A stretch of 53,321 nucleotides of DNA, filler included, from Diploschistes diacapsis (lineage: Eukaryota), in assembly GCA_023645945.1 (NCBI GenBank). It is 4 parts of 4 records of this genome, joined end to end, with 100 filler letters (N's around TTAATTAATTAA, not from the genome) between each part and the next. Parts side by side here need not be neighbours in the genome. Positions count along the whole stretch, not along the records: positions 26,724 to 39,977 come from JALAIB010000675.1; 3 more parts are not named here. One strand, given 5' to 3'. This document shows positions 1 through 53,321 of the stretch, in pieces (positions within the stretch are counted from its first letter, which is position 1; each line of letters starts with the position of its first letter). The notes beneath the pieces were generated by a model, which saw nothing but the letters and a program-made list of their open reading frames with translations, was not told where the DNA came from and did not search any database. The translations under genes were made by a program, and so were the position numbers.

Positions 1-52
1 CAACAACCCCCCCCCCTCCTTCTCCATTTACCAAACAGAGCAAATGCACGCC

Positions 53-1262
53 ATGCCCCACTACGAACTACACCACTCAACCCCACTCTCCTCCTCGCAA
101 CGGGACCAGCTAGCGGAAGCTATCACTACCATCCACACCGAAAAGTTCGGCACCCCGTCGCTGTTTGTCAATGTCGTCTTCCGCCATCTGGACGAGAGTG
201 CATCGGGCGCTTGGTACGTCGCGGGAAAGAAGGTATAGTGGGTTCCTACGTTTTGCTTGCTTTCTCTGTATCTCATTTTTTTTCGGTTGGGGCGGGGTGG
301 GGTGATTCCCGTTTCAGGGAGTTCTTAGGTTCTGCGACTTGCTGTCTAATGGAAGGCATTGATGGTTGGGGAGGGCTAGGCAGGATGAGAAGGGTAGATG
401 CTTGGAATTTTTAAAAGCGAGTGGTGAGTGGGCTGGCAATATAGTGGTAAGGGGTTAGGTGGTGGAGAGAAGGGGAGAAGAATGGTGAAGGCTTTGTATT
501 AGGAACTGAGGGGGGTGAGGAAGATAAGTGGGTGAGAACTGTGGTCTGAGATCCTTGTGAAGGTACAAGGGAGGGGAGCGGCAACTGTGACGAGTGATGG
601 AGCTTTTACGACGCAAGATGAAGACTACTAAGAACTGTTGAAGCAGGAGACCAACTTTTACCCTGGGTCAATAAACAGACGATGGAGGGTGGAGCAGGTG
701 TCTCTAACTTGGTGCTTTCCGTTTTGTATCTTCGATTCACTCGTTCTTGTGGAGCGCTTCCTCGTGTCTTTCAGCCCCTTGATGCTCTGCGTAGAACATT
801 GAAGGCAACAACTTCTGTTTATGTGCGCCCCTTTTCCGAGCGCTCATCCCCCCATCCCTGTCCAAACACCTTTTCGTCTCCTAACCCATCATCTCCTTGT
901 TTTCGCTCTTTCTTCTGTCTCTAACATCTCCGGTCCCACAGAAACAAATGAACTCCCTAACCGCCCATGTCCGCACCGGCCCCAGCCGGACCCAATCCGA
1001 CTACGACGCCCTCACCAGCTCCCTACAGGGGGCATGGGACAGCATCATAAAGCCGCACTACCACTCCCAGCAACTCGGTCGCATCCTTATCGTCGGCTCC
1101 ATCCTCGCGGGGCGTGAATCCGGGTTCACGATGCCGCCGGCGGGCCAGGATGAGGGGTGGCTGAGGGAGAATTGGGCGGAATTTGAGAGGAGGGCGGAAA
1201 AGGGGGACGAGGATTTTGTGGGGTTGATCGAGGAAGTTAAGTGGAGGGGATTGTTGAAGTAG
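53..1262 (+). CDS. Tautomerase superfamily protein, cis-CaaD-like (Tautomerase_3); exons 53-232 and 942-1262
   Basis: ATG-CCC gives a Pro-1 N-terminus (PHYELHH...LAEAITTIH...P.LFVNV.F). Donor GTATAG at 233, branch CTAAC at 921, acceptor CAG at 941. Exon 2 is in frame and contains HVRTGPSR and GRESGFTMPPAG. Confidence 0.85.
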
Positions 1263-1891
1263 GGGAAGGAGGGGAGAACGATTAGGAAGGGGCGGGGGGA
1301 CACAGAATGGAGCAAGGCAAAAGGGTGGGTAGGAGGTAGCTAAGGAAGGAGAACGAGAGCAGCAGACGGAGCATTACGAGGGCAACAACGCAAACGGAAA
1401 TCGGACGGGGCTTTGGAGAGAAGCTCTTTATTGAGTAGAAGTCGCACCAGCGGAGATGTGGAGAGAGAAGATAAATCAATGTGCAGTCTCGCATATATAT
1501 ATCGGTTTAATTCAATACTGGCAGAATCCAGTATTGTTGGTCTTTTGGTACTAAACTGGCGCTTTACAATGCAACGGTCGACCCGGCTGGATCGGTCAAC
1601 ATCCGTACCAATATAACATCGTACTGGTTTTGTCTGACTTTGTAATCAGCTGCTTTGATGATACAAACCCATACGATGCCCGAATCGAGGGGAGTACGTG
1701 CATCATGTTTGGACAGATTAACGGTTAACAGATTAACCATATCGGGCCTAATAATTTATCATAAATATTAAATAAATAATCGGTCCGAGTAATGACCGTT
1801 TCACACTAACATATGCCGGAAGGGATGTCAATAACACAATCGAGCCGGATCCCGATTCCTCAGCCAACTTATTGTTCAGAAGCAGTGTTAT

Positions 1892-2041
1892 GACAGATCC
1901 GGATCTGAAGTGGATCCCAGATCCAGTTTGTTGAGTTTGTATTCGCCCCTACGGTGGTCAAAAAATGGCCCCAGGTGCTGGTACACAAGGGCCAAAGCGG
2001 CGTAGCTTGGATCCCAGATCCAATTCAGATCCGGATCTGTC
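1892..2041. repeat. 34-bp imperfect inverted repeat built from GATCC palindromes (MITE or transposon-end-like)
   Basis: 1892-1925 matches the reverse complement of 2008-2041 at 30/34. Each arm contains the perfect palindrome CAGATCCGGATCTG. Confidence 0.75.
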
Positions 2042-2415
2042 TGTTCGGAAGTGAAATATCAATCAGAATTTGCATTGTTTGCACAATCGCGCTTCTCTCG
2101 GAACCCGCCAACCAATTGCGCGAAGCGCACATACTCCTCTTCTGGCAAATGACTTTGTTCAGATGCTCCTTCGGCCAAGGAACAAACTTCCAGGCAATCG
2201 CTGGACTGCGGACGAAAGCACGATCGTACCGGAGATGTTCAATGAACTTGGGCCCTTTTTGGGCCACGGGCCTGAGGAGCAGTACTTAGAAGACATATAT
2301 AAAGGCCTATCCATGCTCTGTGTAACTGCTCTCAGCTCATACTTTACGCATCGATCCAGACTTCTGCCTTACCTCACCAATAACGACCCGCCTTCCATCC
2401 GCGAAGGATATCAAA

Positions 2416-3134
2416 ATGACCGTCAACTCCAGTACCAACTTCGACGCCGTTGAGGGCGAAATGGTCAAGCCAAACAAGCTCGCCCACGTGGTATTTCGCT
2501 CCGCCAACTTTAATGCCATGCGACAATTCTACCTCACATTCCTCGGCGCCACCGTATCACACGAGGATCAAAATATATGCTTCATGACCTACGACGAGGA
2601 GCACCACCGGCTTGCTCTCATCAACATGCCGCATCTAGAGACACAGCACAAGAGAAACAATGGCTTCGAAGTGGGTTGATCCGGTCAAGGTAATAATCGA
2701 GGGGGCATCAACACTCTGACCGCAATAGCACATGGCTTTCACCTATGATGCCCTTGACGACCTCCTACTATCGTATCGCCAGCGCAAGGCCCGTGGCATA
2801 TCGCCTGTTTGGACCATCAACCATGGACCGACAACCTCAATATACTACCAAGGTAACTAACATGCTCGACGGTAGGATTGGCTTTCATAGCAGGCTAACG
2901 CCACCAGATCCGGACAAGAATATCATCGAGACTCAATTCGACAATTTTGACAGCGAGAAGACCAAGGCCTTCATGCGTTCCGAATCCTTCCAGGAGAATC
3001 CTGTTGGAGTTGACTTCGACCCGGAGGAGCTCATTGAGAGAATCAAGAAAGGGGAAACTCTAGAGTCTCTAGTAACCAGAGCGGACATCGGAAAGAGAGG
3101 CATAGATACTATTCCGAAGGTGATGCATACGTAG
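2416..3134 (+). CDS. VOC/glyoxalase-family protein, BphC-like single-domain extradiol dioxygenase type; exons 2416-2670, 2729-2852, 2908-3134
   Basis: Motifs KLAHVVFRS, YDEEHHRLALI, FEHMAFTY and NHGPTTSIYYQDPDKNIIE. Two GT-AG introns with CTGAC/CTAAC branch sites restore one frame. Confidence 0.85.
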
Positions 3135-5270
3135 GAATGTATCTAGTTTCAAAAGAGTTGAAATGGAATGATCATGTTGGTCGAAAATTTATCAAGCTGT
3201 TACACGTAGCATGGGGTATATTGTTTTGAGCTGGGAGATGAAGGAATTCAAATAGTATGCCCAAACGGGTTAGGCTGCTGGTTGTAGCCAACTTAACGGA
3301 CGTAAATGCTATCATACGGAAAAACGATATTCCTTGAGAGCAGAATAGTGGAGGCTTGGCATTATCGTAGCATTTTACGCGCATGATCCCATTTGGTGCT
3401 GAAGCAACGTTATGATCTCATCGATTATGCAAGCCGCCGGTATGCGCAATGCACAAAATCAACAGCAAGGCTGTGCAGGCTGATCTTTGTGCTTTTTTAT
3501 GAAGAGCCTTCCTTTTTGTGGGATTATTTTCCAACGTCCCATTCCTTCATTCAAAAGTACGTGTTTCCACAATTTAACTTCGCAAGGTATTTGATGGCCA
3601 AATGCTCGTATCACCATCAATGTGACACCGGCCGCTGGTACCAAAGCTTCTTTGCTCTACTGAAAGATCTGCTTCTTGAATCCCAGACGAAACACTTTGT
3701 ACAGAGCCTCGAGCTCCCTCCTCCCCCGCCCGCCATCGTCTCCGACGAGATCAAGTCAATCCGGCACCAGCTCCATGCCTAGCTCAATGCCTCGTATTTA
3801 AGTGGCTAATGAAAAACGAATGATGACGATTGTAGATGACAACAAAACGTAGTTTACAGAAGCAAATTGAGAATACACAAGAGAAGTGACGGCAGTGGAG
3901 ACTAGGATCTCGTATCCCAAAGATTTTTCTGCCACGGCCAGCTTGAGCCTCTGAAGCTTGGCCTGCTGTTGACCCACTCTCTGGCTGTGGGATAAGATGA
4001 CGGTTATGAGGATCAACGACGGAGACTGAGAGAATGAACGACGCTCATTTGTTGGATGTTCTTGGGAGCTTGCGCGGTCACTTCACTAACCACACCCTCC
4101 TCTTTCTTATCCCACCCCTCCCACCAGAGGCAGCTCCCCTATTTCCTATTTTGTCCCCGTCGCCCCAGCACTCCAGCCAATCGTTATTTTCCCCAACCAC
4201 CACCATCCATAGCCGGAGCTCCAATACATGCGAGAGACATGTCGTCCGATTTTTGCAGAACCTTAAGCTGCCTGTGGATAAAGGCTTATGTGTACTTGAG
4301 AGGAATGGGCATTGGGACCGGTACTGTTTCGTACAGACAATATTTGTCCAATGGATTCGCGGCGAAGCGCCTCGCAGGTGATCCCATGATGGCATGAATA
4401 CGTATATAGTATTGGCAGAGTGTAGGTTGATCTGCAACTCTGACTGCAGTAAGCAAAGTGCATCTACTTCGTAAGTCACTCACCGTTTGCTGGTTACTTC
4501 CGGCAGGCCCAAATGAGGATGAGCAGGTGTGTGGAGTCAGCCATGGGCCATACCTGCTTTCGTCGTATCGAAGTGTTGGGGAACAAAACCCGGCCGCTGT
4601 TTTGAAAGTCCATGGAACTCGACGCCGGTTGCGGTTGTGGGCGTAGTAAGGGTTAGCGTGTTGACGAATGCAGCAGGTAGCTTCCGCCTGAGGGGGGGGG
4701 GAAGGGAAGCCTACCAAGGGGAATAGTTGTTGTGCTAAGAAAAGGAGAAAGGCTACTATTGCGAAGCAAGCCAGAGATTGCTGCCCCATCAACGCTACTT
4801 CGGCCGCTCACCCGCTCGCCATCCGTATATTGGTGAAAAACTCGTGTAATTAGAAGAGTAATTAATTAGCACCACCACTCGCACAACAACACAACACACT
4901 AGTCCATTCCGAGCGAACTGTTACCCGCCCCCTAACTATCACTCAAATGAAACCAAACTCGTACCTCCTGCCTTCTTATTTTCCCTCAACCCCCCGATTA
5001 AAACCTGGTCTTCTTTCCCAACCTCCTCCCCATACGCATATCCATACGCACCTTTCTACGACTCAGAGTATTTACTCGAGCCTCTCCTGCCATTTGCTTA
5101 AGAAGACATCTTCTGCTTGCACTATCAGTCTTCGATTATTACATTCGTTGAACATCTTAATACCTTCGCTGCACATACTAAAGTAATACCTTTAATATCC
5201 CCCCTAGCTCCTTCCTCCAGGATCATTGAATCGAAGCACTTGCAAAACAGTCGACATCAAATCGGTCAAG

Positions 5271-6177
5271 ATGAAGTCATTTATTGCTGTTGCTGCTCTC
5301 GCCGCGGTGGCTGTTGCCAACCCGATGGCCCATGCCGTTAGCTCTAGCTGCAGTGCCTCCATGCCAGGCCAGTACGAAATCACCGTCGTCAAGCCTGCCA
5401 CTCCTTCCAAGCGTGGCCTCGAGGAGGTTAGTACCGGTCCAGTTCTGAAGCAAAAGTATCGCTAACCCGTGGTAACAGCGTGCTGCTTGCGGTGGAACTG
5501 GCACTCTCGTTGTCACCCTCGAGAACGGCGTGATGAAGGATGCGTTGGGACGTACTGCCTACATTGCCTCCAACAACCAGTTCCAGTTCGACAACCCCCC
5601 ACAAGCTAATGCCCTCGTCACCTCTGGTTTCTCCATTTGCTCCAACAACTCGATCGCTCTTGGTGGCTCCACTGTTTTCTACCAGTGCTTGTCGGGCAGC
5701 TTCTACAATCTCTACAACAGCAATTGGGCTCCTCAATGCTCTTTGGTCGCTATGGATGTTGTTGGCTGCGGTGGCTCCAGCGGTGTTTCTGCCACCGCTA
5801 TTCCAGTTGCCACCCAGTCCTCCGACGGCCAGCCCGAAGGTACCAGCGTTCTCACCCAGCTTTCTGACGCCCAGCCCAACGGCCCCTCTGCCACCACCGC
5901 TGCCGTTCTCACTCAGCTGTCCGATGCTCAACCCAACGGTCCCTCTGCCACCGTCATTGCCATGTCCCAGTACTCCGATGGCCAGCCTCAGATGCCGTCT
6001 GCCCTCCTTAGCCAGCTCTCTGACGCTCAGCCAGTGGCTACGGGCACTGCTGCGGCCAACGCTACCGTTGCCACTGCCTCTCCATCCATCACTCCCTTCA
6101 CTGGCGCTGCCAGTCTACCAATGATCGGTGAGATGGCTGCCATCGCCGGTGGTCTCGCCGCTGTTGCCCTTCTATGA
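5271..6177 (+). CDS. PIR-repeat covalently linked cell wall protein, secreted and probably GPI-anchored; exons 5271-5426 and 5479-6177
   Basis: Signal peptide MKSFIAVAALAAVAVA and a KR Kex2-like site. PIR-type Cys domain (GRTAYIASNNQFQFD...GFSIC...FYQCLSG.FYNLY...PQC). Five Q.SD(G/A)QP repeats and a hydrophobic C-terminus. Intron GTTAGT...GCTAAC...CAG. Confidence 0.9.
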
Positions 6178-9100
6178 GCAACTTCTTGGTCATCCTTCTG
6201 GTTGGATAGATGTAACGGGATGGATGAATTCCTTGACGAATCACCCCAACATCTACTGGGCATCAGTTGCACATATGTTTCACGACCACAAATTAGCATC
6301 TGGGATTTTCAAAAGAGCAATGTCGCAAGATAGCTTTCCTTCAGCGACGGGCGTGATGGCACATGATTTTTACATGACTTCTTGGGAGCTTAATTGATTG
6401 CATGCAGGGCTGAGGCCTGCACATGCTACAGCATCCCCGCATAGTTGATCGTCTTAATATTAGTTAGAGAAAACTTGAATGAAATGATGAAACCCGGACC
6501 GCATTCGCTTCCGTATTTGTGTGATACGCAACATTAAATTCGGGTCAAACGTGTTCACAAGCGTTCTTCTTGCACCACCGATCAACAGGGGCAGGGGCTT
6601 ATGTTAAATATACCATTCATTCTCCTTTCCAGGTCTCACCAGCCAAACAACGTCGGCCCAGATGTAACCAAGTTAGGGTTACTGGTAAAGGCAGGCGGCA
6701 TGCGACCTTCCCGTCGCCGTACAACAACGCTGGGGTTGAGAAGAAAAGTCCCGGTTTCAGCACCCTCGCTTCCACCCTATCAAGCCTACTAGTTACCCAT
6801 ATACCCCATATATCCCCTAGCCATGTCGCCCCTGCGCCCTGCGTTTTGCCCGTTGGGGGCCGCGCTGGTCGAAGTTAAGAGATTGCTTGCTTTGCGCAAC
6901 GACATGCACAGTATAAATCGGACTGGGGTCTGCAGGGGAGTGTGTACTTGTGCTTTGTGCGATTACGAGGGACAGGGGGAGAGAGCTTGAAGCGAGCCCC
7001 CCGTGTCTGGGGAATTTTTTTTTTTTGGAGAGATGAGAGATTGGAGGGGAGGTGGTGCTACTTGAGGTACGGTATGTGTACATACAAAATATGCCATGTT
7101 TTTGGGTTTTGGGCAGATGAAACACATGCATCATTCATCCAGGCCCCATTCGTGTATGCGTATTGTATGCCTGAATTATCCCAGGCTCTGGGTCGTCGCG
7201 CCAACGCTCTCTGCAACGCACAGGGGCGCTTTACTTGTGGATAATCTTGTATGGAAGTAATTGGATATGGAGAGTATGGGTGCACATTTGGTCCGTTAAT
7301 TAGCCCAGATAGGCGTTGAGATGGTCATAGCTTCAAAGCTGTGTTGGTTCGAATGGGTTGACAACACAATACTACGTCGGGGTTTCAACAACTTTCCAAG
7401 TCTGTACACGCGTATGCAGTATACTACTAGGTCTAGTAGCATCCTGCGTGCAGAAGCGATGTTGTCAAGGTAACATGCACGTATGCATCTCCCACCCACC
7501 TTCGTTGCAACCCAATACTCGTGAAGCTCCTGAGGGCTGTGGGCCATGGGGGCCATGGGGTACTAGTACGAAGCTAGATACCGGTCTTTCCCCCGTAGCA
7601 TCAGCTCTCAGGCTGTGTTGCTGGGCATCACGATTCACGTCGTTGTCGTTGCGACGGCGGCTGGTGTCGGTGAAGGGTTTGACGGTTCGAGTCTTCGAGG
7701 CACGGCTTGCTGATATCATTATTTGGAGAAAGTGATGCAGCTGAGAAACAGAAAGCGGTAAGGCCAAGCAGGTTCTTTGGTGCAAGGCGTCGAATTGAAG
7801 GCTTCTTCTATCCAAGATTGATGCAGGACAGGTTGTGAAATTTGGCACAGGAGCTTGGGCTTCGAACCATCATCAAGGTGATTGACGTCTATTCTGACAC
7901 CAGAGCAAGGTATCGTGTGTTGCCTGCTGCATTGAAAGTTTTTCCACCATACCACATATTGTAGGGTTTCCAATTGCAGCATCGAGTCTTTAGTCGAATG
8001 CCCTCTGCTTGCCTACTGATGGCCGCAGTACAAACAAGCCAACTATCACTTCTCCCATTCTCTTACAGATATCCAACAATCTTTCTTCTCAAGGTACTGG
8101 GAGATGTTCTCCATCCAGCCCACCATCATATCCACAGTCTTTCTTTCCCTCGACAGGCAGCTTAAGCTCCCTCATCGATGAAAAAAGGATAGACCAGCAA
8201 AAATTCCCCCACCGAAGGCCCCGAAGGACACTCGACAAGACTCGTCGCCTCGATGTGCAATGAAGGACTTGTCCTGTGCCAGACACACGTCTTGATCTAT
8301 GTTGGCGCAAGAAGGTAAGTATGAAGTTTGCAACAAGTACGGAAGATGGCCAAAAATATATACTCCAGAAAGCACGCTAAGCCCTACGAGACTGTGACTC
8401 ACACTTTTCGCTACACTTGGTCTCGACCTCTTCACTTATATTACGAAAGCCCTTGGTCGCGTTGTCGAGCCATGTCCCGGATGGCGATAGATTCGTTGGA
8501 GTTCAGGAAGATGTAGCTGAACTAAGCCTGAGACACTTGACTCTCTCTACCTTTGACATTCAAGGACCAGTCGCGATCCGGTTCTAAGGATTATGTTTCT
8601 TTGGAGGTTGATGCCGACTCAGAGCCACTGCCTTCGTCTTGTGCACTGGTGACCCTGGCGATGTCTCGAAAGAAAAGGATCATGGGTGATCTGGGTCAAT
8701 TGAGCAACGTACAAGCCAAGGGCATCCTCATCTGCTGCTTTCCCGATCCTCGCTGTAGGTGGAGAGAGGCAGAGGCGCATTGCTCGAGTCCGGTCCGCGG
8801 TACGAGGGATACGCGGGCCAGTTGGACACCTCAGGGCCTTTATAGAACAAGGACTGTCAGAGCATCAAGCGATCCTAAAGACAGGCTGCCGGACTATGGA
8901 ATATTGCTCGTTCTTGTGGGTTAGCCCTTCTCTGGAAGCAATGTGAAAGTTACGGATTACTGTGAGTGCAAGGATTAAGATCACAACTATATTGGGATCG
9001 GCATGCTGAACGTATCATTGTGATGGTGCTCTGGCGTTGGGACTGGGAAGGCCTTAACAGTAGAATAACTTGGCTGGTTACGGCCTCTGGTGGCCCTGAT

Positions 9101-9303
9101 TCCTATTTCACAAGCTTCCTATGCTAGATGAGAAGCTACTGTCACTTCCACTCAATTATTGTTCTAACATACACATGTACGTTCGTCAAAAGCAGAAACC
9201 CCCATTTTATTGAACCTCCGCTGCCTTCTGGTTGGAGTCCCGATAGCCCTTGGAGCAGATCCTGAGAATATTGCAAAGGACGCAGCCGTCGGACAATCGA
9301 ATC

Positions 9304-12300
9304 TTATATCTTGTGATAACACCAGCAGAGTAGTAGATAAGTTACTGTCTGGGTTTGACACTGACTGCGATCAGGTACTTCGCCCGCTCGATTCCCTGTC
9401 TCCGCTTTGGATTCTCGGGCACCGGTCAGCTTTGCTGTCCACAGCTTACCTTGGAGGCTCAACTTACAGCTGTCTAATATCTCCTTCTGGCGCGGGAGGT
9501 GGCTCTGGCTTTCTTGCGTTCGTCCTTTGTGATATTTCCAGTGCCGTCGTCGCTTATGAACTAGTGACATTCTCAGCATCACGAGCATCCGTTGTCTTGG
9601 CCTCAGGCTGGTGCAAAGGCTCTTCCTGGGGAACTTCTTCCAGTGGAAGCATCTAGTGGGTTCCGTTCTGTTCAGCTTGGATGTCGGCCTTCTGCGCTTT
9701 TGATCGTTCTCTTTTCTTCTTCCAGTACCGAGCTTCAGCTTTTTTGCGTATGCTCGCCTCATCAATACCCCTTGCCCTCAATTCCCGGTGCCATAAGTCC
9801 ATCGGGTCAACGCCGTGTTTTTGCAAGGTTTCCCAGATACTCTTTATCCATTCCGCCTCCGCAATCTCGGTCTTATTGTTTATTCGATTTTGACCGGCCA
9901 AGATTTTGTCCAGTTTCTGTTCTAGAACGTCAAGCTTTCTGCCTTGGCTCTCCAGTGCTGCAGCGTGAGTGGCTTGCTGCTTTCCTTGGATATCAAGAAC
10001 TTGAGGGAGTTGGGTTGTCTCCCGGGCCAATGTCACTCGTGGAAGCGATACCTGCTCCTTGTTCTCCCCAGGCTGGAACGTGTTGTCTGCTTTACCCCCC
10101 TCTTGTAGTTGGTTAGGCGTTTTCTCAGTTTCGAATGCGTCGCTTGCTTCGGGTCCTCTTGATGACTTGGACATCTCCTCTGCTTGGAATGGGTCGTCTA
10201 CTTCGGGTCTCTGCGGTAGCTAGTTAGGCATTTCCCCAGTTTCGATTGCCCCACTCCGCTTCGTGCTCGTCTGATAAGTGGCCAAGCGCGTTCTGATCGA
10301 CCAGTGTGGTCTCTATACTCTGGGGATTGCGACGCTGCCGCTTCACAGCCGTTGCCATTGCCGTTGATATGACTGGTCTTTTTGCTCTCTTTCTGCATGC
10401 CAAGCTTGTGTGCACAAAAGGTAGCTGTCGCTGTGGACTTGTATTATTCTCAATGGTCTCTTCTGAGCTCAGAGATGCACCACGACGGCGAGACGGCGAC
10501 TTGTCTTGGAAGGGAGCCACCTTACATGTCTTTTCTTGTAATGGTCCGGTGGGTGGTGGACGATGAAGTTGAGCTCTTGCATTCTTCTGAGGCTCCTCTT
10601 CTGCCGGGGGCCCGCGCTTACAGACACTGTGCGCGAGCACACAGCGCACACAGCAGCGACTTGTCTCGCCTAGTATGCACTCGTATCCTTTTCTTCTGCA
10701 AAGCTGGCATCCTTCGCCAGGGGCATAAACAACGCTAGGCTTCTGGAGTATGGCTTGTGCAAGCAGATGCACTTTGGATGTGCCTCTAGCCCATGCGGGA
10801 TGAATGGGCTTTTCCGCAATCTGTTGAGTGTGCTTAGAAGCACGGCTGGATTCATCTGGATTAGGAGCATGGATCTTTTTATCTGTGGTTCGTTGAGCAT
10901 CTTTAGACGCGCAGCTGGACATGTCGAACTCAAATGGCATCACGCGTTGAGTAGGCGCGGTTGAACTGGGTGGCTTGTCTGCTGATAATGCCGAACGCGC
11001 TGGCCCCCAAGATGCGGCAGCAGCGACCGTTACATTCCCTTCTGTGGCTTGCTGAGGGATAGGAGGAGATGTATCAGAATTATAAGGTAAGACGGCAGGT
11101 TGATGCTGGGGTGCGGCAACCGGAGTGGCAGTGTCAAGACCAAACTCAGCAGAAAGCTCTCGGCCGGTAGCATCGATGGCTGGGGCGTGTAAGCACTGAA
11201 AATGGTCAGCTATATCCAACATGGCGGAGCTTGGAGAGGGTCGTATAGGCTTTATTGCATTAGTGAGTAGCCCGTTCGCATTCGACGCAGTGCTAATGCA
11301 TATTTCTTTAAGAGAATTCACTTACAGTTACCTTTTTTTGAGCGCCTTGAAGCGCTTTGTCTGATTCTCCACTGTTGTGAAGATGTAGGTGTTTTAAGGG
11401 ATGATTTCGTGAAGGCGACTTATAACAGTCAAGAGTAAAGAAGATGCAGTCGGATCATAAAGATGGTAGGCAAACAAGTTGCAATCAACTGATAAGGACT
11501 GAGTCAATAAGACGCATCACAGTACACTTTGTAGAACTTACTGTGTAGGCGCATTTTTGCGTGTCCTTCGTTTGGTAATGTTCGTTCTGCAACTTCATCT
11601 ATCCGAGCTACCAACAACTGAATCCGAGAAGAGGCTCCAAGCTCGATGGCTAATCTGCATTACTAGGAACTAAGTGTCTGATCTGCAGATGCTTATAATT
11701 GTTTCCCCAATTGTAATCCTCTAAACCTATGCTCACCCCTCTGGTTCTCTGAATTGATCTGGATTGTCCAGAAACTTGTTCCTCCGCGCAAAGACCTCAC
11801 CCGTCGCAGAGGCTGGCTCGCTCTCCAAGATATCTGATCATGGCGTCAAAAGTCGTTGATGTGACTAAAAGCCAAGTACGTCAACTTTGAGTTCTCTCAC
11901 TTGATCAATGACCCCCCCTCCCGTCTGAGCCGGCCATTTTTCGCATCTGGATGCTTGGAAATAATAATCCTCACTCTGGCTTCTTTGGAGCTATGACAAA
12001 TAAGGTAACGATTCAAGTTCTGATATTATTATCTTGCTGCTGAGCACCGACCTTGTCACAAAAGGCTTCAACATCCACTGGCTTTGCTTTCAGCGTCTCT
12101 AGCAGAAGAAAAGCGAGGTCGAAATTGATGTTCATTCGTCATCTTTAGAAGTCTTTCAGTGATGATAAGCTTGCGGACTGTGTGATGGCCTCGTCTCTTC
12201 GTACGATGGCCTTGTCACGGCCGTGGCACGCTTGTCCCTTTTACTCAAGCGCCGCGACTCTCTTGTTCTTGGCTTGAATTGTTGGTTTCGCGCTCTGTTG

Positions 12301-13185
12301 CTTTTGCAGCCGCCACGACTTTTCTCTGCGATCGCTCGATCCTTTTCTTCGACAGCGAGCTGTCTTTCTTCTTTAAGCCTCGCGACCTCAGCAAGGGGCA
12401 CCGTCTCTCTCAGCCTCGACTTCTGCAACAAGGTCCACCACGTAGTCGAATCTTACTGAGGTTTCCTCGAAAACTCTCAGGAATGCTTCCTGGTGGGCTT
12501 TGTCCCACTTTTTCTGCGCCGTTACTCGGCACCGCAGACTTTGGGATACGGGGGCGCCTCCCTTGTTTGCGAAAGAATCACTGTTATGCTTCAGACTTTT
12601 GGTCGTTAAAAACTTGATCATGGTGTTGCGGGTTCCGCTTCACCCAATGAATGCTACAGTAGCCGTTTCTACAGAACCGGTCTGACTCGATTCGCATGTC
12701 CTGGCTGCAGTAATCGTTGGCAAAAAGTTCCGGCAAGAATGCCTTCGATTCGCGCCAGTGAGCTTTCCTTCGACCCTCCGCCGATTTCTGTTGATTGGGC
12801 CGGCCATTGCTGCCTTGAAGGGTTTTCTTCTGCTGTTGTAGTTCGCGCTCGTTTTTCAAGCTTCTTTCCTACCTGCAGTAGCAAGTTGTTGGATTAGTCC
12901 TTTTTATTGGCGACATTGACACTTTGGAGGTTCTGAAACCCCGAAACGCACCAGCTACCTCATTCCTCGCAACCTCCGCAGCCTCGGTGGGAGGGCAGAG
13001 CTACAGGAGCTTCCCTCCAGCAATGTACGTGCCCGACGATGCTGGCGGGGCTGGGTGTTTGTCCAATCAAAAATGGTTGGCAGGAACCTGACGAGGATCA
13101 AACTCGTCACTTTCGGACTCCACGGGTCTATGTTTTGAGGATGGTAACGGGGCCCGCCAGCGCCACGGTTGCGCCAAGTCGACAA
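9304..13185 (-). pseudogene. Fragmented ORF set containing a Zn(II)2Cys6-type motif; probable pseudogene or genes
   Basis: Successive minus-strand ORFs in different frames (12955-13185, 12584-12884, 12388-12621, 12156-12431, 10224-11321, 9653-10174, 9304-9765). CQLC-x6-C-x8-CVRC-x6-C at about 10620-10709. Gene boundaries are unresolved. Confidence 0.45.
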
Positions 13186-13263
13186 CTGCCAGCCCGATCA
13201 ATGCGAGGCAAGTCAGGACTGGCCAACGTGCCACTTCATATGTACGGGGGGGGGGGGGGGGGG

Positions 13264-13363
13264 NNNNNNNNNNNNNNNNNNNNNNNNNNNNNNNNNNNNN
13301 NNNNNNNTTAATTAATTAANNNNNNNNNNNNNNNNNNNNNNNNNNNNNNNNNNNNNNNNNNNN
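13264..13363. other. Artificial contig spacer
   Basis: N44-TTAATTAATTAA-N44, with stops in all six frames. Confidence 0.98.
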
Positions 13364-13799
13364 GTTATATAGCCCGTGCGCGAGCGCGATTTCCTGCCTA
13401 TATCCTTTTACCGGCGATTACGTATAATAGAATTTTCTTCGTTTATATTAAAGAAACTAGCGTGAGAATATAAATATAAATATAAGATTATAGTTAAAAT
13501 AAAAAAAAACGGCGAATACGACGTAAAAACAATATAATCTACGATGTATCTTAATTAAAATATATAGGCCATTATAAGTATATCCGTAGAAAAATATAAA
13601 AATGCAACGAGAAACTCAAAATACAAAAATAAAGAAACGGGTAAACAGTAAATGTAATATATAAAAAATAATAAAAGTATAGCGCTCAGGATGAAAAAAA
13701 TGGAACAAAAAACGGTTACGACAGCATCTTTAAAAAAAACAACATCAAGAAACTAGAATTTAGTTAATAAACATCGTCTATAAGACGTATAAATAATCC

Positions 13800-16700
13800 C
13801 ATATTATAATCAATTCGTTCTCGCATAAAGGCATCGGAAAGAACCAAAATCCCATTAACATAATTCTTAAAAACGATATTAGCCGAAATACAATAATAAA
13901 GAATAATCATTTACTACTATTTTTAAAGATCGTACGCAGTATCCCGGTAACCCGAAGATAAACTTTTAAGCCAAAACATCATCGTTCTAATAGAAACAAA
14001 TATTAAGAATCTGTGGTTCAAGGTTCTTAAAGGAAACAGTCAGGTGGCCATTTTTTGTTTGTAATATCACAGGCTTCCATTGCTTCTGACAATGAGCAAT
14101 GAGGGGCACAATTCTTAACAAGCTCATATACACCGCCACATCAAGCAGTATAAATTTGACGTTAAAGTTTAAACAATTTCCTGTAATACTACAACAACAG
14201 CGAACTACGATCCCAGCTTAATGCGAGCATTTAAAGCTAAAATTAAGGCCTTGTGTTTCAATAAATCTAGCCCGGTAACCCCAAGTCTTTCGAAGAAGGA
14301 TATCAACATCGAGTAAAGAAGAGCAGGCCAAACAAGCATTGGCCGAGTTTCAGACCTGGTTATTAAAGAAAGAGCGACAGTTCGAAAAGTATCTAGAAAC
14401 TAAGTTCGAGAAATGTATAGATAATAAAAGATTTGGGAAGAATACAGCACTTTTGGAAGCACTGAAAATTGTATTGAATACCCGTACTCCAAAGATATTA
14501 GTACTAAAAACTTCGTAACCAACAACATCCCTTCTTATCTTTAAATTAATAGGCGCCGAGTCGGAAATCGTTCCTAATAATTTTAAACGATTCTTCATTC
14601 CGATACAAGTTCTTGATGGTAGCCCGACCATTAATGGTTAAGATACTATATCTGGAAATCCAATCAAAGCGAAGGCTCCTCAAATCAAACCGGCACTAGT
14701 AATGTTAATCGTATTATGATGATAATCGGTCTTGCATTATATAAGGGTTTTGCTGTTATTATTATACGCTATGATTAGGGAAATGAAGAGTAAGAAACAG
14801 GAATATCGTCCATTTGCAATAAAGAAGAATAAGAAACAGGCATATCGTCTATTTGTAATGAAGAGTAAGAAACAGGAACATTGTCCATCTGTAGTGAATT
14901 GTCCATCTGTAGTGAATTGTCCATCTGTAGTGAATTGTCCATCTGTAGTGAATTGTCCATCTGTAGTGAATTGTCTATCTGTAGTGAATTGTCCATCTGT
15001 AGTGAATTGTCTATCTGTAGTGAATTGTCCATCTGTAGTGAATTGTTCATCTGTAGTGAATTGTTCATCTGTAGTGAATTGTCCATTTATAGTGAATTGT
15101 CCATCTGTAGTGAATGAGCATCCATAATTTGATTCAGTCTTCAGCTACAGGTACGGTGATCCTGATTTCTGACAGTGGTTTCATAATAATTATTTTGCTC
15201 GTTGCGGCGTGTCTCGATGGGATTCTAGCTTTCTTTTGTTCGTACTGTTTAGTCCATTATTATTGTGACTGGAAGTGAAATGGTAGCTGTAACGTAGCGT
15301 ATCTTACCTTAAGAAATTAAAGGTATATCGGATAGCGCTGGCAATGCTTGATTACCCTCACTGGTTCATTCTGACGCTTGATTGTTTGAAGCCCTGTTCT
15401 CATTCGTTTCTGCAAGTATAGTAGCCTCAAGAAGTATTTACATTCTATTTCCTATTCCCATGCTGGTTTCGGCAACAGAACCAGTGTTGTGTGGTATAAA
15501 ATGATTTTCCGTGACACCATGAAATGGTGTTTGGAAACCTCGGCCACCAGTGAACGTATTATAGTGACGAGTAGGCCTATCGAAGGTTCCATATGCATTC
15601 AAATGCTGAGTAGTACTACCTTCGACATCGACATCTCTATTGATCCTTTTAAGTGCTTCCGTTTCCGTGAGTCTCTCTATCTGCCCCGAAGCTTGAACAT
15701 TGCATAGCAAGCCTCTCTGAGAAATTAATCGACAAATCCTTTTGCTGGATTACCGGGCTAGAGATGAGTATCGTTTGCTAAAGGGTTCAGACACGAAAAG
15801 TAAACTGTCTGAACAAAAAAAGTGGTCTGATGCCGATAGAGGCAGTCCAGGGAGCCTAAGCGTCTTGTATATTACCTCGGGGCTGCTACACGTCAGCGCT
15901 AAGTTTATCACAGACATGGTATACACCTTGTACCTATAATCGAGCACTCTAGCGAGGTAGCTCGCTGGATGAAGTATATGTTTGTAGCTCCATTCCTTCC
16001 GTGATTTAGCTAGTCTGTTCGCTACCGTTTCGGCGATCTTTAAACATCGATGATTTACGTTCTGTAAGATCTCGTTCAAAACATAACTCGTAACTCGATA
16101 ATGTTAGTATTCGAAAAACTCGACGGAATTATAAATCTTATAATACCGATAATAGCAACGAAGATCGTAAACGCGGCATCTCCGTAATACTCATGTAATA
16201 TACGAACAACTGAACAAAGAAATCCGGCCATAACCTTCCAGCGATCCAACTTTTTCTTTATGGTCGTCGAAATGGCTTTAGCGTTTTCTAAATACGGACG
16301 AGCTAGAAGTGATTAAGAAAATGATAAGATACAACCGGCAATAAACCTTAACCACCATGTTAAAACTCGAGTATCTTTTTCTGCTTCGCTCGCCAGCTGA
16401 AAAAGTTCTGCTGCATAAGACTCGTATGACTTAACTGAAGTTTTAAGAAGTAGATCCGGAGCAGGAGCAGGAGTTAGCTTGTTACCCAAAGTTACTAACC
16501 CTTTCTCAATCTTTTTGTATATCGAAACAATCCGATCTTCGTTATCATTATCATTTTCTTCCTGAGATTCAGTTGCGTGCAGGATCAAATCTATTGACGC
16601 GCCATTGTCCGCTTCAGTTTCCGAGCGAAGGCGTTCGTTATTTTCATTAAGAACTATAGAAGCTTGGCCAGATAACCGTTTACCCGCGAAATTAGGACCC

Positions 16701-18190
16701 TCGAAAAGATTTTCATTTGCGACGACTGAGCATGGCGCCTCTGAGTGAACAAGCAATGGATCATGGTATCTGGCTTCACTAGTATATTCATTAGTAGTAT
16801 GCTTGCGGCCGTGATTAAGCAAAGGCCTACCAATCTTCATCGATAACTTCCTATTCGCTAACCCTAAAATATGCACCTACCAAGCTTTCAAATATTTAAA
16901 AAACCTTAGAATATGTACGGTCCGTTAAGATTTCTGCGTGGCATATTTTATATCGAAATCGAGGATAGAAGGCCCGTTAAGTTAGAAACTGAGGAATTTT
17001 GATAGAAGAAATTTTAATTTAAATAATAATACGGTGAGAATCTAAATGAATCGTGTAATAAATAAAAGTAAGATAATCTTTAGCGAGTCGTTGTCGTGCA
17101 TGATAAAGCTTAACGGCGTTTGCCTGTTCTTCTTGCGAGTAGTGATACACGAGTGGGTTACCCTCATTCATTATAAATATAAAAAGTAGAAGAGAAAAAA
17201 GAATATATCTAAGAAGGTATTTATGAAGCCATTATGTTATAAAGATGTCGACAAAATCTTGTATTTTATCGATATCTTTATAATTAGTTATCTTTATTAC
17301 TTAGGCCAAGATGCCACCACTTCTTGCTCCTCGCTTTAAAGTTTACTGCTTATATTAAACTAGAGAAGGCCGCTTTATCAACAAGGGCAGTTTCCTAAAA
17401 CGAAAAGTGGTGTTCTAAATCGAGACTCATCTTTACTTCTTATTATTACTGTTTAGAATTTTCATAATACACGGGTTAAAGATTTAATTATTACATCGAA
17501 TAGCTTTCTATACCATTATCGATACGCTTCTTTACTTAAGATCAGTTTGCTTAGTTAATCCGAAATAACCTATTTCCTAATACATTTGATCGAGCTAATG
17601 TTCCCCTTTTTATGTCTAAATCAAAAACCTTTTAGGAGCATCTCTTAGAAAAAAGGCCGTTTCGCCGATATCGATTATTGGCCTCAAAGGAGGCGTTCGG
17701 GTCAAACTTTCCGTACCATTATTTACATGCCATGTCATGTTATACCCTCTTACTCTCCCGATACCCTCAAGTTCTAAAAGATAAATCTCGGATAAAGAAA
17801 TGTTAATAAGCAATACAAGAAGGTAAATAAGCTTCTATAAGAAACCATCGTTTTTAACCTCGTCTTCATCTTTACTTTCTTGACCTTCGTTATATTACTA
17901 GGATCTCGTTAGGCTGGACATCGCACCGCATAGACACCGCGATATGATCATATTGGATATAAAAGCCTTTCCTTCTTCCTGCAGTTCGCTGAACTTCTGC
18001 ACATGCTAACATGGCCATTATAAAGATCCTTCACTTAGGCCTGTCATTAGCCGCCTTAATAGTTGTATGTTTAATATTTTATGATGCTTCGATGCATGTT
18101 ATACAGGTTATATAGGTTGTAATACGCCTCCGTCTACTAAAATTATTTGTTTGTATTACGTTTCTACCTCTTACTGTTTCGCTCGCCATT
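13800..18190 (-). pseudogene. RIP-inactivated ORFs of unknown function (two to three genes)
   Basis: Long collinear minus-strand frames (e.g. 16313-16876, 15750-16079, 15438-15710, 14350-14631, 17616-17813) broken mainly by TAA/TAG. AT-rich and TpA-rich. Boundaries are approximate. Confidence 0.55.
14782..15114. repeat. Minisatellite: 13 x 18 bp (TTGTCCATCTGTAGTGAA, 14881-15114) preceded by about 3 related 36-39 bp units
   Basis: Units were counted directly. Variants in the 18-bp array are C>T or G>A transitions. Confidence 0.95.
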
Positions 18191-19467
18191 TTAAATGCGT
18201 TGTAGTTACATTGGAATTTAAGTGAGATTGAGCTTCCATTAATATAGCAAGGATACTAAATTTTTTCGATAAGCGGAACCATTACGACTGCGATCGATGT
18301 CATGATTTATTTCTTATTGATAATACCGCCAATATTCGAGGCATGAAACATTCTGGTCGGCAGGTGTATTATTAATATTAATTACAGTTCATTGTATTAT
18401 AATAGATATTACCCTTCATGGGTCCTTTTTACCGGGTTATCAGATTACCGGTACTCGTTTTCTTCGTTCTGAAGATAGCTCTGGCTTTCAGGTAACTGTG
18501 CTTCCTAGATTTGACGTATATTTCATTTATTAGGATTTAGTTTTATTAGCAATTCCGTAAATCGGGGCATCGTCTTTAAAGTGCTTTTACTTAATTGTTT
18601 AAACGAATATACTATCTTACTAACTAAAAACGTATTAGCGTGCTGCAAGTACATAAAATTAAAACCATTGTAGATATTCGTGTTCGTCGAGACGCTTAAC
18701 CTTTTCTTAATATTACTCGTTATTTGTATCTTATTAATTCTAGACTGATTTCATGTATACGATAAGGATTTTAAAATCATTCTTATGATCAGTTCTGTGC
18801 CTTGCTTTTATTTACGAGAGATTTATGTTAAACTTTATTAATAATAAATAAATAATATTTACTTATATAATTATCTATAACGCACGTTTCGCCTCCGGGC
18901 CCGTTCTCGCTACCGCAGTCTCGATCTCCCGCGCGTCCGTTAGGCCGGACGATGATGAGCTCGAGCTTACAAATCGGGGGGTTGGTGAAAGCTGTGAAAG
19001 AGGAATGCAACGTCCGGTGACTAGTCCAAGCACACGCCATGAAAGCATATCTTGCAATCTATCCGAAAGAGGCGTTGAACCTGGAGATAATCGCATACTT
19101 TCTGAAATATTTTACAAAGCGATTTCAAGCGAGTCAATTGAATGGAAAGTGTTCGATAGGCATCTAGATGCCAACCCAGCGACATCCTAAGCCTCTGATA
19201 TATGCTCCCTTGCCACTTTACTGGCGGTAAAAGTAGAGCAGCGATTGGATGAATTGTTAGATTCCTTCGGACTCGTTACGGCCTGGCCAACTGGGTTTCG
19301 TTCAATTAAATCAAGTGGGCCAATCTTTCTTGGCCGTTCTGGATCAAGGCCTCAGAGCATATTCCTTGCGAGATATGCTAGAATTACCAAGTACAAGCAG
19401 AACAGCCACTCAGAATCATTCCACTCTTTTGAATCAGTATCAAGAAAGTCAGGCAGCGGAAGTAGTA

Positions 19468-21455
19468 GAGTCGTGACACTAGTACCCGAACAGACACTAA
19501 TAACCGAACACGTGATACAATAACAAAACTACAATAATAAATATTTAAAGTGAAATATCTCCAAAAGTAATTAATTTGAAGCCCTGTAGATCCAATAGTA
19601 GCTATATCTGACCCTATAGATTCATCTAATCATGTCTGATCGCCAGCGTCGACGACGCTGGCGCCAGGAAGCCTCCCTAAGATAACCAACCTTCCTTTCG
19701 GTACTATCTTCTTATTCTTGTAAATGCCGGCAGCCTGAAGCACTGCTAGTCTCTCCTTCCTAGCCTACTTTTGCCTTTCCTGTCTGCCTGCCTCGTAGAG
19801 TGTCTTTTCTTTGGCCTGGCGCGCGTCAGTAGCTTTTGTAGGAATTAAGAACTCACCTCCTGTAGTCACGATGGTGCGCTTGCGCTTCTGACGATGTGTC
19901 GAGGCCTCCCTAAGCCTCTTATTCTCTGCCGCCAGAAGCGCAATCTCCGTAAGAACCTCCCTAGCCCCTTTGGCCATCTTGGGGAAGCTTCGGGGCATTT
20001 CTAGCTCCTGTCGAAAGTCCAAAGTCGCGTCCTCCAAAAAATCCACCTCTCGGAGGGTTCGAGGCGTCGCAGGCAGGATGTAGCGAGCTTCAAGGGCGCC
20101 AGGAGGGTCGTCGACGGCGCCGGGAACCTTAGAAATCGGTCTGAAAGGGTCGAAGGGCTCAATACCGGCGCCCTTCCACGCGGCGCGAGCGTTCCTAATA
20201 ATGTAGACATCTATTCGAGCATTAATAAGAATCTCAAGAAAGAAGCACTTATTAATATAAATAACGCTATGCTGTGATAGCGTCCCGATTCGCTCCTTAT
20301 AGACATACGCAAATGGGCTAAATAGGCCAACATCCAGAAACTAAAGGACGTGAAAAGTATACGCTGGCAAATATACCGCCAGAATCCTCCTATCCGCTAT
20401 CCAGTTCAGGAACGATAGCGAAAGATGGCTCTCGTAGCCGTCCATAAGCAAGATCCTTTAGGCCTGCGGCGAACGCAGCCTGGAAGCGCTCTCGGGGTCG
20501 AAAATCTACTGCATCCATTGCAGACAGAACGGAGTAGTGTTGTATCCACTAAAGGATACATATATGTTTATATCTATAAAACTATTAGTATATCTGTAGA
20601 TATTAAAGCGTAGACTTACTTAAAGGGATAACACCCTCTGCCCATTCTGCCTATAGCTCTTTACCTTTAAAAATGATCAAAGGGGAGAGCCATTCCCCTC
20701 TAATCGAGACCGTCTCGACCATCGTCGCCAGATCACGATTACCCGCGATTAAGCGCTGGCGATCGGCCTGGCGATGAGGGATACGTACGACGACCTTCGT
20801 ACGTTCCCCAGCGCCGAGCTGGATCCCTTTCTCGTCCATATTCCAGACATTTCCAGGAGCAACGTCGTACTGGACGCGAAGCTCCTGAAGGCGCTCCAGA
20901 AACGGGCGCAGAACCCCCGATGCCGCGGCGTCGGCTCTCTTGCTTGAAAGAGAGCTACTCCAGGCTGTACCCAGCTCTGGATGCCTCTTCAAAAAGCGCT
21001 GCGGCCAGCCACGGCCTGGCTGGCGCTGGTTATCCGGCTCGGAAACACTCCAGATCTCCGCCGCTAAGCTTTTAAGCATTACGACAGAAATAGAGAATCC
21101 TCCGGCCTATAAACGCTCCACATGCCTCACGAGGACACTCTCTTGCTCAACAATCAAAAATTACTGCGCTTGGTGGCCAGCAGACTTTCCAGGGCGGCCA
21201 CCAAGCTTGTCGTGGAGGGAGGAGAAAGGGACGCCGTTGCGCCGAGCGACTTCGTAAAGCGACAGCGAGGGGGATCGAGTTTTCGCCTCGATGAGAGCAT
21301 TCTCCATCATCGAGAGTATCTAGATTTAGATTAGTAGAAAATAAAAAAATATATGGAGCTTACAATGGATAAAAAAGGAGAAGGCATTTTGGGTGTAAAA
21401 AGCGCTTATGGATATTCGGTTACTAGCGTCCATTCGGTTATTAGGGGCAACACTC
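19468..21455 (-). mobile_element. pogo/Fot1-like (Tc1-mariner) DNA transposon, about 1.99 kb, RIP-inactivated
   Basis: TA at 19466-67 and 21456-57. Related termini GAGTCGTGACACTAGTACCCGAACAGACACTAATAACCGAA and rc GAGTGTTGCCCCTAATAACCGAATGGACGCTAGTAACCGAA. Transposase from about 21310 with an HTH (VARRNGVPFSSL), GWPQRFLKRHPEL, WNMDEKG, PLIIFKGK, ILLMDGYESH and L*FLDVGLFSP, with in-frame TAA/TAG. Confidence 0.92.
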
Positions 21456-21580
21456 TAGTTCTAATCAAGACGTTTCAAGGTACTAATCATTCACGTAGCT
21501 CTGCCTACGGAGATTAAACGAGTTCGGTTAACGCACTTATAATGATATTTAAAAGCTAAGGAGCGTAAAGCCACTGTATA

Positions 21581-22135
21581 ATGAACGAATCTTTTGACAT
21601 CGAGTAGATTCTTATCTATAACATCATGGAAATCTATTAAGAAGTTATTTAACGTATATCGGAAAACATCGTATTATTAATTTCGATTATCGAAGTACCG
21701 GGCTAATAAGAAGAAGGTGAATTGTTAGTCGAAGACAAGAATTATTAACTACCGGTTGCTCGAGAAAAGCAGCTTACGGATGATTTAGCGTTTCTTTCGA
21801 TAACAACGGATGACATGTTTAAAATAATGGTTGTTAAGCTTAAAGAAGATTCCGACAAGAACGGTTTTACCATACGTTTCGCATCAAACACTAAGAACCT
21901 CGCTATCGTCAAAAATAGGTTTGAAGGAATTGGCTTGATTCTCCAGCAGGCTGCTTACTGGTCAATGTAATTTGTTCTTGGGTTTAACTCATCTATGCTT
22001 AGAACTGACGGTCACTTAGCCGAGCCGAAGGAGCGCCTTAAGGAGTACTTACTGAAGCGAATAGTTGCCCTAGATAGGTAGAAAATATTATCTCGGCTTC
22101 GATCTAGGCATGCTGCAAGAACTCGGAAGACAAAC
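21581..22135 (+). pseudogene. N-terminal fragment resembling fungal OTT_1508-like nucleic acid deaminase proteins
   Basis: Translation through the stops gives ISENIVLL...REKQLTDDLAFLS...KIMVVKLKEDSDKNGFTIRFASN...LLKRIVALDR*KILSRLRSRHA. The family was recalled from memory. No catalytic HxE...CxxC domain follows. Confidence 0.55.
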
Positions 22136-22181
22136 GACAATAAATACCTTGCATACGCCTTATGGGCAGCTACCGGCTGTC

Positions 22182-22487
22182 CGGATCAAGATAAAGTGCC
22201 CGCTATGTCCTACGCGCAAGGCTTTCAGCACCCTTGATGTTCTGCACAATCATCTTTCTTTCCTAGTTCACGCATCGAAGCAGTTCTATTATCCATTTTC
22301 CTTCGTGCTATCCCGAGATGCAACAAACGCGCCAAGCCCAATGAAGTATTTTTCCACGGTGAGTGGATTAACCCAGCATCTTGAAAGCGGGGCGTGCGAG
22401 GGCGGAAAGGCCACATTTCTGAAGGCAGTTGTATACGTGGAGGAAAGACTGAATCAATTGGGACTGGGAGACTTGCGTTTGCTTTAA
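22182..22487 (+). pseudogene. C-terminal fragment of a fungal C2H2 zinc-finger protein
   Basis: KCPLCPTRKAFSTLDVLHNHL...H and FSTVSGLTQHLESGAC. No upstream part of this gene is present. Confidence 0.65.
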
Positions 22488-23479
22488 TTGGAATATATAT
22501 GTACCTCTTAGTACGCTGCTTAGGGGGCCTTTGCAGTAGGCAATTTAGTAAGCCTTTTGTTCGGGGTAGCTGAAAGTGCTACCGTTATAGTCCTGATGTT
22601 AATAGTCGTCATCGTAGTGTATAGCGCCAGTTAGTAGAAGAAGTACCTGAAAATACCGGGGGGAACGAGTGCCGTAGAGGGTGAAGTGATCAGGGCAAAC
22701 AGCTCCAGTGACTTCTCCCACATTTCCTCAGATAATTTCATTAACATGCTCGAATTACCCATATCAAACGCTGATAAATAGGTCCACTGCTAATTGCAAA
22801 TGCTGGGACGCGACGTTGTGGATAATTCGTAAACCCGATTATCCATCTCTGCAACACCGTGAGGGTACAATTTCTGACTAAATTTGAATCATTCATCGCT
22901 CATAGTCGGTTTCAAAGCCTTTCTCGCACCAAACTTATTCGACCTAATCGGCAATATTCGTGACGACATGGAGCCCGGGCAAGGTAGAAGAAGACCGTTG
23001 TGGGCAAGCCTCGCGAGTTGCAAAGCCGAAAATTCCACCATAAAAATCTTTTGAATAAGATGAAGTCCGCGTTCAGGCTCCGGCTGGTTGATTAACTATA
23101 GTTTATTCTTATGCTATCATACCCTTTCATGCAAGGATCCTTGAAATCCTAAATGCAAGTTATCGTCTAATCCTTACAGAATGGCCCATTCCTTCGAACA
23201 GATGTAACTGTTTATTCTTAAAGCCGTTTTCCGAACAAGAAACTAGCTCTTATTTTTACTACTCGTTTTATTTTTTAACCTATTTGTAGAAGAGACGCGT
23301 GGAATAAACGTAAAGGAGAAGACGCGAGGGCTTCCCGCTTCTTTTGATATTTTATTCTGTCGCTTCTATTAATAAGTAGCTTATCTCGGAGGTGTGATGG
23401 GATACTTGATTAACAGTGAACGGTTCGGTTCGAGCTTATCTTCTGAATTAATGGTTACTTGCGAGGTATCTTTAGCACC

Positions 23480-24980
23480 TATGTCCTTTTGGGTAAAGTT
23501 AAGGAGCGTCTCCTTTTAAATATCGTTTGTATAAACCTCTTCTTCTGAAACTTGCGTTGCGAAGCTAGAAATAAGGCTGGTATTGGACGTTTCAGAGGTG
23601 AATACTTTAACTAACGTTCTGACTTTATCGTTTACCTACTTTATTGCTTCGTCCCTCTGTTCTTTTATTTAGTTTCTTAGATTTCTGTACGCGGTGGTTC
23701 CTTGTCGAAAGGTTTCAGTATTGCCAGTCATATCTCAAGTATTGATTTGAAATATGATGTATTCAGGTCGATCCTTAAAGATGGCTGGTAAATATCTTAA
23801 GTTAGCCGTTATGATAGATAGACGTGACGGTATAAGCTTTGTTATCATAGAAAGGGTCTTACTACTTATATGAATGTAAAGTATGCATAACTCGCGCCCC
23901 GAGTGCACCGTTATAACAGGCCTGTCGTTTTATAACTATTAGAGACCCATCCGGGCCCTTTACGGCTGTAAAAAAGTTTGGTAATATAAAAAGATTATGC
24001 TGCGTCGAAGGAACGATACGGTCGCTAAAATTATTCTAGATTTCCTCGTTACGGACTTGCCGGTCGAGCTGTTCCGGACGTGCGCCGTAATATATATCTG
24101 GTTTGTCGGATACGACATTTTTAACCGTTAAAGGGGCCAGGTTTCCGAACGGTACGTCACCCGAAACGTATCTGGTATTCTTGATCTCGCCTTCAATAAC
24201 GGGAATTATTGATGTTCTTACTTGTTGTTCTTTGCGAGCATGCGCATCTGTTCGTTTGAACTTTTTAAAGTTCGGGTCCGAAAATTTCGAAAATGATAGC
24301 GAGGATCGAGGTCGTGTGAGGCGCTTATTGATCTCTTCCTAGTTCTCTGGCTGCGGCAGGACTGACCCATCAGGGTATTCGTACTGCTGGGTATATACCG
24401 TGATCAACGAGGTGCTGTTCGAAGGCACGGTTATACGGCCCGATCGTGTTACTTTTAATGCGAGCGGTGTTCGTAATAACTTTTGTTCCGGTCGAAGGGC
24501 GGCTACGCGATCGATTTGTATAACTGGCCTAATTTGATTCTATCGTGTCATAAACGGGGTTGGTAGGTCTCCGGAATTAAAAATCTTAGCATAAGCGTAA
24601 ACGAGAGTTTAAAGATCCGTATATCTCTAATATCCGATAGATTTAGTCCGCCGTGCCTAGAAAGGCTCTTTATATTATTTAGCTCTTTATATATACGGTC
24701 GATAAGAAAGCTGGTGACAGGTTTTAGAGATGCCCTAACCGCACGTCTGATGACAGGGCGACGAGTTCGTGAACGCGTTGATAAGATTAACGCAGCTTAA
24801 GCGTTTCTTCGATTTAGTTCCCTCAACGCGCGTTTGGTTAAGAGAATCTCGGACAAGTTATCTTAAAATACTGCTGGTTGTTCGTTATTTTTCCTAAAGA
24901 TAACCTTACTTTTCTTCAACGCCGTTTCGCAAGTTTCCTCGAGCTGGGACGGATATGGGTCTGGATGTTGACGCTTGCGT
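23480..24980 (-). pseudogene. RIP-mutated member of a widespread fungal family with a PD-(D/E)xK nuclease-like motif
   Basis: Minus-strand translation: F*DNLSEILLTKRALRELNRRN, GPYNRAFEQHLVDHGIYP, KPDIYYGARPEQLDR, PNFFTAVKGPDGS, RQACYNGALGAR, MTGNTETFRQGTTAYRN. Boundaries are approximate. Confidence 0.65.
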
Positions 24981-25170
24981 GGATTAGAATCTAGTATAGT
25001 CTATATATGGCAGTTTTCGACGAGAGAGTCACGTAGTACTTTAATGTTGGGAAGATAGCAGGTCGATTGGGAGGGCGCTTATGTTGTTCGTTGCTCGTTA
25101 TACCCCGCGATGTTTCAATACTGCAGCGCTCGAACAAAATAGATAATTGCACAATAGTAATGTGTTTTCG

Positions 25171-25470
25171 ATTATGGTCGCGTTCGCGTCGAACATCATT
25201 CGTATAGGTACCGGTAGCCGCTCGTCCAAGGGCATTAAACTATAATTATGGAACACGGTGGGTACTGAGCGTTTGCGTAGTGTGAGCCGGAACTATTACC
25301 GGGATGCCGTGGGCGTAATACATATACGCAACGTTAGCGAGTGGAAGAGTTTCGATCAGCTACTAAGCTTTTTGAGGGATATACAGAATCTCCCGGATCC
25401 GCACCTATGCGCTATGCCGGTGGGGAATAAGGTTAATACTGTGGAGCAGCCGCAGCCTGCGTTGATACCG
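25171..25470 (+). pseudogene. Rab4/Ypt4-like small GTPase fragment
   Basis: VAFASNIIRIGTGSRSSKGIKL*LWNTVGTERLRSVSRNYYRDAVG...GNKVN corresponds to degenerate switch I, G3 (WDTAGTERFRS) and G4 boxes. No P-loop was seen. Confidence 0.8.
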
Positions 25471-25676
25471 GTAAGTTTTATTCTGCCTACTGTACACATA
25501 AATTATATGATAAGTACCATGATTCTTAAGATACTTTATCAGTCATATTAATTTATATGCAGCCATAAGTATTTATGGAACTAGCGTTCTTTCCAGCCAC
25601 ATTTGTTTACTTAACGATCGATTACATGCTTTTTTTCTTGTTTTTGATCTTAACATTCTAATTTTTTTTAGACGCG

Positions 25677-26530
25677 ATGGAGCCCTCGTTGTTTGTTCGC
25701 CCTGCTCGCTCTGCGCGCCCTGCCGCCCTCCCTGCCGCCGCCGCGGCCACGTTCGATGTGGTCGCCGACAACGATGAGCTGGGTCTTGAAGACCTTATGC
25801 TCTACGACGCCCTCTCCGCCGCCTGCTGCCTCGCCGCCCCCTGGCTCGCCTGCCCTCGCCGTTCTTACCGAGCCTACGCGGGCCCGGACACCCTTGCCGC
25901 CGCTGCCTGCTGCGGGGAGGCTTTACAGCTTCCCTGCGGATTTCCCGGCGTGGAGGGCGCGTTTCTTTGCCGTCGCGGACATCCTTCGGATGACCGTGGC
26001 GGATTTTAACGCGTTTTGGCCCTACGTGGACAATTTCTGGACGTCCAATCGGACGTCTAGAAGCACCACGTGGTATCGCTGCCGCCATTTTTGGCTCGCC
26101 GAGCACGTCTTCAAAGACGTGCTCGATTAGGATTATTAAAAGAGATTTACCGCCATGTACGAGCATGGCGGCTTCGGTCTCCCCGTATAAGCGGATACGG
26201 AAATCGTGGTCCGGCAGAAACGCCGGCTATAGATAAGTCGTCGCCCTATTTAGGGGTATTTATATATTAATTACGTTTAGTTTAAAGAGATCCTGGAGGA
26301 TCTCCAGGCCACTTTTTACGACTGGAAGGCCGTGGCGGAGAGAGCGCCCTTGGAGGACCGGGATGCCCTTATAGGTAACTTCCTACGCGCTGCAGGTGAG
26401 TTCCATGGCCACCTATTACTACGACCGGACGCGGAGATGGAGGAAGAGCGGAAAGAAGTATAATGAGCGGCGGAAGGGAGCATAATGGGCGGAGGAGGGG
26501 AGTATAATGGGCGGAGGAGGAGCACGGCAT
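25677..26530 (+). mobile_element. Probable non-autonomous, internally deleted Mutator-like (MULE) element
   Basis: GC-rich island in AT-rich DNA. WRARFFAV...FNAFWPYVDNFW...WYRCR resembles a WRKY/GCM1/FAR1-type domain start and runs directly into CRHFW (SWIM-like tail). TIRs are not confirmed because the contig ends. Confidence 0.4.
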
Positions 26531-26623
26531 AAAAAAAGCTATAGGAGGTTTAAAAGCACGCTTTTAAAACATTTTAAGCACCTTATAATACTTTAGTATC
26601 TATTTCTTATTATTATATAATCT

Positions 26624-26723
26624 NNNNNNNNNNNNNNNNNNNNNNNNNNNNNNNNNNNNNNNNNNNNTTAATTAATTAANNNNNNNNNNNNNNNNNNNNN
26701 NNNNNNNNNNNNNNNNNNNNNNN
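26624..26723. other. Artificial contig spacer
   Basis: N44-TTAATTAATTAA-N44. Confidence 0.98.
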
Positions 26724-28150
26724 CCTTTTTGTCCATGGGCTTTTGGGACCGTTGAAGGCCATATACAACGAGGCTGTGTGCGGCGTTCAATAATAATTTC
26801 CTACTGAAATTTGCTTCTGCCATGATGATCAGCTCATTTTTCTCCTCCCTTTTCAATTGCCGGCGTCTTCCTATTCCTCATTGCAACCTTTCGATTTTTT
26901 CTTTTCCCGAAAGAGCAAATGATGTGAATAGAAAAAAGCCATAGCTTTGCTGCTATCTCCACCGTTATGCAGCTGCGTGAGGTACAGCACTCGTACTACG
27001 AGAACAACCCAACCACAAAAGTGATAGCTACAATCTGGTGCACGGGCCAGTGGTCTGCGAATTTGCAAGAACCCAGAAAGAGTAGTTATTTACTTACCTA
27101 GTACTTGCTTCCATTACTTCCATCGTGCTACTATACCAGTATGCGTAGCAGTACGACTTCTAACAAGCACTGGGTTGAACGGAATCTTTAGGACGAAAGT
27201 ACCCGTACTGTTTTGTATCAAAAGAGTTGAGTAGACGTTCGGCCCAGGCCGAGTGGCGCTTCAGGAGAAGAAGAGTCGTAATTCTAGTGAGCATCGCAGG
27301 GATGATCAACGCGCGTAACCGAGACCCCTCAGTCGACTGGTACTTAGAAACTAGCTCTTTCTCTAAGTAGGTTGGTGGGATGTGGCATGGGACGTGCTGG
27401 AATATACTTGGTATGGATGGAACCCATCGCATGGCATGGCGTGGGCGGGTCAGTCAGTACATGCGTTGTGACTCGTGCACACAGCACACACTTCCAGCCC
27501 CCTTGTGCCTGTTGTAAAGTCACGTCGAGCCAGGCGGCAAGTACCTTGAACTCTTTCGCAGATAGACTTTCCTATGGAGCTAATCGAGACTTGAGTTCGA
27601 ACTTCGAGCTAGCTATAAGATATGAGGACTTGGCCGAACATCCCAACCCCTTTGGGAGCACGTCAGCTGCGACGCTCGGATGGGCGAAGATCAGGGGTAA
27701 AGCGAACCTTAGTAGTGAACTTTATACGCTACCAGGCTAGGCTTTTGATACCAGCTTGGTCGTAAAGCCCGGTTTTTTAGGTTTGTGATCGACTATGCAT
27801 TGACCCAGGGCAATGATTTGCCGGATGTGCACGGATCCCAGAATGGACCTTGAAAGCCGTGTCGAGACAGAATAAGCTTAGACCGTAACTGCTTCAGCCT
27901 TTGCTGGCACTGCTCATTGAAAAAGGAAGCACGTTTTGGATTTGACGTGCGGTTTCATTCTGCAGTACAAAATGCACCCACCTAAAGAACCAGGCACTAG
28001 AGTACAAGCGAGAGCACGTGAGTATAACTATAACGTTACCTGTGTGATACTCATCTCTCATCTCCTCTTTACAGAGTACGTCGTATCCATGGAGGTTGTG
28101 GTAATGGAGATAAGAGGGTTGAAGGAACTCTCTGAGCCCATCTGCTTGGC

Positions 28151-28182
28151 ATGCTATGCTATGCTATGCTATGCTATGCTAT
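28151..28182. repeat. (ATGCT)6 microsatellite
   Basis: Read directly from the sequence. Confidence 0.95.
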
Positions 28183-30627
28183 CCGAGCTTTTCTGATTTC
28201 AAGTTACTCCCATCAGAATCACCCGGCTCTTGGTCCGGACCAGCTTCGTTAGCTCTTCCATCCCTTAACCCGAACAAATTGCTCTCTTCCTACGTATGAC
28301 TATGACGTCAAGTGCGATAACGGTCTGTGTTCAGGCTACAAGTAAGTAAGTGCCCAGGTACTTTTGTACGTGGGATGGGCACCGCCTTAATCTGGCATAC
28401 TTCCGTATTCCTGATCTCTCGAATCCTATATCCAAAAAACTTTTCGGAATAGAGGGAAATGCTCCGTCCGACCCGACCCACCAAGGTTATTTGGTTGGCT
28501 CTGTCCATTGAGCATGCCTTCCTGTGCCTTGTGCTCCAGACACCAAAGTTCCCCAGTCCACGAGATTTGGAGCGTAGATTTCAATAAATTTTTGTTTTTA
28601 ATAACAAACTTTAATAATTACGTAGGTGTTGCTGCTGCCAAAGCAGGCGTGGATGATGTCGGTGACGTCCCCAATGTAGTCGGAGTTAGATGGCTGAAGT
28701 CCGAGGAGGAAGAAGTATGGATTTATGCGTAGTAGGTCTCCTTAGGGCGAAGGCTCAAGAAATCATGCTTGTAAGCGCCACGTTTCACTTCAGAGGTGTT
28801 ACCTCCCGTCTCCCCCCGTCTTTTAGCAAGTGGGTTTCTCGACGGGCAGAGGCAGAGAAGAGTCTGTCTGCCCATCGGCCATTCATGCCTCTCATCGTAG
28901 CGTTTGCCAACCACTCCGATTTCGGATGGCTCATTCCATTGGTTCTCATAAGCTGCGAGGTTTGTATCCGTCATTCACTAACAATAGAGGGCAACACCAA
29001 GTGCAAACGGCCCTTTTACTAAAGAGGCAGGTAGCTGTGAATGCAGCGCAGTAACCAAGTTAACGATCTGAGTCATGAGAACACCAACGGTACCCAAACA
29101 AGCGTCAGGATCTTCCAAGATTGCCTTCTTTGGCATGCTGGACTCAGAAATCAGCTAAAATCGATATCCCCCCGTCATCCTCTTCCGGCCTAAACGGTGA
29201 TTATCAATTTCTCATGGAAATAAAATGGCATACGCCACGGTTGCCCAGGCCTTGTTAGGCTGCAGATCTTCGGCATGAGCGTTACGCCTATGCCAAACTG
29301 CCAGGCTTGGCTTCCTAAGGTAACTCATTTCACGAAAAGTAGTCTGAAATGAGTCATCGAGTCCTGATCAAGTAGATATAGCCACGTTAACAAGTGCAGA
29401 GACTGAAGGGCAAGATTTCATTGTAACCCCCGAGCGTATTGGTATGGTATTTTATGTCTGCACAGACATGCCCAGCCCTAGGGTTATGATACAGTAAAGA
29501 AAAGAGCTGCTCAAGGAATAGGACGTTGCTTCTACTTCTGTTCATCTTTGCGAGTTGTACAAAAGCTGGGTACAAAGCTTTTTGCACGCCTTCCCAAATT
29601 ACCCCTCAATTGGGAAGGCCTTCCATATGCTAACTCAAGGCTCCATATGCTAACTCAAGGCACTCCCGGGTCCCAAGGCATACTCCGTCAGTGTATGAAT
29701 TACTGCGCGATGCTGCGGCCACCAGCCATTCATCGCTCGAGGTCGTCTTTGGCTGCAGATTGTATGTACAGTGTTGCGTATGCAGCCAACTTGAGACTGA
29801 ACGGGGGGACTACACCTCACGAGCCACCCTGGAGAAAGGAAACGATCACATGCAGTTGAGTTGAGCGATGTATTTCCTGGGGCACTCTGCATCGGAGCAG
29901 TGGTATTGGACCTGGCGCAGTTCAGAACACCGGACAGAAAGCTCCCCCCCTATCCAAGCCCCCTGATAACGCAACTTCGCATGCAAGACTTATCGTTGGA
30001 CCTTTTGAGAGCATTTCCCAAGAACAGAGAACGCTTGGTCGAAGCTTGGAATAAATCCCGCTTAACATGTACCGATGAGCTCATGGTCGTTCAGTATGCT
30101 ACGATGGTGTAGTAGAAAAGCTGCATCCACCACCCTATGTTGATTCCAACAAAGCGCCGGCAGCTGCGTTCATCGCCCAGACCAGACATTACGATTAAGC
30201 TGTGTGTGATGTGAAGCATACTTCTTCCACCAGTTCCTTTGGTAAAGTGCTCTTGCTTAGGTAGCTGTTTCTGCATAGACGGGTTGCAATACCAATTGGG
30301 TGTGCCTCTGGCATAAAGACAGGTTTTTCCGTTCCATGGAAGGTGGACAGTAAAGAGTTTTCGCATTTGTCGCGTTCTCAACAGAACCAACCAAAACAAA
30401 GTATACTACCCGCAGTACGAACGAAGAGCAACCAGAACACCTTGATTCTTTGCGAAGCAGAACTTAAATCTTATTCCCAGTTCATAAAACTTGTACATAA
30501 ACAATCTTCTCGACGAGGCTACCCCTCTGAGTGTTGATCAACCGCATGCAAGCGAAGATCCTATTCCCAATAGCCGCCCGTTTCTTTGAACTCATCGCGC
30601 CATTTCCAAAGACGTAGGGTAAAGGAA

Positions 30628-31455
30628 CTACGTAGTTGGGTTGGGATTCATCTAACAGGAACTCAGCACACTCTACCAGAACAAACAACGGGACAGATAT
30701 GATCGTGGGAGCTCCTTACCTTGCGCTTGCCACCAGTCAACGTAACGTTTACGAAGCGACGGGTGTATGTGACACGCTTCTTGGCGCGGCCTTTGAAATG
30801 GGACAATGAGAAAATTGTACTTCTTACATGATTGCAAGATTTACCTTTTGGTGTCTTCTTCTTTTCTTGTGGCTCAACTTTCGGCTTTGACTGGATTAGT
30901 ACTGGGCCCGCTATCATAACGCCAAGGCAGTACCGTTTGGGACTTGACTTTCCCTGCACGCTGAGAATAGAGTCAGCAAGATCAGGAAGATAGGTTATCG
31001 CGCGGGACATCAGTATATAGTGTCGGACCACCCTATGAAGCCTAGTTTCGCTTCGAGGAGTCGCAGATGTGCTTTTTCCGCTTCGAAATATGGAGGTATG
31101 ACTTCAGGCGTGTAGCCCAAGGAGTTTCTTTGCTGCTGAAAGCCCAATATTGATGTCACCTTGCGCTACTTGCCCCAAGAGTTTGATGATTGCGCAGAGG
31201 GATAAGAGACGTGTTGTCAAACCACCCTTGAAATCCCAATACCACGTTAAATAGCCTTAGGAAACCAGTCCCTGCTCCTCGAAAATTTGTTTTCTTCCCA
31301 CACATCGCGACTCCGGAAAACTTGGCCTCCAGTCGATCCGACACTCAATACTGATGCCTCTCACATGAGGATGTCCTTACCGCCAGTGATCCGTGCACCT
31401 TACCTGCAATGAATTAGTATCAATGAGCTAAAGAAGAAATCAAATACGTACCCAT
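30628..31455 (-). CDS. RPS30: 40S ribosomal protein S30 (eS30), 62 aa; exons 31455-31452, 31403-31381, 30960-30934, 30884-30845, 30790-30720, 30651-30628
   Basis: The spliced product is [62 protein letters not shown]. All five introns are GT-AG. Confidence 0.97.
31008..31356 (-). promoter_or_regulatory. Long RNA stem within RPS30 intron 2
   Basis: Three nested complementary segments: 31008-31027/31337-31356, 31037-31049/31317-31329 and 31057-31071/31301-31314. Confidence 0.75.
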
Positions 31456-31753
31456 GATGGATAGAGAGTATTAGCGACGACTTGATCGAAGTTTCTGGTG
31501 GTAGAAATAGGAACTACTATGTGGCCATGATGAGGTCAGCTTTTAATCTTTTGAATCCTTCTTGAAATATCGCATGAGCATAACAGGGCCGGTGATAAAA
31601 GGCCCTTCATAGATACGCAGAAGGATCTTTAAAACTCACCTCGAGATAAACGGATAGGGTGTTTTTTTTGCAGTTGCTGTATAATGAGCAGATTGGCAGT
31701 TGAGGTTTGGACTTCTAGCGTGCATTCATGAGTCAGCGGGGGAGCGGGCTGCG

Positions 31754-31762
31754 AAGCCCTAA
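31754..31762. promoter_or_regulatory. AAGCCCTAA motif, candidate ribosomal-protein promoter element
   Basis: About 300 bp upstream of the RPS30 ATG. A GCCCTAA-type motif is known upstream of ribosomal protein genes in filamentous ascomycetes. This is a single short match. Confidence 0.45.
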
Positions 31763-32003
31763 GCGAGATTTGCCGGAGAAACAACAATTCCGTTCTGCAT
31801 ATAAGAAGCTTTGGCTCTCTCCCATTAACTCGTCCTGCCTGTTTACGAAGAGCAGTATCGTGATACAAGAAGGTGGACGACAAAAAGAGCTTTGTAATTG
31901 AGAGACGGAATTTGTAGATATAATGTTTCATAAGCCGCTGAGTACCACCCTGGTAGCTTCGGATACGCTTAAGATGCCACCTCCGCCCTTCCTAACCCTC
32001 TAT

Positions 32004-32861
32004 TCATAGATCGAGAACAGGCTGCAGCCTAAGCACCTTTCCCTCCTCCTCCTCCTCCTCCTTATCCCTCCCTTTAGATCCCCCTCTGTTGGCCCATTCC
32101 TCATACCCCTCCTCACCTACTAAGCGATATTCCTCCCATTCCTCCCTCTTGACCCCCTGCCACTCCTGCAACGGGATCCACCCAATCCTCGCCCTGTCCC
32201 CGAACCCACCAAAGAAATACACCTCCTGCACGACTAACCTCCCCCACCAGCTCTCATGTATATCCGTACCAGGCTCCCAGATGCTGGCTTCTGGGTGTGT
32301 GCGGAGGAAACATTCCCGTACACTGTACTCCTTCACTTCTGCATCAGATAGTCTCTCAAGGCTTCCAATTAGCGAGAATCGCGGGAGATTAGCGGGTAGA
32401 TACGCCCACGGATCATCTGTCCTTTGCGTCGCATTGGTGGGCACGTGGTAGCGTAACGAGAGCGTAATATTTGAGCCGGCAGCTGCATTTTTCATCGTCG
32501 TCGCTATCGTCACGCCGAGGATAGTGGGGTCGTAGATATTGGGCGATGGACAAGATGCATAATATTCCATTAGACCGATGGGGGCACCCGCGACGTCTGG
32601 AGGGCGATTCTCGAGCACGGTAAGTTCTTCCGTCGAGGAGTCATTTTGAGCAGAGGGAAAGATGGTCGAGAGGGTCGCGATGTTGGAGATATGGAGGATC
32701 CGGCGGGCTTGGATTGCGGATTCATGTATCGACGGAATGCGTTGGGCGGATTTGGTAGTAGGTGGGGGATTTGAGAAGATTGATTGCGGGCGTGCTAGAG
32801 TTGCGCTACCAAAAAGAGAATGGAGGAAGAAGATAAGTGCAGACGTGAAGGCGAGATGCAT
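32004..32861 (-). CDS. CREG-like / pyridoxamine 5'-phosphate oxidase-related split-barrel protein, secreted
   Basis: Signal peptide MHLAFTSALIFFL. Motifs IATLSTIFP, PIGLMEYYASC, PANLPRFSLIG, CFLRTHPEA, HESWWGRLVVQEVYFFGGFGDRARIGWIP. Single exon. Confidence 0.85.
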   Translation of the reverse strand: MHLAFTSALIFFLHSLFGSATLARPQSIFSNPPPTTKSAQRIPSIHESAIQARRILHISNIATLSTIFPSAQNDSSTEELTVLENRPPDVAGAPIGLMEYYASCPSPNIYDPTILGVTIATTMKNAAAGSNITLSLRYHVPTNATQRTDDPWAYLPANLPRFSLIGSLERLSDAEVKEYSVRECFLRTHPEASIWEPGTDIHESWWGRLVVQEVYFFGGFGDRARIGWIPLQEWQGVKREEWEEYRLVGEEGYEEWANRGGSKGRDKEEEEEEGKVLRLQPVLDL

Positions 32862-33014
32862 GGCAGTTAGACTGAGGCCGTATGGGAAGAAATAAGTGGA
32901 GAAGCGTAGGATGAAAGGGACTGAAATAGACGTTGACTCAGCCAACGGTGCAAAAGGTTCTTGAGGTCATGCGTCTTTGGGTGGCCGGTCACTTCAAACG
33001 AGCCAGAACTCTAC

Positions 33015-33382
33015 CCCCCCGTTTCTCACCAAAATCGATCAACTCTATATTTAAATATCTTCCCAGCAATGTGCCAAATCAAAAATCCAAAACATTATAG
33101 AGAATTTTAGAAGCATTATGCATACAAGAAATCTGTTTCGAATTTTCCCGAATTTTTTGAATACCTAAGATGGGCGTAAACACTTAAATAAATGGTCCCC
33201 ACCAAAAATCGCGGTTACGATGCGGCAACTATACCCTCGGGTTTTCGTTGACGTCTTACGAGCCCCCACAGAAGTTTTAAAAAAATACAAACAAAATAAG
33301 AATAAGTTAAAGCTTTAAAAAGCTGCTGGACTTTTCTTCAAAAATTTAAAATCTTTTTCGCGGAGATATAAGAAATGGGGGG
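33015..33382. mobile_element. Possible MITE, about 370 bp and AT-rich
   Basis: Termini CCCCCCGTTTCT and AGAAATGGGGGG (11/12 inverted match) bound a sharply AT-rich noncoding block. No clear TSD. Confidence 0.4.
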
Positions 33383-33507
33383 AGCCTAACTACTTTTGGC
33401 CTAGTACTGTATCTACGCCCCGTCGGCCTCAGCATATTCTTGTCCTGTGTTGGGATAACAGTGCAGACAACCAACATACTCTATTCATCTCTCATACGGT
33501 ATGATAC

Positions 33508-35385
33508 CTATGTACAATCCCTGGTCTCGGTGGCCGAAGACTTCACCTTTCTCTTCCAGTCCCTCATTGCGATTTCCTCCCCTGCTAGGGCACTGCCGAT
33601 AATACTGGCTTCCACATTCTCCCACCAGCCCTTGATATTGGCCAGCCAAACCCAATAAGCCGCTCCAGCCGCAAGCACGCCTAGACCTGCAGCTGGATAT
33701 GCGTAGTATGGAAATCTACCCTCCGCTCCATATCCGCCCTTTGGTCGGATCCAAGGCAGGACAAGAAGCGTGAAGTTACTGACGAGGAAAAGCAGCACCA
33801 CAACCTTCTTCGCGGGCTTCGGACTACTCCATTGCTCTGTAGGTTCGTTCTGCAAGTAGAGGAGACCACCGGCTACGAAGACTGAGATAACAGAGACGGG
33901 GTACCCTCCGAGTTCCACAAGGAACTCGTAAATCTGTCCTGGCGGCGGCACAATAATCACAGCGACGCTGACGACCCAATGCAGGAATAGCGCTGCCGCG
34001 GGTGTACCATAAGGTCTGCTTGAAGCCCAGAATGAACTGAAGGGCAAAAGGTCGTCCTTGGCAAACTCTTGATTGACCCGAGCTTGCGCAAAGGACGTAG
34101 CGGCTATTGAGCCAAACGCTGAGAGAATAACAAGTAGCGGAAGTAACCTCGAGCCGATAATGTTTCCAAAGACGTTGGTGAAGAAGTGCCCTCCCACAAT
34201 AAGGCCTGAAGACGCAAAGTCTGATCTCTCGACAGCACAGAAGTAAGCGACGTTGACTAGAATGTACGCCGCGGAAACAATTAGGAGCGCGCTCGGCGCT
34301 GCGACTGATAACGTTCGCACTGGCCGACGGACTTCCGATAAGACCTGGTTCGCAGTATTATACCCACGAAAACAGTAAAGAGCCTTGAGCAAGGCCGAAG
34401 CCAGAGCGTACGGCTGGCTCGTAGTCCCAGAGAATATAGAAGAAAAGTTTCGTTTGTAGAAAGCCACCTCTGAGGCTGTCTCACCAATGCGCAGGGGTAT
34501 GCTGGCCAGACCGCTCGCAATGATTGTCGCAATGATGAGCATCTTGATCACGCCTAGGAGGTTGATTAAGCGTAAGCCCAAGGCTGGAGAACGCGCATGG
34601 ATGACGCAAGCAGCGGTGACAGCCAATACCGCTAGACTCCTAACGTTCCACCTGTTTGCTTCAAGCCCCAGCGCGTACATAAAGTACTCCCCGAGCACGA
34701 TACAGTTCGGTGTGCTGAACCCGAGAAGCACAACATAGCTCATGAGTACACAGGGCGCAAGAAACCTCGGTCTCCTGAATATTCGTTCAAGATAGACCTT
34801 TTCACCGCCTGACTTGGGTAAAGCGGTGCCAAGGTCAAGGTATACGGCAAGCCCACAGAACGAGATTACCGCACCGAGGATCCATACCACGAAGGCCATG
34901 CCAACCGAGCCAACATTGAAGAATATCGAAGATGGAACGGAGAATATGCCAACGCCGATTGTTTTCCCGATGATAATATTGATGACGGAGAAAGTTCCTA
35001 GCTTCGCAGTATCGTCATAATGCGTATTTCGGAGTAAGAATGGTGTATTGACGGCTGGGCTTTGTGATAAGAAAGTGGTGTTTTCAGCTGGCGAGCCCAA
35101 CCTGCTGGAATTGGTACTTTCGACTTCGACAGGCGCAGGTGAGTTTTGATGCGCTTTGGTCCGGGACGGCGACGCATGTGTTTTCATTGACGAGAGTGTC
35201 GGCCAAGGGCTAAGAAGAGCCTGCCGATCATCACTTCGATATGCACTCGCGCCAGAGGATGTCGCGCTTCTTGGGGTCCTGGGCGTTCGTCGCGGCGTTA
35301 CTGGCGACTCGGCGTACGAGCAAGCGGGATACCCACGTGGGATAGAGGATGTGATAATGGCGATTCCAAGAAAGTTTTTCGACAT
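33508..35385 (-). CDS. APC-superfamily (LAT/MUP1-like) amino acid or amine permease, 625 aa
   Basis: Intact ORF with many hydrophobic segments. Motifs IIGKTIGVGIFSVPS, YLDLGTALPKSGGEKVYLE, GYNTANQVLSEV and ARVNQEFAKDDLLPFS. Confidence 0.9.
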   Translation of the reverse strand: MSKNFLGIAIITSSIPRGYPACSYAESPVTPRRTPRTPRSATSSGASAYRSDDRQALLSPWPTLSSMKTHASPSRTKAHQNSPAPVEVESTNSSRLGSPAENTTFLSQSPAVNTPFLLRNTHYDDTAKLGTFSVINIIIGKTIGVGIFSVPSSIFFNVGSVGMAFVVWILGAVISFCGLAVYLDLGTALPKSGGEKVYLERIFRRPRFLAPCVLMSYVVLLGFSTPNCIVLGEYFMYALGLEANRWNVRSLAVLAVTAACVIHARSPALGLRLINLLGVIKMLIIATIIASGLASIPLRIGETASEVAFYKRNFSSIFSGTTSQPYALASALLKALYCFRGYNTANQVLSEVRRPVRTLSVAAPSALLIVSAAYILVNVAYFCAVERSDFASSGLIVGGHFFTNVFGNIIGSRLLPLLVILSAFGSIAATSFAQARVNQEFAKDDLLPFSSFWASSRPYGTPAAALFLHWVVSVAVIIVPPPGQIYEFLVELGGYPVSVISVFVAGGLLYLQNEPTEQWSSPKPAKKVVVLLFLVSNFTLLVLPWIRPKGGYGAEGRFPYYAYPAAGLGVLAAGAAYWVWLANIKGWWENVEASIIGSALAGEEIAMRDWKRKVKSSATETRDCT

Positions 35386-36206
35386 GGCGGATGTTTGCGA
35401 TTTGAGAATGAAATTACACGAAGTTACTCACATATGCGTCAGAGGCATTGAAAGTCCCGAGGACAAGAAGACTGAAAGGCTTGAACATTCACCAAAGATA
35501 CTGATGCATACTACGAACTTGGAAGGAAGGTAAACAAAGAAAACTGCTTAGAGGCAGAACATTGTTCTGGCCGACAAAAGGAAGGGGAGAGACTGAACAA
35601 CAGAACAATGAAAGAACAAAGATTCTATCCTTACTAGATTTTCAGAAGCTCTAGAGGGATTCAGTGGTCCTCGGATCACCCGAAAACCCATCGAACGAAG
35701 TTGTATGTCGAAGTATGAGGTGGATATTAGGAATTAAATGGACGAGGAAGAATCTTGGCACGGTCACAAGCATCTTACTTTATGCTGGCAGACTTTGTTT
35801 CAGCCAAAGGCCCAAACGTTTCGTGTTTCCTGCTACACGCGGAGTTTTTCTATAGTGCCTTAAGCAACACTCGCGATAACATAGAGCACAACTTTGATAC
35901 TAACTGATAGCCCAGAGTGAATAACACCTGTTGTACCAAGAAACTCATGTTGCAAAATCCCCGGGGGTTTTCTTTCCCCCCTCCCTCGACCACAAAGACA
36001 TATCGGTATAGAATACCATACATCAGCAGATCTGTGCGTGCTGCTGGTAACGCTCCCTTTCCTCGTCATTTTAACCAAGCTGCAACACCACGTCACCAAT
36101 CATGCAACACAGGACAGGCTGCGCAATTACCAAGGTATCGTTGGCAGTCTTCGCTCCCAGCAGTCGCTAAACACCGCGCCAAAGAGTCAAGACCCGAATT
36201 TGTTCC

Positions 36207-37905
36207 TTAGACCATCTCGATGTACCGTTTCACCTCCCTAGGAGCATTCAGTATACTTGAAAGAAGAGATACGAAGAACATGCACGTACCAATCAGTAAC
36301 TGCCTCGTCCCACAACCTTGCCTCATGTTCTCTGGTCCCACCAAAGTGTTCCACGAAATCATCTCCAAAGACCTCCCTTGCCACACTGTCTCTTCGCATG
36401 AATGTTGCTGTAGCTTCTTTGAGGGACTTCGCTAGTCGCTTGCCCCTGTCTGAAGTTCCACCAACATCTTCGCCCTTTCCCAGAGGTGGCAGACTGACTT
36501 CCATCTTCTTCTCTACGCCTCGCCAGCCAGTTGCTAGAATCGCTGCTAAAACAAAGAACGGATTGGCATCCGCGCCTGGGACTCTAATCTCGAAACGAGT
36601 TGCTTTCGGAGAACCGGTTGGCGGCGCAATCAGGCGGATCGACGCTGCACGATGTTCCAAGCCCCAGGAGACCGTCACGGGGGCCCAGAAGTTTTCTACT
36701 AGCCGTTTATAGGAATTAACGGTAGGCGCCACAAGTGGCATGATATCCGGTAAGCCATCCAGTAGTCCTGCGAGAAATTGGCGACCGATATCAGAAACGT
36801 ATGCCAAATCTTGAAACGGAGGCTTGTCGTCCTTTGAGCCTCGATAGAATAGGTTATTGCCCGACTCGTCGACAAGGGAGACATGCATATGACCAGAGTT
36901 GCCTGGCAGGCCTTCTTTGGGCTTCGCCATAAAGCAGGGTGTTATGCCGTGTTTTGAACTCGTCGCTTTGACGACATATCTGGGGAAGCTGATCAGCAAA
37001 GCAAAATGGAGTTGAAATTACTTACTTGAACATTGCGGCCTTATCACCCATCTCTTTGATCTCTCCATATTCCAGAGCCTGCAGCCTCAATTAGTATTTA
37101 ACCAAGTGTCTCAGACCACTCGGGCGCATACCGCTTCAAAAACGCCGGGTCCACTTTCTGTGTGCCAGCTTTCAATTCCACACCTGAAACTTGAGCAAGC
37201 GTCGAAAACGCTATAGTAGTAATCTTGATTCAGCACCGGTCTGGTCAGACTGTACCCCGTCATGCCCTCTGTCAAGGACGGCAGGTTTTGAGCTGGGTTG
37301 TCTTGGAGAAACCTTGCAGGCGATGGTTCACCCTTTCGATTTGTTTGTGTGTCCGAACTGGCTGGCACTCTGAAGTGATAGAATTCGTATTCAGCTGCAT
37401 AGCATTGTGTCAGTCGAAAGGTTTTCTTGAGCTTGCGGTTTGCTAACAACCCCGACTACAGACCTCCTGCTAAAGCCCTATACCCGGACCTTTCCAACCT
37501 CTCAGCAGCTGTCCTCAGCAAGCTCCTGGGGCATGTGCATATGGGCCGTTGGGTATCCGGGTCGAGGAAGTTAACCAAGAAGAAAGGTACATTGTCCTCC
37601 CACGGTATCCTCCTGAACGTGCTCAAGTCCGGTACGGCGATTATGTCTCTATAGCCATTCTCCTTATTACTAATCTTTAGCTCCCGTGTATAGAACTGAT
37701 CATGCATATCCCAGCCAAAGATGACGGAGCAGAAGCCGAATCCCTCCTCAGCAATGGATAGGAACTTTTCCTTAGCCATGAGCTTGCCTCGTAATATGCC
37801 GTCCACATCAATGCCGGCGACCTTGACTCTGGTATCATGTTGGAGCAGAGTTGACAGCGAATCGACTGTGAGGTCACCGAGCGATGTCGCAGACGCTGAA
37901 GCCAT
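36207..37905 (-). CDS. Glutamine synthetase-like ligase (GSI-like, gamma-glutamyl-amine ligase type); exons 37905-37464, 37394-37132, 37078-37026, 36979-36290, 36237-36207
   Basis: Motifs DVDGILRGK, AEYEF, HTESGPGVFE, FMAKP..G.PGNSGHMHVSL, NSYKRLV, WGLEHR.ASIR and RFEIRVPGADANP. Four GT-AG introns give one frame ending WEVKRYIEMV*. Confidence 0.92.
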
Positions 37906-38391
37906 CCTTCGTCGACGATAGAGGGAGCCGCGAAAGAGCAGTGTCTGGAAAGCTGAGAGCAGATGGCCAGGGGGGCTCCTGAAGACTCGTTAAGTTGCAG
38001 TATGCAAGCATATGAAGAATGGCGCGGAAAATATAGAGAAATTAAAGAAAGCACAATAGACGAGCCGGTGGGGAACAAGGAGCTAGGATTAGCTTGGAGC
38101 TGGAGCCCAGGTATAGTGCCCAGTTAGAGCTGGAGCTTGGAGTTATAGGTATTCTACCATACTAGCATGCAGCCATGCACATCTCCCTCCACTCCACTGG
38201 GGCTTCTCACCATCATCGTCGTCCATTCATTCATTACTAAGCTGTCCAGCGTCTCCTCAGATACCCGATCGCGGCCCGCTATTAATCCGAGCGATGTTAG
38301 TCGAAATGCACGTGCAGGGCACGGGCTGGAATGATTGGTTCGCTACATAGACGCTTACATTGAAGTACATATATAGTTAGGGTTTCTTGTG

Positions 38392-38566
38392 TTATCTGGC
38401 TTTCGTGCCTGCTCCATCGTTGAGTACAAGAGAAACCAGGGATTGGAAAGCGCTTGACAAGGCAAACATCATTATCATGTTGAACAACACTCCTTGCAGA
38501 GGTTTGTCCGATCCAGACGGTGAAATCCCGGAGCAATCGATAAGCAATCGATAAGCCCTAGCGGGG
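38392..38566. promoter_or_regulatory. Cluster of HGATAR (AreA/NIT2-type) sites and one SYGGRG (CreA-type) site in the bidirectional promoter
   Basis: TTATCT at 38392, TTATCA at 38472, tandem CGATAAG at 38538 and 38549, GCGGGG at 38561. Confidence 0.45.
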
Positions 38567-38705
38567 TTGCTTGCGTTAAGTCGGTTCGCCTGCCACCGCC
38601 TCCCACCATAACTTCCCACGCAGACCTTTAAAGTCGCGACACAAGGGACAATTCACCCCATCCCCCTACTGTTAGTATCGAACAAACACCGGGCCAGACT
38701 ACAGA

Positions 38706-39914
38706 ATGGGATCTTTGAGCCATTCGGGACGCCTTGAAGGCAAGAATGCCATTATCACTGGAGCAGCTGGGTGCGTGAGAAACAAAAAAGCTTACACCGG
38801 CAGGTCTTACCTGGCAAGAGCACACAAAGAATCCTACTCCAATGACCAGCGGTGTCAACGAGTGGAATCGATGTCGGTCTCTCGAGACCTTCAACAGCTC
38901 ACTCAAGTTCGCGTGCAAGACCTCTTGCTAACATTGCCGCCGTTCAACACAGTGGCATCGGCTTCGAGACAACCATCCTCTTCCTCCGCGAAGGCGCTTC
39001 CGTGCTCATGGCCGACATCTCCGAACCTGCCCTTGCAAAAGCGAAGACCAAGCTCGGTGAAATCCTTCCTTCGCACCCCGGCCGCGTTGAGACGGCCCAT
39101 GTTGACGTGTCCAACGAGTCTTCCGTAAGCGACATGGTCACGCGACTCGACTCCTGGGGCGGTGTAGACGTCATTTTCAACAACGCCGGGATCATGCACA
39201 GTCAGGACGCGGATGCCATCGACACGCCCGAGAAGATCTGGGACCTGACCCACAACATCAACGTCAAGGGCGTGTGGTTTGGGTGCAAACACGCGGTGCT
39301 GAGCATGCGGAAGCATGGCAAGAAAAACGCCAGCGTGATCAATACCGCCAGCGTTGTTGCACTGGTGGGTTCGGCGACGCCGCAACTGGCATACACGGCG
39401 AGCAAGGGCGCCGTGCTTGCCATGACGCGGGAGCTGGCCATCGTGCATGCTAGAGAAGGGTTTAGGTTCAACTCGCTCTGCCCGGCGCCCCTGAAGTAGG
39501 ATTCTTTTCTTGCCCATGGTGACTCGCACACTTCCCTTCCCTTTTCCCTCGCCCATGCCGACGGCCCTCTGCGATTCAGATTGAACGTGACCGCTGACCG
39601 TGCAAACAGCACGCCGCTCCTCCAAGATTGGTTGGGCGACGACCAAGCCAAGCGCCACCGCCGTGAGATTCACTTTCCGACCGGCCGCTTCGGCGAGGCC
39701 ATCGAACTGGCCCAGGCCGCTCTTTTCTTAGCCAGCGACGAGAGCAGCTTCGTGAACGCGACCGATTTCGTTGTTGACGGTGGCATGACAAAGGTGAGCC
39801 TTGATCCGGGCCCCCATGATGTGTATATGCACCTCGAGATGGCTAATGTTTGAGCAGGCGTACGTCACGCCCGAAGGCCCTGCTCTACCCCCGCCCACAA
39901 ACTTTGGCACATGA
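38706..39914 (+). CDS. Short-chain dehydrogenase/reductase; exons 38706-38770, 38953-39495, 39610-39793, 39858-39914
   Basis: Motifs TGAAGGIG, NNAG, NTAS, YTASK (YxxxK) and FLASDESSFVNATDFVVDGG...AYVTP. Three GT-AG introns. Confidence 0.93.
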
Positions 39915-39977
39915 GGGTGTTTTGTGTGCCCGTTTACTCTTTTTGGGTCATTAGAGAGGCTTTGGGGAGTTCTTTTC

Positions 39978-40077
39978 NNNNNNNNNNNNNNNNNNNNNNN
40001 NNNNNNNNNNNNNNNNNNNNNTTAATTAATTAANNNNNNNNNNNNNNNNNNNNNNNNNNNNNNNNNNNNNNNNNNNN
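39978..40077. other. Artificial contig spacer
   Basis: N44-TTAATTAATTAA-N44. Confidence 0.98.
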
Positions 40078-40275
40078 TTATAGTATAATAATAAAGCAGA
40101 TAAATGGTTATTCGATGGTTAGATCTTTACTAAACGATAGATGTACTAATGAAATAATTTTTAAAGAATTATTTCTGTTTACGAAAACTTTGTTCTTATA
40201 TAAGAACACGCTAGCGGGCCTTGGTATATGCTTGGCATACCCCCTGGTAGCCCTTATTGGGTTCTGCGTATTACA

Positions 40276-40453
40276 TTATTATGGTCCGTAAAAATTTCGA
40301 TAATATGCCGGGCGTTTTCTAAATAATACCTCTAATGTTTAAAAGCTTCCATAATAGTTAATAATTCTTGATCGTGGGTTTTATAATTTCTTTCGGCGGG
40401 AATCATTTTTTTCGATTAGAAAGCGACGGGATGTTATATTCCGTCCGTTATTA
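40276..40453 (-). mobile_element. Ty3/gypsy RNase H fragment, RIP-mutated
   Basis: [51 protein letters not shown], with stops at conserved Trp positions. Confidence 0.88.
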
Positions 40454-40907
40454 TGTTACGATCCAAGTGACTAGGTGATAGCCACTTAACACTTCACAGC
40501 TGATCGGGCCTAACCCAACCATTCCTTGTATATAGTCCAATCATGGTGACGTCGGTCACGTGATGAATAAAAAGCCTTAAAGGCTATTTTACCCTCTGTA
40601 AATAGAACGGGAGAACGGTAATTCTACCTATTTATTAATCTATTCCGCTAAAAAGTAGTTAGCTATATAAGAAGCTTTATTATAATTTCTTTAAATTTTA
40701 GTATATTTACTTTTATAAACATCTCTAATTATTACTCGGGATCAATCTATATTCGTTATCTTTATCGTTAAAGCCTTCTTTCTAAAGATAGTCTAAGACC
40801 TACGACTATTCTATCTTCTTCTCCTGCTTGCACTCCTCTTCTAAACGAGACCAAACCCACCTTGATCAATACCTCGTGTCTACTTTGTAGAGATAGAGAT
40901 CATAACA
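40454..40907. mobile_element. LTR (454 bp, solo-type)
   Basis: TGTTACGATC...GATCATAACA termini (TG...CA, 9/10 inverted match). Flanks do not form a matching TSD. Confidence 0.7.
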
Positions 40908-40915
40908 AATCTGAA

Positions 40916-41445
40916 GGTGGCCGGAATCCCCGTGAAACACGTTGTATATAAAATTTAATACGATTTAGTTTATTTAATTATAATACGTTTTCGTACGAAA
41001 GCAATATTAATATCGAATAAAATAAAAATCGCACGTTACCCTACGTTAGAAACGAAATTCGTTAATTATTATCTTTCGACGACGAGTTAGTTGTATTAAT
41101 CCTTTTTTTTCTTTTTTTTATTATAACTTACCGTCGTCGGGGGGAACTTAAGGTATTATCGCCTTATAAACATATTAGCTTCGTACGTAGTAACGAAATA
41201 GATTTTATATTATAAAGAAATGTTCGAACGAATTAAAGAACGGCCGAAGAACGGCCGCGTAAAGATAAAAGTGGGGTAATGTAATTAAAAATAGATTTAG
41301 TTTCTTATAAATGATTTTATATGTGGTTATGGGGCTTCGTACGGAATAGATTTAATTTAAAAGCTCGTTTAAAACTATTTAGCGCAATTATATTATAATG
41401 TAATGTCCGCTTCGTGATGGTGATCCGTTTCGTGGTGAAACACGT
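40916..41445. mobile_element. Two Fot1/pogo-type TIR ends with RIPped internal sequence
   Basis: GTGAAACACGT ends at 40942 and at 41445 (the latter followed by TA). The first is similar to the TIR at 52492. Confidence 0.6.
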
Positions 41446-41553
41446 TAGAGAACATCTTGCATCACATTGCATGTGGTTTCGTTTGGTAAGCTCATAAACT
41501 GTTCAAATGATTCGTTGGACAAAGGTTTTCTGATTATTTTCAACTTATTTGTT

Positions 41554-42216
41554 TTAATCTTTTTGGTTACCTGCTCTTGCAATAAACCATTCAAATGCAA
41601 CATCCTCGGCTTCTTCGGTAACTTCGCTTCTTAACACCTCGAAGCCTTTCCCTTGGACCAATCGCAAGTTTCCCTCTTGTCCGAAAGAGCTCCAGTACGC
41701 AGCCTTCATACCCAGCCACCCTTCTATGGTCAGGCCAGCAGGAAGAGCCATGACCACCAGATTCACGAGCAGCATGCCCCCAGGTTTGATCCAGCGTCGC
41801 ATTCTTTCGAAGATGTGTTCCTGACCTTTGGCATCCAGATGGATGATTGAGTAAAGCGCCACAATAACATCGAATTTGCTGTCATGGAAAACCAAATCTC
41901 CCATACTTCCTTCCATGAACGAGACATTAGTTACCTCCGCCAAGTGACGTCGTGCTAACGATATTTGCGTTGAGGAGATATCATTTGCAACTACGTCGTG
42001 GCATGTTTCGGCAAGCATTCTCGTCACAGGCAAACCAGCACCGCACCCAAGCTCCAGTACTGAGGTGCAAGAAGGATCCGGCAAGAGGCTGAGCATGTTT
42101 TGGACATACTTCTCGCGTGCTGAGGGTCGAGAAAGAGTCCATTGGAGATAGCGGATCGCTTGAGCATCATAGCCTTCTTTTGCAAGAGCTTCGGGCGATT
42201 TTTTCGCGTACTCCAT
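41554..42216 (-). CDS. Class I SAM-dependent methyltransferase
   Basis: Motifs VLELGCGAG, VVANDIS, FDVIVALYSIIHL and WIKPGGMLLVN. First ATG at 42216, single exon. Confidence 0.9.
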   Translation of the reverse strand: MEYAKKSPEALAKEGYDAQAIRYLQWTLSRPSAREKYVQNMLSLLPDPSCTSVLELGCGAGLPVTRMLAETCHDVVANDISSTQISLARRHLAEVTNVSFMEGSMGDLVFHDSKFDVIVALYSIIHLDAKGQEHIFERMRRWIKPGGMLLVNLVVMALPAGLTIEGWLGMKAAYWSSFGQEGNLRLVQGKGFEVLRSEVTEEAEDVAFEWFIARAGNQKD

Positions 42217-43388
42217 TCTGGTCACGAACGCTAGCCTCAAAATACGGATTCCGAAGAGAATGAAATAGCTTATATGAAGTAGTAACCTTGACTGGTCTCG
42301 GTCAAGTCAAAGGACGATTGGAGCATGACGGATGGCAAGTTATACTAACGATGCTATCACTGTTTGGCTCGTGCAGTCATTCTGGGGTCGAGATAAAAGT
42401 AACGGTGAAGGGCTCCACCTTGAACTTCTCCAACCATCGCGCCCTAATTGGTTCGCTTCTGTATCCAACTGTAGCGTTTCAAAGCTAGTGATTAAGGGTA
42501 CTACTAACAGGAAACCGATAAGTACCAAGTCATCTTCTACAAGTGTAAATATTTCTCGTTTTCCTTACCCCTACCGTTGGTTCCCCCGAGCTGTCCAACC
42601 GACATCAAACGTTCAACCCCAGAACAAAGGTTAGCGCTGATTAATTGTGTAAAGGGGATTTCACCAAATATAAGGACACATTGAGCTTTTGTTGCCGTGG
42701 CGCCGCACTAAGGAGCGCTAATCTCTGTTCTTGAGGTCGATTAGTGAATTTAGTGTAGAGTAAAGGTGCTCTCTTTATCTCTCAAGCATTTTTATTCTTT
42801 TTCTTGCCTCAGACTCCGACAGCTTATGCGCCAGGCTTCGCCGGCGCCAGAGCCTAAGCCCCATTGGGCTAGCCCTTCTTGTCAAGCCCCATTCGGTCTA
42901 GCGGCGAAAAGTAAAGATTTTTTGGATTAAGATCGAGTCCCGTTTGATCGAGTCCCGTTTGATCGACACGAAAATTGAAGGTTTATTTACGTCCAACATC
43001 TTTTGAATAAGATGTAGTGCATTTAATCAACAAACAGCACCGTATTGTCCATGTACTGGCATACATTGCTAAAATACTAAAATACTATGGGAACCTGACA
43101 GGCTGCTGATGGGCATGTTATCTCACCCGCTGATCCGCGAGCCGCCAAAGGCTAACTCAAAAGGCCTTAGTCTTAAGCCGGCAACTAGCGTGCGTGCCAG
43201 GTTCATATTCCTAGTTCTGAGGATATCTACGAAGTAAGTAGCTAGGATTGCCCGAGGGCTCTATCTCGGAGTCTCTTTACCCAAAGCCGGGCTCTCCCGG
43301 TGTTCCTGCTTAGTCCTTTCATTCTTCCTATACTATAGTCTCTTCTCTCGTCGCAAAGACATTCATTCCTGAGTATCATCTCCCCACC

Positions 43389-44665
43389 ATGTCCTCTTCA
43401 GCCATCATCGCCACTGAAGCAGTCTTCACGCTTGTCTCTGCTGGATCCATTGTCCTCCGTTTCCAAGCGAGGAAGTTGAGCTCCGAAAGGCTGGCAGCCG
43501 ACGATTGGCTTATGGTTATTGCGTGGGTATGTCACGATCATATAGACCTTAGCTATGTACTTAACGACAGCCTAGTTCTTTGCCACTGCTCTGGCAATCA
43601 CCAACATCATAGGTGTCGCCCTTGGTCATATTGGAATGCCTTACGATTCAATGACGGATGACGATACCATCGCGTACCTCAAGGTGGGCAAGACCATGCT
43701 GCTTCATACAAGCAAGTGGACTCTCATACTGAACAAGCAGCGCAGTTCAATTTCACATATCAGTTCTTCTATATCTTTGCAGTAGCTTTCGTCAAGCTTT
43801 CTGTCCTTTACTTCTACAGGCGTGTCTTTACCATCGGCAAAACACCAATTACTATCTGGACTCTTGTGGCTCTTACCATTGGCTGGCTGATATCGTTTTT
43901 CTTTGCCACGCTCTTCCAAGCCTGGCCTATATGGTGTAACTGGATAGTCTGCCCTAACTCAATGAATTATCCGGTTATGTACGTGTTATCGAGCGTAACC
44001 GACATCCTCTTAGATATCAGCATCCTTTCGTTGCCTACGTTTTTCATCTGGCCTCTGCAGATGAGCCTCTCGAAGAAGGTTGGTATCATTGGCATCTTCG
44101 GTCTCGGGTTCTTGTAAGGTCTCCAAATTTCAATCTTCTCATTCCCAATATCTATCTTGCTTCCTCCGCACCTGTCCTACTCTTCCTCGCCTTGACAAGA
44201 CTGACCAGGTCTTCCAGCTGCATTGTCGCCTCGATTGCCCGCCTTGTGTACACCATATATTTCAACAACGCCAACCTCGTCAACGATGTTGCCTCAATCT
44301 TCGACGAATATGCGAACAACGTGTTAATATGGTCCGGCATCGAGGCATCTTGCTCAACAACCTGCGCAAACCTCGCATGCTACGGTCCACTATATTTCCG
44401 AACAAGACGGAATAGCGTGGGTGAAAGGACGCGCTACAAACCGAGCGTGTTCTCCCGGCTCTGCGGCTTTTCAAAGAATAAAGATTCATCCGGCCGGTCG
44501 GAGGTTAGTAATGAGCCACGGTCCGACAAAAGTGTCCCTCTGGGACGTAACGTCTCAGTGGAAGAAGTTGCTTCGGTGGAGTTCAGCAACATGGGTGGAG
44601 TAGCAAATCCAAGATCGTTCTTACGTGAGGACTCCCGTGAATGGGATCGAGACGACCATCTATAG
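43389..44665 (+). CDS. PTH11-like integral membrane protein (fungal rhodopsin domain, no CFEM); exons 43389-43526, 43576-43683, 43746-44113, 44218-44665
   Basis: Motifs LRFQAR, ADDWLM, VKLSVLYFYRRVF, TDILLDI.ILSLP, LQMS..KK, SIARL and WSGIE...CANL. Three GT-AG introns. Confidence 0.9.
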
Positions 44666-45312
44666 CTGCTCATTTTAGGGATTCAGAGCTGTTTGTTGTA
44701 TGTAACAAGCGACTGGTGTAAAGAGCAGGATCGACTCGGTTTTATCACCGGCTCGTCGCACTGTGAAGGGTGGTTCTCGCCTTGAACAAAGCCGTCGCTG
44801 GAACTTTGGCAGCAGGAACTCCTCCTCTGTCATTGATCCTCCAATAAATGGACTAAAGAATTTTATGCGCATTGTATACTTTGCCTAAAATTTGAAGACT
44901 GGGGAATTTTCTCCATAAACACTCCACGACTTAGACCCGACAGAGGTTATCAAACCGAAGGACTTGTGGGACGAGACGAGACTAATAACCTTGAAGAACC
45001 ATGAAATTGAAAGACAGTACAAGACTGAGTAAAAGATGTGAGGCTAGAAAGCAGGTCTAGAACAAGAAATTTGGGCCGTATACACGACACTTGACAGGCA
45101 TGCTGGATGACCTCACGCATCCAGGGATTGAAGGCTCCCTGCGGGGTTTGTGAAGATGAATGCGCTAATCGCAAGCAAGGTGGAGACGGAGGAAAATGAG
45201 ATATAGGTCAGTCCTCCTTCTGCAAGCTCTCTTCTTCCCTTCTAGTAATTCTAACCTCTCTCCGGAAATTGCACATTCCAGGTATCATTGAGAGGTCCAG
45301 GCCGAAACTCCA

Positions 45313-47070
45313 ATGCCCTCTATCATAAGCTCTAGACATGCCCTGATCGGAGCGGGCTTGTTAGCAAGTCATGGGTGGATTTGTCAAGCACACGCTACTC
45401 CCACGGTGCAAGTTATCAATGGCACCTACCAGGGCTTGTATTCCGCGGAGTACGACCAAGACTTCTTCCTTGGAATGCCCTTCGCTCAACCACCTATTGG
45501 AAGCCTTAGGTATCAAGTTCCCCAGCCACTGAACTCTGCTTGGACGGACACTCACACTGCGACTGAGTACTCTCCAGAGTGTATCGGGTACGGCAGCGAT
45601 CAATGGGTGCTGGGCAATCATGTTTCAGAAGATTGCCTAAGCATCAACGTCATCCGTCCCTCGGGGGTCCGAGATGGATCGAACGTGCCGGTTGCTGTAT
45701 GGATTTACGGTGGTGGGTTTACCGAAGGGGGCAATTCTGACCCGCGGTACAACCTATCATTCATTGTTGAGCAGTCTGTCAACATGGGCCAGCCTATGAT
45801 CGGAGTGAGTCTGAACTACCGGTTGGCGGAATGGGGCTTCCTTTTCAGTCAAGAAATCCTGAGTGCGGGCGTAGCCAATCTCGGACTCAGGGATCAAAGA
45901 CTAGCGCTCCATTGGATTCAAGAGAATATCGGCGCCTTCGGGGGCGACAAGAGTAAGGTGACGATCTGGGGCGAAAGCGCGGGTTCAATCAGCGTTGCAG
46001 TGCAGTTGGTTGCGTACGGAGGCCGAGACGACAGTCTCTTCCGCGCTGGAATTCAAGAAAGCGGCGGAGCAGCACTGGGAACTCGAATCCCTACACTTGC
46101 ATCATCTCAGCCTATATATGATGCTGTGGTCGAAGCAACGAACTGCACGGGATCTACAGACACTCTTGCTTGTCTGCGCACAATCCCCACGACAACGCTG
46201 ACCAACATTTTTAACAGCTCCGTAACCCAGGGTTTCAGCTCTTCCCCGGTAATAGACAACGATTTTCTGCAGTCATCCGGGACCACAGCGCTCCGCAGAG
46301 GGCATTTCGTAAAGGTGCCGCTGCTTGTCGGAGCAAATCACGACGAGGGTACATCGTTTGGTACAAGAGGCATCAACACGACACAAGAGTTTCTAGAAGA
46401 CATAAGGTCGGAAGGCCTAGACAATGCCACAGCTCTCACACTCGCCGCACTATATCCAGATATACCCGAGATCGGCATTCCGGGCACTCTGCATGGACGA
46501 CCGCCTCCGGCCGATGCTTCTCTTGGGTACATGTGGAAGCGAGCAGCAGCGTATGGTGGAGATCTTGCCATGCATGCTACGCGCCGGATGACCACACAGA
46601 TATGGGCGGAGTACAACCAAACCGCGTATAGCTATCATTTCAACGTTGAGCCTAACGGTCCTGGCTACCTCATTGGCGCCACTCACTTCCAAGAGGTTGC
46701 GTTTGTTTTTGATAATATCAACGGGATAGGATACAACAACTCGGTCGCTGTTGACCCTTTCGAGAATGAGCCGACCACCCTTCCGCAGTTGGCGGACATC
46801 ATGTCGAGGATGTGGATCAGTTTCATCACCCAGCTTAATCCAAATGAGAACGGAGGTGGGTCGAAACATTGCTCTGTCCTCTGGACGACTGCTGACTGAT
46901 TGACTGGAGCAGCTACGAAAGTAACCTGGCCTTCGTATTCTCTTGCAAATCCTCAAAACATAGTCTTCGATGTGAACGCAACAGATTTAGCTTATATTGA
47001 GCCGGACGTCTACCGCGCAGCGGGGATTCAGTACATTTCAGATCGGTTGGACTCGGTATATGGGAGGTAG
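45313..47070 (+). CDS. Secreted type-B carboxylesterase/lipase; exons 45313-46855 and 46913-47070
   Basis: Motifs FLGMPFAQPP, SEDCL, WIYGGGF, NYRL, GESAG (nucleophile), DEG and ATHFQE. The intron restores a C-terminus ending YGR*. Confidence 0.95.
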
Positions 47071-48407
47071 CCGATCGAGTGACAAGGCGAACAAGGGATC
47101 AAGTCTCCACTAGTAGAGGCTGCTTACGGTACGTATATTTGGGAACTCGCAACTAGAGTTTGGAAAATTGGGCTTCAACGGTCGGTTGCAGAAACCGTTT
47201 GGAAAATATATAATGCTAATGTACCTCAAGTCAGCATAATTGTATATATGCGAGACCCCCTTGCCTGGATTATGGTTCGCGTATGGCATATGCAGTCGTT
47301 GCTAGAAGACTAGATGTTTGTTGTAGCATCGCTGGCAGGGAAGCGGCCCTTTATGTAGTACGACGCTGGCTCTGAGTCGGACCTGGAACAGCATCGCTAG
47401 CCCCTTGATTAGTCCGGAGGGCCCTAGCAACAGCGAAGACGACAGCCTTCGTTTCATTTTTGTTAGCTATTCTTTCGAGAATACTACTCCGTTACAGATG
47501 CAAGCCTCTGCGAGTACCCGACGTCCGGCTGAAGATTTTTTGTAAAGCGCGAATATCTTATTGAATAGGTAACGCACAAGAAGATTCCACTAGATGCATC
47601 ATATATTCGGCGAGAGCGGTGGAGGTCCTGCGAGTCAAACGGAGCGACATCAAAGAGCTACAATTCATTGTGTAGGAATTTGAGGAAATGGTCGAGTTGT
47701 TGCCGAACAGGGCTGGTGGTTAAAGCATCCGTCGTGGGAAATAGGGGCGATCTAACATTTCAACCCATGCGGGAGGTTGTAGATGGCTTTGGCATGGAGG
47801 AGTGGAAAGAACTCGAAGTAGTAGCGGCATCCATAAAGAAATACTATGTAATTCAGCATTTCGGGCAAGGTAATTGATGATAGGGGTTTTTAGTACTTCG
47901 GATTTAGGAAATTCCGGGTATTCAACTAACAGTGACAACAAGCCTATTCTTAGGCGTCAGCAACAAAGCCACATATAATTAATTAATGGAAGAACTTGCG
48001 TTTCACCAATACCTCGTCCAGGTGCTTTGTGGCGCCCACTGGCGAGGCAGCAATTCAGACTCGAGTGATCGTGCTGAAGCTCCTGGAGGTTCTCAAGCTC
48101 AATAGCTATTCAATTCATGCTAGTATCGATACGGAGCCCATTGTGTTGGCGCCAGACGCGTGGGTTTTTCTGCTGGGAAACCGATTGGGAGCCTAGGAAT
48201 TTCCCTTTACCGCGCCTAGCATCTCAACACATACTACCAAGGATATAACGAGCTACTGTCCAGTCGGGTGACCTTTCTAATTGGGGCTATATACATACCA
48301 TGCATGCAAGGGGCATATTGGACGCTTTCGTGTTCATAAGAGGTCAGACCATCTCAGGAACTGTGAATAATGATTTATTGATTACTCCTGAGGATCGCGC
48401 TTCTTTC

Positions 48408-50151
48408 CTATTGCTGGATAAAGAACCCTATAGCGCTCAAGTAACTGCATCGCTCTCTCTGATCCCACGGGACTGTCTCCATTCTGCTCGCATTGGTTTG
48501 AAGCAGAATCCTGTTTTGGTCTTGGTTATTCCAATGCACCCATCGCGGGCTCCCTGGAGCACGGTACGTATTCGGATTGAAACTTCGGATGAAGCTTGTC
48601 CAATAGCCCTGCATAACCGGAACAATCGCTGCGTTTGTTGTGTTGTAGCTGGCAGGTGGCATCCCAGTAACGTACTGTGGGCCCCAGATAGCATTGACCT
48701 CGACCGTATGAGTAACTCCGTATCCTTCCATGTCCAAAGTTGGGTCATGAACGTCGTAGTGATAGTTCCAATTAAGTTCTGTTGAATACTGATAGTACGA
48801 GGAGCTGATGAAGATTCCAGGGCAGTTGTACCGCATCTCTCCGTATGCGGACGAAACAGTTGGCCAAAAAGAGTTCGCGTTTGGATAGACCTGGCCTTCT
48901 GGGTATATCATATCTATCCTAGCAAGCTGGGCCCGTGTGAGGTCCGGAAACTGGGCCAGCAAGAAAGTGTTCATATCAGCATAGGAGGAGGTATTCTTGT
49001 TCGTGAAGATCGTTCCTTCGTTCGTAGCGTCCCTGTAGAAGGTCAACGATTACCGGATGAGTCTGTAGGCATATTAATCATGAGTATTTACCCAAAGATG
49101 ACGGGTACTTTAATGAATCGCCCTTGTGCGAAAAGATTATACGTAAAGTCAGGAGTAAAGTCTCCATCAACCACGTTCGAATACATGTACAACGGTGCAC
49201 CCACTCCCCCCGGGTAAGCAATATTGATATTTGTGCCTTGGAGGACCTCGATGGGAAGATTCCTCAAGCACAACAAGCTGTCCGTGGTAGTGTTGCAGCC
49301 AGTCCGCTGGACAAGGGCGTCGTACTGATACTGGCTTTGCGAAACCGTGAGTTGCGGACCGAAAGATTGTGACTCTGCAGCGGCGGCATGAAACAGCCCA
49401 TCGTCGCGACCACCATAAGCCGAAAGGTGAAGATCGACCGAGGCGCCTCCAGCTGAATCACCGCCGATGGTGACATGATCTGGGTCCCCACCGAACTAGG
49501 GAAGGTCAGACGACATACCGTACTTTCCGAGGTTTATACCTTGTAAATATAGCTCTGTACCCACTCAAATACCTTGCGTTGGTCCAATAACCCGGCATTG
49601 AGATTACCATTGTCTGCCACTTGCTGACTTGCCAAGAACCCGTACGGTCCCACACGATAGTTGAATGTCACAATCACTATATTCATTTGGGAGGCTAGAA
49701 TCAATCCAGTGCCGTTGAAGTTTGGGTTCGCATTCAAGTTGAAGCCTCCACCTTGAATGAAGACGAAGACTGGAAGCCGTGTGCCCGCTGTCGCATTGCT
49801 AGGGGCGTATACGTCCAAGAAGAGACAGTCCTCGGAAGTGGTGTTTGTCAGGTTTATCTGGCTCGTCGCAAGACAGATAGGCCCATGCTGCATACTTTAG
49901 AAGGTCCATGGATGCACCGTGAAGGTCAATACCTGGTTTGCAACCTGAACAGTGTTGTTGACGAGGGGATCCCCTGGAGCCCGAAAACGGAGGTCACCCA
50001 GCGGAGGTGCCGCAAATCGAATTCCTAGCCATTGGGTAATACCGGCCGATATTGCGGTTCCTAGATATTGCGTGTAGCCGACATCGACTAAAGGATCAAC
50101 AGCAACGGCGCAAGAAACGATGGAAAGCAAGACAGCGATTTTTAAAAGCAT
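48408..50151 (-). CDS. Secreted type-B carboxylesterase/lipase; exons 50151-49933, 49887-49540, 49495-49092, 49032-48408
   Basis: Signal peptide, then motifs WLGIRFAAPP, SEDCLFL, QGGGF, NYRVG, GDSAG, TNEG and VTHTVE. Three GT-AG introns keep the frame. Confidence 0.95.
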
Positions 50152-52385
50152 GACGAAAAGCGATGCACGAGTCAACTGGACAAAAGAGAGAGGAGTGCCC
50201 TTCAATATCGGAAGAGCTCCATTATATCAAGGACCTACCGAGTGCATCTCTCGTGCTATCTGAGTTCGGACGATGCAGGGTCGACCTCGTCATGAGATCA
50301 ACGACGGCAAGATGGGTATAAGATGATGGTTGACGCTTCTGGTTCCTGGCGCATGATGCTGTTGTGTTGTGGGGTGGTGATAAAAGACCCAGAGTTTCTG
50401 CGGGGTAGAAAGAGCTGCATCTGAGCAGTACTTTTGCGCCTTGATGCCCACAACTTGGCTATATCCATAGTGAGGGTTAGAAATTTCACTCTAGCAGAGC
50501 GAAGCTGAAGGACTGTTGTTGCACCATGCTCGCTTCCCCGAATACGTTAAAGATCTAGTATCGTGGTAGGAGAACCCATATTCGTCGGAGTCACATTTCT
50601 TTGGATCGAACTTCCAGAGGTCGTACAGGCGGCTTACACGCTGATTATGAAGCACTTAATGCTCGTTAAGTGCATATTCTAGCTGTGAAACGCCGACCAT
50701 GGCTCGCTGGGTTCATACCAAGGCACATTGTTACTCAAGAAGCGCCTCCCTGTTAACTGATAACACCCATAAAAGAATCAGGGTCTTATCTTCTCCTTAG
50801 GCAATGGCACGATCAAGATCAAAGCTGGTCATGTCGCGTATAAATATAGAATGAGCAGATGTTGAAGATTCAGAACATGGTGATAGCGCATAAAGCAAGA
50901 GAAGCAAGCAGCATCTTGTCCTCCATTACGGAGAGGACGGGCCTAAGCAAGCGCGGGGTCTAGTATCCAACGTACCATACTAAAAAGACATCGAGAACCG
51001 GAAACCTGAAGCCGGGAGGTCGTTATAGGGATATAGGGTGACATAGCAGTGAAGGAAAGCCGAAGAGTGGATGTGATCCCATAGATGTATCCTATATTCT
51101 TATTGTTTTCATGGGAAGTCCTCGACTTTGTTGCTCCTACAGACTTCTCTTGCTCAATGTTTAAGCTCTTCAAGGACCCTTTTCCTTCAGAGAAATCACA
51201 AGGCCTTAAATGCGGACAGTTGTGCTGTCCTCCTCCCATGCTTTCATTGTAATCTGTGTGTCATGAGACGCAGTAGCCATTAGCAAGCGCAAAAACGATA
51301 TCTGTAGAGCATCTAATCAGGATATGCGGAGACCCCTGAGTTTGCACGACTGCTCTGCAGAAACAAAAGCCTCTAGAACGCCATGGAACCGGCGTATCAT
51401 CCTCTGATCCAGACAGGTTGGAGGACAGTCTTGCTCATCAAACCCTTCTGAAAGAAAATCGCAGCTACCCAATGCTGGCAATCCGGGGCCTTCAAGCTTA
51501 TGGGCTGGTATCTGCAAAGCTCTCCATGATTGTTGCACCGCCTTGTCCCTTTCGAGCTACTCAACCTAACGAATGTCTCATCAGAGATTTATGAAGGCGT
51601 ATGGATCATCAAGTGACTGTGAGCACCGGCTCACCATGAATATCATCCCTTCTCCCATTGGATTATCAGCTCCTACAAGTAGATTATCATGCTTAAGTAG
51701 TTCGAGAACATTGGACAGATCTCATGTGTATCGCTCATTTAGCTGTGAAAGATTAAGGCACGCGGCGTGCCAGTTGACTCAGGATGTGTACGTTTGCGAA
51801 CAGATACCGGTGGAAGCAACATGACAGTCACTTGAGAGACTATCATACTTGTTGGAGGTCTCCGGAAGGATATTATACGGCATAGAATGCAGAGAAGCTG
51901 GATGTGGTTTGAAGTCTTGCGAGAGAGCGGATTTGAAGCCTTTATTCAGTATAGATATGGGGGATGGCACATGGCACATATGGGGGTGTTCATGGATGTG
52001 CCTGGAACTCAGTAAGCCATAAGAAGAGATTTCCGGACGTCTGCCTATCCCATCCGTCGCTTCTTGCGCAGTACCTAGCTAGGCCTTACTTAGCAGGCCA
52101 CAATAACAAGTCTAATGTGTGACTGACGCATGGTAATTTTGATTATGCTGTGATGAAATGCGCGAGAAAAATGTGATTCGAATTGTAATAGAAGTCCTCT
52201 AACTAATAAGATGTTCAACTATTGTTAATAGGACTAGTGATATGTCCTGAAGCTTCTAGAACCTTCAGGGTCCCACCAGTGGCTAATTAGTCCGACAGAC
52301 TAACCTATTTAGGTTAATAATCTGACAAAAATCGACATAAAGTCTATAATATAATAGATTAAATTAAAATTAAATAAAATCTATA

Positions 52386-53270
52386 ACGTATATATATAGC
52401 GAGCGGACACTTATAGCGAACGGACATCCTTCTCGATTCGTACGAGTTACAATTATATTTCCGTAATCAATTTTTACGATAATTTATTATAACGTGTTTG
52501 ACGGTGAGTCCGGCCACCCTTAGAGTCAGGCCACCTCAAATCACTGTTTTTATCTTACATTCGAATTTTTTTAATAATGACTATCTCGCATCGTAATAAT
52601 TCGATTTTAATAAAATTTAATATTAACGACTGTTTATAGGCCCTAAAATTATAATAATATACTAACATTCGAGAGACTGCCCGCGTATTTAAAATATCTC
52701 GATCGACCATTATGGATCGACTTAATAGAACTTAATTATGCTTTAATAACCACGAAACGATTTAAATCCTTTTAAATTTAAAAGAAAAGATATTAGTACG
52801 ATAGATTACACGTTTTATATAAACTGGTTTTCCTGCATCGCCTGCGTTAATAATAGATATAACCGAAAAAATTTAACGCGAACGTATTTAATTCGGTTCG
52901 AATTTAAAAGTCATAATCGCGAATTTTTAATTTATTAATAAACATTAAGTATCGCGATTTCGCAAACGATTTTTTAAAATTACTAATATTTAGACAAAAT
53001 AAATCGAGTTTAATAAATTTAATACGATAAATTACGAGGTTATATAACGGTGATTCGATGTAATGATAATTTAATATAATAAAAGGTAATACGCGTCCGA
53101 ATATATTTATAATATGAACGAGTTAGATTTTAATATTAATAATAGTTCTTTTTTTAAAGCCTTCGTTTCGAGTCGAACAGACTCGAATTAAAAAGTTATT
53201 AAATAAAAATAAAAATAGATAACTACGATCGAATATATTTTAATTATTAACGAGATATTACCGCCTTTTG
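52386..53270 (+). mobile_element. Nested pogo/Fot1-like elements, heavily RIP-mutated and truncated
   Basis: TA|ACGT termini at 52386 and 52492, each with internal direct repeats. The degenerate transposase from 52577 reads NIRETARVFKISRSTIMDRL...TGFPASP...IYNMNE, with many TAA/TAG. Confidence 0.85.
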
Positions 53271-53321
53271 GGCAACGCATGTATTGAAGTCTAGATATCT
53301 AGAGATCTAACTAGAAGGAAG

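Follow-up and report, generated by a model that had tools for sequence, protein, structure and literature searches.

An interrupted 53-bp helix in an oversized, lineage-specific intron of RPS30 in Diploschistes diacapsis: a candidate zipper stem

Intron 2 of the RPS30 (eS30) gene of Diploschistes diacapsis contains an interrupted 53-bp helix, which our analysis confirmed to be real and well beyond chance. With moderate confidence, we propose that this is a zipper-type closing helix that would keep a recently gained, oversized intron spliceable, and that it would owe its origin to local duplication and its maintenance to the sense RNA, at the RNA level. Under this proposal, intron 2 would be a lineage-specific, oversized spliceosomal intron of an ascomycete RPS30 gene; the long-range helix would close off its middle 227 nt, the spliceosome would see an effective ~69 unpaired nt, the size of the sibling introns, and the helix would act as a constitutive 'zipper stem' splicing enhancer. 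Intron 2 is then a structured long intron of an already known kind.

The gene and its intron 2 helix

The window (the whole stretch of DNA analysed, 53,321 nt with filler) is made of four contigs joined artificially, and the eS30/RPS30 gene lies on the third (26724-39977). A single sequencing run, labelled lichen metagenome, contained every word sampled from the window. Its five coding-region introns (48, 420, 49, 54 and 68 nt) are every one GT..AG, and intron 2 is 6-9 times as long as its four siblings (48-68 nt). The original prediction had named intron 2 of RPS30 as the host of a structured element, and the spliced coding sequence, which encodes a 62-aa eS30, agrees with that assignment. 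Transcript positions (p) are given as 31381 minus the window coordinate.

13264-13363, 26624-26723 and 39978-40077: runs of N around the TTAATTAATTAA linker; contig joints, across which features are not readable
30628..31455, minus strand: eS30/RPS30 coding region; six exons, spliced CDS of 189 nt giving 62 aa and ending MNPNPTT-stop
31455-31452, 31403-31381, 30960-30934, 30884-30845, 30790-30720 and 30651-30628, minus strand: RPS30 exons, from the spliced-CDS translation
30961..31380, minus strand: RPS30 intron 2; 420 nt, GUAAGG...CAG, phase 0, at the Ala9/Arg10 boundary
31300..31357 (p24-81), minus strand: 5' arm of the closing stem; carries the 5' strands of all three helices of the original prediction
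31007..31072 (p309-374), minus strand: 3' arm of the closing stem, from the fold, duplex energy and ensemble probabilities
31358..31368 (p13-23) with 30998-31006, minus strand: outer stem extension; 8 pairs, mean probability 0.57
31073..31299, minus strand: loop enclosed by the stem, 227 nt; no recognised RNA family, predicted sub-structure not kept in relatives

Several other features of the window were recorded. RPS30 intron 1 (48 nt, 31404-31451) splits the Gly2 codon after ATGG (exon 31452-31455). Among the matches listed, 89 of 97 other fungal loci matching the codon pattern have ATGG directly before the match, and in 7 of the 8 exceptions a TACTAAC-type branch site lies a short way upstream, as would fit a yeast-type intron following the ATG (start codons were not located in these). 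A probable 5'-UTR intron of ~120 nt (31519-31641, minus strand; GUGAGU ... GCUGAC ... AUAG) lies upstream of the start codon. Directly upstream of RPS30 is a 320-aa ORF (32004-32966, minus strand). An ORF near the gene encodes a methionine-permease homologue whose nearest clusters come from Ascomycota. Another contig (1892-2041) carries a 34-nt inverted repeat made of GGATC/GATCC-type words; its arms are 88% complementary and lie 82 nt apart.

In the MFE structure of intron 2, p13-81 is joined to p309-383 by 61 pairs, 52 of them Watson-Crick and 9 G.U. The stem core contributes 53 pairs (7 being G.U) and is interrupted by a 2x2 loop, two 1x1 mismatches (A.A and C.C), a 1x2 loop, a 5-nt bulge and two single-nucleotide bulges. 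The three nested helices of the original prediction are all present, both in the sequence and in the MFE structure, as three blocks of this one stem, and their estimated total of about 45 bp falls somewhat short of the pairs in the core. In a 781-nt pre-mRNA context, the mean ensemble pair probability is 0.985 for H1, 0.862 for H2 and 0.988 for H3. A separate helix between the 5' splice site (GUAAG) and CUUGC, present in the intron-only MFE structure, was rejected, its probability in the pre-mRNA context being 0.0.

The stability of the intron exceeds that of its shuffled counterparts on the sense strand, where the MFE reaches −144.0 kcal/mol while shuffles average −119.8 (z = −3.69, none of 100 shuffles folding equally well; a second sense-strand shuffle estimate gave z = −3.88), whereas the antisense strand has an MFE of −118.1 (z = −1.11, with 13 of 100 shuffles as good). 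These values confirm the earlier claim that the G-U pairs work on the transcript strand. The duplex energy of the arms is −75.7 kcal/mol in the sense orientation versus −60.8 for the antisense arms. Searching the 53-kb window with the 20-nt outer arm at up to three mismatches returned its partner as the sole match (0 expected).

The mismatches of the stem also differ by strand. If a DNA palindrome decayed neutrally by transitions, which was our null, G.U and A.C appositions should be equally frequent on the transcript. The transition-type non-Watson-Crick appositions in the core are 7 G.U versus 0 A.C (binomial p = 0.008), and including the outer extension the ratio is 9 to 1 (p = 0.011); the remaining mismatches are transversion-type, and the base composition is balanced (G+U 215, A+C 205). 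The 7:0 bias, unexpected under neutral decay, gives the strongest indication in this analysis that the sense RNA needs to pair. Transcription-associated mutation bias could account for part of the G.U excess. The z-scores by strand, the pair probabilities and the G.U bias all bear out the view that the intron is closed by a stem belonging to the sense strand and acting at the RNA level.

Splice-site geometry

Two candidate branch sites were considered.

30972..30976, minus strand: CUGAC, the likely branch site and a CURAY match; its A is at 30973 (p408), and the 3' splice site is 12 nt away
30981-30985, minus strand: second CURAY match, CUGAU (A at p399), read from the sequence

Both were picked as matches to CURAY, which we take to be the branch-site consensus, and the branch point is a predicted one. 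The donor-to-core-stem linker is 23 nt (with the stem starting at p24), or 12 nt if counted from the weak extension at p13. From the stem end (p374) to the candidate branch-point A there are 33 nt (p408) or 24 nt (p399), for a total linker of 56 or 47 nt with the branch point placed by the CURAY motif. Given these linkers of 23 and 33 (or 24) nt around the stem, the effective intron would have about 69 unpaired nt (23+46), compared with 48, 49, 54 and 68 nt for the sibling introns.

This geometry resembles that of the zipper stems of S. cerevisiae ribosomal-protein introns (RPS17B, RPL7A and others; Rangan et al. 2025, PMC12350175). In that report, zipper stems have linkers of at least 10 nt and at least 20 nt and a total linker of 42-85 nt, as well as a helix of 6 bp or more whose helix confidence, taken from in vivo probing, is high. 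The intron 2 stem, taken from an in-silico fold and a predicted branch point, falls within all three linker limits (23 + 33/24 nt), and its helix has 53 bp with in-silico probabilities of 0.86-0.99. The weak outer extension would probably be open during splicing; if formed, it would break the minimum linker of a zipper stem. With its 53 bp and −75.7 kcal/mol, the predicted D. diacapsis stem far exceeds the yeast zipper stems (PMC12350175) in length and stability. The host here is a filamentous or lichen-associated ascomycete whose other introns are ~50-70 nt, and the intron is a recent lineage-specific gain. Some yeast zipper stems, such as that of RPL28, do not promote splicing, according to the same report (PMC12350175). 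For intron 2, we infer that the helix forms in vivo, helps splicing and is kept by selection.

The original prediction also held that the stem brings the donor near the branch point. This is true geometrically, the shortest path from 5' splice site to branch point in the MFE structure being 4, but it is not special by itself: 19 of 100 shuffled introns match or better this value, and we dropped the shortest-path measure as non-discriminating.

Lineage specificity, persistence and origin of the intron

A metagenome scan with an exon-5 pattern yielded at least 113 fungal loci, 93 of them with both the KVHG and the AGKV anchor; among the 20 loci without an anchor, some are cut short and at least three (L076, L084 and L109) are not RPS30. 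Among the matches listed, the KVHG-AGKV interval is intronless in 88 of the 93 and the other five have introns of 54-214 nt elsewhere, with none of these 93 other fungal RPS30 loci carrying a phase-0 intron at Ala9/Arg10. A degenerate exon-2-plus-donor pattern had 0 matches in the metagenome collection, and blastn with intron 2 found no match in any of the at least 113 loci. The same upstream neighbour gene occurs in 22 loci among the at least 113 matches listed, which indicates that these 22 are orthologous and that the gene pair is widely conserved in ascomycetes; the loci listed include no close relative, the best neighbour-gene identity being ~62%.

We read 13 odd loci individually; the Ala9/Arg10 phase-0 position occurs in none of them, and L045 comes nearest, its 214-nt intron lying 2 nt downstream of the intron-2 site. 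All intron positions of the D. diacapsis gene are offset from those of L045 by at least 2-3 nt. The L045 intron has an internal stem of ~17-20 bp (CACUUCCAGACC / GGUCUGGAAGU), the donor being ~47 nt and the branch point ~45 nt away from it, with a total linker slightly above the 85-nt zipper limit. The 426-nt intron of L078, which follows KSQ, has a GC-rich inverted repeat near both ends (GTGTCGCTCGCTCGCTC / GAGCGAGCGACAC), although its fold is no better than those of shuffles.

Excess stability is lacking in the other long fungal RPS30 introns, those of L078 (426 nt, z = −1.0), L044 (336 nt, z = −0.1) and L045 (214 nt, z = −1.4). Therefore, a closing stem of such strength is peculiar to the D. 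diacapsis intron and is no rule for long RPS30 introns.

To follow the intron among relatives, we compared contigs of four runs (X2, X3, X4 and X5) with the window at a likeness of at least 80%. X2 (organism A) spans the whole intron, including both arms, X3 spans 31010-31239 and 31290-31422, X4 (a rock metagenome) spans 31331-31478, and X5 covers none of it. Three other runs thus contain the intron in related organisms, and among the runs compared there is no contig that joins across the intron, skipping it. X2 has 1 substitution in the 124 core-stem nt, at the innermost G.U, versus 7 in the 227-nt loop, and a minor X2 contig carries a 1-nt deletion that removes the bulged A at 31036. X3, at a depth of ~2x, has three changes in the core and one in the extension, of which two stay paired (U-A to U.G and C-G to U.G) and two break the pair (C72-G to C.U and U61-A to C.A). 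No compensatory double changes were found in the stem in X2 or X3, which are close relatives only. Substitution density is 4 in 124 nt for the stem versus 15 in 227 nt for the loop, which is not a significant difference (Fisher p = 0.22).

At loop positions paired in the MFE structure, 4 of 4 variants in X2 and 5 of 6 in X3 break the predicted pair, and since 9 of 10 are thus disruptive, the loop is without a conserved fold. X2 and X3 share four differences from the window in the loop (31106, 31113, 31182 and 31297); either the window base at these sites is derived or X2 and X3 are mutually closer, probably.

X2 depth over the two arms (85.3 and 80.9) matches that over flanking unique sequence (83 and 82.7), and of 31 matching X2 contigs only one fits partly, at the end of the stretch, with no loose end at a stem boundary. 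The intron element therefore appears to be single-copy in the X2 organism, within the limits of contig data. In the 53-kb window, no second arm copy was found at up to three mismatches, and blastn of the intron gave nothing else below E 0.2. The original prediction had allowed that the arms might be those of a multicopy MITE; a second copy was found neither in the window nor in the at least 113 fungal loci nor in the X2 contigs (at least 80% likeness), a search for a multicopy introner-like or MITE family in which old, diverged copies would be missed.

The intron carries internal repeats, including the following.

31180..31232 (p149-201), minus strand: degenerate internal copy of p342-393 (30988-31039), that is, of the 3'-arm region and its downstream flank

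The local alignment of this copy scores 27 against a shuffle mean of 18.9, a score reached by 3 of 200 shuffles, and over the whole intron short direct repeats occur at 4 offsets against a shuffle mean of 0.45. Together, the degenerate copy and the excess of direct repeats suggest, from the sequence, that the intron grew by internal duplication.

These repeats also suit the explanation that competes best with ours, namely that the stem is a neutral relic, left by a foldback or MITE-like element, a degenerate introner-like element or a local inverted duplication, and tolerated rather than selected. We consider this explanation possible but doubtful. It fits the lineage-specific position of the intron (88 of 93 loci intronless between the anchors and 5 with introns elsewhere, among the matches listed, 22 loci with the same upstream neighbour being true orthologues), the two pair-breaking changes in X3, and the observation that removing the repeat leaves a normal ~70-nt intron with all signals intact. 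There are also precedents in two reports, in which newly gained fungal introns are long and stably structured by prediction (PMC3609843) and proliferating TIR-bearing introns are known in Hypoxylaceae (PMC8469720). Nevertheless, the lack of a second copy tells against a neutral relic, as does the 7:0 bias toward G.U over A.C, which a neutrally decaying DNA palindrome should not show. Nor do the stem boundaries show a target-site duplication: neither p13/p383 nor p24/p374 has a flanking direct repeat, and the inverted repeats are sub-terminal rather than terminal, beginning 23 nt and ending 46 nt inside the intron, so that TIRs accompanied by a target-site duplication are not what is found here. 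Finally, the Hypoxylaceae palindrome WTTCTAGAAA has no match within 30961-31380 at up to two mismatches.

Intron 2 can also be compared with two known kinds of fungal intron. Like the introner-like elements of Dothideomycetes (van der Burgt 2012; Collemare 2013, PMC3609843), intron 2 is a new gain, long (420 versus 48-68 nt) and unusually stable in its predicted structure (z = −3.7); but the near-identical multicopy family that defines those elements was not found, and no similarity appeared in the at least 113 fungal loci. The sister (stw)introns of Hypoxylaceae (Fekete et al. 2021, PMC8469720) share with it inverted repeats of 45-65 nt, double-stranded intron RNA and the lack of a flanking target duplication. 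Those introns (PMC8469720) differ in being multicopy and 93-207 nt long, with terminal repeats (45-55 nt) and WTTCTAGAAA, whereas RPS30 intron 2 is single-copy and 420 nt long, with sub-terminal repeats and without the palindrome. Our searches found no literature on introners in Lecanoromycetes and nothing specific on the combination of MITE, intron and hairpin. The inverted repeat probably arose by local (inverted) duplication within the intron and not by insertion of a multicopy transposon.

Alternative pairings, hosted RNA and significance

The original prediction had read the stem as part of an autoregulatory element, in which it would compete with a shorter helix.

31275..31283 with 31052-31060, minus strand: 9-bp alternative helix; chance-level, pair probabilities 0.0

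This helix is indeed in the sequence, but it is at chance level, a perfect helix of at least 9 bp occurring in 27 of 100 shuffles, and each of its pairs has an ensemble probability of 0.0. The AAACUC(C)UUGGG repeat noted in the loop is likewise present, but one 13-mer repeat at up to two mismatches turns up in 37 of 100 shuffles. The best decoy is the duplex of loop p216-300 with the 3' arm (−40.3 kcal/mol, matched by 3 of 200 shuffles). A duplex of the 5' arm with the loop was rejected as chance-level, 101 of 200 shuffles matching it.

An autoregulatory element of this kind, in which excess eS30 binds the intron or a competing fold, splicing is inhibited and the retained-intron mRNA is degraded, seems to us improbable. 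Yeast offers precedents in RPL7B, RPL18B, RPL28 and RPS22B (10.1101/2025.03.14.643126 and PMC13232506), and RPL7B intron 1 in particular (Granas et al., 10.1101/2025.03.14.643126), which joins a zipper-stem enhancer with a mutually exclusive, protein-binding structure, resembles RPS30 intron 2 in having a closing stem in a ribosomal-protein intron and candidate alternative pairings of one arm. Retention of intron 2 would, as the sequence reads, lead to a stop codon after 11 intron codons, and the duplex of p216-300 with the 3' arm outdoes that of most shuffles. However, the main stem (about −75.7 kcal/mol) is ~35 kcal/mol more stable than this best decoy, the named competitor has zero weight in the ensemble, and the 5'-arm decoy is no better than chance. 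In contrast to RPL7B, alternatives in RPS30 intron 2 are thermodynamically negligible, and a mutually exclusive fold of appreciable population was not found (probability 0.0; best decoy −40.3 kcal/mol). The stem is also far more stable than the regulated RPL7B type, and in yeast RPL7A the more stable zipper stem is the unregulated one, by the same account (10.1101/2025.03.14.643126). The list of the stem's internal loops contains no tandem G.A or K-turn-like motif, and the literature search found no paper on eS30 autoregulation. Because the element is missing from the 93 other fungal RPS30 genes (among the matches listed), it cannot be a conserved eS30 feedback site. Autoregulation through the competing helix is therefore unsupported, given a chance-level competitor with zero ensemble weight and so stable a main stem, and nothing points to the intron 2 stem being an autoregulatory switch.

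A related idea is that the stem is the 'on' state of a regulated splicing switch, in which loop decoys would pair with the arms first, during transcription, and a trans factor (eS30 or a stress-responsive protein) would decide the outcome. The decoys would be p226-236, which resembles the start of the 5' arm, and p149-201, which resembles the 3'-arm region. We regard this idea as quite improbable. If it were true, the intron would be a newly evolved feedback device of a lichen fungus, arising through internal duplications in a recently gained intron.

Least probable of all, in our view very unlikely, is that the intron hosts a non-coding RNA, either a snoRNA in the loop or a hairpin that serves as a Dicer substrate and yields small RNAs: ribosomal-protein introns of fungi are frequent snoRNA hosts and the helix amounts to a 53-bp imperfect dsRNA, but an Rfam search of both strands at E up to 10 matched nothing in the intron, no C-box-like heptamer occurs on the sense strand at up to one mismatch, close relatives differ in the loop by 15 substitution events plus indels, and 9 of 10 variants at its MFE-paired positions break the predicted pair. 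The hosted RNA raised by the original prediction thus found no counterpart among known families or, as to C/D and Rfam, in C/D boxes with a terminal stem. In PMC12350175, yeast intron alignments give snoRNAs a conservation of 72.3-83.6%, against 50-60% for most intron sequence. Two Rfam hits near the gene but outside the intron, DAOA-AS1_1 (24.3 bits against a gathering threshold of 50) and snoR71 (17.4 bits against 40), were rejected.

A constitutive zipper-type closing helix thus remains our preferred reading. To our knowledge, zipper stems have been characterised nearly solely in budding yeasts, where long introns of ribosomal-protein genes are the norm. Here, a short-intron ascomycete has one recent intron oversized by 6-9 times, and the closing helix brings its unpaired length down to that of the neighbouring introns. 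Should splicing not depend on the stem, it would be an ordinary inverted duplication inside an intron. If it is needed, it would offer a natural test of how a long intron, newly acquired by a highly expressed gene, can continue to be spliced, and it would tie intron gain (introner-like, structured young introns) to structural splicing enhancers.

What the first reader, a model, noticed from the sequence alone, without database searches (positions are those of the whole stretch)
33508..39914. Fungal gamma-glutamylation cluster: GS-like ligase, divergent SDR and APC permease
Seen: a GSI-like ligase with WAP where true glutamine synthetases have the EAP flap, and without the FDGSS ammonium-site motif. 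It is head-to-head (800 bp) with an SDR and followed by a permease. Known: bacterial GS-like enzymes (PuuA, Streptomyces GlnA4) gamma-glutamylate amines, and glnA4 clusters with an SDR and an aldehyde dehydrogenase for ethanolamine use. From memory, this SDR's motifs (YTASKG.VLAM.REL, LCP.P.NTPLLQ, SSFVNATDF.VDGG...AYVTP) match that SDR type. Inference: an intron-containing eukaryotic version of the pathway for ethanolamine or other amines, not biochemically described in fungi to my knowledge. An ALDH or gamma-glutamyl hydrolase may lie beyond the contig end.
Basis: partly seen in the sequence, partly recalled or inferred. Interest (0 to 1): 0.75.

Follow-up and report, generated by a model that had tools for sequence, protein, structure and literature searches.

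The report
Fungal glutamyl-ligase and dehydrogenase gene pair
This fungus, like many other filamentous ascomycetes, keeps a glutamine-synthetase-like gene back to back with a small dehydrogenase gene; together they likely tag ethanolamine or a similar amino alcohol with glutamate and oxidise it to use its nitrogen, a route I found described only in bacteria, while the transporter gene next door is likely a chance neighbour.

Summary
The genes are real: a 492-aa five-exon GS-like ligase (catalytic residues intact, Trp at the GS flap Glu, no FDGSS) head-to-head, 800 bp, with a 282-aa SDR. The pair is conserved: SDR within 3.5 kb in 18 of 24 informative fungal loci, and consecutive ids in 14 of 17 annotated assemblies, while other neighbours change. 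The permease is methionine-permease-like and absent from all 80 related loci, so it is not part of the module. The ligase is not a GlnA4 orthologue (AU p=0.0002). It nests in a bacterial clade whose operons carry an ethanolamine permease (33 of 80), Fe-ADH, hydrolase and ALDH. The SDR comes from GlnA4-type operons. Both ancestries point to ethanolamine. The shared promoters are about 3.8-fold enriched in GATAAG, which fits nitrogen regulation. The genome has a separate canonical GSII. Best reading (0.68): a mosaic fungal gamma-glutamylation route for ethanolamine or a close amino alcohol. The substrate is inferred, nothing is assayed, and no ALDH or hydrolase is tied to the pair. I did not find it in print (10 searches). 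This scan noted the pair in four other genomes. New variant; interest 0.58.

The parts
36207..37905 (-). GS-like gamma-glutamyl-amine ligase (predicted), 492 aa, five exons: 37464-37905, 37132-37394, 37026-37078, 36290-36979, 36207-36237
   Evidence: Spliced model open end to end; PF00120; metal/Glu/ATP residues E149, E151, E227, E234, G279, H283, H285, R345, R363, R368, E383, R385 kept, flap W351; these are near-invariant in 113 fungal homologues
38706..39914 (+). Classical SDR, 282 aa, four exons: 38706-38770, 38953-39495, 39610-39793, 39858-39914; predicted NAD+-dependent gamma-glutamyl-amino-alcohol dehydrogenase
   Evidence: Model equals P0271; best NCBIfam PRK06057, 270 bits against cut-off 404; TGAAGGIG, MADIS (Asp after beta-2), NNAG, YTASK; nests among GlnA4-operon SDRs
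37906..38705 (.). Shared divergent promoter, 800 bp, with five GATA-type hexamers, among them a tandem pair CGATAAG at 38538 and 38549
   Evidence: sites; sequence; GATAAG 1.61 per kb in 28 head-to-head intergenic regions against 0.42 per kb in non-coding control DNA
33508..35385 (-). APC/LAT-family permease, 625 aa, methionine-permease-like; a neighbour, judged not part of the module
   Evidence: TIGR00911 best, 279 bits against cut-off 702; Atlas top clusters 'high-affinity methionine permease' (a lead only); no tblastn match in 80 related fungal loci
39978..40077 (.). Artificial join (N44-TTAATTAATTAA-N44) marking the end of contig C4002

Best explanation
The ligase and the SDR are a conserved back-to-back gene pair that likely performs the first two steps of a nitrogen-regulated breakdown route for ethanolamine or a very similar small amino alcohol. 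Step 1 (inferred): the ligase uses ATP to join glutamate to the amine, giving gamma-glutamyl-ethanolamide. Step 2 (inferred): the NAD+-type SDR oxidises its alcohol to the aldehyde. Steps 3-4 (inferred from the bacterial routes, enzymes not identified here): an unlinked ALDH gives gamma-glutamyl-glycine and an unlinked hydrolase or cyclotransferase frees glycine and recycles glutamate. Shown: gene structures, intact catalytic residues, loss of the GS ammonium-site signature, conserved linkage, GATAAG enrichment, and the two different bacterial ancestries. The pair is a mosaic: the ligase comes from the bacterial clade that works with an Fe-ADH, the SDR from the GlnA4-type operons.
For: Linkage: of 70 non-redundant fungal-type loci, 24 have at least 3.5 kb upstream; 18 of 24 carry the SDR orthologue within 3.5 kb (14 head-to-head, 4 tandem), 1 at 7 kb, 5 none; downstream neighbours differ by lineage; 14 of 17 annotated assemblies with both ids visible have consecutive ids. 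Ligase context: among its 80 closest bacterial loci, 33 have an ethanolamine permease (2 of 2 scanned pass the TIGR00908 cut-off), 54 an Fe-ADH, 40 a class I GATase/Peptidase_C26 hydrolase, 40 an ALDH, 0 an SDR. SDR context: of 20 close bacterial SDR loci, 18 have a GS-like ligase, 16 an ALDH, 8 an ethanolamine-permease-like gene (one of two scanned passes the cut-off); Thermomicrobium has ligase-SDR-eat in a row. S. coelicolor GlnA4 is specific for ethanolamine in vitro and needed for growth on it (PMC6529630, passages); Fe-ADH and SDR fill the same proposed step in C. salexigens and S. coelicolor (PMC9397018, Table 2). GATAAG 56 observed against 14.5 expected in shared promoters; three control hexamers not enriched. 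A canonical GSII exists elsewhere in the genome.
Against: No assay, expression data or mutant. The ligase is outside the GlnA4 clade (AU p=0.00016), and I found no characterised member of its own clade; the nearest annotated relative is an IpuC-labelled isopropylamine ligase at 35%. The SDR step is only predicted even in Streptomyces. No ethanolamine permease over the cut-off (best 65 bits against 382) and no PuuD-type hydrolase was found in this fragmented genome. 5 of 24 informative fungal loci lack the SDR, and one annotated assembly has the genes about 320 ids apart. 21 of the 80 bacterial ligase loci show none of the four marker genes, and 3 lie beside 2-aminoethylphosphonate genes. The window's own ligase has Thr193 where 109 of 113 homologues have Phe, next to the presumed amine pocket. 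GATA sites can also be read by other GATA factors.
Confidence: 0.68

Rival explanations
1. Same chemistry, other substrate: the pair handles a different hydroxylated amine (1-amino-2-propanol, alaninol, serinol, an amino sugar alcohol or a 2-aminoethylphosphonate-related amine), or is broad in range.
For: The ligase clade is sister to an IpuC-annotated enzyme rather than GlnA4; 3 of 80 bacterial loci lie beside 2-AEP genes and a Rhizobium plasmid locus does too; 11 Bacteroidota loci have a different context; GS-like amine ligases can be broad (PMC11335346, title and passages); the window's enzyme has pocket-region changes F193T, T71F, H202L.
Against: An ethanolamine permease is the commonest transporter beside both the ligase's and the SDR's closest bacterial relatives.
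Confidence: 0.17
2. The pair makes or modifies a gamma-glutamylated signal or protective metabolite (FluG-like role), not a nitrogen-scavenging intermediate.
For: No ALDH or hydrolase is consistently linked in fungi, so the route looks incomplete; FluG is a fungal precedent for a GS-like gamma-glutamyl ligase in development (PMC6478659, passages).
Against: No amidohydrolase domain; the bacterial relatives of both genes sit in catabolic operons; GATAAG enrichment fits nitrogen catabolism; no biosynthetic cluster genes recur beside the pair.
Confidence: 0.06
3. The ligase is a gamma-glutamyl-amine ligase, but the SDR is only a co-regulated neighbour held by a bidirectional promoter.
For: Their closest bacterial relatives come from different operon types, and none of the 80 bacterial ligase loci has an SDR; 5 of 24 fungal loci lack it.
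Against: The SDR's closest bacterial relatives sit next to another GS-like ligase in 18 of 20 loci; linkage survives inversion to tandem orientation (5 of 70 non-redundant loci within 3.5 kb).
Confidence: 0.05
4. It is a second, prokaryote-type glutamine synthetase, as the databases label it.
For: All Glu/ATP/metal residues are intact; best NCBIfam model is TIGR00653 GlnA for homologue P0152 (226 bits, cut-off 429); a Tyr in the GYS motif may still stand for GlnA Y179 (alignment ambiguous).
Against: Flap Glu replaced by Trp in 113 of 113 fungal homologues; D50 loop absent; the genome has a GSII; the F. fujikuroi gln1 (GSII) deletion needs glutamine (PMC3829961, passages), though I did not show that this species carries the ligase.
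Confidence: 0.04

Closest known systems
Streptomyces coelicolor ethanolamine cluster SCO1610-SCO1615 (GlnA4 = SCO1613, SDR SCO1611, ALDH SCO1612, hydrolase SCO1615; PMC6529630)
   Same: GS-like ligase without the flap Glu, linked to an SDR of the same subfamily (47% to the SDR of a locus with this layout, L236; motifs nearly identical)
   Different: The fungal ligase is outside the GlnA4 clade (about 32% identity; AU p=0.00016); Trp rather than Phe in the flap; no linked ALDH, hydrolase or regulator; introns; divergent promoter. S. coelicolor's own sequences were not on hand; L236 and L163 stand in by layout.
Bacterial operons eat - GS-like ligase - Fe-ADH - GATase - ALDH (Bacteroidota, Bdellovibrionota, Burkholderiales, Myxococcota); functionally like the predicted Chromohalobacter salexigens route (PMC9397018, Table 2)
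   Same: Closest ligase relatives (40-45% identity), same FCxVxFGWD and WAP motifs, one starred clade with the fungal enzymes (99/97)
   Different: These use an iron ADH, not an SDR (0 of 80 loci), and keep permease, hydrolase and ALDH in the operon; I found no experiment on this clade
IpuC, gamma-glutamylisopropylamide synthetase (annotation on Paenarthrobacter plasmid pTC2)
   Same: 35% identity; GWD motif and Trp flap; sister to the clade that holds the fungal enzymes
   Different: Works with a P450 system on isopropylamine; its neighbouring SDR is of another subfamily
E. coli PuuA and Aspergillus FluG
   Same: GS-fold gamma-glutamyl ligases without the ammonium-site acids; FluG is the known fungal case
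   Different: PuuA 26% identical and far in the tree, uses a flavin oxidase; FluG has an N-terminal amidohydrolase domain that this protein lacks (FluG sequence not compared here)

Membership tests
True glutamine synthetase (GSI) | Metal, glutamate and ATP ligands (E129, E131, E212, E220, H269, H271, R321, R339, R344, E357, R359) | tested here: met
   All aligned to E. coli GlnA
True glutamine synthetase (GSI) | E327 flap glutamate | tested here: not met
   W351; Trp in 113 of 113 fungal homologues
True glutamine synthetase (GSI) | D50 ammonium-site loop (FDGSS) | tested here: not met
   Replaced by FCSVIFGWD; no Asp at the aligned column, though the loop aligns poorly
True glutamine synthetase (GSI) | Y179 of the ammonium pocket | tested here: inconclusive
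   MAFFT puts T193 there; Y195 two residues on could be the true equivalent; no structure model was obtained
True glutamine synthetase (GSI) | TIGR00653 score over cut-off | tested here: not met
   Full-length homologue P0152: 226 bits against 429
GlnA4 (gamma-glutamylethanolamide synthetase) orthologue | Falls in the GlnA4 clade | tested here: not met
   Separate starred clades; one clade of fungal plus GlnA4-type rows rejected, p-AU 0.00016, LG+G4; GlnA4 represented by layout-defined stand-ins
GlnA4 (gamma-glutamylethanolamide synthetase) orthologue | Glutamylates ethanolamine in vitro | not testable with these tools
   Needs enzyme assay
PuuA (NF045547) | Score over cut-off and clade | tested here: not met
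   P0152: 166 bits against 650; 26% identity
GS-like gamma-glutamyl organic amine ligases (GoaS, PMC11335346) | GS fold with intact catalytic core and lost ammonium-site acids | tested here: met
GS-like gamma-glutamyl organic amine ligases (GoaS, PMC11335346) | Acts on an organic amine and not on ammonium | not testable with these tools
   Needs enzyme assay
glnA4-operon SDR (SCO1611 / PRK06057 type) | NF004713 score over cut-off | tested here: not met
   Best family by 66 bits but 270 against 404; Thermomicrobium (356) and Meiothermus (320) ligase-linked SDRs also fall short
glnA4-operon SDR (SCO1611 / PRK06057 type) | Groups with SDRs that neighbour GlnA4-type ligases and shares their motifs | tested here: met
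   Nested among them, 93/89 for the enclosing fork, exact sister unresolved; motifs; neighbours
Ethanolamine permease Eat (TIGR00908) | Window permease scores on TIGR00908 | tested here: not met
   TIGR00908 not among its 6 NCBIfam matches; best is TIGR00911; methionine-permease clusters in the Atlas
Complete gamma-glutamylation cluster | Linked ALDH, hydrolase and permease | tested here: not met
   In 80 fungal loci: window-type permease 0, GATase 0, ALDH 5; beyond this contig's end unknown

The most novel reading that the evidence does not exclude
Most filamentous ascomycetes carry an undescribed, GATA/nitrogen-controlled route that catabolises ethanolamine by gamma-glutamylation. It was assembled in fungi from two different bacterial operon types: an ancient ligase, present from chytrids to Pezizomycotina with a tree that follows fungal phylogeny, and a GlnA4-type SDR that took the place of the iron ADH. 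The last steps would be carried by unlinked, still unassigned enzymes.
Probability: 0.5. Interest if true: 0.72.

Novelty: new variant of a known kind. Interest (0 to 1): 0.58.

Why it matters
Hundreds of fungal proteins labelled 'glutamine synthetase' would be misannotated; one paper states that ascomycetes have only GSII (PMC3829961) and another uses AFUA_6G03530 as the GLUL counterpart (PMC3601126; its orthology to this gene is not shown here). Ethanolamine from membrane turnover is a common nitrogen source in soil, plants, animal hosts and lichen partners. A two-gene, divergently transcribed module gives a direct knockout and assay target in Aspergillus or Neurospora, and would carry a pathway known from bacteria into eukaryotes. 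It is also a clear case of a eukaryotic gene pair built from two separate bacterial sources. The chemistry itself is known, which caps the surprise.

Tried and rejected
Permease as part of the module: rejected. Ligase as GlnA4 or PuuA orthologue: rejected. Genes after position 40077 (methyltransferase, fungal rhodopsin-domain protein, carboxylesterases) as neighbours: rejected, other contig. PuuD-type hydrolase in the own genome: the two PF07722 matches read as GMP synthase and aminodeoxychorismate synthase (names from my reading of the sequences); exon-wise search in a 4361-contig assembly does not show absence. Eat-type permease in the own genome: 7 weak matches, none over cut-off. ALDH as third member: an ALDH lies beside the pair in 5 loci, all nearest to Dothideomycetes; its orthologue here is on a 2.4-kb contig with no overlap to the end of C4002; unresolved. 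Dienelactone-hydrolase-family gene near the ligase in 7 loci; its matches here lie on other contigs; unresolved. SreA-type ATCWGATAA as source of the GATA signal: 1 site in 28 regions, rejected. No structure model was obtained, so the amine pocket was not mapped in three dimensions. Sequencing runs: no RNA holder listed. Rows dropped: one mis-framed Rhizobium row and 31 long-branch or redundant rows between the quick tree and the careful tree (to which 5 GlnA4-type rows were added); one mis-extracted SDR (L231) sits among the outgroups and is ignored. Two papers that might bear on the claims were not held (a Neurospora nitrogen-regulon paper and the IpuC paper); supplements were not read for any paper, and transcriptome tables there could already show this pair's regulation.
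Full report
Observation. The ligase gene (minus strand, 37905..36207) has five exons and four GT-AG introns and gives an open 492-aa protein. The SDR gene (plus strand, 38706..39914) has four exons and gives 282 aa, identical to database protein P0271, which its source labels as from the lichen fungus Diploschistes diacapsis. The start codons are 800 bp apart. The permease is one 625-aa ORF, 35385..33508. The window is four contigs of steadily falling length (13263, 13260, 13254, 13244 bp) joined by the same linker; the locus is on C4002 and the SDR ends 63 bp before its end. What follows in the window is therefore probably unrelated DNA, and what lies beyond the SDR in the genome is unknown.

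The ligase. Aligned with E. coli GlnA and PuuA (fetched), it keeps every metal, glutamate and ATP ligand, but has W351 at the flap Glu327 and FCSVIFGWD in place of the FDGSS loop. The Y179 position is ambiguous. These features are family-wide: W351 in 113 of 113 full-length fungal homologues of under 530 aa (of 120 listed), the catalytic residues in 111-113 of 113. PMC6529630 (passages) and PMC6478659 (passages) name the loss of these acids as the mark of gamma-glutamyl ligases that do not make glutamine. The genome encodes a canonical GSII elsewhere, in two pieces on two contigs, both best matching NF041605 GlnII; a search with the ligase's largest exon finds only this locus. The family is large: 1109 proteins of 455 aa or more at E<=1e-30 among 4230 candidates, the best 120 at 75-84% identity and, where named, all Pezizomycotina. 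More distant members come from Trichomonascus, Wickerhamiella, Funneliformis, Dimargaris, Ramicandelaber and chytrids.

Where the ligase comes from. In a 49-row tree (LG+G4; 32 rows of the first 76-row tree dropped, 5 added) 16 fungal rows and one unnamed row form a clade (100/99) whose branching roughly follows fungal phylogeny, which suggests an old acquisition. It sits with Bacteroidota, Bdellovibrionota, Burkholderiales and related bacterial ligases (99/97), inside a larger GWD-motif clade that is sister to an IpuC-annotated enzyme. GlnA4-type ligases form their own clade (99/99), and forcing them together with the fungal rows is rejected (p-AU 0.00016). S. coelicolor GlnA4 itself was not on hand; loci with its operon layout (L236, L163) stand in. 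Identities agree: 42-44% to the near bacterial clade, 35% to IpuC, 30-32% to GlnA4-type, 26% to PuuA. The top solved structures for the largest exon are 11zs and 5dm3; that 5dm3 is the Chromohalobacter enzyme is my recall.

What the bacterial relatives sit with. Both permeases scanned pass the TIGR00908 cut-off. The usual order is eat-ligase-FeADH-GATase-ALDH. Exceptions: 8 Mucilaginibacter loci carry GSII and a gamma-glutamyl cyclotransferase gene instead, and 3 betaproteobacterial loci lie beside 2-aminoethylphosphonate genes.

The SDR. Best family PRK06057, 270 bits against a cut-off of 404. It has the NAD-type Asp after beta-2 (MADIS; cofactor rule from established SDR knowledge) and the NNAG and YTASK motifs. 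Close relatives were found in 63 of 251 genomes sampled from the phylum of G002 (an actinomycete locus, L101) and 1 of 401 from that of G001 (Polaromonas, L126). In 20 such loci read more widely (18 of the best-scoring, plus one large-genome locus and the single hit), 18 have a GS-like ligase, 16 an ALDH and 8 an eat-like permease; the two without a ligase end at contig edges right after the permease. Plasmid records show ligase-SDR-eat in Thermomicrobium, permease-aminotransferase-ligase-SDR-ALDH in Allomeiothermus, and permease-ligase-hydrolase-ALDH-SDR in Streptomyces viridifaciens. The fungal SDRs form one clade (100/100) nested among these (exact sister unresolved). So the two fungal genes come from two different bacterial operon types, and each type is independently tied to the ethanolamine permease. 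PMC9397018 (Table 2) lists an Fe-ADH in C. salexigens and the SDR SCO1611 in S. coelicolor for the same proposed step, oxidation of gamma-glutamyl-ethanolamide.

Linkage in fungi. A metagenome scan with a fungal ligase alignment gave 80 loci (best 80 of 273), 70 after merging near-identical ones. Of the 24 with at least 3.5 kb upstream, 18 have the SDR orthologue within 3.5 kb (14 head-to-head, 4 tandem), one at 7 kb and five none; over all 70, 33 have it. By best match these cover Dothideomycetes, Chaetothyriales, Leotiomycetes, Lecanoromycetes and Sordariomycetes, weakest in the last (1 of 3 with long flanks). The gene on the other side changes with lineage: mitochondrial ribosomal protein, ALDH, citrate synthase family, dienelactone hydrolase family, SET protein. 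In annotated assemblies where both ids were visible, 14 of 17 are consecutive, one is three apart, one about 320 apart on the same contig and one uninformative; three of the pairs were picked because they shared a contig, which biases that count upward. A. fumigatus has consecutive tags AFUA_6G03520 (SDR) and AFUA_6G03530 ('glutamine synthetase') in two papers (passages); I recalled the tags and did not confirm orthology by sequence. The window's permease has no match in any of the 80 loci, of which 27 non-redundant ones have at least 3 kb on that side; it is LAT-family and nearest to methionine permease clusters.

Regulation. In 28 head-to-head intergenic regions (27 loci and the window) GATAAG occurs 56 times, 1.61 per kb, against 0.42 per kb in 131 kb of ORF-masked control DNA from the same loci (expected 14.5; Poisson P about 1e-16, optimistic because the regions are related); three control hexamers are not enriched, and GATA variants head the list of all 4096 hexamers. 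26 of 28 regions hold at least one site and 18 of 28 have two HGATAR sites within 30 bp. The window has two CGATAAG in tandem at 38538 and 38549. The iron-regulator motif ATCWGATAA occurs once. The control is general non-coding DNA, not promoters of matched genes, and the enrichment is not seen upstream of the ligase in the tandem loci (1 site in 6 x 1.2 kb). That such sites bind AreA/NIT2 is established knowledge, recalled; binding here is inferred.

Mechanism. Most likely: amine + glutamate + ATP gives the gamma-glutamyl amide (ligase); NAD+ oxidation of its alcohol to the aldehyde (SDR); then unlinked ALDH and hydrolase give glycine and glutamate. Glutamylation protects the amino-aldehyde, as proposed for the bacterial routes. 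My odds: ligase for an organic amine rather than ammonium about 0.92; the pair works in one route about 0.88; substrate ethanolamine or an immediate analogue about 0.68. The first two steps rest on sequence and on gene context; GlnA4's specificity for ethanolamine (PMC6529630) is for a different clade, and the SDR step is untested even there. The last two steps have no gene assigned.

Against. No assay or expression data; no linked hydrolase, ALDH or Eat in fungi; five informative loci lack the SDR; some bacterial relatives have other contexts; and this copy differs from 90%-conserved columns at 13 places, among them F193T and T71F near the presumed amine pocket, so its range may differ from the family's.

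Novelty. Ten full-text searches listed no paper describing this pair or a fungal gamma-glutamylation route for ethanolamine; the library lacks most subscription papers and I read no supplements. Papers seen: PMC6529630, PMC9397018, PMC6478659, PMC3829961, PMC11335346, PMC8394153, PMC3706326, PMC3601126, PMC3289889, all as term-matched passages only; the rest as search listings. PMC3829961 states that ascomycetes harbour only GSII-type proteins. This scan reached the same reading on four other genomes; those are AI notes and not independent support, and I read them after my own tests of linkage, context and trees. Verdict: a real, widespread, apparently undescribed eukaryotic variant of a known bacterial pathway type; two genes, not three; interest 0.58.

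Noticed in passing
window 13264-13363, 26624-26723, 39978-40077: Three identical N44-TTAATTAATTAA-N44 linkers join contigs of 13263, 13260, 13254 and 13244 bp; the window looks like a length-sorted concatenation, so gene order across them is likely meaningless.
   Followed up: yes
window ligase residues 71, 193, 202, 223 (exons 1-2): This copy has F71, T193, L202 and S223 where over 90% of 113 homologues have T, F, H and G; T71F with F193T may be a compensating swap around the amine pocket.
   Followed up: partly
L114, L115, L120, L124, L128, L137, L138, L153 (Mucilaginibacter): The same ligase clade sits with a GSII gene, a gamma-glutamyl cyclotransferase (PF06094), an unassigned 345-aa protein and a HAD-IIA phosphatase; the cyclotransferase is a candidate deglutamylase and a lead for the missing fungal step.
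   Followed up: partly
L097, L125, L139; also L165 (Rhizobium plasmid): Ligase operons adjoin 2-aminoethylphosphonate transport or catabolism genes.
   Followed up: partly
L034, L035, L053, L054, L059: An ALDH with an N-terminal hydrophobic segment (yeast Msc7-like, label recalled) lies beside the pair, downstream of the ligase in three loci and beyond the SDR in two; orthologue in G000 on C1353.
   Followed up: partly
L005, L032, L044, L060, L061, L068, L076; gene models P0165, P0193: A dienelactone-hydrolase-family gene recurs near the ligase and is fused to it in two Teloschistales gene models (probably merged predictions).
   Followed up: partly
P0003, P0018, P0037: Database proteins with six, three and three tandem GS domains (4424, 2757 and 1356 aa); source unknown.
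   Followed up: no
P0044 (tree): A Gregarina protein falls inside the betaproteobacterial branch of this ligase clade; separate transfer or contamination.
   Followed up: no
window 32007-32966 (-) and about 30700-30860 (-): A CREG-like secreted protein (PF13883) and an exon that reads like ribosomal protein S30 (recalled) follow the permease, after an AT-rich patch near 33000-33400.
   Followed up: no
window 41554-50226: Next contig: SAM methyltransferase, fungal rhodopsin-domain protein and two carboxylesterase genes, with AT-rich ends.
   Followed up: no
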